Assembly (NCBI RefSeq): GCF_021869535.1
Contig: NW_026262582.1
Span: 40,362,001 to 40,426,000 of the forward strand
DNA: 64,000 bases
Reading direction: 5' to 3'
From: Mytilus californianus
Taxonomy: Eukaryota
In this document: positions 1 to 64,000 of the stretch, piece by piece
How the letters are laid out: every line of letters starts with the position of its first letter
How positions within the stretch are numbered: the first letter of the stretch is position 1
Made by a program: the position numbers and the translations under genes
The notes under the pieces: generated by a model
Databases searched by the model: none
Told to the model about the DNA's origin: nothing
Seen by the model: only the letters and a program-made list of their open reading frames with translations

Positions 1-193
1 CAGGATGAGCAACTTGGCAAAAAAAAAAGGTGGATGACCATTTATGTAAAAAAAGTCAGAATAAACTAATAAAAAAAAGGCAGGACCGAATAAAGTGAAA
101 AATAAAAAGGCAGGACAGAGATTACAACTAAAAAAAAAATGCAGGACAAAATTTTTCATCCTAGCTCCTCATAAAATTCAAATGGTAGCTCCC
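1..193. mobile_element. MITE end, PIF/Harbinger-like (family H), cut by the window edge
   Basis: Ends ...CAAATGGTAGCTCCC followed by TAA. The reverse complement matches 60367-60520. GGG termini with a TWA flank are typical of PIF/Harbinger MITEs (superfamily call is inference). Confidence 0.65.
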
Positions 194-644
194 TAAGTTC
201 CTGATTTGGAACAGGCATGTGTGGTGAACAGATCTTTGATTTTTCTTCTGTTAAATGTATTTACATTTTTATCACGTGATTTTTATAGACGTGGGATGAT
301 TTAGAGCTTGAGACATGTCACTTGTTGTGTGTTGCCTATTAAAAATTATTCGGTTATTTTTGTCGTTGGGTTGCTTCCAAATCTCCTTTCATTCAAGTTT
401 CTATGTTCGATATACATTTCTTGAATTACCATCATTAGAACTGTTCAGAACCAGACATTTGCAAAGATGTATCAATGCATTGGGATGGACCTTAAAACAA
501 TAGCAATCACTTAAATCGATTTAAGATTATTACAAATATCAACAAAGCATTAAAATTATCAACCCGATTAAAGCCGAAGGTCGTCCGGACAAGTTAAGCA
601 TTTTTATATATGCATTATTTGGCAGTGCCAGCTCTTTTAGACAT

Positions 645-708
645 AAGAAGTTGTGGTATGATTGCCAATGAGACAACTCATCACAAGAGACCAAATGACA
701 CAGAAATT
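645..708 (+). mobile_element. Family A repeat head fragment
   Basis: AAGAAGTTGTGGTATGATTGCCAATGAGACAACT...CCAAATGACACAGAAATT, as in 62018-62445. Confidence 0.8.
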
Positions 709-1280
709 GTTTCTGCTGCTCCTTTCAGACAACGGAGGCGAACACAACTAACTGCATACATCTTTCATCTGTATAAGATTGATCATGTCAATCAAGCTAG
801 AAATAAAAGGACGACCTGACAAGCGATTACTATAGGCTCCCTAAAAACCTAAAAAAAAAATACAAAAAAACCCAGCTCACAGAACACTATATAAAAGCAA
901 AAGATTGGTCAACACGAAGCCCACTACTGTATCATAAGTTACACTAGCCAGTAGTGAATCTCACAATGTTTTTGATAATTCTATATTTCTGTTTAAAGAT
1001 CATGCTTTTATTATGAATTGAAATAAAAATAGAAATAAATTGTTGATTAGATAGTAAGTAATTCGTATGTAAATTCGTTTCCTCATCATCTTCTCATTAT
1101 TTTGAATTCTGTTAAATTTGGTATATACTGACTGGTAAAAAAAGAGACAGAAAAGGAGCCGAAGCAAGCAAACTGTGGTAAAGTGTTAAAATAAATATCT
1201 GATAATTTCAGAAATGATGGAACTTTATATAGTCCAAGGTTTGCACTAAATCTTGAATGAACATAAAACAGGAATAGGAA

Positions 1281-1511
1281 GATTGATTGATTTATTGTTG
1301 GTGCTTAACGCCACTTTCAGCACCCTTGGACTTTTTATCGCGATTAGTTGTTATTGATGGAGGAAGCTGGAGTACCCGGATAAAACAACCGACCATCGCC
1401 AGGAAAAATGTCAGTCTAAGTCAATTAAGATCGATGTTGAACGCAATGATTCGAACTAATAACCTCATTACTGTAGATGAACTACTTTGACCACTCGGCC
1501 ACCGAGGCCCC
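1281..1511 (-). mobile_element. tRNA-derived SINE (family D)
   Basis: Minus strand starts GGGGCCTCGGTGGCCGAGTGGTC (A-box), has a B-box-like GTTCGAAT, and ends in an (AATC)n tail. Homologous copies lie at 5675-5846 and 11233-11447. Confidence 0.8.
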
Positions 1512-1770
1512 TTGAAATGGAAGATGAAATAAGCTAGATTGTGTGTATCATCAAGAATAAAAAAAAAATAGGAGAAAATTCATATCAATTTAAAAAAGAT
1601 AAAGAACAAACATGTTAAAAGTAAAAAATAAAATTTCAACATAATGAAAAAGGACACATGGGATAATTCAATAATCCTGTTTGTCATATTACCCTGATAT
1701 TAAAAAGAAGAAAACAAGTGTATATTTTACTAAAAACACACTTAATCATTTACAAAATGATGTCATTATT

Positions 1771-1955
1771 GAGCTGCTTTGGGTAAAAATCAACCTTATG
1801 CAAATAAATATCAATACATCTCTTAACCTATTTCGGGTTGAAAAAATCTGTATGCAAAGTCTGTAACTGTTTGAAGATTGAGTTGATATAAGAACCCTAC
1901 AAAACATACCGAAATTCATCTTTTTTTTTAATGTTCCAAAATCAGTCAAAGTCTA

Positions 1956-2014
<59 letters not shown>

Positions 2015-2054
2015 CGTGCACTTGCATAAGGTCGATTTCTATCCGACGCAGCTC
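1771..2054. mobile_element. MITE with ~35-bp TIRs (GAGCTGC...GCAGCTC), carrying a (TA)n tract
   Basis: TIRs are visible at both ends. The whole element is the reverse complement of 26150-26403. Confidence 0.8.
1963..2014. repeat. (TA)n microsatellite
   Basis: About 25 TA units with one G interruption at 2004. Confidence 0.95.
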
Positions 2055-2730
2055 ATATATGTATACAACAGTTTACAATACCTTACTGTTGGTTAAAAAT
2101 ATTTCTGTCCGCTCCTATTTATCCAGATAGTGATCAAAATCAAATGTATAGAGATATTATCATGACTTGTAACGTTTGTGACAATTTGGATGCTCATAAT
2201 TTCTTCAAATGATAAATATGAAGTGCGGTTTATAATAAAGTTGCATGTACTAAGCACGCAGCAAAAAAAAACTTTATAATTGCTAACCAGAATGTTAGAA
2301 ATAGAAAAAGCAGAAATAGGTTTCTATATAATGAATTATTTAGGTTTATAACAATAATAAAACGCGAAATCAACATCGGTTAATTATTTCTGGATTTAAT
2401 TCTGTAGCTGCACCCTACCGTTTTTGGCAGGATGATGGTTTAACCATTTCACGACGACCACCATAGAAGCCATATGTTAAAGCCAGAGAGATTCCGATCT
2501 GTCAACAGACAAATAAAACGCAACATTAACTAAGAATGCTATTTCTGAATATGATCTTTTATTTGTCTGCAGAAGACCGAAATTCTGTAATAAATCTTAA
2601 TTCTCTTTCAATGGTTCCTTGTGTATTCGATAGAATATTGCTTTGTACCTGGCAGAGATGCCGAGGAAAGCTGCAATGCCTTATTTTACGAGCTGAAATG
2701 AAATGCAAGGGATACAATCTTACCATCATT

Positions 2731-2988
2731 GAGGATCTGGAAGGGGTCCTTCGTTTCTGTATTTAGTTTTATTTTCTAGATCATTTTTCTATATTGTTTA
2801 TAATTTTTGCCCATTTTTCTCTATTCTTTATAATTTTTGCCCATTTTTCTCTATTCGTTATAATTTTTGGCCATTATTCTCTATTCTTTATTTTTTGTGC
2901 TTATTTTTCTCTATTCTTAATTTTGCTGGCCCATTTTTCTGCAGTATTGGTCCATTTTTCTCTATTCTGTAAACCCCACCAGACCCTC
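2731..2988 (-). mobile_element. MITE family C with internal ~30-bp tandem repeats
   Basis: Termini GAGG(G/A)TCTGG...CCAGACCCTC and internal units TTTTTCTCTATTCTTTATAATTTTTGCCCA. Confidence 0.8.
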
Positions 2989-3260
2989 ATACTTTCGACA
3001 ACACAGACAACACCCGAGCCACTGCTTGGCAGATATAGATAATAACACAGATGACAGGGATCTTGCTTATGCATATCAAAGAGCGAACAGTTACCTCTCA
3101 ATCACCAACAAGCCAAAAATGATCTAAGTCGTAAAATGTTATGATAATTTGTAAATAAGTTACCCCTAGTATCTATTTTGAAATTAATAATGTATTGGCG
3201 GGATTGCTTCCTTGCATAATAGACACGTACCCAGTCGTAAGCGTTGAGTTCGAATACTTA

Positions 3261-3332
3261 GACTTCTTTAGCTCAGTCGGTTAGAGTTATGACTTTGAAC
3301 ACAGAGGTAAAGGGTTCGAGTACAGGAAGAGA
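3261..3332 (+). pseudogene. tRNA-like relic or SINE head
   Basis: A-box TAGCTCAGTCGGTTAGAG and B-box GGTTCGAGT at tRNA spacing, but the anticodon and T stems do not pair. Confidence 0.55.
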
Positions 3333-3386
3333 CAATGTGATTTTCTAACAAGAAGCATGCAGTCTGATTACACTGTGGTCATACAT

Positions 3387-3567
3387 GAGGGTGCGGATGG
3401 GGGTTTACAGAATAGATAATAATGGACAAAAAATATAAAGAATAGAGAAAAATGGACCAAAAAATAAAGAATAGACAATAATGAGGTGTTAAAATATAAA
3501 GAATAGAGAATGATGAGAAAAAAAATATAAAGAATATAGAATTGAAGGACCCTCAATCAAGACCCTC
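3387..3567 (+). mobile_element. MITE family C
   Basis: GAGGGTGCGGATGGGGGTTTACAGAATAG...GAAGGACCCTCAATCAAGACCCTC, in opposite orientation to 2731-2988. Confidence 0.8.
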
Positions 3568-5674
3568 ACTTATGTGATTTGAAAAGAATTTGGAGAAAAC
3601 GGTATTGAGGTCTCAAATTCAGATTTCAACTTTAAAAATCTACTTTAATAGTCCATATATAGTGATCACAAGCTAGTCAGCTCTGTTATTTGTCTCTTTT
3701 CCCTCCTTTTTAATTGCTGTTTGTCTTTCTATTCTTCAGTTTTTCATTGTCTTTTTTGTAGCTCAAGAAAGGATAATACAAAGACTACAGTGGCAATAAA
3801 ATATTTATGAATATAGAATTACCTCATTATAATTCAAAACAAAACGACAAAACAGAAGATATATCTGAATAGTGAAAACATTAAAAATCTCTTAAAAATC
3901 CAATTTGAGAAATAAATTTAACAACTCAAAAATGGAGAATGAGGCAAACTAAAGTTTTTTTTTGTAATTCATTTTTATTTTATCTGAAAAAGCACCAAGC
4001 ATTGTGATACATGAATACATAGATAATTTATAATACATGTATTAATATTAATTTTTTCAATAACAGTCTAAAGTTAAAAAGTTAATAATGCTAATTTTAT
4101 ATAACAAACTAAAGTTAGAGAACGGAAAACAATTTCGGGACGGACAAGGAAAAACCTTAATGCCCCCTCCGCTACGTCGGAGGAATAATAACAAAACAAT
4201 AAATAGGAAAATAAAGAGTAAGAATATTAACTAATTAAACTTAACTTTGTACTGATAATTTTCAACTTCGAATCTTAAGTCGTGTGAATGAAATATCAAC
4301 TCATTTGACTATCAATTAACCCGTTAGTAAACATTGAAATGTTAATCTGACCTAATAAGGGGTCAGACGTTTTATCTGACAGAAAATACCCGAACTAAGA
4401 CAGGTAATTCGCGTGTGGTCCATCATTATGAGATTTATAGATGTTCATTTCGTTGGCTTTTTAACTATTAAGAACGTCTAATGTCTTCATCGCTTTGTGG
4501 GTTAAGTGAAGCGAGACACATGATCGAACATGAATGACAGTGATTAAAAGCTGATCGTAAGGTTAAGATAAACTAATTGAAGATATTTTAAACTAGAAAT
4601 ATTTCAATGGTTTGTAAATAGCAGTGTGAGATACTAATTGTGTAAAACAATCGTACAGCTCTTTCTACTGATTTCGACAGTTTGTTCTATTTTGTACTAT
4701 TACGGCACTGTCTAAGTGTGGGTGGGGGTTTGGTGCTCTCAAGCATATTTAACCATGCTACATTATTTTTGCTACTGTCCTAAGGAGTAGCATGATGGAG
4801 TTGAGCACATGCACGCCATATTAATTATGTTACCGTCTCAGGTTCTAGAAACTCCTATATTTATAGACACCAGTAATCTTATTTTACCATAACGTTGTCA
4901 GATACTTCTAGATAGATAGCAAGCTTTTTATAAAGCTAAACTTGTTTCAAAAATAAGCAATGTATTTGTTTGTGAAAATAGTTGATATGAATTTTTATAC
5001 ATGTATCAGAAAAGAAAATTTTCAAGTAATGATTTGATTTATTTCGTCAGGTTTTCAATCAAAATACATATTCGACACATTGTCACTTTATTGAGATCAT
5101 TTCAGTGTATCAAATCATCCCATTTTCAAAAACTAATTTTCTTGTAAATATTTGTTTCCTTTCACCTAGGTATAATGAACATCAAAATTCACTTTTAAAA
5201 AGATCAAACGATTATTTAATAGGGAAATATGAAAAAAGGAAAATCTAATGTATTTATGAAGTCGACCAAAATGTATGAATGGTAACTATATTGAACTATG
5301 TGCAATTGAAACAAATTGATTTACATGTAAAGTATTCAAAACATTGATAAGAACTGCTGTATCATTCACATTGCATAATTCTAATTTTATGCTTAAGTTG
5401 CATATTTCTGCAGTTACGTAAAATCGAGAGAATTGACTTTTAATTTCCTTTTCAACAGTCTAGCTTTCATAAGACCTGAAATTGTAAAGATAATAAATCT
5501 ACCCTCATCTTGTCAAACAAGCTAGTACCATTTGCAAACACCAGCGAAAAACCCCAACAAAAACAATGATTATGGATCAAAAACCCTCAAAAAGGAGATG
5601 GGCCAGGGTACTAAGGAAGTGTAAATTGTCCCTTCTCCACTTGTGGTGTTAGTTGTGATACCAAGTCAAATATC

Positions 5675-5846
5675 GATTGATTGATTTAATTGGTGACGTT
5701 TAACGACACTTTCAGCACTCTTGGCTTTATTGTTGTGGCCAACTTTAAATTGGCGGAGGAAGCCGGAGTACCAGGAGAGAACCACCGACCTTCGGCAACT
5801 GGCAATCCTAGTCAATTTGTATAGGGGTTCAAACTTCCCTCAGTGT
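5675..5846 (-). mobile_element. tRNA-derived SINE (family D), partial
   Basis: Shares TTAACGACACTTTCAGCAC and GGAGGAAGCCGGAGTACC..GAGAACCACCGACC with 1281-1511. Confidence 0.75.
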
Positions 5847-5884
5847 TAAAAATCTCTACAACATCCGATTTGAGAAATGAATTC

Positions 5885-6124
5885 AACAACTCACCATCCA
5901 AGTCACAATATATAAAAAGTTAAAAAACTATAGGTCAAAGTACGGCCTTCAACACGGAGCGTTGGCTCACACCGAACAGCAAGCTATAAAGTGCCCCAAA
6001 ATGACTAGTGTAAAACAATTCAAACAGGAAAACCAACGGTCTAATCTATATAAAAACCGAGAAACGAGAAACACCTATGGACCACACTAACAAACGACAA
6101 CCACTGAACAATAGGCTCCTGACT
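5885..6124 (+). mobile_element. Family A2 repeat
   Basis: Colinear with 18968-19272. Confidence 0.8.
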
Positions 6125-6384
6125 GTCTATTTACATTATTTTTTAAGAGTTTTTTTTTTTATTTTATGATTGCTCAAAAAGACAACATACTGCCAGTTAC
6201 CCGAGCCGAATTAGAGTTTGATATATACTATAAATATATACGCTTGTCTTTTTACTAAGACTTTGATGACCTATATATCCCTTTTGGTTGTTTAGTTGGT
6301 GTCTCATTGCCGTATATAATATTTTCCTTTATTTGAGTCTTATCAAGAGTTCAACTTACTTTTTGTTGCGCTTCTGTACTTTTC

Positions 6385-6555
6385 AGATATTTTACCAGAA
6401 GTCAATTCAGTACTGTTCAGACATTTCGCCGGAAGTCAATTCAGTGCTGTTCAGAAACTTCGCCGGAAGTCAATATAGTACTGTTCAGACATTTCGCCGG
6501 AAGTCAATTCAGTACTGTTCAGAATTTCGCCGGAAGTCAATTCAGTATTGTTCAG
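6385..6555. repeat. 34-bp tandem repeat (~5 units) containing CCGGAAGT
   Basis: Unit TTCAGTACTGTTCAGACATTTCGCCGGAAGTCAA. Confidence 0.9.
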
Positions 6556-7528
6556 TTATTTTTCAGATAATTCAGTTTTAATTTGTTTAAACAGGTAAAT
6601 ATAAACTACTGAACTTTTTGAAAACAGACTGAAAACAGACTGAACAATCTTAATTGACCGGAAGTAAAGTGTCTGAACATTACTGGATTTTTCAAAGAAG
6701 ATATGTCTTAAAATGTAGTTTTTATTCAGTATTTTTTTTATAAGATCAGTTTAAATCATAATGGCTGTTCAAGTGTTTCATTTCAAAATCTATATCCTAG
6801 TGAACAGAATATTGGGTAAAATCGTAGTTTAGATCAAAAACCAATAAAATAATGGAAAAGCAAATTATATCAAAGATGCAGCATTATTATTGCTGTTCAT
6901 CATCTAAACATAAGCTGGATGGTTTTCAACGGTGGGCCCAATATCTCATACAGAACAAGAAGATCAGAAGAATCTTCAACTTCGACTTTAGTGGAATTCT
7001 CTTTTGAATAAAGTTAAAACATGTATGGCGCGACACTTACTAAAAAGAAGATAACTCTCTATAAGTAAGTAAGGCCTTTCAATAACCTTAGAAAAAAGCA
7101 TCTTTTACACATACTACAAGTTTCAAAGCAGATGACATCTCATGTGTTCATGTTTTACAATGTTTCAGAAAGACTTCGAAATTTAATAAAATAAAAAAAA
7201 TGTTCAGTTGAATATTAAAATCTATCTTATATGAAATTCATGAAAACTAATTAACACAACCGGTGCCTGTGGTGCAGGACGATTTGCTTACACTTCCGGT
7301 AAACCCGATACCACCATAGGATTTTGGTGGTTTTTGTGTAGCTCAGTCTTTGCGTTTTCGGTGTAGTTTTTTACAGTCCTTGTTTTCCCCATCGTTTTCG
7401 TTTTGGTCATGGTGTAGTTATTCGTCGGCCTCAATTTTTCATGATTCCTCTGGTCACCTCTGTCTCTGACTTATTTAAACGATACGAATAATAGTTGAGC
7501 AATGCTATTGGTACCTCTTTAATTATAC

Positions 7529-7680
7529 ATGCATGTATTTATTGACTTTTTAGTTTTTTATGAGTCTATTAAAATGAAATACGAAACTAAACTCATTAAA
7601 TTTATGCATGTATTTATTGACTTTTTTAGTTTTTTAAGAGTTCTATTAAAATGAAATATGAAACTAAACTCATTAAATTT
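7529..7680. repeat. 75-bp tandem duplication
   Basis: ATGCATGTATTTATTGACTTTTTAG...ACTAAACTCATTAAATTT twice, starting at 7529 and 7604. Confidence 0.9.
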
Positions 7681-8456
7681 CTCAATATATCAAGTACTCT
7701 TTCTATCAGACTATTCTTTGTCTAGTTCAAAATCGGAGGTTACATTGTGCATCAAGCCCAAAATATTGTACTCTAAACCTTAATATATTTTTTTTTACTT
7801 TAATCACGTTTACTTTTTTTTCTCTTTATTCTATTTCAGATAACTTACGAAATATTAAGTCTTCAACCATTCTACCTCCAGCACAGGGGTAAAAGATTTG
7901 ACTAATAAGACCATGGATTTATTACCAAACATAAACCACTATTGACCTTAATGATTGAGACAGATCACGTAATTGATTTTTCCACATCTCTAGTCACAGA
8001 TCATACATATTTGTACCTCAAAGATTTTAATACACGATTACTCTTTAATACAGTCAGTGACGTGCCCGGAATTACCGCCCTCGTAATAGCATGTTCTTTA
8101 CGAGACGATTTAATTGTTATGACGGGAACATCAAAACGAATATACTCTTTTATAGTTTGAGTATAGACAAACACAATACCTATTTTAACAGTAATAACAA
8201 ATAGTCAAATATATTAAGATATCTTATTCACAAAAAGGGGTTATCACTTCAATAATGTCAAAAGACCAATGGTATCAGTTACCGTCTTATCTTTGATTAA
8301 TGTCACGTGATAGTTATGCCTTACATCGAGATACGAGACTTCGGTCCGATGTTTTTTAATTTTTATTATACAGTTACATTTGCTTTTGTTACAGATGTTC
8401 TCAAGTACTTAATTTAGTAGATTTACAAATGACTATGATAGTTTAAGTTATATGAA

Positions 8457-8843
8457 TATAATAGAGAATGGAAACGGGGAATGTGCCATATAGACAACAA
8501 TCCGACCAAAGAGCAGAACACAGTCCAGGAACACCAATGAGTCTTCAATGCAGCGAGAAAATCCCGCATCCGGAGGCAGGCTTCAGCTAGCCCCTAAAAC
8601 AATAATGTATACAAGTTCAGCGAATTGGACGATCCACTAAACTCCGAAACATAAACATGAACTAAAATTTAAAAAACACACAAGACAAATAAAGGCTAGA
8701 GGTTCCTGATTGGGGACGGGATTAAACATATTTTGTGAGAACTTAACCATCCGCTATACCTCTAGCCAATGTGGAATAAACAAACACACATCAAAACGCA
8801 CAATGAAACTCAGTTTAAAAGAAGTCAGAGTCCGATGTTAGAA
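8457..8843 (+). mobile_element. Family F repeat (related to family A)
   Basis: Reverse complement of 11763-12176. A truncated copy lies at 31845-32006 and a fragment at about 36560-36615. Confidence 0.8.
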
Positions 8844-9110
8844 TACATGTTATTGCGGGTTATACATTTAAAAGTCAAAAAGACAACAACCTAAACACAC
8901 AAAATATGATGAAGACACCAACTGCCTTCAACAAATAAATGTCCACATAATATAAAAAAATCACTGCTCGCTTCCAATATTGAAAAGTAAATACAATACA
9001 TTGTCAAAGACTTGCTTTCATTATTCGAGCGTCACTGACGAGAAATTAATTGTAAAAATGCGCATCTACTGTAGTAAAATTGGGACTGTTAATGGGTTTT
9101 TTTTTCAGAA

Positions 9111-9772
9111 GGATTCGTCTTTTGGTAAACTGGTTGTATAGAATTGCGGTATTATAAAGTGTTTCTCTTGTGCTGATTTTATTGCACTTTTTTATGTATT
9201 TGCTATTAATCCAGTGAAACTGATTTAAAGAAGAGGATTGAAATAATGATAAAAGTTTACCCCTCCACATATCCACGCACCTACATTTGTATCTCATATC
9301 ATCAGAATAAGGTATTTTTTTGCAGTGATATTTATGGCATTCTGAAAATTTTCCCCCTTTACACCAACATATTTAAATCTCAACATATTTGTACCAAGCA
9401 TTATATAAGGTGTGATATTTTTGACAAATTCTTAAATTACATATAATTGTCTTTTCACTACAATAAGCACGTAATGAATATCTTGTAGTGTTTCCAAGAT
9501 ATCAGCCATTTGAGGAAAATTTGGCGGGAAATTATTCTCTCTAGATTTTTCATACATTTAACATTGGCACCTTTTTTCTTTCAAAAACTATGAAAAAATA
9601 ACAAGAGTTTTTTTTAAATTTTCAAATATGGCTTTTTAAACTATATGTAATACAAAATATGAAAAGAAAAGTAGGGGTTTGTGGGCAAAATGTTTTTAAT
9701 GGCACTACATGGATAAAACCAGAGGATTTCGAATATCTGGCAAAAATTTAAAAATAAGAGGACCAAACATCC
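9111..9772. mobile_element. Non-autonomous DNA transposon, Kolobok-like
   Basis: The right end ACATCC|TTAA is identical to the terminus of 44025-44776; the left end is degenerate (GGATTCGTCTTTT). Superfamily inferred from the TTAA flank and RR termini. Confidence 0.45.
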
Positions 9773-11232
9773 TTAAGTGAGACAAACCCAACCAAAACAA
9801 GGGGAGACTCATGTGCTCGGGAAACGTTAGCATTTCCTGCTACATTAGTGATAGCCGTCGTGTTAATCTTGATAAAATAATTTGATGAGTAATATCCGGT
9901 GATAGGCATCTTGCTTTGCTGTAAGAGTTTTGTTCATTGTTGTAGGCTGTATGGTGACCTATATTTGTCAACTTTCTACTTCATTTGGTCTCTGGTGGAG
10001 ATTTGTCTTATTGGCAAACATACCACATTCTTAAATTTTTTATATAATACATCTTTTCAGTGTATCGACTGACATCTATAGCTATTTTGGAAACATTTAA
10101 TCAAAGATCGAAAATAAGGCTATGTCCCAAGTAAATAAAGCTGTAACGAATACACCATACCCACGGCATGATATTTATATTTTGTTTACTTCATTGATTT
10201 TTTACGTCTTAATCTGGATCAAATTATGCTAACATTGTAATAATAGCACTTCAAATATATTCGCCAAAGTGATGTTTTTTGGGAGGGGGTGAGGAGATGA
10301 AGAATATTTACCACAGAAACATCTAATAAACATAGACCAAAACGGGACCTCAACAATGAGCAACACCTATTCGTATAGTAAGAGCCCTGAATAACAAATT
10401 AAACTTGAAACTATTCAAGTAAAAAACGAACTGCCTGATTTAGCCAAAATGTTAACTTTATTGACTCTTATTATCCGGGTATAACCTATCTCCCCCAACG
10501 GACGTGTGTCTACCCTCAGTAGAAGTCATATGATATGCTTTTAATTCGTTTCCTATTCGTCACACGTGACTCTCACCTGCCATATACTGTACAATTTCAA
10601 ACTACGTATTTTTGCATGTTACATTACATTTGAAATAGATATGTATTTGATTGTCTCATTCCTCTGCATTTTCTTTCATTTAATGGTGCAATTTTTCACA
10701 CAATTTCTATCATTTCAAATATTTGTGTATGATTAATCGGTACGTGAATAGCACATAACTTTTAATTACGACACACGATACACAATAATGATAGAAGATT
10801 GCCCAAGTTTTGACAATCATTAAATTACCTACGATGCAGTAATTCGGAATATGTTGCGCATAGGTACCCAGCAGAGTTTTAACATTTGGATTTCAAATAT
10901 TTAAGATATCATTAGAAAATTATTTATATCGAGTGCAGATTTTTCTTTTGCAAACATTATTGGCATGATAGAATCAGAGAAAAACCAAGAATCCATAATT
11001 AATGGCATGCGCGTAATTATACATAATGTATCAAAGTTAACCAATAAAAGAAATCGAAATGTCTCGTTATTTGTAGAATCAAATATCGAACGTCACTGTA
11101 ATATTAGGAATCAAATGTTGTCATAGAAAATTCAAATATTTATATTTTTTGGTTTTTCAGGAATGATTTCGTTTAAAAATTTGTGACACAAAAGCTGGAA
11201 ACCATCATGATATGTTTGCTATTTTTTTTACG

Positions 11233-11447
11233 TTTATTGGCTCTTAACGCCACTTTCAGATACAACAGATATAAAAGAGAGGCCAGCTTTTATTTGAGGT
11301 AAAACCGGTTTAAGTGGAGAGAACCACCGAACTTGAAACCCTTGTCAATTATGGTCATAGTCGAACAAACATTGTTAAGAGAGGGGCTCGAACTCCCAAC
11401 TTTGATAGGCTAGTGATCACTCCAGATAACTACTCAGCCATCGAGGT
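11233..11447 (-). mobile_element. tRNA-derived SINE (family D), diverged
   Basis: CTTAACGCCACTTTCAG...GAGAACCACCGAAC...GGGGCTCGAACTC...ACTACTCAGCCATCGAGG. Confidence 0.65.
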
Positions 11448-11762
11448 TCTGAACCATGGTAGTGAAAACCAATATTAACAGCATTATCTTAAAAGTACTT
11501 GTCAATGAATGTATAAATTCAATTTATCATTATGTATAATTGCTTTTGTCACACTTGTGCAACTGTACATGTATTGGTTCATTTCGGTGAATCGCTATAT
11601 GCTTATGATTTACTGAGTGTATTTTGTAGGGCTTGCTACTTTCTTTTATATTACAACCGTAGTGTTGCACTTAGCATTACACTTTTGATAGAACAGTCGT
11701 GTTTAAAACTAAATTGATTTAACAATGATCTTATTACAAGAGATGGATGCATACATGCAAAA

Positions 11763-12176
11763 TTCTGACATCGGACTCGTACTCCTTTTAAACTGAGTTT
11801 TACTACATGCGTATTGCTTGTGTTTGTTTATTCTATATTAGCTAGAGGTACATGTATAGGGGAGGGTTGAGATCTCACAAAACATATTTAACCCCACCGA
11901 ATTTTTGCGCCTGTCCCAAGTCAGGAGCCTCTGGCCTTTGTTAGTCGTGTATGTTTTTTTTTTTAATTTTAGTTCATTTATATGTTACCGAGTTTAGTGT
12001 GACGTCCATTTTCACTGAACTAGTACATATTTTTGTTTAAGGGCCAGCTGAAGCCCGCCTCTGGGTGCGGGATTTTCTCGCTGGGTTGAAGACCCATTGG
12101 TGGCCTTGGGCTGTTTTCTGCTCTTTGGTCGGGTTGTTGTCTCTTTGACACATTCCCCATTTCCATTCTCAATTTT
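11763..12176 (-). mobile_element. Family F repeat
   Basis: Minus strand GAGAATGGAAATGGGGAATGTGTCAAAGAGACAAC...GGCTCCTGACTTGGGACAGGC...GAGTCCGATGTCAGAA. Confidence 0.85.
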
Positions 12177-12575
12177 ATGTACTAATTTGATTGATTGATT
12201 GTTGTTTGCCTTGCGTCAAGTGGCAAATATTTCACATATTGCATGCATGTTCAGGATGAGAATAAATTAACAATAAGTAACTTTGCGTAACCTGATCGGA
12301 CGTTGCTTCGAATTCATACATCCCACACAGCCAAAACAGACGCCCCAGTTTGCAAGGGTCTTACTGCCGGTCAGGAGAAGACCTAGAGATGACCATATTT
12401 CTATACCCTATTTACCCTTGGGGGTTTAAAAACTAAGGACTCGGAAACACGAACACCAATTTTTAAAAAAAAACAAATGTGGTCTCCGGTGCTCCAGGGA
12501 AAACAAATGGAAATTGTAATCTGTATTTGAAGAGTTTTTGCCATCAATTGTCCACAATTGGTTGACGAAATCTGA

Positions 12576-12787
12576 TACTGTGGTTTCATTATTATTCGTT
12601 GGATACCATTTTTCGTGGATTTCGTGGGTATAGGTGAACCACGAAATTAAATATACAACGAAAAATAAATTTTCTATTGGCTTGTATGCAGACTTCGGTA
12701 AAACCACGAAATCAAAAATCTGCGAACGTGAAAGTTTTCCTTAATCCACGAAAATTGGTATCCACGAAAATAAATGAATCCACAGTA
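12576..12787. mobile_element. Tc1/mariner-type MITE
   Basis: TA|CTGTGG(T/A)TTCATT...GGATACCA..TTTTCGTGGATT and its inverted counterpart ending CCACAG|TA. Confidence 0.8.
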
Positions 12788-12860
12788 ATCTATAGAACCC
12801 ATTGTCACGTGAAAAATCTGCTAATCATTCAAGACTAACATAATTTGTTCAATCTTTCCT

Positions 12861-13424
12861 AAGATGTGGTATGATTGCCAATGAGACAACTCTCCACCAG
12901 AGACAGAAGATGTGGTATGATTGCCAATGAGACAACTCTCCACAAGAGATTAAATGACACAGAAATTAACAACTATAGGTCACCGTACGGCCTTCAACAA
13001 TGAATAAAACCCATACCGCATAGTCAGCTATAAAAGGCATCGAAATGACAAATGTAAAACGATTCAGGACGAGAATACTAATGGCCTAATTTATGTACAA
13101 AATAATGAACGAAAAACAAATAATTTATAAAGCAACAAATGACAACCACTGAATTACGGTCTCCTGACTTGGGACAGGCACATACAAAATGTGGCGCGGT
13201 TAAACTAGCTTGTTGGCGCCAAACCCTCCCTCTAATCTGGGACAGTGGTGTAACGGCACAACATAAGAACAAACTATGCAAAACAATAAACGAAATACAC
13301 AAATGAGAAATAGCAAAAACTGACAACCACTCAATTACAGACTCCTGACTTGAGACAGGCACCTATAGAATGTGGCGGGGTTAAACTAGTTTAAAGGCGC
13401 CAACCCTCCCCCTAACCTGGGACG
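12861..13424 (+). mobile_element. Family A repeat with a duplicated head (46-bp period) and a duplicated 3' module
   Basis: The head repeats at 12861 and 12907. The GACAACCACT...CCTGACTTG.GACAGGC...CTGGGAC module occurs at about 13140 and 13321. Confidence 0.85.
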
Positions 13425-13526
13425 GTCATTTTCATTGTGTTATTAACCTTAGACTCTATCACAAGTATAAGTATTACCAATATATAGTTAAGATATTAAT
13501 TTTAATTGCATTACTTGGTATTTGCT

Positions 13527-13800
13527 TAACGTCCAGCACCAAAATTTCAGGCATATTCAGGACGAGAATATTTTAATTAGAGATAGTCAAAATCTCCTAC
13601 GCGATTTTTAAGTCTACATATCCAGTGGCAGATATTTCAAGCATATTCAGGACGATAACATTTTGATTAGAAATAGTCCGAATCTCAAATATGATTTAAA
13701 AGTACACCTTTCAAGTGGCCAATATTTCACGCATATTCAGGACGATGATATTTTAATTATTGATACATGTAGTCCAAATATCTAATATGATTTTAATGTA
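13527..13800. repeat. 90-bp tandem repeat (3 units) built on a SINE 3' end
   Basis: GCATATTCAGGACGA at 13551, 13641 and 13731. Confidence 0.85.
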
Positions 13801-14931
13801 CATACAAACACTATATATATTAATCCTTTGTCAGATCAGTCTTCATTTGACGCATCTTTAAAAGATTTAAATTTATCAACACCTGTATTTGCATATTTGT
13901 TTAATAAGATACTTCTCATGTTTAAAACAATTCAAATAATCCGACATATGGACAAATACTTCATAATGGTTTGATATGTATGAAAAATTGGGCAAGAGAA
14001 GGAAAGGTGACATACATTTATAATTTATTGATAGACATGTCAGAGGTATTCGTGCAGTGTACTTCAAGCTGTTCCATTGATGTAATGCAACTGACCAAGA
14101 TATTCACAATTCATAAGAAAATATTCACTTAGAGTCAGCATGACTTGATAGTTTCTTCCATTTCCCTATTCAGGGGCCGTCTCAAAATCTATTTGTTTTT
14201 TGAATAGTGGATTAAATTGAAATTAAGTATATTAAAACTGTAATAAAAAAAATCGGGGGAGTGGTTATTTTATTCATATTCATATAAAACTGCGTACTTA
14301 TATGAAAATCGTCAACAGTTTGAACACCTGATTAATAGACAAAAGGTATTCTGACACTGTCCATGAAATTTATTCTGAAAGTGTTATCAAACTTCACAAT
14401 ACATTCTTCTGTTAGCCCATGTTAGCCCATGTACCTAATAAGTACACATACTAAGTATATAATCAAATGGATACCAAATAAATTATTGAATTGATTCTAC
14501 ATAAATATGGATAGATGGACGAAATAATCAATGAAAATCACAACTTTGGGTTAAACACTTGAATGTGTGAATGATATCAGGTGTTCCAAAAAAATAAGAA
14601 TACACTGTTTCGAAATTTAATGTATTCTGAATGTTTTCAAAATACGTACACTAAAACGTTGTGATTTGCTATCAACGTCCTAAACAATGCAAATGCAACC
14701 AATTACGTGACGTTATTTTCATTTGGTGTACACACAATGAGATTACCCATAGTAAAATTGATAAGATGATGGGAGTTTTTGGCTATAGCAAAGAGGACAA
14801 AAAGAAAAGAAAGTCCAGAATAGCACAAATCTAAATACTTTACAACTTGAACCCCACGACAAACTTGAACCCCACGACATACAGAGAGAAGGGTAAGAAC
14901 ATTCCTCAACTACGGTATCAATTAAGATCTA

Positions 14932-15060
14932 AATGCTTCTTTTTGTAAATTTATTGGGGTGTAAAAGCGTTGACTGAAGTCAAAACGGAAGCGATTCATT
15001 CAAAAAATGTGCGCACGGTCAACGCTTTTACAACCCTATAAAATTACCAAAAGAAGCATT
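14932..15060. mobile_element. Short palindromic MITE
   Basis: AATGCTTCTTTT...GGGGTGTAAAAGCGTTGAC / GTCAACGCTTTTACAACCC...AAAAGAAGCATT. Confidence 0.8.
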
Positions 15061-16123
15061 CAGTACTTATAATTACATTTTTGTTGCTAGGATCATGAAA
15101 ACACGATTTCTATCATGTTTTTCTTTTATATACCTGTCCACTTTGCATGTGTCATCATGAATGTTGCATTTCATTTTGAAATGAAGGTTGATTTCAGAAT
15201 GACGCGAGATTGCTGTTAGCCAATCAAAATAACGTATTATAATGAAACATACATGTAATGTAATTATTGAGAAATAACTTAAACAATTTCGTAGTTTTTA
15301 AGTACACGTTCGATAATCTCTAACATATTAAAAACGAATTAAGGCTTGAAGAAGATTTACATCACTAATAATTAATCCTTACACGATCTTCATTTTGTTC
15401 ATATAAATTAAATTTTCTACTTTCAGCAACTGCTCTAGTAACACAATTTTATCTTTGGATTACTATACTTCATTATTTCCAGCGCATAATCTTGATTTCA
15501 AGCTGTCTGATTTTCTTTGAAACATGTGGAACTATCTTAATGGGGTTTTGTACTGGTTTTGTACTGGATGCATAGTGTGCGACTTGTCCTCCAAATATGT
15601 AACGTTGAATATGAATTATTACAGATGTAAAGTCAATATGAAAACTAAGAATATAGGTGCAGGGATGTATAATATCACGCGAAAACAAAGTCGCGATCTC
15701 ACGAGACAATAATGTCTAGATCTCACGAGACAACAATGTGTGACTTAATGGTTAAAAATATAACGATATCATATGTAAACATAGCTTTTTTCTTTTCAAA
15801 TTAAGAAATAATTAAGGGATGTTGCCTTTTTGATTTTCAAAAATTTCAACACATTAAAGCAGAAACGGCATACAAAAAAAAAAAATACAAAAAAAAAAAA
15901 TTAAATAAACGAGTTGAGTGTCGCTGATGAGTTTTTATGTTGTGTAGACAAAACGTGCGTACAGCCTTTAAATATTTACGTATGTATAAAATGGGGCTTC
16001 AGTGCATACGTCAAAATAGCAACACAAGAGAAGCTGGGAATCAAGGACATCTTACAGTCAATATACGGTTTTTAACAATTGACTTTTACTTTTACAATAT
16101 ATCAAACGCCAGGGCAATTTCAA

Positions 16124-16434
16124 AGGTCGTGGGTTCAAATCCCGGCCGGATCAAACCAAAGTCTTTAAAATTGGTATTTGCTACTTCTCCGCTAAGTACG
16201 CAGCATGAAGAAGTAAGAGCAAAAACTGGTCGTCTCAGAGTCAGAATATTGTGTCCGGGTAAGGTATCATGTCTTCCTGCGGACTGTTACCTTGTGAACT
16301 AGCACGTTAAAAATCCGGCTAGCGTGTGGGTCTAGTACAAAGCAGAATTACTATTCATATTACATTAACATGTTCTCGTCCTGAATATACATATTATTTT
16401 GCCGCTGGACGTTAAGCAGCCATCCATCATCATC
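16124..16434 (+). mobile_element. tRNA-derived SINE (family E), 5'-truncated
   Basis: Highly similar to 22679-23045; (CAT)n tail. Confidence 0.85.
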
Positions 16435-16596
16435 AGAAACCACCATTGTTGTTGTTCCTTGCTTGGAACAGGTACAAGAATATATGGCAGGTTAAAACTA
16501 CTTAGTTAAGGACCCATCTCTCTTTATAATTTCGGTCATAGAAAAATAAAAAAATGTATGCTAGAAGGTACAATGGAATCCGTCGCGAAAGTACTT

Positions 16597-16818
16597 AAAA
16601 GAGAGGCGAAAGATACCAAAGGGACATTCAAACTCACAAGTCGAAAATAAACTGACAACGCCATGCTAAAAAAAAAACCAAAAAGACAAAAAAAAAAAAA
16701 AAACAAAAAAAAAAACAAAATAAAAAAACCCAAACAACAACAGTATACAACACACAACATAGAAAACTAAAGACTGCGAAACCCGAACGTCACCAAAAAC
16801 CGGGGTTGATCGCAGGTC
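16597..16818 (+). mobile_element. Family G interspersed repeat
   Basis: GAAAGATACCAAAGGGACATTCAAACTCACAAGTCGAAAATAAACTGACAACGCCATG...ACATAGAAAACTAAAGACT. Diverged relatives lie at about 7262-7440 (-) and 45045-45195 (+). Confidence 0.7.
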
Positions 16819-17727
16819 CTTAAATTTACAACACGGATATTATATATGACAATAGCACAGGTTAAAGGAAAACAGTTCTAAAAATAACATTATAACAAAG
16901 AATACTCGAGGTTACCGCAAACAGAGGCGGATTTAGTAGGGGGAATGGCAGCGTGCCCGCCCCCTTATGGAGCTACATATATGCTTAATGCATAGAATTT
17001 GTGTATGTTCCACTCCTAGCGTTACCTAGTTTTGGTGTCGTCCCTTTTTCAAAATCCTGAAAGCATCAGGAAAGCAACCATAAAGTACTTCAACAGGCAA
17101 TCTTATTCCATTCAATTAGCAATTCATTCGACACTAAGATATATAAAATACGTTTATAATCAAAGCTAAATTCACAGGTTTTTTCGTTTATATGTGGCGA
17201 AAAAAATCTATTTAGCTGTAATGCGCTATTGCTACATGAAACGTTGCACGTGTTTTCTATAATTAGCCAATAATTCTTCTTTGCTTTGCGTCCACTTGCT
17301 TGCTGGTAGGTTTTTGGGGGTATGTGAGGGTTTTTGAGGGTATGTGAGGGTATTTGGTGGTCTTTTGATGTAAAGGTACTATTTTGATATTTTACCAAAT
17401 CATTTGAAAATAAAAAAAAAGGGTTTATTTCAGTGGATATTTGAACTTTAGTCAAATGTAGTATGATTTTAGTGTTAAAATGGCGTCAACATGTATGGTT
17501 TGTTTAGTTCAACGGTCTGTCTAGTTTTGTGTGCGTTTTTCTCCCTGACTGGCGGGTGCAAAACTTGCCGCAAAACAAATAATAAAAAAAGGCACTACCT
17601 TAAAAAAATTCAAACATCAACATTTTTAGAACTATCTTCTCATAAAATAAAATAGATTAATAGATAAACAAATAGATCATGGAGCAGTTTTCTTTATCAC
17701 CAGATGATCAAAACAAACAAGATACAT

Positions 17728-17938
17728 GACGGTGTGGATGGGAATTTACAGAATGGAGGATAATGGGCAAAAAATATAAAGAATAGAGAAAAATGGGCAA
17801 AAATAAAATACAGAATAGAGAATAATGAGGGGCTAAAATATAAAGGATAGAGAACAATGGGCAAAAAGTATACAGAATGAAGAAAAATGGCCTAAAAATT
17901 AAAGATTACAGCAATGAAGGACCCCTATCCAGACCCTC
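17728..17938 (+). mobile_element. MITE family C
   Basis: Same termini and AAGAATAGAGAAAAATGGGC internal units. Confidence 0.8.
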
Positions 17939-18967
17939 ATACATTGATCACATAAATTGTATCACAGTTTTAATAAGCAATTCCTAGTCCAATTACTGTG
18001 ACACTTTATTTACATTCAGATAGATCATACTTAGAACAAATAGTTGCTATCCACAGTTTCGTATTCACATGTATCCTTTAAATCTCTATTTCTCTGATAA
18101 GCTTTGGATAATACGCTCTAGAATTTTCCGCGAGTATTTAAATTGGTGAGTATAATTATTTTCCTTTTTTCATGTTTAAATTTACAATAAAACTTTTATT
18201 TTCTTTCCTAATTTGAATCAACAAAGAAAAAGCCGGTACTTTTGACCCCATGCACGGCTTCAAAGAAAAAAAATCTCTCACCCTAAAAGTGTAAGGAATG
18301 GATATAAAATAAGGATATGTGGTATGCTAACCATGAGACATCTATTCACCAAAAAATCTAAGGACAATTTCTGTGAACAACTACAGGTCACCGTACTGCC
18401 TTCAACCATGAGTTAACCCATACCATAAAGTAATCTATTAACCAACCGTGCGAGACCCTCTTGTGTAGTCAAGGTTTTTAAAAAATCCCTAGTAGTAGCC
18501 AGAGGCCCTGGATAACAAAATGTGATATTACAACAGTGAAAAACCAACGGCCTGGTCTATACAACGAAAAACAAATATGACTGACGATAGCAAACGATAT
18601 CTTCAACTATAACGCGCGCTTCTAAAAATATGTTGTCCATTTCCTTTGTAGTCAAGTGACAATGCAGCATGTAAACATGATACTTTAGTACATGACAATG
18701 TCGATATTTTCAAGCAAATCTGACATGTGACAAAGTGGATTCATTTGTGTCATAACCCCTTTTGTCTAACAATGACTATGTTGCAGGATTTCCTGATTTG
18801 ATTCAATTTATACTCAGCTGATATGGGTGTCTTGATGAACTACCCATGTGAACTAGCTTCAATGTATATATTTTTTCAAATTGCTTTCATTCACATGTAC
18901 AAAGGCTTTCTTTTACTCATTCTGTTATATAAAAGAGTGTCAATAGCCGTTAGAAACAGCTTTATAA

Positions 18968-19272
18968 ATAAGAAGATGTGGTATGAGTGCCAATGAGACA
19001 ACTATCCATCCAAGTCACAATGTGTAAAATGTAAACAATTATAGGTCAAAGTACGGCCTTCAACACGGAGCCTTAGCTCACACCGAACAGCAAGCTATAA
19101 TGGGCCCCCAAAAAGACTAGTGTAAAACAATTCAAACAGGAAAACCAACGGTCTAACTTATATAAAAAACGAGAAACGAGCAACATCTATGAACCACACC
19201 AACAAACGACAACCACTGAACAACAGGCTCCTCCTGACTTAGGACAGGTGCATAAAAATGCAGCGGGTTTAA
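18968..19272 (+). mobile_element. Family A2 repeat
   Basis: AAGAAGATGTGGTATGAGTGCCAATGAGACAACT...CCTGACTTAGGACAGGTGCA. Confidence 0.85.
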
Positions 19273-22200
19273 ATTAACCTAATTGTCCTTGTTAAATAGA
19301 CAATTTCTGTATTTCAAAATTGATATTTGTAACGAGATCAATTCAATTGACTCGTTTTGAATGTTCACACACCAATTGATAAAATCAGATTTTTGACAAA
19401 AAAATCATACTGATTTATAATATTATTATAAGTGAAACTATGTGTGTATTCTATTTCTTTTATTTCGTTTTGTACTCATGTCAATATGCATACTTTCTAG
19501 GGTTAAATTTAAATATCGAGTTAAATATAATTAGAATTTAATTAAAACCACTTGAAGAAGATATTTGGATAACGTTATGCTCTTTTTAAAAAAAGTGAAC
19601 AACACATATGATGTAAAATTATTTACAGACAATGGTAAGAAGAAACAGGGCATTTAATAACGTCACTTTGATAAACCCTAACCCGGATAATTCAGTCCTT
19701 CATCGTGATCGACTCTCCCACTAGCCTTCGTAGAGCAAAGGAATAAACGACTAATTTATTTATGTTATCTAACCAAGCTGAGATTAAAATTTTCGGAAAA
19801 ACAAAACTTATCCTTCTGGAGAACCGGACAACCCTCCCCTTTTTTTTCAATTTGGTGTGGTTCATGTTCTCAGTTTGATCTTTTCTTTGTATTTTTTGGT
19901 GAACTTTTGTTTGAATTTTCGTGTTTTATTCGTTTATCCATGATGGTTTCTGTCTTTCTCTGATTTAACCCCCATTATATCTTCTATCCCCCTTTTTTGA
20001 CAGAAACTTTGAACTTGACATACGAGTGGCTTTGCTAATTACTAGGAGTTTTCATAAATTGATTTGCATATCAAAATCATATTTAAACGACAAGAAATCA
20101 GAAAGCGAAATATTTTACACAAAATGACACGAGTAAAGAATAAAGATAAACCATGTTAAAATAAACACACAAATGGCATGTTTATGTAAGAAAAATGTGC
20201 AATTTTTTTTATATGTTTAATTTCACAATAGTAAGTAGAATTAATTTGATTTTGTATTTTAAGTCAACAAATTCATATTTTGGGATAATACTTCTTGAGT
20301 TGAAAGTCATTGTATAAGTATATAATAACTTAACCAAATTATTGGGTGGGTCACGAAGTTAGACACTTAATTGTATATATAGAATATTGAATGCCAAAAA
20401 TACAAACATTTTTGTATATTCATAACAATTTGCCCTAAGAAGAAACGTGTGACATTTTATTTATCAAGAGTTGAATCATAAAATATATAGTATATGCTTT
20501 CATTTTCGCGTGATTGCATTGTTTTCAAATAATTTGCAAGCGATATAATTTCTTCTTATCTAAGGGTATTTGTATTTATCGATACAAATGAAACTTTTTG
20601 TTAAATTCATTGATACAAATTAATAAAATTAAACTATTGTATTTGTAGGAATAAGACGATTGGGAAAAATGTAGCGGTTTTTTAAATAAAGATCGACAAA
20701 GATAAAAATTACAGACAGAAAAAAAAAAATTTTATTTTATTATATATATATATATATATAACAAACTATCTTGTCTATTTATTATACAAATATTTAGTAT
20801 AAAAGTGTTATTTTAATATACCAAGAAAATAAATAACCTACCTTATTGTTTTAACGGCCGTTGAATCTTTTGTTTATAAACTATTTAAATCCCTTTACTA
20901 TTATAACACACGACTCTACATCTATAGGCGTTGATGTCAAAATGTAAATAATCCAATTAAAGTTTTTTTGCTAATTCGACTTTAAAATGAACTAAAATGC
21001 AACAGACCCCTTTTGAAGGCCATTTTCTAAAGTAGTTTAAAAAGACGATGGCTTTGATGTTAAGTTTATAGACAAATCTCGTAAAACGTCCCACTGATAA
21101 GATGATACTTAGTTCAATGGTGACGGGGTCTTTGTCAGCTGATAGATATGATAGGCGAGAATTTTAATGAAGAAACTGCTAACTTCTAAAACATAATTTA
21201 AAATTAATGTAAACAAATTGATAGAATTTGTCTGTACTTTAATTTGAATTGAGCGCATTGATATTTTAATGAAGAATTTGCGATGTTAAAAATCAAATAT
21301 GATATTTTTTTTTTTTCATTTAATGGTTGAAAACATAAATAAATCTACCTATTTTGGGGAAATTTATAATTTTGAACAAAACCGGTAGTCAGGGAAAGTG
21401 GGTGAGAAGTGGCTTTATAATATTACTTTTAAATTTTAAACATATCTTAAATGTCATATTAACAAATTAAATGCGACAAACACATATATTTTATATATCA
21501 CTGCAATATAAAGCAAACATATATCATTATATTAAATTAATGCAATCAGGAAACATATATACATGTATAAAAATCATGAAAAATCAAGCTCCTCCTTTCC
21601 TCAATTTTAAAGACTGTTAAAAAAAACCTCGATTAGAACATGTGTCACAATTTCTGTTAGTCCGAGGACACAATAAATAAATACAGACCCTACTAGAGTG
21701 GACAGTGTATAACCTTTGTTTTCATACACCTTCCAAATTAAACCCTTTATGTGTAATGCATAAAATACTTAGAAGGGAGTGAAATTGCATGTTAAAAACA
21801 TTTGAGTGATTAAATTTTATGTAAAGTAGTGGTCCACTTAAAAAAGGTCAAAATTAGTATGCCTGAAGCTGTCAATCTGACTTATAGACCCCCTTAACAT
21901 AGAATTATCAATATTTTTAGTGAGATCTGGTAGTTTTTTCTACACTGTAAAAATCTTTTTGAGATATAGCAGGTGCGATTTTTAAAATTTTTGAATTTAT
22001 TGTCTAAAAGAAATGCACTCAAAATAACTGTGTTCTCGGGCCTGTTGATACAGGGTTATAACGAATGTGATTTTTAAACTTTTAAAAACCATTGACGTTG
22101 TCTCTTTCCAGGCCTTTCTTCAGATTTTCAATTTTTCATTTCCCCCCAAAATTACTTCCATGTCATCAGTTTAACATTCTTCTTTTGAGCAAGAACCTTC

Positions 22201-22678
22201 TTTGCTATCCCTATGGGTGGTTAGATCAAATTTTTAAACAATGATTAATTTCAGTAAAGAAATCTGAGCATCAATGCATGGTAACAGTTGCAACCATCTG
22301 AATGAGATTTTGAAAATGCGGTAGAAGCTTTATAAAAATAACATAAAAAGACCCAACTGACTTTTTTGTGCCAAAATAACATGGTATCGTGTACAATAAA
22401 TACAGCGTCCAGGAATACAATATTCAATACGTAAGAAGTAACAGGTTTGTAAAAACTATCTATAATCAATAGGTATTACCAAGCAAATCAAGCTCGAGAA
22501 AACATCTTTTTATCAATTGTTTCACATATTTTCATGCCATTGGTTTTCTGGTTTGAACGGATTTACAATTTGTCTTGACGGAGCCTTTTATAGCTTACTA
22601 TACCATAGGGTATGAGTTTTGCTCATTATTAAAGTTCGTACTGTGACTTTTAGTTGCTTACTTCTATGTCCTTTTGCT

Positions 22679-23045
22679 GCCTCGGTGGTCTTGTGGTATA
22701 GCGTGTTCGCCTCGAGTGAGGGAGGTCGTGGGTTTGAACCCCGGCCGGTTCAAACCAAAGACATTAAAACTGGTATTTGCTGCTTCTCCGCTAAGCACGC
22801 AGCATTAAGGACTAAGAGCAAAGACTGGCTGCTCGGGGTCAGAATAATGTTTCCAGGTAAGGTGTCATGTCTTCCTGCGGACTGTTACCTTGTGAACTAG
22901 CACGTTAAAAATCCTGCTCAGCGTGTCGGTCTAGTACAAAACAGGGTAAATATTAATAATTCATTAACATGTTCTCGTCCTGAATTTGCATATCAATTTG
23001 CCGCTGGACGTCAAGCAGCCATCCATCATCATCATTATCCATGTA
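22679..23045 (+). mobile_element. Full-length tRNA-derived SINE (family E; resembles mollusc Meta/MESC-type SINEs) nested in a family A relic
   Basis: Head GCCTCGGTGGTCTTGTGG...GGGTTTGAACCCC, core TGCTTCTCCGCTAAGCACGCAGCATTAAGG, (CAT)n tail, and 8-bp TSD CTTTTGCT at 22671-22678 and 23046-23053. The family name is from recall and unverified. Confidence 0.85.
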
Positions 23046-24350
23046 CTTTTGCTTAGGTGGATAGTCGTCTCATTGACAATCACACCATGCACGACAACTT
23101 ATATTATACGAAAGCTAGAATCACGCTCGGTCCTTTCTTTGTAGTGAGTTGCGAAAATTACAAAAACGAAATGAGATAAAGAAGAGTCCAATGCATGCTA
23201 CTAGTATATAAGCCTCGGTGTTACTGCGCATGCTTAGAAATATTACACAAAGGGTCTAAAAAAGTAGAATGATATTATAGAATGATAACTCCAGTGCCAT
23301 TTTAGTATCAAATCGTCCAAATTTGCTTTTGACTCGCTTCGCCTTGTGCTATATCTTCAATTATCGAAAGTTACGCCCCTTTCAAAAATCATTGATTCGC
23401 CCCTGGTAAGTTACGGTAAGAAATTTTGTAACGATTTATGTTTTGTCTGTACATGTATGTTTACAATTTTGTTTGAGTATGTTTTAATGTCTATTGATGT
23501 ACTAGTTCCTTTTCCGACTGTACGTGTATCGGAAATGGTGTAAATGTGTGCTTCAGTATTGCTTCTTATTCTGTCATAGTGTTAAATAATTAAGTATTTC
23601 TGAATTTGATGTAGACACTGATATTTTGCCGGCATAAACGAGTTTGAATGAGAAACGTTTTTTTTCTAAGCACTGTCCATTTCATAGTATGCCGCTTGTT
23701 GTTTGCTGAAAGTTCAGCGGTAAATATTTCTTATATATTCGAGCCAAAGCAAGTTAAACAATAGATTATAAGTAAGTTATGTAAAGGGTCTACCATGATG
23801 GAGGTTTGAAATTTGGACTGCCACTGAAAAAGAGGCTTTGATGGAACGACGCAAGAATTCAGATATCGCAACATGCCACCTTTAAATAGCTGTTGCAAAG
23901 GTTTCTTAACATGCAGGGAGCAAGCACCTTCTAAGTCCTGATTAAGACAGGACTTAGCTGGTTGTTTATAAATCCTGCTCAGCCAAATAGAAATCTCTGT
24001 GTCTGGGTCAAGCTTCCGAACGTAAGGATTTCAAGCTACAATATTTCTATAAACAAGTCAACCTTTGGGGTTTCTACAAACACATTCAAATTCATAGAAA
24101 ATAAATGTGATCACTATCTTTAACCAACAAAACTTATTAAGCAGTTTTTCATAATGGGACAGTTGCTAATAAAATTATGTAGAGGTGTAAAGATATTTTG
24201 CACAAAGTAAATGTTCAAAACATATTATAAATCCTTTAATTTTCATTTTTGTGTCAATCTTTTAAATAACCTGCTGTATGTGATCAATTTAGTTTAATTT
24301 TCGATTGCTCTGTAAGCAATTGTTCAAAAAGTGTTTGTCCTACTTGTCCT

Positions 24351-24983
24351 GGGGATACAAATTCCAGCACTGTAGATATAAAGTCCAGCGCTGAAGATAC
24401 AAATTCCAGCAGTGTAGATGTAAAGTCCAGCGCTGAAGATACAAATTCCAGCACTGTAGATGTTAAGTCCAGAGCTGAAGATGCAAATTCCAGCACTGTA
24501 GATATAAAGTCCAGCGCTGAAGATACAAATTCAAGCGCTGTAGATGTAAAGTCCAGCGCTGAAGATACAAATTACAGCACTGTAGATATAAAGTCCAGCG
24601 CTGAAGATACAAATTCCAGCACTGTAGATGTAAAGTCCAGAGCTGAAGATACAAATTCCAGCACTGTAGATATAAAGTCCAGCGCTGAAGATACAAATTC
24701 CAGCACTGTAGATGTAAAGTCCAGAGCTGAAGATACAAATTCCAGCACTGTAGATATAAAGTCCAGCGCTGAAGATACAAATTCCAGCACTGTAGATGTA
24801 AAGTCCAGAGCTGAAGATACAAATTCCAGCACTGTAGATATAAAGTCCAGCGCTGAAGATGCAAATTCTAGCACTGTAGATGTAAAGTCCAGCGCTGGAG
24901 ATACAAATTCCAGCACTGTAGCTGTAAAGTCCAGCGCTGAAGATACAAATTCCAGCACTGTAGATGTAAAGTCCAGAGCTGGA
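24351..24983 (+). repeat. 21-bp minisatellite with 42-bp higher-order unit (~15 dimers)
   Basis: CCAGCACTGTAGATRTAAAGT / CCAGMGCTGAAGATACAAATT alternate with no indels (lines 24361 and 24781 are in register, 420 bp apart). Confidence 0.97.
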
Positions 24984-24985
24984 GA

Positions 24986-25437
24986 TTTATATCTACAACA
25001 CTGGAATTTGCATCTTCAACGCTGAACTTTGCATCTACAGCGCTGGATTTTACATCTCTAGCGCTGGAGATGCTGGACTTTACATTTCCAGCATTTGACT
25101 TTAAATTTACAGCGCTTGACTTTACATCTCCAGCGCTTGACTTTAGATCTACAGCGCTGGACTTCAGATCTCCAGCGCTAGACTAAAAATGTACATCGCT
25201 GGACTTTAGATCTACATCGCTGGAATTTACGTGTCCAGCGCTTGACTTAAATCTACAGCGCTAGACTTTGAAAGACCACAACTCTTTATCTTTATGAGAC
25301 CAACAGGACTTTAGATCTACATCGCTGGAATATACATGTCCAGCGCTTGACTTAAATCTAAAGCGCTATACTTTACATCTCCCCCGCTTGACTTTGAAAA
25401 ACCCACAACTCTTTCTTTATCTTTGTGAGACCATCAG
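24986..25437 (-). repeat. Inverted, degenerate continuation of the 21-bp minisatellite with an internal direct duplication
   Basis: Units resemble ACTTTACATCTACAGCGCTGG (reverse complement of the left array). 25201-25305 is repeated at 25306-25437. Confidence 0.9.
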
Positions 25438-26149
25438 GGCTGGCTCCGTAAATGTCATCTTGTATATAAATGTACTATTCTTGCCCAAAAATGGAAAATA
25501 AATTGGTAAATTATCAAATAAGATAAATACTTTTGGAATTACAGAAAAAGGAAACGATTGGTTTAATCAACCCAAAAGCATTTAACGCGAAACTTATCAT
25601 TCATTCAAAGGGAGGTAACCGAGTTATTAAAATTGCCAACATAATAAGGCGTAATAACGTATAATAAACTGCGAAGTAGGGGTAATGAAAGTGATTAAAA
25701 CCCATTTAAAAGCAATTTGATTCGAAATTATTGAAAGTTTTATGCATATAAATTATTATTCCATTAGGATACATTTATTTATAAAATAAATCAAATTATA
25801 TTTCTTAAGTTAAAAATTTAAGAAACATTTTATGCAATTAAATTTTAAAATGCTATAATTCACAGAAAATGGAACAGGTGCGAGAAATGGGAGACCAATT
25901 CATGGGGTTAAGTATGGGTGAGATCCTGAAAGAAATTGGTGCAGTTATATATGATAAAATTTAGCATAATTGCACGTAAATATAAATACAAATAAAAATA
26001 ACCAAAAAACTCGTGAGATCAGACTAAGGCAATGACAAATACAAATTTTGAGAAAAAAAAAAAGATATAGAGATGTAATCCGTTAGGAAAGGCATTTTCT
26101 GTTGAGTACATTAAATGTATATTTTGCTCATCTTGTATTGAAAACAATT

Positions 26150-26403
26150 GAGCTGCATCGGATAGAAATCGATCTTATGCAAGTGCACGCATACGTGTAC
26201 ATGTATTATATTTCATTTGATTTTGGAACAATCAAATCCAAAACAAAAGATGAATTTTGGTCTGTTTTGTACGATTCTAATATCGACATAATTTGCAAAC
26301 AGTTGCATACTTTGCATAGAGTTTTTTTTTCAACCCGACATAAGTTAATAGAAATATTGATACTCATTTGCATAATGTCGAATTTTTCTATCCGACGCAG
26401 CTC
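26150..26403. mobile_element. MITE (GAGCTGC...GCAGCTC), second copy
   Basis: TIRs GAGCTGCATCGGATAGAAA / TTTCTATCCGACGCAGCTC, flanked by AATT on both sides. Confidence 0.8.
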
Positions 26404-29400
26404 AATTGATACATATGGTTGCAGCTAGACTGGTTGATGTTTGTGTAACGTCCAGTGACACATATTTGATAATGACTCTGCACCAGAGAATGGAATGCTG
26501 TATGACTGATGACGTCAATAACATGTATTAACTTCCTTGATTTATGAGTTTCTAACTTTCTGTTATATGGCTGTCCTTTTCTTTAAAATTTCACAATCTA
26601 AATCATTATTTCGTTGTTAGGCATCAACTATTATACCAGTGAGGGAACCTAATATTTTGTTATATCGAAAAAAATCTGACTCAAAACATTTGTAACACAG
26701 GTAGAATCATGAACATTTCATAATATTTTCCACACTTCACTTACTTTATTGGCGTCTAGAGAGAAATAATCTAACACGAGCTGACGCTGAATAAAAGAAT
26801 AATTTTAGATGAGAAAAAGCATACAATTTACCTCAACATAAATAATCCCTTACCTTAAGAGGAAAATGGTAGGTGCTTTTTAAAAATATTTGAGAAGCAG
26901 TTGTTTTATAGAAATCATCTCATTTTCAAAGATGCTTCTCAGAGTTTTATGTAGTCTAATTTTTCGATATTCACTGATTACCATTTTGTACACATATAGC
27001 AGGGATTGGTGTAAAATAGAATACTTTATTGTCCACGAAGAAAATATGTATCTACTGGCATCGATGGTATTTTTGATCTTAAGGCAAATCTTCTCTTATT
27101 ATTTTCAGTATGTCGTATCAGTATATGCGCCATATTCAGATATGTGTGTCTTCCGACATGTACAACGAACGTTCGAATGTCGAGCTCTGTAAATTTACAG
27201 ATTGTGACCTGTTCCCTATCGTGATATGTTAACTGCATGAATCGGGATGTTCATTGTGATGACAAATGCATAGCAGGAGACAAACATTTTGTTACTCCGT
27301 TGAGGTTTTGGTCAAAATTATGAACAAACAAAAAATGAAAAAAGACGAAAAAAACAATCACAAGTCTACAAAACACTACAAAGGAAACTAAAAATAAAAA
27401 TAAAAGATAGGGCAACATAATCCACATCTATAAACCCGGGGGATAAACTCATGTGCTATGGGAGGGTTAAAAGGTGGGGAAATATTAAACAGACGAGTAT
27501 ATACATTGTAGTTACAGGTAAATAAACCAGGTGTAATAAAACCCAATTAGCTAAAGACTTGATTGGTACTACGAGTTCCAATGAAAAATGAGGAGAAAAT
27601 TATGTTGATTAGAACGGGTTTGCATATCTAAAGAAAAACACTAACTGCCTGGCTGTAAAGGTCACTTGTGACGGCCTTTGTTCTGTAAAAAGTCTTTGAG
27701 AGTGGAACTTATTGTACAATTTTCAGGAAGCATATCAATTCACTTTTTTCTTACCGGGTCTGTTCAGTATAGCCTAACTTAATGTATACGGTAACGATTT
27801 GATCATTGTTGAAGGTTGTATGATTATCTAAAATTGTTCACATCTTTGTCTTTTGGTCTTTATGGACGATTGTCTTATTGACAATCATACCTCAGGTCTT
27901 TTTTTGTATGGTTAATGTCAGTTTATTAAGACTATTTTCATGTACCTTGGACAAACATATAGCATCCATATTTAACGTGTGACTAATAGAAAAAGAATTC
28001 TCTTTGATTGCACAAAAATGATATCTTAAATCCGAAACTATTCACTTGTTCAATGGAACTTTTCCAATAAGTTTCAAATTTCAATGACATCGGTGACTCA
28101 TTATAAAAGCATTTGACAAATTCCCTTTAGTTACCCAGCGACAAACTATTGATTAAATATAAATTGACAACATCTTATTTGTAGCTGATAAAATCTATTT
28201 ACATACGAAATTCATCGCCCTAAATATGATTTATGGTGTAAATTGTCATAATAAATTCGTTCTACCAATGCTGGTACAACGTGGTGTCTGCCCATTAACC
28301 ATGGAGGTTTTCGCGCTCAATTTAATCACTTTCACGTATCCATTTTGATTTTATTATCCTTATTTAGGTTTATGAAAAATTAACGGACACAAATTACAAT
28401 ATACATCTGCATTGGTTCCCAAAGCTGTCTAGCATGATTATATAAGAAAGGTATGCAATAAAGAGTTGACAAAAAGCGGAACGTCGGGACCAAATTAAAA
28501 AGCAATGCCGTAAATTTAAATGTGTTTTCATTTGTAGAAGTTTAAAATTAATTCCTTTAATGTGTTTTAAATTATGAATATTTGAACTTTAGTGCGCTAT
28601 TAGCAAACAAATAAACATACATTTTCAAATAATTGATAGAAAAGAAATATTTAGTTATACGACAACAACATTCCTATTTACGTTATTGAAAAAGTAAATG
28701 TTAACGATGGCGTTTATCGATCTGTGTATATAAAGAAAGACAACTCTCGTGGTTTCAATGCTTTTAACAAATTTACTCGTGCATCATGCTGTATGCAATT
28801 CTAAGGTAAAAAGGGAAGTTTTATGCATTTTGTGATAAGTTTTCCATGCAACAGAAACAGAAAAGATTGAATGTTTGATTATTTAATGTAAAATAAAATT
28901 ACTACATAAAATATAGACAATTCTTTTTATAATTATTTGAAATAATAAACCATATCATATTTTTCTACTGTAACAAACGATATGAAAGAAAAGATATTAT
29001 CATTGTCAAATTTGAATTGTGGAGAGATGTCTTTTTCTATAGTTTCAAACAATTTCTGACGAATATTTATATAATTATTACCTTTTTCAGAGAGAAATCA
29101 TTGATTTGTTATCATATTGTAACGAAGTATAAAAAGGACTGATACATGTATTTTATGTCCAATGTCAAAAGTTCAATTAATGCAATGTAATAAAAAAAAA
29201 ACACTGTTTAAGATTATTTGGTTAATAAACATAATTTTTTTTAAAAGGTCATTCCCAGTTGTGGTTTATTTATTTTGATTTGATGTAACAGTATTACGAT
29301 TGCAAGCGACAACATTCTGGACTTTCTGCTTATTCGTAAGAATTTGAATAATGAAATAAATGTAAAAAAAATGTGAGATGAATGAACTCATAATGACTAA

Positions 29401-30926
29401 AACTAGTATTATGTTATTATATACTAGAACAAGTACATAATTAAACAAAATTATAAAATAATATAAGAAAAAAAAAACTTTACATAACATTGAAGAAATA
29501 GATTGAACGCATTAAACTATACAAGCACCACATTTTAAATTTACAGTATTTAAGAACAATACCAATACAAATCAATAAAAAAAAGTGAATGGACATATTG
29601 TTTTTGAATATTTTAAAGAGTAATCAGAGAATTTTGTTTCACATAACAAACAGTATCAGTAAGTCTTTGATGTATAATGTCTCTCAGTATAGAATGGAAA
29701 AAAATGTACATCATCATTTAGATAAAACGTATATTTGCTGTTGGAATTAATTATGGAAATTATATTAATTGACATATAAACAAATTTTGCTACTCTCAAA
29801 AGGGGGGGGGGGGGGAGGGATGTGCGGAATATCGAAAATATTGCAAATTTTCCCATATCTTTCCCTTTTTGACCGACAGCTTTTAAAATATCATATACGC
29901 TTAAACACTCAACGAGTTAACACGAAAGGAAACATTAATCAGAGTATTACCACATAAGCATTACTTATTATGACGGTAACCTATACAACAGACGAATTAC
30001 ATGCTAATGCAAATTGTTTTGGGAATGTGTATTAATAGAAAATAAATAGACTTTATACAAGTGCACATCAGTTTTTAAAAAAGTGGAATTAATTTTTCCT
30101 TAAATTCCATCAAATACTATCTTTGTACACAAAAATAGGCGATGACCACAAAATTCATAAAGATTATGTTAGCCTCGTGTTTTAGTTTTCTAAAAATGTT
30201 TACATTTCGGCTTTGATGCTACAAATAATTGGAAGTCCCCGCCTTAAATATCAGCATGTTGATATGAGAGGGAATCTTTTTCATAACACAAACATATTAA
30301 GTGAATATTTACATAGAATTTAAAGAAGCAATCTGTTTACATTTACTTATAGACTATCCACAAATGCAAGCGTCTGTCTGAGTAGGAAGTTCAAAGAGAA
30401 CCTTTTTTTTTTTAGATCACTGTAATGTTTTGGTCGGGGATAGTCCTAATTTGAAGGTAAGATATTCAAGATGGTAGTATAGCAGATAGCACATAACATA
30501 CATAGAAATTGATATTTAAGAGTATTTTACAATCAAACATTTAAAATTGTTATCCGGTGACATTAAAAAAAAATGACGTTTTTTCAAATAGTGTATACTT
30601 ATGAAATATTGCGTGCACAGCAAAGGGTTCTCTCAATGTTTGTTGCGTCCTTATGTTCGAAAATTGAAAGTCAAGTTCGTTATCAACACCAAATAGTAAC
30701 ATGTATATTATATAATACAACACACATATATATATATCTAACAAATATCTGTAAAATTTACAAATATAACTCATGGCCAAATCAAGCATATATATGTACA
30801 TGTACAAGTATGTATACAAAATCTATTCTAAAACTAAGTACACTTCCAAATATTTAGACAATCCTCTGATCGGGAAACAACATGTACATGTAACATAAAT
30901 CTAATTCTGTATGAAATAACATATAT

Positions 30927-31094
30927 GGGGTTCTCAATGGGGTGGGGGTCTTCATTTCGGTATTTTAAAAATGTATGGCCATTTTTCAATAAATACTTGA
31001 CATTTTAGCATTCCATTATTCTCTATTCTTTATTTTCTGGCCCATTCTCTTTTCTTATTTTTTTGGCGCATTATTCCATATTTTGTAACACCCT
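30927..31094 (-). mobile_element. MITE family C, degenerate
   Basis: GGGGTCTTCATT...ATTCTCTATTCTTTATTTTCTGGCCCATT...TGTAACACCC. Confidence 0.55.
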
Positions 31095-31844
31095 GATCGT
31101 CATATCGTACTAACCTACAAAATTTAATTTACCGAAGTAGAAACATATGAAGGCTTTTTCTTAATCATACTAACATATCTGTCCGCTTTTTAAAAAAACC
31201 CAATGAAACTATTAATATTTGACAATTGTAAAATTCTCAAAACGTTGCGAATATCCAGCGGGAAAAACATTCCATCAAATTCCATAAAATATTGACAGTC
31301 AGTATATTTTTATAATTTCTACTGTAAAAAAAAAACTTTATTTTTTTTCAAATCTATCTAAATTCAAACTTTTTTCTTGAATTTTCACTATATCTCGCAA
31401 AGTACATTGTATTTGTTTTTATGTGACACGTACTTATTTCAGATACTATATGAATATCAAAATTGTTACCGTCATTTTAGTTCGATATAAAAATTAACTT
31501 GATAAGCAAATATTGAAATAGAAAATGCTATTTATTTGTATACACGTTGATTTAAAAGAAGATACTTAAAATTTTGCTGGTGTGTTTTCCCCCTCACAAT
31601 TTCAGAATTCACGCAATCAAATTTAATTCTCTATTATTTTTTAAACTAGAACTTGATGTATAATGGAGAAAGGTTAGATGCAATGCCAATGAAAATATAT
31701 CAAGATATCAATGTCCTACGATAAACCTTAAGATTTGGTTCATGATGGTCTGAGGAATTATCTTTCTTAGAATGGCCCATCTCGAGGTCGTGCTAAGATC
31801 ATCGTAAGACCATCATATGGAAATCAATAAATATATGTTTAGAA

Positions 31845-32006
31845 TAAAATTGAGAATAGAAACGGGAATGCGTCAAAGAGACAACAACCCCGACTAAAGG
31901 GCAGAAAACAGCCCAAGGCCACCAATGGGTCTTCAATACAGCGGGAAAATCCCGCACCCGGAGGCGGGCTTTAGATGGCCCCGAAACAATAATATATACT
32001 AGTTCA
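31845..32006 (+). mobile_element. Family F repeat, 5' portion
   Basis: AAATTGAGAATAGAAACGGGAATGCGTCAAAGAGACAAC...ACTAGTTCAGT. Confidence 0.8.
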
Positions 32007-34579
32007 GTCTATGCATATAACAATGATCATGATACGTCGAGTATTCAAATTTGTGCTTTCCCCTTTCTCACTAAATCCACGAACATCAATATCCAGCTAA
32101 TACTATTGAATTAAAGGTATGTTTAAAAAGTCAAAATTATAATACATTTACATCTTGATAAAGTATCATCATTAAGTTCATTAATTTCGATATAAAAACT
32201 ACAATTTTATATATCAAAAGTATACAATGAGTTTTTGAGAAATATAAATAGCATACATTTGTGGTTCCAAAAATAAATAATTACAGGCAAATGATACAAA
32301 TTTACTAAATGAATTACAACTTTATTCCGGGTGTCGTTTACCTTGTAGGCAACATCAGAGTATGAAGAAAAAAATATGTTAAGTAACAAAAATTGCAATA
32401 GAAAACATTCGAATATAACTATTCAAAATTATTCAAAAATGAATACCCAAAATAAAGGGGTAACTGTTTGATGTTATATGAAAAGACAAAATATGAAAAA
32501 AATGTATGAAATGAATTTCATGTCATTACCGTGTGTCAAATATCAAATTAATTGTAACGAAGCAGGTATGACAAGCCCATCTTACTGGTCCCTTGAATAA
32601 AACAAAATCAAAGTATTATGAATCTATTAAAATAATAACATTTCAAATTTTCAAAAGGAATATTGTCAAAGATATTTATCTCAGGCGTTTACACTTCTTG
32701 TATTTACACCACGTTTAAAAGTACGACCGTAAGTTCGTTGTCTGATTAAAGATTAACATAATTATATTGTATCCGGCTACTCGTTCTACTGATAAAAAAA
32801 ATGGGTTTTTATTGTCCATAACTGATTAAATATAAGCTTCAAGTGAAATCTAGCTCGAAAGATTATCTGTAAATCAAAAATCTAAATATATGTGCTTATC
32901 TGAGATCAGACAAGGAATTTTCAATGGTATTAATAAACACTTTTTGAATAAAAAATTAAAAAAAACATAACAGAACTGCGAAAATTGTCTTATCTGAGTT
33001 ATGCCCATCAGTATTTAGATTTTCAACAGACTTATAAAAAGATGTTTGCCACCAATGTCTTACAAAAAGCTGTTGGTGGGAGTTAACAAAGCTTTGATAA
33101 GGGTTTTGCAAATTCTAACAATTACATAAAAGAAAAAAACACACACACACACATTTGTGACACTTTTTTTAATCCCCAAAAGGAGGATTTAACATAAAAA
33201 ATGACATCTTAGAAGACATTTCTGCAATAAGGTAACATACTATGGAATCCTGGTATCTTATCAATAAAAATTAACATAATTATCCAAGGATGACCTAGGT
33301 TAAGGTAGATAACACTTCTAAGTAACATAATACATATTATTTACTACTGTTCCACATGAGTGCTTGAAAAGAATTGATGAAACTGATTATAACAGATATA
33401 AAGGGTAAGCTCCCTTTATCCAGGTCGTCCCCTTTAAAGGATTGTAGAATTGTACCAGTTTTGCAATTTTAAGAAAAATGCAATTGCTCACATTTAACAA
33501 TGTATTTTGCTTACGATCGTGTGCTGAATGGCAATATTACAGTTAATGATATATTTAAAAAGTAATAAACTGAAGCCTTACACACAGCATCCAATATATA
33601 CTCATTATAAAAGAATGCAGACTACATGCATTACTTTCCCCTCCTGGAGTGGACAACACAGAAACACGTTATCTCAAAAACAACAAAATGTGTATGGAGT
33701 CACAAGGAAGACGTGTGCAAAAAACTTTTTTTTTTCTACTAGCAATGATATCAAATTTATAATCTAAAGAGTGATTGGTAAAAAATAAAAGTAAATGATT
33801 AAATGTTGTTTGCTTAACTGTTATACAAAGAGGGAATCCACAATGCTTCCTCTAATCAGATTCTGAAAAGGCAGATTGATCACACGTCCTACCCAATAAT
33901 AGGTCAAATATTGTATATGTAAAGAACGTGTCGCGGTTCAGGGGAATATGCTTATGACCATTTGTTTTACACTAGATAGCGAAGGGCTTACTTCTGATAG
34001 ATATCAAAAATTTGTCTTTACTCTCATCCATTATACCTTTTGGTTTTCTTGTTTGAATTGTTTCACACAATATCATATCGGGGCCATTTACAGCTTATTA
34101 TATGGTATGGGTCATGCACGTTATTTAGCTTCTTGTGGATAATTTCTCATTAGCATTCAAACCACATCTCCCAATTTTTATATTACATTCCTTTTCCACT
34201 GTCAGTCCAGGTTACCCACATGATTCCGTGTAATTCACCTCGCAGAACCTGCCTATTAGATTTGTTGTTAAATTTGTTCTCGTTCTAATTATTCAAGATG
34301 ATTTACCACTTAACGTTCATGAATGAACAATCAATCATTTGCTGATCATGTATAAAGATTTTAGATTTCTCCGATTAATTTCAAGTAGATAAAACTGAAA
34401 GTATCAAACTATTTGATTGAAAAGTATCTCACGTGAAAGACTTTAATATATTATAATATGATTTCTGTGCGCCTAATACGTGCTTATGAGCTAACATTCA
34501 TCTAGTACGTTTGACACGAACAGTTTTGAATGACAATTTGTTTTGTTCGCGTCGTTCAATCCATTAAAATATCTGATAT

Positions 34580-34990
34580 TGATGCCTGTTGTCTATATGT
34601 TCCTACTGCATGTCGTCTATCTATAATCTGTTCTTGTTTTCTGCCAAACACCTGGTTCTGTTGCCTGTCGTCTATTTGTTCCTTGTGCCTGTCTATTTTC
34701 TTTTCTATGAGTTTGCCAAAAACACTCTTCTAATAACGGCGTGCTTAATGATTCTGGTGCCTGTCGTGTATGTATTCCTGTTGTATGTTGTTTATTTGTT
34801 CCTGCTGCCTGTCGATTGTCTGTTCTTGTTGAGTGTTGAATACATGCTTCTGTTGCCTGCCAAATATATGCTTCGGTTGCCTGTTGTTCATATGGTCCTG
34901 TTGTTTGGGGTTTATCATTGCCTGTTGTCTTTTGTGTATTTAAACTTGTCAGTCGAGTATATTTTCCTGTTGCATCATGTATATCCATTC
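34580..34990. repeat. Degenerate 24-bp minisatellite inside the P1 coding tail
   Basis: Plus-strand unit resembles TTCCTGTTGCCTGTCGTCTATTTG. It gives 8-aa periodicity (QATEAYIW QATEACIQ HSTRTDNR QAAGTNKQ HTTGIHTR). Confidence 0.85.
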
Positions 34991-36260
34991 CTTTGGCTTT
35001 TCTCTTTTTTTTAGGTTTTTCTTTAATTTTCTTCTTTTTAGATGAACTAAACTCAAGCAAACTGTCTGAATCGGAACTACTGGAATTTGAACTGGGGTTT
35101 TCGGCTTTTAAACTGGACAATTCTAATGACTTTGATTTTTTGCTACAGTTTAAATCGCAAATGTTTTCTAACATTTTATCTACTTCATCAACATTTTTTT
35201 TAAACTGAAAATTTATTTCATAAAAAGTAAGTTTTGCCGGTAACGTGAGCAAATGTTGATCGATTTGCTTTTTTACTTTCTGAACTTCAATCATCACTTG
35301 AACATTTGAAGCCTCTCTTACGGTTATTTCTAAAATTTGCTTTGTATTCGCAACAGTTTTCTTTTTATTTTCGAGATCGGTAATAGAGGTTTCAAGTTTT
35401 GACTTTTCTTCTTCAAAATGCATTTGGTATCGTTTTGTCTGATTTTGTTTCATTGCATCAACTTTTTTTTGAACATTCGTCCAGAAGTCGTTGTATGTTT
35501 CCAGCTGAGAAATGTTGCGTGTTTCTAAATTTTCAAGTGACTCTCTTTCTAGTTGCATAACAATGTCTATATCTGATAATAAAGCGCTGACATCGTTTTT
35601 AGTCTTGTCTTCTGAATCCGTTTCTCTGAATTTCGATGCGGCATCCTCTATTGTCAAAACGTTTTCACACTTTCGATGGTTCACCGAGACACATGTTGCA
35701 CAACATGGAAGATCGTGATCAACACAGAACAATTCAAGATCTTTACTTTTGTGTTCAGTGCACATATTTTTGAAAGATTTCAGAACAATACCCTTTCTTG
35801 AAATATCAACAATTTCTTGGTTGGAACTAGATTTATTTATACGGTGATAGTTCACACAAGTGGAACAGAGAGTATCAGAGCAATCAATACAAACAGAATT
35901 TGCTTCTGACTTTTTATTGACGTCAAATCTTTCGCATGACATGCATATTTTTTCTGGCCTTTCTACTTTATGTTTTTCGATTAATCCGACAAGAAGAAAA
36001 TTCAGGGGCAGTCGCTTTGCCCATTGTTCTGGCGTTATACCTAATTCAGGGGCGGAAACGTTAGATCTACATACCGGGCAATTAATACATGTACGTGTAT
36101 TGTCTTTTTCGAACGCGGAAGTAATATATACCGCGATACAACTTTCGCAAAAAGTATGTAAACAAGGTAAATACTTCGGAATATTAAACTGTTCTAGACA
36201 AATTGTACACGTTGTTATATCATCGTCTGTTGTACAAGAACTTACTTCAGCTGTTGCCAT
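34617..36260 (-). CDS. TRIM-like E3 ligase, paralog P1 (RING C3HC4, B-box1, B-box2, coiled-coil, Ser/Lys-rich linker, 8-aa repeat tail), 547 aa
   Basis: Uninterrupted ORF. RING: CTIC-x11-CLHTFCESC...CPVC. B-box1: CMSC...CIDCSDTLCSTCVNYH. B-box2: CTEH...LFCVDHDLPCCATCVSVNHRKC. A predicted coiled-coil follows (about residues 215-350). No NHL/SPRY domain. An orthologue name cannot be assigned without a search. Confidence 0.93.
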   Translation of the reverse strand: MATAEVSSCTTDDDITTCTICLEQFNIPKYLPCLHTFCESCIAVYITSAFEKDNTRTCINCPVCRSNVSAPELGITPEQWAKRLPLNFLLVGLIEKHKVERPEKICMSCERFDVNKKSEANSVCIDCSDTLCSTCVNYHRINKSSSNQEIVDISRKGIVLKSFKNMCTEHKSKDLELFCVDHDLPCCATCVSVNHRKCENVLTIEDAASKFRETDSEDKTKNDVSALLSDIDIVMQLERESLENLETRNISQLETYNDFWTNVQKKVDAMKQNQTKRYQMHFEEEKSKLETSITDLENKKKTVANTKQILEITVREASNVQVMIEVQKVKKQIDQHLLTLPAKLTFYEINFQFKKNVDEVDKMLENICDLNCSKKSKSLELSSLKAENPSSNSSSSDSDSLLEFSSSKKKKIKEKPKKKRKAKGMDIHDATGKYTRLTSLNTQKTTGNDKPQTTGPYEQQATEAYIWQATEACIQHSTRTDNRQAAGTNKQHTTGIHTRQAPESLSTPLLEECFWQTHRKENRQAQGTNRRQATEPGVWQKTRTDYR

Positions 36261-36336
36261 TTTATTTGCTACTATTTAGTTCTGTATTTATATTTAGTTC
36301 TGTAGGATTGTCACATGATAATAACGCAACACATTC

Positions 36337-36390
36337 CTTACCAGGTGACCGAGATAACTAAACGTGAAAAAAGAAAACACATTAGTAAAG
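36337..36390 (-). promoter_or_regulatory. Conserved 5'-leader splice acceptor / 16-nt exon / donor motif (P1)
   Basis: Minus strand: TACTAAT, pyrimidine tract, TTTAG | TTATCTCGGTCACCTG | GTAAG. The same layout occurs at 41359-41400 (P2) and 48189-48235 (P3). Confidence 0.5.
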
Positions 36391-36621
36391 GGGAAAGTTT
36401 AAATCCGAGTTATACTGTTGACATGGTGTAAATGTTATACATGATAAATCGACAGTTACTCAACGTTCTAGAGACAGTATATGAATAACATTTACATTCT
36501 TTAATAAAAAAAGTTTAATTTAATCTTGATATATATATTTGGATAAAATGTATAATTTTTGCAGCGAGCAAATCTGGCGCTCGAAGGCGGGCGTCAGCTG
36601 ACCCTTAACAATAATGATTAT

Positions 36622-37052
36622 AAACTCAGCATAGATACTAGGATTAAAATTTTGTACGCCAGACGCAAATTTCGTTTACAAAAGACTTATCAATGACGCT
36701 CTAATAAAAAGAGTAAAAAAGGCCAAATAAAGTATGAAGTTGAAAAGCACTGAAGACCCAAAATTCTTAAAGGTGTTGCCAATATAGCTAAGGTAGATTT
36801 TTCCTAGGGTAGAAAATCCTGAGTATTTCGAAAAGATCAAAGTTTGTAACAGTTTATTTATTATTACGACTATATTAATGATAATTCATGTCAACACAAA
36901 AGTGCTGACTACTGGGCTGGTGATACCCTCGGGGGGAAAAACCTCCTCAAGCAGTGGCATCGGCCCATTGGTTGTAAATAAACTCAGATACCAGGAATAA
37001 AATTGTGTACGCCAGACGCGCGTTTGGTCTACAAAAGACTCGTCAGTGAAAC
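36622..37052 (+). mobile_element. Family B repeat with terminal direct repeat
   Basis: GATACYAGGAWTAAAATTKTGTACGCCAGACGC...TACAAAAGACT occurs at about 36632 and 36987. Relatives lie at about 45620-45955 (-), 42490-42740 (-), 57845-58040 and 59345-59460. Class unresolved. Confidence 0.65.
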
Positions 37053-39019
37053 TCAGTATATGACAATTATTATCCTGTTTTATGTATCGGGCAAAAACTA
37101 TGGAAGATAATGAGAAATTGTAAACAGCAAAAAATATTAACAAGACAAGATCTACAAAGAAATCAACAAAGTCTAAATTGTAAGTTCCCATCGTGGTTGC
37201 CCATGAAGACGATCTTTATCCTTTTTTTTTTTAAATTTTAGTCAAAAACTTTAATAAATGGAAACTGAATAAAAAGTTCAGCAATACAGATCAACAAAAT
37301 AGATTTTAGTCATGAATTATCTTTTAGTCGTTAATGTTGGAGAATGACCATTATTGAGAATGCACATATATCCAGGTGAGCGACAAATGCTCTTAAGAGC
37401 GAATAGTTTTATTATCATTTCCAATTTAATTCGGTAAGCGAAAGTTTCGTTTGACATAGAATTATAAAATAAACAAAATATCATTCAGGCTATAAATTTA
37501 AAAAAAAAATCCGTTTTAGGTCAATCCGATTCCTACAGATAATTAGGAGACAACTATTTGTATTACACGAATATGTATTAAAATTCACTAAATTGATATT
37601 CAGTCCCGATGTGATCCAAAGAGAGACATTTTCGTTTTGCATAGAATTATAATAGAATAACGGAAAATACCATATCAGGCTATGAATTTCACCAGTAATG
37701 TAAGTAATATGCTAATCCGATTTATATACAAAGAATAAAGAGATAACAGTATTGTATTGAGATTAGCAGGCATCAATTTAAGTTTATGAAATACAAAAAT
37801 TATGCCCTTAATTATCTAAATGAAATACTGCTATCTCAATTCTAATGCAACTGTATATATATATTTATATTGTTAAATAATGATTTTTAAAATAATGTTC
37901 ATTGATGTCTGCGCTTGCAAGCATCATTTAAAGCCATATTTTGTGCATTTGTTGACAGGAATTATGTGACGTTATCAATCAAAATAAAGGCATCTAGCAT
38001 TGAGGCATAACAATGATAAATGTAATCACAATATGAATTTGTTCAAACTTTCACTAAGAACAATTTGCAATTTGAAAAACACTGCATATGAATTTCTATC
38101 GATATTTTACACATTTTGTAAAGTCAAAAGATATACATTCTGTTAAAATCATTCTAAAATGGTTGTTTGTGAGTATAGCATCTCCTGTATAAAAATCCTT
38201 CTGTTCAAATGTGAATACTTAGTATGTAAGCAGGATTATGGAATTTTCACCTTAAATTTCAAAGATAAGTGAACATGCAACTTACTATAATGACTGGTAT
38301 TATAGTATACATAGGCTGTAAAACATATGCCCTGGTAACTTATACCGTTTTTTAATAAGATGGAGAAATGTTCTTTTTAATAACTGATAGTTTTTTTCTA
38401 AACTCAACGTCCAATGCATAATCATGATGAGGACTAAAGACATTAAAATTAAAATGTCGGTTCTGTAACGTGGGTCGACCAATTGAAGAAAACACGGTGG
38501 AAATGAGGGTATGTTGGAAGGCGCCGATGTAGGCAAGAGTATGCAACCTACAGAATAATCCCAAAAAGTGTCATTAAGTGATTTTCTCTAATAAGACATT
38601 GGATTCGACATCCACATTCCGACCTGACGTGATCTCGTGCAATAAACCCCGCACAGTCAAAAGGGTCTTCCGGGTATAACTAGAAGACGGGAAAAATTCA
38701 GGTGATCATGTGTTTTTACTTTAGTCAATATTTTGGGAAAGTAGTTATTCTCTTGATCACCAAGGGGTATTCGTCGAATACATGTACCATATTAGAATCG
38801 ATTGCGTTTATTTGTAATTTTATTTTCCAATTGTCCAACTTAATTCAAATATTATATATACAAATTCAATAAGCGTAAATTAAATAATTTTGTTTGACAA
38901 TTTTACTATCTTTTTTTTTTTAATTTTCACTTCTGCATTTTGCATTTCACTTCTATGCCCTTTTCTCTATTTTTTGTGGTGCTTTTTATCTAGAGTTGTT
39001 GCACTGGTTATCATTTCGA

Positions 39020-39480
39020 TACCCCAAATGTAAAAATTGTCATAAAGGAACTCTCTGGATTAGTTGAACTCGAAGGGGACATAAATGAAATCTCTTGACT
39101 TACTGGAGGACCTGTTCTCAAAGAGAGCCAACATGGTTTTTTTTCTGGATGGCCTGTGGTCAAAATGAGCCTAACTGAACACTCAGATTTGTCTATGCTC
39201 GAACGAGATCTATAAGAACTCTCTGGTTGACAATTGCTTTTAGAGCAGACCGAAATGAACTCTCTGCATGATATGTACTGAAAGTGGACCCTACTGAACT
39301 TACTGGATGACCTTTACTCGAGGTTGACCTTATTAAACTTATTGGAAGACCTGTTCTATAAGTGGACATACAGGAGCTATCTGCATGACCTGTAATTAAA
39401 GGTGCTTTCAGTGAAAGCTATGTTTGACCTGGGCTCGAAGTGGGCCTAAATGAACTATCTGAATGAACTGCTGTGAACCC
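39020..39480. repeat. Degenerate 39-bp repeat forming the P2 tail
   Basis: Minus-strand translation gives 13-aa units: GHADSSCMSTYRT, GLPISLIRSTSSK, GHPVSSVGSTFST, YHAESSFRSALKA, CQPESSYRSRSSI, TNPESSFMTIFTF. Confidence 0.75.
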
Positions 39481-40508
39481 TTACGATCTCTTTGGATGGT
39501 ATACTAGAAGTGGAAATACTATCAGCATCGCCAACTGCTTCCACTGTAATGTCGTTTTTGATACATTTGGAACTTGACAAATGAAAAAACTTTCCTTTTA
39601 TCATTGTTTATGATGATGTTTTCATCTATGTTTTTTAAAACTGAATCTCTATTTTGTACGTAATTTTAGAGGTCTCAATATTTCGAAAATGTTTTTCAAT
39701 ATTTGTATTAAGTTTGTGAACTTCAATCATTAACTGAACATCCGAAATCTCTTTCAAGGCTACTTCCAGAATGTTCTTAGTATTTGGTACTGCTTTCTTT
39801 ATATTCTCTACATCACGAATGGTGATGGCTTTCTTTTGTCGATTTGTTTTTAAGTTTTTCAATACTTTGCTGCATTTTTGCCAGAAAAGTGTATATTTTT
39901 GCATTTCAATATCATAAATGGCTTCCATGTCAACTAACTAACTCCTTTTAGATTCTAAAAATTATCCATAATCAGCTAATGAAGCACTGACTTGATTTTT
40001 TTCTTGACTACGGAGTTTGATGGTCGGAAAATCTAAGCAGCTTCCTCAATAGTCAAAGCATTCTCGCATTTTCTTTGGTTTACTGAAATACATATTGAAC
40101 AACATGGGAAATCATGATCCGCACAGAACAATTCCAGCTCTTTATTCTTGTGCTCGGAGCTTATATTCTTAAAAAACTTCAAAGCGTAACCGTCTTTTGA
40201 AATGTCTGATATTGGAACAATTTCATAATTTTAAATTGATCTACTACTTTTATGACATCGTGTACATGTTGCGCAAAGAGCATCAGAACAATCAATACAC
40301 AAGGAAGACGATTGTTACTTCGTATTAACATAAAATTGTTCGCATGACATGCATATCTTTTCGGTATGTTCAAATTTGTGTTTAGCGCTTAATCCGGCAA
40401 GAAGAAAATTCAAAGGAAGTCGTTCTGTCCAATGTTCTGGTGTTATACTTGACTCGTAATTAGGAGTGGATACAATAGCCCGACAAACCAGGCAATGAAT
40501 ACATGCAT

Positions 40509-41130
40509 TTTTTTCATTTACCTGTGTTTAAAGTTATTGCAAATGGATGGTATTTTTGTTCGAGAATATTGTTTTTCTTTAATTGTTTAACATTTCTTAC
40601 CGATATAACATGTTACTTTTATTATTCTTCCCTTAGTTTATTTATTTTGTATTTACATTGTGTCATAGGTCAAATTTATTTGTTCAGTGTATGTTCAATG
40701 GTGTTAATATGTCCTTTGATTGAGTTCACCTATTTCAGTTGATATTTTATAGTGTGTCGTTCTATGTTGTGATGTTACACTATTGTTTCAGAAAAAGGGT
40801 GAAGGTTTGGTACCATTAAAACGTTTAAACCCGCTGCATTTGTTTGCACCTGTCCTAAGTCAGGAATCTGATGTTCAGTAGTTGTCGTTTGTTGATGTGG
40901 TTCATAAGTGTTTCTCGTTTCTCGTTTTTTATATAGATTAGACCGTTGGTTTTCCCGTTTGAATGGTTTTACACTAGTAATTTTTTGGGGCCCTTTATAG
41001 CTTACTGTTCGGTGTGAGCCAAGGCTCCGTGTTGAAGACCGTACTGTGACCTATAATGGTTTTCTTTTATAAATTTTGACTTGGATGGAGAGTTGTCTCA
41101 TTGGCACTCATACCACATCTTCTTATATCT
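40509..41130 (-). mobile_element. Family A (subfamily A2) interspersed repeat inserted into the P2 RING
   Basis: Matches the copy at 18968-19272 in reverse (head AAGAAGATGTGGTATGAGTGCCAATGAGACAACT). The flanks rejoin to a RING sequence colinear with P1. Exact boundaries are ambiguous by a few nt. Confidence 0.85.
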
Positions 41131-42149
41131 ATTGTCTTTTTTGATCGCGGAATTCATATATGTCGCGATACAGTTTTCACAAAATGAATGTAAACAAGGT
41201 GAATACTTTTGGACATTAAACGTTTCAAGACAAATTTTACACATTGTTATATCATCGTCTGTTGTACAAGAACTTACTTAAGCTGTCGCCATTTTATTTG
41301 CTGCAACTTTTTTCTCTCGTTCTGTTGGACTGTCACAACATAACAAGACAATAAATTCCTCACCTGGTAACGGAGATAACTAAATTTGAAAAAAAATATA
41401 CATTTCAGAACGGAAATATTTAAATAGAGTTTTACAATTGACATTATTAGCCGGTGTTTACTAAACGTTCAGGGGAAAGTATTTCATGCACATTTTACAT
41501 TCTTTAATGCGCAATGATCATGAACACTATATTTTGCAGTATTTGGCAAAACTACAAAATTATAATAAACATATACAACTAGATAAACAATTACGGTAAT
41601 TCTATTGTAAATAAATAATTAAATGGACGAAGAAACTTTTTAGATTGGCAAACCACAAAACAAATAAACTAGATTACTAACCAGATAAGTAAGTATTTAC
41701 AATAAATCAATTGAATCCTGGGATATAAATAATTATTAATTTTTATGTGGTTGGTCCTGACATACAGAGACCCTCCATGTTGGATGCTAGATGAATTATG
41801 ACGCAAATTTAAATGAAACGCAGCGAAATATGTCTTAATTTTATCTCGTTAAATTAGGTATCATTTACTTTGATAAGTGAATCAATTGATTTGAAAATAT
41901 TATGATAGGTACAGGAAGATGAATGTGTATACATCACATCGGGAAAGTTATATACCCAATAAACGTCATTTATAACACACATGACGGTATGCTAGATGAA
42001 GAAAAAAAAAAACGGACTGAGCTGTTGTATCTTCTATGTTTTTTACTGTCTATTGAATTTGCTTGCCGATTTTAGTCCCCCGTTCTATTATAAGCCTTTG
42101 AATCGTTTTTACATATTTGATTACTCAAACTTCTCATATTGAGTTTATT

Positions 42150-42470
42150 TCAGAAACACGTGTCGTATGTTCTTACGCGTTTATTTTGTAAAGCTGTCGT
42201 GTATACTTAAAAGTTATTTTGTGAGATTGTTGTGAGTACTTTCATGCATAGTTTGTCGACTTGTGAGTACTTACACGTATATTTTGTAGACTTGTCATGA
42301 GTATCTACACGTATATTTTGTAAACTTGTGAGTACGTATAGGTATATTTTGTAAACTTGTGAGTACAATGTACATACATGTATATTTTGTAAAATTGTGA
42401 GTACTTACACGTATTTTGTAAGTGTGTCGTGAGTACTCAAACGTTTATTTTGAAAACTGTACGTACAACT
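42150..42470. repeat. Degenerate ~30-bp tandem repeat (~8 units)
   Basis: TTGTGAGTACTTACACGTATATTTTGTAAAC-like units. Confidence 0.8.
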
Positions 42471-43487
42471 TTTCAAAACATTTTTACAGAAGCGGGTCGA
42501 TACAGCTGCTGATGGACTATCACTCATCGAGGGTATCATCAGTTCAGTATTTATTTCTTCGGTACTGACATAGTTTATAACAAACATTTCTCGAATTATC
42601 TGTTTATGAAAATATAGAAATTATTAAGAAACTATGGTTTCGACTCCCTCAGGCAAAAAATGATGGATTTGGTTATTATATTTTTGTCCTTATTGGTCAT
42701 ATAGCTTTTCAACTGTTTTTGTTCTTATACATCCTTGGCTTTCAAATATTGTATATTTAGAAGCGATTCGGACGCATGAAATTCATGAAGTGTTGTTTTC
42801 ATTATTTTGTTAAAATCTATACAATCGAGTTTTAATCATCTTGTTATATTACCACGATTGAGGTAACACAACAGAGTATATTTTGAAAATGCAACTGTTT
42901 ATGTTTGAAATGCTGTACCTTTTTTATGTGTTGAAAAATAAAGACATTTGAGAGGTAATAAATGAAAGAAGAACCAGCAAGCTTGAACACACTGATATCA
43001 TTATGCCAAGTGATAAAATAATGAACAAGTGTCATTTGGAAAAAAAATGGATTATTTTTTGTAGCTTCGTATTTTCGTTAAAAGAAATTTTTCGCAGATT
43101 TCTAATAGCATGTGTTAATGAATAATGACTTTCTCTGTTTTGTGAGACCTTATAAATCACAAATATTTGAAACTAAATTTCTTTTTAATTGGACCCTATA
43201 TCAAAAAGACATTGAAAGTACATTTTATCTTTGTTCTTGAAAGTTTTTTTTATTTTATTGGTTTCCAAACTTTTGAAATCGAATATATCTGATGAAGAAA
43301 CATTTTGTGACCTCGATACACTTCTAGTCTCCAAACATGTACAGTGAGTAATATTGCATTGCATTATTTGTTATATATGCACTTGTATTTCAGTTCACGA
43401 ATTTGTATTATCAGTCCTCATTTCATAAGGAAAGATCTATTACATGACCAAAAATCCATTTCAGGCTATAACCTTTAAATAAAGACA

Positions 43488-43790
43488 ACAGTAGTATACC
43501 GTTGTTCAAAAGTCATAAATTGATTAAGAGAAAACAAATCCGGGTTACAAACTAAAACCGAGGGAAACACATCAACTATAAGAGGAAAACAACGGAACAA
43601 CAGAAACACTGAACTGCAACAAAAACAAACGCCAACATACATAGAAACGGACTATTTGATAACAACTGTTATATTCCTGACTTGGTACAGGACATTTTAA
43701 GAAAAAATGGTGGATTGAACCTGGTTTTATGGCTAGCCAAACCTCCCGCTTATATGGCAATGTTAAAAAATACCGCTAAAATGACAACAC
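43488..43790 (+). mobile_element. Family A-related repeat inserted in the duplicated flank
   Basis: Contains the ATTCCTGACTTGGTACAGGACAT...TGGTGGATTGAACC core. It interrupts homology with 37485-37740. Confidence 0.7.
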
Positions 43791-44024
43791 TAGGTGACAT
43801 GAATACAGTACAAACAAACGCAAGAACATTCAGTACAGAGAAATACATTTTAGATAAATCCTATTCCTTGCATGGATTTAGAAGATAACAGTATTGTAAT
43901 TGAAGAGTCTTGTTCATGCCTTTAGAGCATTACATAAAAATTGATGCCCTGAAATATTCAAATACTATAATACTGTTATCTTAATTACAATGCAACTGCG
44001 AAACATCGTTGAATTATACTTTAA

Positions 44025-44776
44025 GGATGTACACCTCTTAGGAGTCCAAAATTTCTAGAATTAAACTTTTTTTCTTTTCTTGATTTTTGGGTTTATATGA
44101 CTGTAAGACAGTAATTGATTAAAAATCATATTGTGGTGCACTTCTTTTTTCGCTACGGCCATTTACCTATTTTTAATGATTTTCCCATTTTTCATAAATT
44201 TTAACTCATTTTTAGGCTATCATCATGAAAAGAATCACAGTTTCAAAATTAAACTTTTTTTTCATGCTTTCGCTTAAGATGAAATGAACCAATATGAATA
44301 AATTTACCTTAAAAATCTATAGTTTGGTGTTAATATTAAAACTTTTATAAAATTTTGTTGATTTTTCTTGTCAAATTGACCATGCTGTCAATTTTGTAAA
44401 TTTGGGATTTTTTTCTTTTGTTTTAGAACAAAAAGCATATTATTTCAACTTCTTTGTTATAAATGATTTGAAAAATACATATCTAAGAATTTTCAAAAGA
44501 CAAAATTGATATGGGATGTACATATTTTTGGTAAAATCATTTCCTTGTATCCTAACCCATTTTCCCAACATTTTGGCTGATGACACGGATTGGTTATAAA
44601 ATTTGAAAATTTTATTACTTAAAAACTACTTATTTTAAGTACACAATTTTTTCATTGAGTTTAGTTTGATTATAATATTTTTAAGATTCATTGATATTTT
44701 TCACTTGTATCTCATGTTTTGGAAATAATTCCCGAACGAGATTTCAACGATACTTAAATATCAGAAAAAGACATCC
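44025..44776. mobile_element. Non-autonomous DNA transposon, Kolobok-like
   Basis: TTAA|GGATGT ... ACATCC|TTAA. It interrupts the duplicated intergenic block. Confidence 0.65.
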
Positions 44777-46844
44777 TTAAATCTGATTTTATATGAATAT
44801 ATGTATACTATATAAATAAATATGACTGCGCTTGCAAGCTTAAGTTCAGCATTTCAATCATGTAATTAATAACCTACAATTTGTGACGTTATCCAAACAA
44901 AATTAGCGCTGCTATGTGGCATTACAATTTTAAATACATGTATAACCAAAACGATATTGTATTCTTTGGTATTCGTTCACAAGATATGTTTGAACGAGTA
45001 TTTATTGATAGTATTATTGAGTATGTGCTAAGGGTGTTCTAAATAAAAGGCGGAAGATAAAAAGGGGGAAATTCAAAGCTCATAAGTCGAAGAAAAACCA
45101 ACATGCCATGGCAAAAAAAAAAACGAAAGACGGAGAAAAGACAAACAACGGGTGTTCTCAGTTGCTCCGGAAGGGTAAACAGATTCCAACTCAATGATAC
45201 AATATCTGCCAAACAACTACGCACAATAAGTATTCGTTCAAGCCATTTACGATAGTGACTGACAAACAATGAAAGTGTGAATCTCTTATTAAATAATATG
45301 TTTCCAATGGTATTTTTACACACGTTGTAAATTTGTGAGAGCAAAGACTTGCCACGTCAGTTCTGTTAAAATCTTGCCTTTATAGTTGTTCATGAGTATT
45401 GCATCTCACTCCTTTCTTTGGTCGTTTTCGTTTTTTGCCAAGACATTGTGAGTTCTTTTCCGCCTCTCTTTTCTTCTTTAAATAAAATACATGTCATGAA
45501 TGAAATCTATCAGTTCGAACGTAGATATGAAAGGATGGATGTTTTTTTAATCCACAATTTACAAAATTAGGCAAAATCTATAAAAAACATGCAACTTAAG
45601 CATAAGCTTGTAATTTTATACGCCTTGTATTTTGGATGAGTTTGTTCAACCTCTGGGTTGATGCCACTGCTGGTGTACCTTTCGTTCCCGATGGTATCAG
45701 CAGTCTAGTAGTTAGAACTTTTGTGATGACATAAAATATCACTAATATGTTAATTTTCTATAAATTTACGTTTCTAAAATATTGATGTATTCGAAATGCT
45801 AAGGTTTTTCTACCCCGGCACCAGGCACAAATTTTCGGAATCGTCGGCTTTTAATGGTCTTCAACTTCGTACTTTATTAGGCCTTCCAAATGTTTGGATT
45901 CAAACGCTATTATTATGTACAAGAAACGTGCGATTGGTACACCAAATAAAAAAACCTTTTAAATCTTTTATTAGCCTTTTCAAATGGTCTGATATTACAG
46001 TATTCAGAAGCTATAGACTTCAAAACTATAAAAAAAAAATATGCCCGAATAATTTAAATAGTTTTAAAGACGTGGTTAAGAAAACGAAAAAAATGTTCAA
46101 TCTATTGATTGATGTTTTATGCTCAATGTCCTTCGTATTATAATGACGAGACGAGAGAAAAAAGAATAATTTATTCAATAGGTAAATAAAAAAATAAGAA
46201 GATGCCAATGAGACATCTCTGACATTAACAATAACAATTATAGGTCACCGAACGGCTTTCAACAATGAGAAAAGTGTAACATGGGTAAACCAAAGAAGAA
46301 ATTATAGGGGAAAAGATGGTATTTTGGATAGGGGTGGGCTACCTACGGAACATTCAAAACAGATTTTTTGTTAATTTTTTTTACATGACATTCCGATAAA
46401 GAGGCATTTCATTTGACGTCAATATTCCAACCTGACTTAGTGTCGTGGCTCAGGGATTAATTAGGAGAAGCGGAAAAAACAGGAAACAATTACTTGTGTT
46501 TCTTATCCCGTCAACATTTTGGAATGTTAGTTATAAATTTCATCATTAAGGGGCACTCATCGTATGAATGTTTCGTATCAAAAAGAATTATTTTGTTCTG
46601 AAAACTGTTTTGTAGTTGTCAAATTTTATTCAGAATAATACATATTAAATAAAAAGTTCAATAAGTGCTGCTTAGATTAAGTTTGATAATACCACTCTTC
46701 GAATCTGATTGAGTTTTCATTGGTAAATGTGTGAAAGTGTTTAAAACGGTGTGATTATGTATTCTCTTTTTGCATTTCCCGCCTTAACTTTTCTTTTTTT
46801 TTCATTTCATTTTTCTTTTCTTTTTTTAAATTTTCTTTTCTTTT

Positions 46845-47116
46845 TTAAAAAAATTTTTTCTTCTTTTTTTCTGCTTTTATCGGATCTGTGCCCCAAGTGG
46901 GAATATACTGAGCATCGTCAACTACTTTCTCTGCAAAGTCATAAAACTTTTCAGTTTTTGCAATGTTTTTAACACATTTGGAACTTGACAAATCTAAAGC
47001 CTTTGCTTTTTTATCGATGTTTATGACGATTTGTTCTTCAATGTTTTTAACAATGTCGTCTATATCTTTTAGAAATTGAATCTCTATTTTACACGTTATT
47101 GCAGAAGTCTCAAAAA
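46845..47116 (-). pseudogene. Out-of-frame continuation of P3 (ETSAITCKIEIQF...DLSSSKCVKN...AEKKKKKFF*)
   Basis: Aligns with P2 (ETSKITYKIEIQF...LSSSKCIKN) and with P1 (FYEINFQF...LELSS). Removing one base joins it to 47110-48135 as a ~429-aa ORF. Confidence 0.8.
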
Positions 47117-48135
47117 TTTCCAAAATCTTTATCAATGTATCTATTTAGCTTCTGAACTTCAATCATCAATTGAACATCCGAAGCCTCTTTTAAGGTTGCT
47201 TCCAATATTTGCTTAGTATTTGCGATAGCTGTTTTTCTATTCTCGACCTTCTGAATAGATAACTCGAGTTTTCCCTTTTCACTGTGGAAGGTTTCTTTAT
47301 ATTTGTTTGTCCATTTGATTTTAAGTTCCTCAATCCTTTTCTGCAATATTTTCCAAAAAGTATCACATTTCTGCAATTCTAAATCAAAAGCGGCGTCCAT
47401 GTCAACTAAAGAACTTTTTTCAGCTTCCAACACAGTATCTAAATCAACCAATAAAGCACTAACCTCATTTTCAGTCTTGCTTACTTTGTTCAAAGCTCGG
47501 AAATTTTTAGCAGCTTCTTCGATAGTCAAAACATTCTCACATTTTCTATGTTTTACGGAAACACATATTGAACAGCATGGTAAATCATGATCAACACAGA
47601 ACAGTTCTAACTCTTTATTTTTGTGCTCGGAGCACATATTCTTAAAAGATTTCAAAGCGTACCCTTCTTTCGAAATGTCTGATATTGGAACTATTTCATG
47701 ATTTGAACTTAATTTATTACTTTTATGACATCGTGTACAATTTGCGCAAAGAGCATCAGAGCAATCAATGCACACGGAAGACGCTTCTGACTTCGTATTG
47801 ACATCAAATCGTTCGCATGACATACATATCTTTTCGGTACGTTCCACTTTATATTTTTCGATTAATCCAACCAGGAGAAAATTCAAGGGCATCTGTTTTG
47901 ACCATTCTTCGGGTGTTATTCTTGCCTCAGGGGCAGAAACTTTAGACCTACAAATAGGGCAGTCAATACTTGTTCTGTCTTTTTCAAATGCGGAAGTAAT
48001 ATATGTTGCGATACAACTTTCGCAAAAAGTATGTAAACAAGGTAAATATTTCGGAATATTAAACTGTTCTAGACAAATTGTACATGTTGTTATATCGTCG
48101 TCTGTTGTACAAGAACTTACTTCAGTTGTCGCCAT
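47110..48135 (-). CDS. TRIM-like protein, paralog P3 (RING, B-box1, B-box2, coiled-coil); 341 aa as read, truncated by a +1 frameshift
   Basis: All Zn ligands are intact. ATG at 48135 is homologous to the P1/P2 starts (the ORF-track start at 48153 is a TTG). The stop at 47110 follows an extra base in the A5 run at 47112-47116. Confidence 0.85.
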   Translation of the reverse strand: MATTEVSSCTTDDDITTCTICLEQFNIPKYLPCLHTFCESCIATYITSAFEKDRTSIDCPICRSKVSAPEARITPEEWSKQMPLNFLLVGLIEKYKVERTEKICMSCERFDVNTKSEASSVCIDCSDALCANCTRCHKSNKLSSNHEIVPISDISKEGYALKSFKNMCSEHKNKELELFCVDHDLPCCSICVSVKHRKCENVLTIEEAAKNFRALNKVSKTENEVSALLVDLDTVLEAEKSSLVDMDAAFDLELQKCDTFWKILQKRIEELKIKWTNKYKETFHSEKGKLELSIQKVENRKTAIANTKQILEATLKEASDVQLMIEVQKLNRYIDKDFGNF

Positions 48136-48417
48136 TTTATTCGCTGGTATCAAGCTTTTTTTTGTCTGTATGTTTGTTCAAAACATTCCTCACCTAGTGC
48201 GACCGGGATAACTAAATTGTAAAATGAAATATATCGATGAGAACGGAAATGTTTAAATCCGTCTTCTGTTGTAAGTGTGACGTTTATGGTATAATGGTTT
48301 AATTGTTCTTTCAAATTATTTGACAAAATATAAAATGTTTTATGCACCTTCAGAACGAGGAAAAATTGAAAAAAACTGTACAGTGGGTCGACTTCAATGA
48401 AGGACGGGCAAGTTTGA

Positions 48418-48885
48418 CTGGACAACACTAAAAAGAAGGCAATTTGGATTAGGGACTTTTGACTTGTAATGGTCACCTACCGACCATTTAAAGATTTCTT
48501 GCAGAGATTTTATCACATGCATATGCATAAAGCATGGAATACTCGCAATACATGGCATTGGGTTAAACACCCTTTTCCCGACCGTATATGTGTAGTTATA
48601 AATCCGGGAACCTCAAACGGGTACCTTCTCATGATTTATATTAAAATAAGGCTGGACAACACTAAAAAGAAGGCAATTTGGATTAGGGACTTTTGACTTG
48701 GAATGGTCACCTACCGACCATTTAAAGATTTCTTGCAGAGATTTTATCACATGCATATGCATAAAGCATGGAATACTCGCAATACATGGCATTGGGTTAA
48801 ACACCCTTTTCCCGACCGTATATGTGTAGTTATAAATCCGGGAACCTCAAACGGGTACCTTCTCATGATTTATATTAAAATAAGG
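48418..48885. repeat. 234-bp tandem duplication with one mismatch
   Basis: 48418-48651 versus 48652-48885 differ only at 48467 (T) and 48701 (G). Confidence 0.97.
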
Positions 48886-49989
48886 TGAAGTGGTATGATT
48901 GGCATGATATAACTCCCATCTTATTGCCTAAGGATAACAGTTGTTGTATTGCCGGATTGGAGAAGTCCTGGTTTACCAAATGTGTTTACCTCAGTCAACC
49001 CGGGGGATTTATACAGTTGCGATCACAATATCAGTATAAATAATATGAAACCTAAATTTTATAAATGCGATATAACATAACTTCATATACTTGTTAGATC
49101 TATAAAAAAAGGAAAAATAAATAAACTGCTATTTGTCATTAGATTGCAGAAGTGCAATAGAAACACAGTCCCTATTACAAGTACACGAAATTCAATGGCA
49201 AGAACTACTGTTCATATTACAGTACAAAATGTAAAGCTTTAATGATACATGTAGAGCTGCAAAAACGTTGCGAATCTATGCTTTTTATCTTTGCTGACAA
49301 TTTGGGCATTGGTATTTCAATCGCTGGCGACGAATCGAGATTTGCTACTAATAGTAATAAAATATACCTATATACTCCATGCATGAATTTTGATCAGAGC
49401 TAGGAAAATGCAAAAATGCATCCTCCAATGAACATAACACCATAATTTCAATTATTTTTGACAAATATTACATTTCCAATTAAAAAGATAAAAAATATAA
49501 TATAATTATCACGCGAGAATTATATTTTTTATATTTCGATTTACACAAAAAGTTTACTAATACAGTAGCTAAAATGTCACGGTCTATGATGGGTATCTTT
49601 AAATGTCCGTTTTAAATTGCAAAAAAGAAAATAAGTCAAATGGCAAATGGTAAAAGGACAAGGTACGATAAGGGGTGTTTTTGGCCCCCTATCCACATAA
49701 ATTAAATTTATATTAATATCATTGATAATCTTAGTGAAGAAACATGAAAAAACAATGATTTTATTGTGTTCCGGTGAAAGGAAGGTTGCCTATCAACGGT
49801 TTCTATCAAATATCAAAATTAATACATATTAATTGTTTATCGGTACAAATTAGAACAATTATTCCAATTAAAACTGATTGTTTAAGAAGAACTTAAAGTC
49901 GCAAATGAATAGTCCCTTTGATTTCATTTACTGTATGCTTAAAACAACCTAACAACAGAAGTGTTGCCTAGTTAATGGTGCAAAATTAG

Positions 49990-50540
49990 GTGTATTCCCC
50001 CTCTGAAGTATGAATTTAGCAGTTTTTTTAAGACTTTTCTTTTTCATATGGTGTTGCATTCCATTATATTCAATATCTTAGTCAAGTCATCATTATTCTT
50101 CTTAACACTTTCTGTATTGAGCATAGCAACACAAATGTTGCTTAGCAACAGCAAAATTAATGTTTGAATTAAAGACAACTACAAATCAATTAGTCATTTT
50201 ATTGTACTAATTAAACTAAATGTAATGCAGATTGTCTGTTAATGAACAACTATTGGTTAGAAATGAAAGTCAGTTCAATTGTAGTTCCCTTGATGCATAT
50301 CAACAACTTAGATACATAACAAGTGCATAGCAACCGTTCAATAATGGGTTCTTTGTGTTATCTGAAGTATGAATTTAGTAATTTTGGAAGAATATACTTT
50401 CTCATATGGTGTTACACTATGATATAAACATCTAGATTATCATTAATCTTTTTTGACGAATTCTATATCGGGCATAGAAACCCACATGTTGCTTAGCAAC
50501 AACAATTTGTTTTTAATTACAGACAACTACAAAACCTATG
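49990..50540. repeat. Old direct duplication (period ~359 bp)
   Basis: TCTGAAGTATGAATTTAG at 50002 and 50361; CATATGGTGTT, ATGTTGCTTAGCAAC and AGACAACTACAAA are shared. Confidence 0.75.
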
Positions 50541-51720
50541 TTTCAATGTGAAGGTCTTTTCATGAAAACAAGAATACAAAGGATTTACTAATTAAGGGTA
50601 GGTCTGAACAATTTTTTAAAGATATTTAACAGTTAATGAAATGAAAGAGACATGAGTTGTACCACAAACAGACCTCGTCTGGAATAAAATGTCTAATCCT
50701 GGCAATAAATAATTAATATGATGTACGTTGGGGATATGAATGTGTCCCCTGGGTACAAATCCTATGGTGAATTAGAAATGGCTTATCAAGGCAATGGATG
50801 GGGATATAAACCATTTTAGAGATACAATGTAATTAACGATTCATGATATAAGGGGGATATGACCTCAAGGGGTCCTCCGGTACAGCCAAAATGAATTGAC
50901 ATGGCCTGTAAAAATATATATGGTTTTTGAGTTGGACATATACAACTCAATTATTTTACCTTGTAAGTCAAGGGTAAAGGTCATAATGATATTAGACTGA
51001 TATGGTATCTTAAAGTTATACACTTTATGCTAAATATCATAAGTCAATGTAAAAAAATAAGTGTCGGCTAGGATAAGTGTATATGAGAATAGAATCCAAA
51101 AGAAGATGAAGAAGATTCAAGAATACTTAAGTTAAACATAATGTCTCCATTCATTTCTTCTTGGAAGCCAGGGAAACATGATAAAGAAAAGTGAGAACTG
51201 AGTACTGAATAATCTGCCGTTTCTTTCATGATGAAATGAAATATGGAATTTTTTTTTATCTGTAAATATGATGTGGATACTGGCGATGTCGAAAATGGTT
51301 TCTCTTTCCTGTCGTGTTGAATGGTTCGTAACTATCATGTAAAGCTCATAGATCTATTTTGCATTTTGTATTTTTTAGTTATGTTTTTGTGTTTTTTATA
51401 TTTTGTTCATAAAAAAAAACAATTATATTTGGACAGGCAAGTTACTGATAAAAGTATATAATTGCAGAGGTCAATTATTTCGGTATGTGCGTATGTTTAA
51501 GCAATAATTTATATAATAAGAATAATATTTACTATACGCATTCTTCATTTAAAGTCATTGTACAATTAAATAGATAGAATAAATTAATTAAAACTATACA
51601 AAATCTTGTCAAAACTGACTGCACATTTAATGTTTAATCAAATGGCACAATTTTAAAAGTTGTAATAGTACGACATTTGGTTATCTCAACTTTTTATTAT
51701 CAATAATAACACTACATATA

Positions 51721-52320
51721 AAGATAAGGAGATGTGGTATGATTGCCAATGAGACAACTGTCCACCCAAGTTCAAATGAAGTGGATGTAAGCAATTATAG
51801 GCAACCGTATGGCCTTTAACAATGAGAAAAACCCATACCAAATAGTCGGCTATAAAAGACCCCGACATAAAAAATGTGAAACAATTCAATTGAGAAAATT
51901 GACTGCCTAATTTATAACAAAACAATTTACAAAAAACAAGTATGACAGACATGAATCAACGAAAACCACTGAACTACAGGCTCCTGACTTGGGACAGGCA
52001 CATAAAGAATGTGGCGGGGTTAAACATGTTTGTGAGCACTCAACCCTCCCCATAACCTGGGACAGTGGTGTTACAGCACAACATAAGAACTGAATATAAA
52101 CAATAAAAATCAGTTGAAAATGCCTTGACTCATCAGATCTATACAAAGTAGAAAACATCCAACAAAAACACAGCCTGGACGTGGCAGGGTATTTATACAT
52201 CCCTAACAACAACAAAAAAAAAAAAACACAAAGTACAGATCTGAGAGTACTTGCAGTTGTATGTCTCATTAGAAGCCATACTTTTGATTGTATGACAACA
52301 ATCGAGAGACATTCCAAAAT
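51721..52320 (+). mobile_element. Long family A repeat
   Basis: Head GATGTGGTATGATTGCCAATGAGACAACT through core and 3' GATCTGAGAGTACTTGCAGTT. Confidence 0.85.
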
Positions 52321-52479
52321 CAGATGTTATTTCCAACAACAAAAAATGCAACCTGTATGACAGCAAGTACTTCCCCCTGACAATGTTTCAAGAACGCATA
52401 GGAAAACAAACGAAAAATTTGATAAAACTCGTAATTTCGTGGTTGTAGCATTAAAATGTAATAATGCTTTGAATGCTTC

Positions 52480-52781
52480 GATGACCTATAGTTGTTAATT
52501 TCTGTGTCATTAAGTCTCTTGGCAATCATAATACATATTCTTATATATTTATAGCGATGTCGTTATTACGACATAGCTATGTCGTAATTTCGACATAACA
52601 TGTCGTTATAACGACATCGCTATGTCGTAATTTCGACATAACATGTCGTTATTACGACATCACTATGTCGTAATAACGACATAGCTATGTCGTAATAACG
52701 ACATCGCTATAAATATATAAGAATATGTATTATGATTGCCAAGAGACTTAATGACACAGAAATTAACAACTATAGGTCATC
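52480..52781. repeat. 302-bp fold-back palindrome with ~100-bp perfect arms
   Basis: GATGACCTATAGTTG...ATAGCTATGTCGT is the exact reverse complement of ACGACATAGCTAT...CAACTATAGGTCATC; the centre is self-complementary CGACAT/ATGTCG repeats. Confidence 0.92.
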
Positions 52782-54800
52782 ATAATGCCCTCAATAATGA
52801 GAAAAGCCCCCGCATAGTCAGCTATAAAAGAGGGACGAAAGATACCAGAGGGAGAGTCCCCGACATGACAGCTGTTTAATAATTTAATTCAAACGAGGGA
52901 AAATAACGGTTTTAATAATGTACAAACAAAGAATATGTAACACAGCAACAAATGACAACCACTGAATTACAGACTCCTGACCGCTATGTGATAATAACGG
53001 CAACCTTATAGTTTAACTTTTCACTTTTTGATGCGATAGGCATTTCAAAATGGTTGTCAGTAAAGGCAAAGTTTGTAGCGGAAACAAATTCATCTTTTTT
53101 TTATAGAATAATGAACACTATATGCAATCCAGCTTAATTAAGCTACTTGGAGCCTCTAATTATGTTTGGCATGTACAGATTTGTGTAAATTATGAAGTCC
53201 TGCATTTCCATTGCAGGTTCTGAATAAGATGAATTTAAGCTTTTCCCAATAAAGACTATGTTAAACTTTGGACTCATAGTGCTTAGACCCACGGATCTCT
53301 GTACCTTCATTTGTACACACTTGAATCTTAATGTACAGTAACTACTGAGGCTTGATGCAAATTATTACTGCATTGCTGAGGTTAGAAACCATTTATTTTC
53401 AGTTTTCTCTCCAATTTTGATGTTTTTTCGTCTTAATTGGGGCCTACAGAGGTTATCAAGGCTTTGGGATACGCTGGTTTATTCAAAAACGCAACTCTCA
53501 ACAAGAAACCAAATGACACAGAAACTAACAATTATAGGTCACCGTACGGCCTTCAACAATGATCACAGCCCATACCGCATAGTCAGCTATAAAAGGCCCC
53601 GAAATGACAAATGTAATACAATTCAAACGAGAAAAACTAGCGGCCTATTTTATGTACAAAAATAAACGAAAAACAAATATGTAAATTAAAGACTTGGGAC
53701 AGACACATACATTAAGAATCTGGCGGGGTTAAACATGTTAGCGGGATCCCAACCCTCCCTCTAAGTTTGTAGGAATAGTTATCCTGGGGAACAGTGGTTA
53801 AAAGAACTTGGGGTACAAAGTTTTAATAGGGCTTCAATGGGGAGGACGCTTGAAGAATCTCATTAAGAACCAACAATAGCAATGCAGTTATAATTTGCAT
53901 CAAGCCTCAGTAGTACATTAAGATTCAAGTGTGTACAAATGAAGGTACAGAGATCCGTGGGTCTGAGCACTATGAGTCCAAAGTTTAACATAGTCTTTAA
54001 TGGGAAAAGCTTAAAATTCATCTTATTCAGAACCTGCAATGCCAAACATAATTAGAGGCTCCAGGGAGCTTGAATTGCTCCCCTATTCAACTGGGTCTCA
54101 TTTTACTTGATTATAAATAAAGTTCTAGTATGTGCAAGTCTGAGGTTCTAGTGAATAACTTTAATTGAGCTTGATTGCATAAAGTGTTCAATATTCTCAA
54201 AAAAAAAAAGATGAATTTGTTTACGATACAAACTTTGCCTTTACTGGCGACCATTTTGAAATTCCTATCGCTTCAAAAAGTGAAAAGTTAAACTATAAGG
54301 TTGTCGTTATTATCACATAGCGGTCAGGAGTCTGTAATTCAGTGGTTGTCATTTGTTGCTGTGTAACATATTCGTTTTTCGGTCTTTGTTTGTACATTAT
54401 TAAAACCGTTATTTTCACTCGTTTGAATTAAATTGTTAAACAGCTGTCATTTCGGGGACTCTCCCTCTGGTATCTTTCGTCCCTCTTTTATAGCTGACTA
54501 TGCGGGGGCTTTTCTCATATATTGAGGGCATTATGATGACCTATAGTTGTTTATTTCTGTGTCATTTAGTCTCTTGGCAATCATAATACATATTCTTTTA
54601 TATATATAGCGATGTCGTTATTACGACTTGTTATGTCGAAATTACGACATAGCGATGTCGTTATAACGACATGTTATGTCGAAATTACGACATAGCGATG
54701 TCGTTATAACGACATGTTATGTCGAAATTACGACATAGTGATGTCGTTATTACGAAATAGTGATGTCGTTATTACGACATGTTATGTCGTAATTATGACA
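52565..54800. repeat. Large inverted duplication: arms ~52565-53377 and 53878-~54800, 500-bp spacer
   Basis: The arms are colinear reverse complements over 0.8-0.9 kb with two large indels. A family A copy (53490-53763) lies in the spacer. Confidence 0.92.
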
Positions 54801-55328
54801 TAAAAAAAAATTTTTGAATGGCCCTTTTCGGCTTCCGTATTTTAACACCCCAATTACAAAAAGAAGTATTTAATTCCTAAGAAGAACGTACAGCTAAGAA
54901 TAAAAGTGATGATATGTATAGTATTATTTTCCAAGGTTGAAATATAAAACATTTATAAACACATTTGCCTGTTGTAGTTAATTTGCGAATATTAAATATT
55001 CATCTTTTAAAACACCAAGCACATTTTGTTGCACAGTCGCTTGGTTAGTCATTTTTCCACCCAGCGCAAAACTCATGAGACAAACAAACACCGCCTGTTT
55101 ATGACAAATCATCAGTTCAATAAATACAAACAACACCATGACCAAGAAGTTACTCAAGATACATCATAGTGTTGGATAGTTTTGTTTGATCTTTAATAGT
55201 TCAATTCAATTCAATTCAAATATCTATTGCCATATAAACTTTAAACAATAAGTTTGTGACAAATACAAAATAATTAGACAATATAACTGATCTTTAGTAC
55301 TGTTACACTTACATAATTGTATAATTAA

Positions 55329-55645
55329 AGGGGATCGTAATGGGGGTGCCTTCACGACGAATAACGGTAAAAAATCTTGCCAAATGACGTAAACGGTATT
55401 TTTTGGTGAATGACGATAAAATGTACATTTTCTTTATGACGATAAAAAAAATCGACTGATTTTGACGAATCACGTTAAATTCTTTCCAAAAATAACGGTA
55501 ACGGTAATTATTTGAGACCTCTGACGAATCACGATAAGGAAACTTTGACGAACCACGATAAAATTTAAACCGATTTGACGCTAACGGTAGCCGAAAATTA
55601 CCGTTTGACGACTCACGGTAAAGGGCATTCCTCCATGTACCCTCA
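55329..55645. mobile_element. CpG-rich MITE with reiterated GACGAATCACG/GACGAATAACG motifs
   Basis: TTAA on both sides, imperfect TIRs (GGGGGTGCC / GGCATTCCTCC) and many subterminal motif copies. Confidence 0.65.
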
Positions 55646-56476
55646 TTAAATTGTCACATGGTGTCTTCTTATGTCGTATACAATACAATGTATGTTATTC
55701 TTCACAGAGTGTTATTTATTTTGCCATCCGTAATGATTGCCTAAAGTGTTAACTTGGCACGCCATACTTGATAGAAATGCGGACGTGAAAAAAAAAACAC
55801 TTTCCACAAAAGTGTCAACGGAGATTACATTCAACGGAGGTTACATTTCGACGATTTCGTCATTTATAAACAAAATATACGTGACGTGTTTCTGAAAGGA
55901 AAAGTTGTACTAAAATTTAATATTGACACCATTATCCGGCGATCTGTTGGGTATATAATTTATATTCAAAATGTCTTTTTGTTTAGAATACAACATTTCA
56001 CGGAGGTTACATTCTTAACAAATCTCTGTAGTTTTTACTTTACAAAAGACGTATTTATGCCTAGACAGATATGCCAATCCGCGATTAACGTCTGTGTCAC
56101 AGTGTTCTAAATATTGAAATTTAGTCAAATAAGAACTGTTTGAGTATGAATCAATTATTAAATAACTTTGGTTTCATCTCGAGGGTTTCATTTATATTCC
56201 CTAAATTCTTCTCAGAGAAGTTTGTCACAGTTCCTTTCGATTTTGTGTCAAAACTTCACGGTCTGCTAAAATCTCACTTTAAATTCATGCGAGTATCCTG
56301 TGTTCCTTTTTCGTAGATGTAAAATTTAAGTTTTAAAGAAACTATCCATTATAGCACGAAGAAAAATCTGTCGTCGGATCCAGTGAATACCGGAAATCAT
56401 CTCCGCAGTTCTTTTAATTATTTTGATGATTCAATGAAAACTACGACGAGTTTTTTCAACGTTTTTTTAATCTTTA

Positions 56477-56583
56477 ACTATGAGCGTACCTACGGCCCAT
56501 TAAGATATTTGAACTGCATCAACATTTATATTCAAGGATTATTAGGTATAAATATGATCGTGGGCCGTAGGTACGCTCATAGT
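56477..56583. repeat. Perfect 23-bp inverted repeat, 61-bp loop (mini-MITE?)
   Basis: ACTATGAGCGTACCTACGGCCCA / TGGGCCGTAGGTACGCTCATAGT. Confidence 0.85.
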
Positions 56584-57413
56584 ATAAAATGGAGAAAAGC
56601 GTTTGGAAACCTGTCATTTTTTCTACATTGTACCCTTTTCGCGAATCTTGAGGTGTTTACAGCAACAAAACATGAATTAAATCAGCCGAAGTTAACAAAT
56701 CTGTTGATGTTGACAAAAATATAGGTTTCAAACTTTAAAAATATAGTATATTATAATTTATGGCACGTCACTTTTAATTTGATTGAAAACTGGGGGGCTG
56801 TTCTCTGATACTTATCGTACCTTGTCCTTTCTTTTCAAATTCTAGTTTTACAAGAGCTTTCGGTTTGCTTTAGTTTTGTCAAGTTATGTTTCACATTTTC
56901 GAGATCTGAACTGATTTTACTTCTTCAGATTATGGAAATCATGTTTGAATTTTTCATTCAGTGCAAAATGTAACCTTAACGAACTTTCATTGGTATATTT
57001 GTACTTCAAATAACATACTGAAGAATAAACTTGAAAAACTAAAATGTTGCATATTAGATGCAATATACGAACGATAGAAAGTATAAGGGTACTTTCATAA
57101 AAACAAGGATATAAATTTAAAGAGGTTAGATATTTTTCAGAAGGAAGTCATGAATCAAATAACGTGTTACCATTTTGTAAATACTGTTACTTCAGAATTA
57201 AACGCGTTAATCTAGCACCTGTTATTTATCGTTCGTTATAGTCAATATACAGTGTTTACATGGCTTTTGAAACTTCAGATAGATCATTCAATGTCTGATA
57301 GCCCAATATTGGATTTCCATTTCAAGTCGTAATAGTGTCTTATTAGTACGGCTAATAACCAAACAAATTAAGTTATTAGTATTATATCTAGGAGTACGTA
57401 CTGACCGATATAG

Positions 57414-57690
57414 GAGGGTCTGGATGAGGTTTACAGTATAGTGAATAATGGGCAAAAATGTCAAAATAGAGGGCCAAAAAATAAAGAATATAGAAAAATG
57501 GACAGTACATAAATGCTCAAGGCCGTAGTTTGACCTATAATTGTTTACTTTTTACACATTGTGACTTGGATGGATAGTTGTCTCATTAGCACTCATACCA
57601 CATCTTCTTATTTATATGTATGCAGAATAGTGAAAAATTACCTAAATAATTTGATAACACAAAAAATGAAGGACCTCCATCCAAACCCTC
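57414..57690 (+). mobile_element. MITE family C with a nested family A2 fragment (~57514-57612)
   Basis: Family C termini flank a reverse A2 head (GTTGTCTCATTAGCACTCATACCACATCTTCTT). Confidence 0.75.
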
Positions 57691-60340
57691 ATTTTATGAT
57701 AGAAACGCGATACTATTGATCAACCAATAAATACCAATTTAAAATTTTGTAAAAACATACAAATGTAATTTGAAATGTAAAATTAAGTTGAAACCTCAGT
57801 TTCTTAATAATTTTATAATTTATCAACGTAGAAATTACGAAAAAGTTACAAATCATGTCAGTACCGAAGCATAACTACTGAGGTGATAACACCATCGGGG
57901 GCTACAATTAACAGTCCACCAGCAGTGGTATCGACCCAGTGCTACTTCATATTGATGAAAATATAACTTTATAAGTTGTTTCCGACGCGATTTTCTGTAT
58001 TTATCTTCATCAGGAACTCTCAAAACTCAAACATTAAATTGCATATAGATCAATCACGTGTGAATTTAATGTTCCGATCGGCCTTCCAACCGGACGCAGA
58101 TTCGTTATACCACATCCCGCAAGTCAAACGGACGCAATTCGTTTAATAGAAAATAAAAGGATATGGAGTAAATGTACATGGGACAAAATCGCAAAGAATA
58201 CAAAGACAAATTTAAAAAATATCAATGAACAGGGCTTTTATTCCTGTTTTTCATCTTGCCAGTTGATGTAGAGTCTTCAACAATGAACGAATCATTTATA
58301 CCCTACAACAAGGTCAAGACGGCACCTAGCATCGACTTAAGCGGTACTATTGATAAAAATAAACCACAGTTCACCTTCTTGCTTAAAGCATGAGTTTTAA
58401 TTTTTAAAAGGAAATGCATCACGTTAATAATAGATTATTTATTTATATGTACATGTAATTAAGAGTTCGTTATAATATAAAATATGTAATAAATCTTCCA
58501 TCTATCAAGTCCAAAATGTTCTGATTGAAGCCATTACTATCTCTAATCCAAATATTCTTTTTATTTAATTAAATAATTTTAACATGTAAAAACAATCTGC
58601 AACAAATTAAGTATATATAAGAGATTTGATTGGATAATTTAACGAGATCTATACACTTACAATTAAACTTCTGTTTGAAAAAAATATCACGCTTAACAAA
58701 GCAATGTGAGTCACAAAATGGGAAATTAGTTTTTAAAAAAGTCACTTGAAGTTAAAAAAATCTCTTTTTTAAATTCAATTCAATGTGTATTTTTCGGTTA
58801 AAATAAACAGATCTTGTTCAAGTGAATTCGAAAGTTGTTCAAAATAATTATTTTACATTGAAAAGGATGAAAGACACCATTTATTTACATTAAACTTTAA
58901 AAGAACTTCTGACTAAATATTTAGAATATCTTTTCTATTGGGTTTTTATAAAACGACAAACAATTTGATAATTATTTCAATAGGAGGGATGGTAATAGGC
59001 TCCAATTAGTACCTAAAATCTTTGTCTGTCTAATCGCTCAAATTGAGAGCTCTTGACCTTAGTTCAACTTGGTAAAAAAACGCCGAGAAGATTTTGCAAA
59101 TGATCAAATTTCCTGTCTCATTGATGATACATTATAATAGTTCATACTAAGCAAATCTACTTGGGCATGTTCAAAAGTGTACAAACTAAATACAAAATAC
59201 CGTTTCATGAGGTACCGTACAGTTTGGTCACTTATATTTCTATCGTGCAGTTATTCTTATTTCCATGAACAAAAAAATTAACCCATTTGAAGAAATTTTC
59301 AAAATTTTATTATAATGAAGAAAACACTTTATTTATTTCGTGCGTCCTAAGCTCTTTTTTGGGTTTACCTTCAGGAAGAACGCTCACTACCAAACATTTG
59401 AAAGCCAAGGATATATAAGACCTTAACACATGAAGAGCTAAATGACCAAAAATAACCAACAAAATCTATAATCAGCTTTCACTACGGAGAACGTATAAGC
59501 AGACATTTTGACTTGGACCAGGTCACCCATAGGCCCTTCGAAGAGTTGTGGCAAAGGTTCTTTAATTCACAGAGGTCATAACACTCTCCATTCATATGAA
59601 GCATCGGATTTAACATCCCCATTCTTATTGGACGTGTTTGCGTACTATTTTTACATCTCGCACAACCAAACAGATGTCCTTATTTAACATGTGGTAACAG
59701 TCGAATGTGAGATGTCCATGTCGTCAATGTTTTTATTCCTAAGTCGACCAGTGAGTTCATAAAAGTGTTAAATACCATCGCTTATTTTGTGCTCTTTTTA
59801 CGGCAACGTGATACGTGTCTTTCGGTACACTGCTGATTAGATGAACAACAATATTTAATGACAATGTCCTTAGCTTGACAAATACAACGCAAAGTAAAGT
59901 AGCTTTCAGTAACTGCTATTACTTCTATGTCTGTTTTTAGTTTTGTGGGTGCTTTGTACAGTCAAATATATATCTGATGAATCAAGCCATTTCCAACTGA
60001 TGCTTACTGTTTGTTCTCATATTGTCCGATTACACCACTGTACCAGATAGTGGGTTGGGGGAAGAGGCTTTCAATTCCAGTAGATCCTTGGAGTCATAAA
60101 GTACTTAATATGATAGCCTTTTGTGCTCTCTGCGATATTAAGACAAGTTCATTTGTATCTTGTACATTTGTTTAAATGTTTCATTTGATGACAATATCTT
60201 TATTTTGGCAAAGTTGTCTCAGTAATGGTGGAAGTTTTAGAATGTTTCACAATGACGCTGTGGCAAGAGTTTTCAGTTCTCTTCTATGGTTAACCTCCAT
60301 TAATCCATGGGAGTTTTACACGATGGGTGGCATATGTGGA

Positions 60341-60631
60341 GGGGGGGGGGGGGGGGGGGGGGGGGGCGCTAGGATGAAAAATTTTGTCCTGCCTTTTTAT
60401 TTTTCCCTCTATTCGGTCCTTCCTTTTTATTTTTCACTCTATTCGGTCCTGCCTTTTTTTTTTAGTTTATCCTGACTTTTTTATTTAACTAAATTGTCAT
60501 CCTGCCTTTTTTTTTTTGCAAAAAATCTCATCCTGCCTTTTTTTTTACTCAAAACCCCTGTCCTACCTATTTTTTTCAAATTTCATCCTAGCCCCCCCCC
60601 CCCTCCCCATAAAAATCAAATGGTAGCTCCC
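60341..60631. mobile_element. MITE family H, second copy (left end reduced to a 26-G run)
   Basis: Internal inverted CTAGGATGAAA/TTTCATCCTAG motifs. Right terminus TGGTAGCTCCC then TTA. Confidence 0.7.
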
Positions 60632-61411
60632 TTAGACTGTCGATGCATCTTTTCTCGCTCCTTGTGGAGTGCATGCGATTCTCTTAGTTTTTGTTTGGTA
60701 ACTTGATTTTTCTCTTCCTAATCAATTTACTAGATTTGAACATCGGTAAACTACTGTTGCCTTAATAAAGCTAATAACATTATATAATAACAATAATAAT
60801 AGACGGCAACTTCAGCGACACTCCCCCATTAATCATATTTCATTTCAAAAATAAGAAGATACGAACATGGCAATGAAATCACACATAAGTCAAAAGAGAA
60901 TAAAGCGCCATGGCGGGATTTTTACAACGCTTAATTGATTAACACTTTCGGTGGCAGTCAACCAAAACTTCAGGGTGACTGAAATTCTACCAATATCATC
61001 TGTTTGCAAAAGTGTAGTCGTAAAAAGCATGTACTAATAGTGTATGTTACATCTTACATACTGTAGACAGAAATGTACACTGTCGTAAAAGGCAACGATT
61101 TTACGATAGCTAAGACCTATGTTTGTGTATAGATAACTAAATATTTGCCAGACAAACAATGCGATTAGTTGACAAATATCTGAGGACATCCCATTTAAAA
61201 GTAGAATCATCAGCATAACAATTGTTTGATGTTTATCAAAAGTTTACAGTTACGTCTAATTCCTTCACCAAATTTATATACAAGTACTGGTTTCTCCAAT
61301 TTTATACCCATCTTACGTGTTTTATACTAATAAATAGTTTCGGCTAGGATGATATTATCATAGTCGAGGATTAAATAAGAAACTAAATTGAACTTCAAAT
61401 TTTGTCGTAAT

Positions 61412-61673
61412 GGTGCCCTTTATAGCTGACTATGCAGTATGGGTATAGCTCATTGTTGAAGGCCGTATGGCGACCTTTTGTTGCTTACATCCACTTCATT
61501 TCGTCTCCTTGGCAATCATACCACATCCCTCCTTTTTTATGAATAGGGATTTTTTATATTCTATTCTTATCATAGATATAAGAAAATATGGTATGAGTGC
61601 CAATGAGACAACTCTCCATCCAAGTCACAATTTGTAAAAGTAAACCTTTATAGGTCAAAGTACGGCCTTCAAC
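61412..61673. mobile_element. Two divergent family A heads (61412-61535 minus, 61575-61673 plus)
   Basis: CCCTTTATAGCTGACTATGC...GGCAATCATACCACATC, then AGATATAAGAAAATATGGTATGAGTGCC...GGCCTTCAACAC. Confidence 0.75.
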
Positions 61674-62017
61674 ACATACTCATTTGAAGTAATCGTGTTT
61701 TCAAACTACTTTTATCCCCTTTTCGGACTATCCCTGTCAGTATTGTCCTGTTGATTATCGACAATTGCATGCTTTTTATAAGACAATCGAATCGGCACCC
61801 TTCTGGTCCCTAGCCAAACGATATTGCATGACTCAGAAAAAATAAATAAATGTGTACCTTCTTGGAAGAATTTGACAAGACGCATGTTTGCTTGGACGTT
61901 TGAAATCGGGAATTGTATCTTTATTTGAAATTTCATGTAGTTTGCTATTCCCACAGACAGGTTGGCATTTTGAGGGTTGGCTATTTTAAAGGCTACTGTG
62001 ATGTATTGTATATATAT

Positions 62018-62445
62018 AAAAAAGAAGATGTGGTATGATTGCCAATGAGACAACTCTCCACAAGAGACCAAATGACACGGAAATTAACAACTATAATAGG
62101 TCACCGTACGGCCTCCAACAATGAGCAAAGCCCATACCGCACAGTCAGCTATAAAAGACCCCGAAATGACAATGTAAAACAATTCAAACCAGAAAACTAA
62201 CGGCCTAATTTATGTACAAAAAATGACCGAAAAACAAATATGTAACACATAAACAAACGACAACCACTGAATTACAGGCTCCTGACTTGGGAAATGCACA
62301 TGCATACAGAATGTGGCGGGGTTAAACATGTTAGCGGGATCCCAACCCTCCCCCTAACCTGGGACAGTGGTGTAACAGTACAACATAAGAACGAACTATA
62401 AAAATCAGTTGAAAGAGGCTTAACTCATCAGATGGATAAAAATAT
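62018..62445 (+). mobile_element. Family A repeat, well-preserved copy
   Basis: AAAAAGAAGATGTGGTATGATTGCCAATGAGACAACTCTCCACAAGAGACC...GGCTTAACTCATCAGATGG. Confidence 0.9.
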
Positions 62446-62970
62446 AACTTATTTGGCTATCCAAACTTTTAGTTCTGAACGTTTCTGAGATCAATCCAGA
62501 AATTGGACATAAAACGCAACAAAATTAAAATTATAATATAAAACGTTTAAAGATATCACTTAATATTTGTTATCGGATATCATTACCGCTGGTAATCGGT
62601 ATACTTGCATTTTCCTGTACATTTCCGATCCTACAATGCTTAATTATGTTATCAGGTCACAGTAAGAGTCGATTGTTTAATGACGTCATTTATTCTGATT
62701 GACCAAGGGTCATATTACCTGACCGACGTAACCCATTCATAGAAATGAACTCGAAATTGGTATCATAACTGTAGTATTTTTTTCCACTCCTCAATATGGG
62801 CTTTAAAGAGGTTCTATTCGACACAACTTTCTAACAAATATTCTATCGATTCCTATTTAATGTTGAAATCTGCTCATCGATTACGAAAGAACAAGAGTAG
62901 CAAATAAAATAATGATTATTGTACTTTCAATCTTATTTTTAAACGCAATGTATATTATAAGAACATGAGG

Positions 62971-63277
62971 ACATCACCTGCTGTACACCAAGTTTTACCC
63001 TCTTGTCCATATAAAAAAAGATAAATATCAAACATCACCTGCTGTACACCAAGTTTTACCCTCTCATCCATATAAAAAAAAGATAAATAACAAACATCAC
63101 CTGCTGTACACCAAGTTTTACCCTCTCATCCATATAAAACAAGATAAATAACAAACATCACCTGCTGTACACCAAATTTTACCCTCTCATCCATATAAAA
63201 CAAGATAACTAACAAACATCACCTGCTGTACACCAAGTTTTACCCTCTCATCCATATAAAACAAGATAAATAACAAA
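62971..63277. repeat. 61-bp tandem repeat, 5 units
   Basis: ACATCACCTGCTGTACACCAAGTTTTACCCTCTCATCCATATAAAA.AAGATAAATAACAA starting at 62971, 63032, 63094, 63155 and 63216. Confidence 0.95.
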
Positions 63278-64000
63278 TAAGGACTAAAGAATTTTCCTTC
63301 TTGAAGAACTTTCGCTTTCAAAACAACGATTTGACAATTGAAACATTTCATAATATCGAAAAATAAATAAGAAAGAAAAAAGATAATTAAAGATTCGTAA
63401 GCTTTGATGTGGTTACGGTCTGTTTCGGAACACATTGGAGAATTGTTGAAAGGAAATCCTTTTTACACGATTCTTGTGGACTACATTTGTGTACGTAAAA
63501 CATCATTACTTTCTTAATTAGCGGCACATATTTTTCTATATATTAAAGAGATATCACAACCACAAGTAAATCAATTATAGCTTTTAAAACTCTGTAAACT
63601 ATATAATAAAAAGTAATCTCCCGCATCATGAATCGTTAGATAAATGATTATACCCTCTTTATTGCTGTCAACCAGTTGTACCCGTCGTTTTTGTAGGCGC
63701 CATGATGAGCTGTGACTAAAAGGAGCAGTGGGTTGAAAGGATGAGGTCGTTTATAGGAGAGTTCAAAGCCACCTATGATGATGAAAAAAAAATGTTACAA
63801 AAATGATTGCATCAATGCGGAAAAGCAACATGTTAGATATGATATAGGATTATCTGATTATATTCATAAAAAGAGGAAGAAGATAAAGTACAGATGTATG
63901 ATACCTTCTTTGCTTTAATCTTGAAACGTTACGTTTGTCATAATTCTGTTTGATTTTTCTTTGGCTTTAGTAATCGACCATAGGCTAATTTTGAGAAAAG

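What the first reader, a model, noticed from the sequence alone, without database searches (positions are those of the whole stretch)
34556..48135. Tandem TRIM cluster whose members share the RBCC core but carry mutually unrelated, minisatellite-derived C-terminal tails
Seen: three same-strand paralogs align from ATG through the coiled-coil to a linker ending LSS (P1 LELSSLK, P2 LSSSKCIKN, P3 DLSSSKCVKN) and then diverge completely. P1 has Ser-rich and Lys-rich segments plus ~15 8-aa repeats (24-bp unit). P2 has ~11 13-aa GHxxSSFRST-like repeats (39-bp unit). P3 has a short K/E-rich tail. Known: TRIM substrate specificity usually lies in a folded C-terminal domain (SPRY, NHL, PHD-bromo), and bivalve TRIM/B-box genes are expanded. 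Inference: this lineage replaces the specificity domain with rapidly exchanged disordered repeat tails recruited from tandem DNA. That would be a birth-and-death diversification system, with one intact, one frameshifted and one dead copy, possibly immune-related.
Basis: partly seen in the sequence, partly recalled or inferred. Interest (0 to 1): 0.8.

Follow-up and report, generated by a model that had tools for sequence, protein, structure and literature searches.

The report
Mussel TRIM genes with disordered repeat tails
Three tandem copies of a mussel-specific TRIM ubiquitin-ligase gene (one intact and probably transcribed, one frameshifted, one dead) carry fast-evolving disordered repeat tails instead of a folded C-terminal domain, an unusual but not surprising branch of a known gene-family expansion.

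Summary
Three minus-strand, intronless RING/B-box/coiled-coil paralogs lie at 34617-48135.
- P1 is intact (547 aa). Transcript-like contigs from two studies cover it colinearly through the tail.
- P3 has one extra T in a T5 run and evolves neutrally against its M. coruscus ortholog (omega 0.94).
- P2 is dead: a transposon sits in the RING and there are many frameshifts.

The 24-bp (P1) and 39-bp (P2) periodicities are real (z about 10), but the units are only 45-55% alike. No PHR or propeller exon is hidden in the window. AlphaFold predicts the tail is disordered.

On an RBCC tree, the tail-bearing proteins form one Mytilus clade nested among PHR- and propeller-bearing TRIMs, and all switch modules at the same L-x-LSS junction.

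Tails are not rapidly exchanged. Tail types follow subclades and recur across species, and P2 and P3 share their tail start and 3' flank. The arrays lie inside the coding sequence, between homologous unique sequence, which points to in-situ slippage rather than capture of a minisatellite.

Tail omega is 0.8-0.9, against 0.2 for the RBCC. One contig allele has a stop codon before the repeats. I found no evidence on immunity.

It is a new member of a known kind and of moderate interest.

The parts
34617..36260 (-). P1: intact, single-exon TRIM gene of 547 aa (RING, B-box1, B-box2, coiled coil, disordered tail)
   Evidence: It is one ORF. Pfam finds a RING and B-box. AlphaFold gives pLDDT 70-93 for residues 13-385. 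Logan contigs of X1, X3 and X4 are colinear with it, for example 34469..35758 in a single contig.
36066..36209 (-). P1 RING finger (residues 18-65)
   Evidence: PF13445 at 3.7e-10 and PF00097 at 1.2e-6. C18, C21, C33, H35, C38, C41, C61 and C64 are invariant in 18 relatives.
35652..35951 (-). P1 B-box1 (about residues 104-150) and B-box2 (residues 164-203)
   Evidence: B-box2 matches PF00643 at 25.3 bits, above the cut-off. B-box1 has only sub-threshold hits (PF25287, PF22586 in P3). The Cys/His ligands C106, C109, C124, C127, C132, C135, H139, C167, H170, C179, D181, C186, C187, C190, H195 and C198 are invariant.
35160..35651 (-). P1 coiled coil (helices 204-213, 216-316 and 319-339) and return helix 357-367
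   Evidence: The AlphaFold secondary structure has pLDDT 85-93 here.
35112..35126 (-). LELSS junction (residues 379-383), the fixed boundary between the RBCC and the C-terminal module
   Evidence: The motif sits at the same position in the tail-type, PHR-type (P0018) and propeller-type (P0030, P0043) relatives.
34620..35105 (-). P1 disordered tail (residues 386-547). It holds a Ser/Asp-rich block at 35099-35061, a Lys-rich block at 35039-34992, and then 8-aa repeats.
   Evidence: pLDDT is 24-30 with no secondary structure. It has no Pfam domain. 74% of residues are polar or charged and the net charge is +10. Omega is 0.78-0.93 against relatives that share this tail.
34592..34927 (-). Degenerate 24-bp tandem array of 14 units in register. 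About 13 units are coding and the last one or two lie beyond the stop at 34619-34617.
   Evidence: Autocorrelation at lag 24 has z = 10. Units are listed. Its unit is related to the 24-bp array of the M. galloprovincialis relative (PWM test z 3.8, p 0.004).
34016..34616 (-). P1 3' untranslated region (minimum extent)
   Evidence: Contigs span 34016..34554 (X1), 33804..34283 (X4) and 34469..35758 (X3).
36261..36425 (-). 5' flank and 5' UTR conserved among the three copies
   Evidence: blastn aligns P1 36424-36098 with P2 41444-41130 at 78%, and P2 41425-41133 with P3 48258-47976 at 75%. An X4 contig covers 36192..36322.
38900..41444 (-). P2: dead paralog of the P3 type
   Evidence: tblastn finds only fragments. 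There are frame-breaking deletions and more than 20 stops in each frame.
40506..41130 (-). Interspersed-repeat (transposon) insertion that splits P2's RING
   Evidence: The P1/P2 and P2/P3 alignments break here. The same element occurs at 62009-62442, 12905-13290, 18963-19273 and elsewhere.
39020..39487 (-). P2 degenerate 39-bp array (11-12 units, about 13 aa each, roughly RSTSSxGHPxSSF), broken by stops and frameshifts
   Evidence: Autocorrelation at lag 39 has z = 9.5. Units are listed. It has no relative among 1.84 billion representative proteins, apart from a chance hit to a translated 65-bp satellite.
39490..39604 (-). P2 tail start (LSSSKCIKNDITVEAVGDADSISTSS...), homologous to P3-type tails
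   Evidence: blastp to P0012 gives 50% identity at 6e-8, and it also matches P0011 and P0008. DNA homology to P3 runs to 39508/46895.
46845..48135 (-). P3: paralog with a single frameshift. The two open parts are 48135..47113 and 47111..46845.
   Evidence: ORFs are and Pfam RING and B-box hits. Omega is 0.94 against the M. coruscus ortholog, which carries a different 1-bp frameshift.
47112..47116 (-). T5 run holding one extra T, the P3 frameshift
   Evidence: The sequence is. The M. coruscus copy reads FGNFEISAITC in frame. The alignment shows a 1-nt gap at column 1019.
46770..46890 (-). P3 A-rich stretch encoding a K/E-rich tail end. The stop falls inside it.
   Evidence: Translation is and TRF rows for 46784-46866 are. 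The M. coruscus ortholog reads through the equivalent K-rich stretch.

Best explanation
This is a tandem cluster of three intronless paralogs. They belong to a Mytilus-restricted clade of TRIM (RING, B-box1, B-box2, coiled coil) E3 ubiquitin ligases.

In an ancestor of this clade, the folded C-terminal module was replaced by an intrinsically disordered tail. That module survives in the nearest relatives as a PHR domain or an NHL-like propeller, and the switch lies at a fixed L-x-LSS junction.

The tails share a loose plan: an acidic Ser/Asp-rich block, a basic Lys-rich NLS-like block, and then short tandem peptide repeats of 8, 9, 10 or 13 aa. The repeats arose and change copy number by in-frame replication slippage inside the coding sequence. 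They diverge almost neutrally, while the RBCC core stays under purifying selection.

The cluster turns over by duplication, mosaic recombination or gene conversion, transposon insertion and frameshift decay. P1 is the only working copy here, P3 is a recent pseudogene and P2 an old one.

Inferred, not shown: P1 acts as a dimeric RING E3 ligase of the 'no C-terminal domain' class. Any targeting would come from short charged motifs in the proximal tail, or from pairing with domain-bearing paralogs. The repeats themselves are largely dispensable.
For: Shown:
- There are three paralogs and no other copy or hidden PHR or propeller exon in the window.
- P1 is intact. Contigs from three runs in two studies cover 33.8-36.3 kb colinearly, with no joints, and leave the flanks uncovered.
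- Relatives P0002, P0004 (extended), P0008, P0010 and P0016 are single uninterrupted ORFs.
- The RBCC folds confidently and tail residues 386-547 have pLDDT below 50.
- The tails have no Pfam domain.
- The tail-bearing proteins form one clade (support 92; inner Mytilus clade 99). It is sister to the PHR types and nested among the propeller types.
- The junction is at the same position in all three module types.
- Tail types follow subclades and recur across species.
- Array copy number varies. The M. galloprovincialis relative has 22.6 units, L001 has 4.8 and P1 has 13-15. The near-identical P0015 and P0016 differ by two units.
- The RBCC has omega 0.21 and the tail 0.78-0.93.
- P3 has omega 0.94 and independent frameshifts in two genomes.
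- P2 carries a transposon and frameshifts.
- M. coruscus gene C is a mosaic. Against P1 it has dS 0.19 over residues 1-197 and dS 0.61 over the coiled coil, and the tail cannot be aligned.
Against: - The runs that cover P1 are RNA only 'by guess'. The one certain RNA run (X21, 6% of it read) has no reads on P1.
- ORF openness across the array is weak evidence of constraint, because the antisense strand is also open over the array (34589..35014).
- The X3 contig carries a stop at codon 436, so even P1 may be dispensable.
- The tree is FastTree with SH-like support only. Support for the full tail clade is 92, which is below the 95 level that the tree output stars.
- No experiment bears on ligase activity, localisation or targets.
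- The direction of module replacement rests on rooting with oyster sequences.
Confidence: 0.7

Rival explanations
1. The tails are specificity modules captured from pre-existing non-coding minisatellites and swapped rapidly among paralogs, giving a repeat-based diversification system, possibly immune.
For: - Each subclade has a different repeat unit: 24, 27, 30 or 39 bp.
- P1's and P2's units show no robust relationship.
- P1's array runs slightly past the stop codon.
- M. coruscus gene C combines a P1-like front (protein 97-100% identical over the B-boxes) with a foreign coiled coil and tail, so C-terminal halves can be exchanged.
- The window holds several non-coding minisatellites.
Against: - Tail types track the RBCC phylogeny and persist across species.
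- The arrays lie between homologous unique coding sequence.
- All periods are multiples of three, unlike the window's non-coding arrays, which have periods of 21-65 bp.
- Units are 45-55% alike, so the arrays are old.
- Tail omega is close to 1, and a stop-bearing allele sits before the repeats.
- P2's array lies inside a P3-type tail with shared flanks.
- No protein with a P2-type tail exists in 1.84 billion representatives.
Confidence: 0.1
2. The whole tail-bearing clade, P1 included, is decaying. After the C-terminal domain was lost the genes became dispensable, and the 'tails' are neutral read-through into low-complexity DNA. P1 is merely the last copy not yet broken.
For: - Two of three copies here are dead. 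All three M. coruscus copies carry lesions (the 1-bp deletion in gene C is).
- Tail omega is 0.8-0.9.
- All four tail SNPs in the contigs change the protein, and one makes a stop.
- P1 has no strict ortholog at the syntenic M. coruscus locus.
- Presence/absence variation of an E3 ligase gene is documented in M. galloprovincialis (PMC7653742).
- The certain RNA run has no reads on P1.
Against: - RBCC omega is 0.21 against P0002 and P0004, and 0.10 against M. coruscus gene C over residues 1-197.
- All zinc ligands are invariant in P1.
- Intact single-ORF members exist in at least four Mytilus species.
- Contigs reach depth 25.8 in X3.
Confidence: 0.15
3. The gene models are incomplete. The real transcripts splice onto a folded C-terminal domain exon outside the window, so the 'tails' are intronic or alternative 3' ends.
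For: TRIM genes with alternative C-terminal exons exist in other animals (general knowledge). The one gene model that spans introns is the M. coruscus model P0013, 9.8 kb long.
Against: - Contigs run colinearly from the coiled coil through the tail, the stop and at least 600 nt of 3' UTR, with no joint.
- tblastn finds no PHR or propeller coding sequence anywhere in the 64 kb.
- Five relatives are uninterrupted ORFs, including a 2.5-kb transcript-sized contig.
- The P0013 model is stitched across pseudogene lesions.
Confidence: 0.03

Closest known systems
TRIM proteins without a recognised C-terminal domain (class 'C-V' of the usual TRIM classification; NCBI labels many of these mussel genes 'TRIM56-like')
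   Same: The order RING, B-box1, B-box2, coiled coil is the same, and no folded domain follows. They are presumably dimeric RING E3 ligases.
   Different: The mussel clade is intronless, tandemly clustered and restricted to Mytilus and close mytilids. Its tails are built from short tandem peptide repeats whose unit differs between subclades. The class assignment rests on my general knowledge of the classification, not on a test here.
Mytilus TRIM paralogs with a C-terminal PHR domain (for example P0018, P0020) or an NHL-like propeller (for example P0030, P0043)
   Same: They are 36-44% identical across the RBCC, have the same L-x-LSS junction at residues 377-383, and form the sister and outgroup clades.
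   Different: Their C-terminal module is folded: PF08005 at 1.7e-28 in P0018, and a weak NHL hit in P0030. No such sequence is present in the window.
Lineage-specific TRIM expansions that evolve by birth-and-death, for example the teleost finTRIM expansion (title and abstract of PMC2657112, listed)
   Same: They are multiplied by duplication, and the most variable part is C-terminal to the coiled coil. In this cluster the copies are tandem and two of three are pseudogenes; tandem arrangement and pseudogenes in finTRIMs are general knowledge, not read here.
   Different: In fish the variable part is a folded B30.2 domain under positive selection. Here it is a disordered repeat tail with omega near 1 and no sign of directional selection.
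Bivalve expansions of RING and B-box genes, and gene presence/absence variation in mussels (PMC8382680, PMC7653742)
   Same: Expanded B-box and RING orthogroups are reported in bivalves. A dispensable E3 ubiquitin ligase gene was validated by PCR in M. galloprovincialis. The non-colinear centre of this cluster fits that picture.
   Different: The passages returned by my term searches of those papers do not describe the tail architecture or this clade. I did not read the papers in full.

Membership tests
TRIM / RBCC E3 ligases | N-terminal C3HC4 RING finger | tested here: met
   In P1, PF13445 scores 40.1 bits (cut-off 25.2) and PF00097 scores 28.7 bits (cut-off 21). All eight ligands are invariant.
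TRIM / RBCC E3 ligases | B-box zinc finger(s) after the RING | tested here: met
   B-box2 matches PF00643 at 25.3 bits against a cut-off of 24.1. B-box1 has only sub-threshold Pfam hits, but its Cys/His pattern is invariant in 18 relatives.
TRIM / RBCC E3 ligases | Long coiled coil directly after the B-box | tested here: met
   AlphaFold predicts helices at 216-316 and 319-339 with pLDDT 85-93. This is a prediction, not a measurement.
TRIM / RBCC E3 ligases | Ubiquitin ligase activity and coiled-coil dimerisation | not testable with these tools
   This needs biochemistry.
TRIMs with no C-terminal domain (class C-V) | No folded or recognised domain after the coiled coil | tested here: met
   The tails of P1 and eight relatives have no Pfam hit at E below 0.01. 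The exception is a compositional DUF3432 hit in P0004. pLDDT is below 50 for residues 386-547.
PHR-type or NHL/propeller-type TRIMs | C-terminal PHR domain or NHL-like propeller, in the ORF or in a downstream exon | tested here: not met
   tblastn with the P0018 PHR and the P0030 and P0043 propellers against all 64 kb gives nothing at E of 1 or better, apart from one 18-aa chance match. Contigs show no splice out of the tail.
Minisatellite (tandem DNA array) | Head-to-tail units similar enough to be detected as an array, with variable copy number | tested here: inconclusive
   In the window TRF finds neither tail array even at score 30. Periodicity is highly significant (z about 10), but units are 45-55% alike. 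In the M. galloprovincialis relative the same 24-bp array has 22.6 copies at 73-79% matches, and copy number differs among relatives.
Minisatellite-derived coding sequence (capture of a pre-existing non-coding array) | The same unit exists as non-coding tandem DNA elsewhere, or predates the ORF | not testable with these tools
   This needs a genome-wide search of mussel assemblies. Within the window and the loci I held, no other copy of either unit was seen. The only protein-level hit to P2's unit is an unrelated 65-bp satellite in GC-50% DNA.

The most novel reading that the evidence does not exclude
The disordered tandem-repeat tails could be the target-recognition modules of a fast-diversifying mussel TRIM family. 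This would be a disordered, slippage-driven counterpart of the hypervariable B30.2 loops of vertebrate antiviral TRIMs. New specificities would come from changes in repeat unit and copy number, and from recombination at the fixed L-x-LSS junction.
Probability: 0.08. Interest if true: 0.75.

Novelty: new member of a known kind. Interest (0 to 1): 0.35.

Why it matters
It gives a clean, datable example of a folded substrate-binding domain being replaced by a disordered repeat tail at a fixed junction. The genes are intronless, so exon shuffling cannot explain the replacement.

It also shows that most of the apparent tail 'diversity' is near-neutral slippage and decay, not an organised diversification system.

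For annotators of mussel genomes it flags three points:
- These genes are single-exon.
- Several current models are truncated or stitched across pseudogene lesions. Examples are P0004, which starts at an internal Met, and P0013, a 9.8-kb model.
- Cluster content differs between closely related genomes.

If the proximal charged blocks prove functional, the clade would be a tractable case of a TRIM that works without a folded recognition domain.

Tried and rejected
- **TRF on the tails.** It found nothing, even at score 30. I used autocorrelation instead.
- **Hidden domain exons.** tblastn with PHR and propeller queries over the whole window gave nothing.
- **Relatives of P2's 39-bp-repeat tail.** There were none among the 120 homologs. 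The exhaustive search returned only P0121, a translated 65-bp satellite from an unrelated GC-50% metagenome contig. It shares only 18-23 nt with P2 at the DNA level, so I rejected it as chance.
- **Common origin of the P1, P2 and P0016 repeat units.** I suspected this from a shared 'TG-P..Q' look. In the PWM test with a column-permutation null, P1 to P2 gave p 0.006, but a non-coding control array scored as well (p 0.012) and the reciprocal test was not significant. I rejected it as unsupported. My first version of this script timed out.
- **M. coruscus gene C as the strict ortholog of P1.** I rejected this. dS is 0.19 and 0.61 in the two halves, against 0.056 for the P3 ortholog, and the flanks cannot be aligned.
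- **Rfam and tRNA scans of the window.** Both were empty.
- **Earlier findings of this scan.** Nothing was found by place or by words.
- **Literature.** My searches found nothing describing this tail architecture.

Full report
**1. What is in the sequence**

The window is AT-rich eukaryotic DNA (GC about 32%). It comes from a Mytilus mussel: every relative above 50% identity is from Mytilus, and a 30-kb M. coruscus locus (L003) is colinear with the window's flanks at 91-95% identity. The finding's genes lie on the minus strand.

- **P1** is a single open frame, 36260..34617, 547 aa. It has a RING and B-box2 by Pfam. All zinc ligands of the RING and both B-boxes are invariant across 18 relatives.
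- **P3** starts at 48135 and is open to 47113. One extra T in a T5 run (47116-47112) shifts the frame. A second frame, 47111..46845, carries the rest of the coiled coil, DLSSSKCVKN and a short tail that ends in an A-rich K/E stretch.
- **P2** (about 41444-38900) is a wreck. A 625-bp interspersed repeat, present in many copies in the window, splits its RING at 41130-40506. Against P3 it has several frame-breaking deletions, and every frame has more than 20 stops.

tblastn finds no fourth copy in the 64 kb.

**2. The tails**

P1's tail (residues 386-547) holds:
- a Ser/Asp-rich block (35099-35061);
- the Lys-rich block KKKKIKEKPKKKRKAK (35039-34992);
- a 24-bp periodic array of 14-15 units (about 34927-34592), the last one or two beyond the stop codon.

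P2's tail starts LSSSKCIKN and is followed by 11-12 units of 39 bp (39487-39020). Both periodicities are far above shuffles: lag 24 gives z = 10 and lag 39 gives z = 9.5, while the RBCC control is flat.

Tandem Repeats Finder misses both arrays even at score 30, because neighbouring units are only 45-55% alike.

The statement that the three tails diverge completely needs correcting.
- P1 is unalignable with P2 and P3 after the junction.
- P2 and P3 share the tail start and patches of 3' flank.
- P2's tail start matches P3-type tails of other species.
- P2's array is therefore an expansion or insertion inside a P3-type tail.

**3. Is the tail part of the message, or is a domain exon missing?**

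I laid four runs on 31800-37700. Logan contigs of three runs from two studies cover P1 colinearly:
- X3: one 1290-nt contig spans 34469..35758, from the coiled coil through the tail and stop into the 3' UTR.
- X1: contigs cover 34565..35274, 34016..34554 and 35504..36073.
- X4: contigs cover 34759..35470 and 33804..34283.

No joint falls in the gene. The flanks (32194-32981, 36331-36527) are uncovered, and the assemblies are only 50-77 Mb. The runs therefore behave like transcriptomes, although the tool marks 'RNA' as a guess. The one certain RNA run (X21, about 6% of it read) has no reads on P1, so expression is not universal.

Other evidence against a missing domain exon:
- tblastn with the PHR domain of P0018 and the propellers of P0030 and P0043 finds nothing in the window.
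- Relatives P0002, P0008, P0010, P0016 and the extended P0004 gene are uninterrupted ORFs.
- AlphaFold with an 18-sequence alignment folds residues 13-385 with pLDDT 70-93, including a 100-residue helix. It leaves 386-547 at pLDDT 24-30 with no secondary structure.
- The tails of P1 and eight relatives have no credible Pfam domain.

**4. Family context**

Among the 120 best homologs I classified C-termini by similarity to reference domains:

| C-terminal type | Number |
|---|---|
| Propeller | 54 |
| PHR | 19 |
| Under 40 aa after the RBCC (many are truncated models) | 23 |
| Other tail | 24 |

Of the 24 'other' tails, the strongly polar or charged ones are exactly the closest relatives, P0001-P0012, P0015, P0016 and P0019.

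A FastTree of the RBCC region alone (117 rows) gives this picture:
- The tail-bearing proteins fall in one clade of 15 rows (SH-like support 92; the inner Mytilus clade has 99).
- That clade is sister to a PHR-type clade.
- Both are nested among propeller types, with oyster propeller types as the root.

The motif L-x-LSS sits at residues 377-383 in all three kinds. In P0018 the PHR domain (PF08005, 1.7e-28) begins a few residues after it.

Within the clade the tail types follow subclades:
- **P1 type** (Ser-rich, Lys-rich, 8-aa repeats): P0001-P0004.
- **10-aa W.DEPV type**: P0005 and P0006.
- **P3 type** (SSSKCVKN, acidic, then basic): P0008, P0011 and P0012. The window's P3 has the same tail but was not a row in the tree.
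- **EMEPESLE 8-aa type**: P0010.
- **9-aa GHTGPPxQR type**: the outlying P0015 and P0016.

These types recur in M. galloprovincialis, M. californianus, M. edulis and M. coruscus. Tails are therefore mostly inherited with their RBCC, not rapidly exchanged.

**5. How the repeats arise and evolve**

P1's array is homologous to that of two relatives. The flanking unique tail sequence aligns on both sides, and the units are related (PWM test z 3.8). Copy number differs widely:
- 22.6 units at 73-79% matches, wholly inside the CDS, in M. galloprovincialis L002;
- 4.8 units in L001;
- 13-15 degenerate units in P1.

The near-identical P0015 and P0016 differ by two 9-aa units. All tail periods seen (24, 24, 27, 30 and 39 bp) are multiples of three, unlike the window's non-coding arrays of 21-65 bp. 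This is what in-frame slippage within coding sequence produces. I found no sign of capture of a foreign minisatellite, though only a genome-wide search could exclude it.

P2's unit has no relative in 1.84 billion representative proteins. The single hit is a translated 65-bp satellite from unrelated GC-50% DNA, which I count as chance. It cannot be shown that P2's array ever served in a working protein.

**6. Selection**

| Comparison | Region | Omega (Nei-Gojobori) |
|---|---|---|
| P1 vs P0002 | RBCC | 0.21 |
| P1 vs P0002 | tail | 0.93 |
| P1 vs P0004 gene | RBCC | 0.21 |
| P1 vs P0004 gene | tail | 0.78 |
| P3 vs M. coruscus ortholog | whole | 0.94 |

- In the contigs, all four tail variants change the protein. 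One of them (34955 G>A in X3, depth 25.8) turns codon 436 into a stop just before the repeats. In the RBCC there are six non-synonymous and four synonymous variants.
- The antisense strand is also open across the array, so openness of the frame is weak evidence of constraint.
- The core is conserved and the repeats look largely dispensable. The recurring acidic-then-basic plan of the proximal tail is the more plausible functional part, but that is inference.
- P3 against its M. coruscus ortholog is 94.8% identical, with 51.8 non-synonymous and 13.2 synonymous differences. Each genome carries its own 1-bp frameshift. This makes P3 a real, recent pseudogene rather than an assembly slip.

**7. 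Turnover of the cluster**

Window 61267-41127 and 30551-27403 are colinear with L003, but the central 10 kb is not. The M. coruscus gene at P1's position (gene C, protein P0019) compares with P1 as follows:
- 92-98% identical at the DNA level only over 36268-35670 (dS 0.19, omega 0.10);
- 62-75% identical in the early coiled coil (dS 0.61);
- unalignable in the tail and in both flanks.

It is a mosaic paralog, not an ortholog. This shows that recombination or gene conversion within the conserved RBCC can join different C-terminal halves. That is the one piece of evidence for tail exchange, and it is a single event. The M. coruscus second gene shares P2's 5' end at 92% but has a P1-like body, which again points to unequal exchange.

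Presence/absence variation of an E3 ligase gene has been validated in M. galloprovincialis (PMC7653742). Bivalve RING and B-box orthogroup expansions are on record (PMC8382680).

**8. Mechanism, with what is shown and what is inferred**

Shown:
- the gene anatomy;
- contig cover of the tail, colinear with the gene, in transcriptome-like runs;
- predicted disorder of the tail;
- clade structure;
- the selection contrast between core and tail;
- decay of P2 and P3.

Inferred:
- P1 is a dimeric RING E3 ligase of the class without a C-terminal domain.
- The Lys-rich block may act as a nuclear localisation or polyanion-binding motif, and the Ser/Asp block as a phospho-regulated acidic patch.
- Targets may be reached through such short motifs or through pairing with domain-bearing paralogs.

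Nothing here bears on immunity.

**9. Verdict**

Domain replacement and birth-and-death hold. Rapid exchange, minisatellite capture and a specificity role do not. The cluster is a new, lineage-specific member of a known kind, and it is of moderate interest.

Noticed in passing
window 34955 (P1 codon 436): The 1290-nt contig of run X3 (depth 25.8) reads A instead of G on the plus strand. This turns CGA into TGA, giving an allele that ends before the 8-aa repeats. All four tail variants seen in the contigs are non-synonymous.
   Followed up: partly
window 40506-41130; also 62009-62442, 12905-13290, 18963-19273, 5886-6122, 51716-52004, 53492-53684: This is an interspersed repeat of about 400 bp, presumably a non-autonomous transposon. 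One copy splits P2's RING. It is also present in the M. coruscus locus L003 at 6190-6630 and 23637-23932.
   Followed up: partly
window 36528-37118: An element between P1 and P2 has an internal direct repeat (36633-36701 and 36986-37054, 81% alike). It has very deep contig and read cover, and reads that 'go back 336' bases. It is a tandem or high-copy transcribed repeat family with no Rfam match.
   Followed up: no
window 48418-48885: A perfect tandem duplication, 2 x 234 bp at 99-100% identity, lies about 160 bp upstream of the conserved 5' flank of P3.
   Followed up: no
window 24354-25395: A large 42/21-bp minisatellite has 15 copies at 93% identity followed by a more degenerate arm. It gives long ORFs in several frames on the minus strand and shows what a young non-coding array looks like here.
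   Followed up: no
window 52551-52710 and 54606-54802: Two arrays of hairpin-forming 22/43/65-bp units (ATGTCGTTATAACGACAT-like) lie about 1.9 kb apart. They may be the ends of a mobile element.
   Followed up: no
proteins P0018, P0020 and 17 others (Mytilus): These TRIM relatives carry a C-terminal PHR domain (PF08005, 1.7e-28 in P0018) directly after the L-x-LSS junction. I did not expect a TRIM-PHR architecture and did not check it against the literature.
   Followed up: partly
window 41127-30551 against L003 17068-26500: The central 10 kb of the cluster is not colinear with the M. coruscus assembly, although both flanks are 91-95% identical. All three M. coruscus copies carry lesions: frameshifts in the P3 ortholog and in gene C, and a degraded gene B.
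   Followed up: partly
locus L002 5752-7917 (M. galloprovincialis): The annotated protein P0004 (638 aa) starts at an internal Met. The ORF is open from an upstream ATG with a complete RING and would encode 721 aa.
   Followed up: partly
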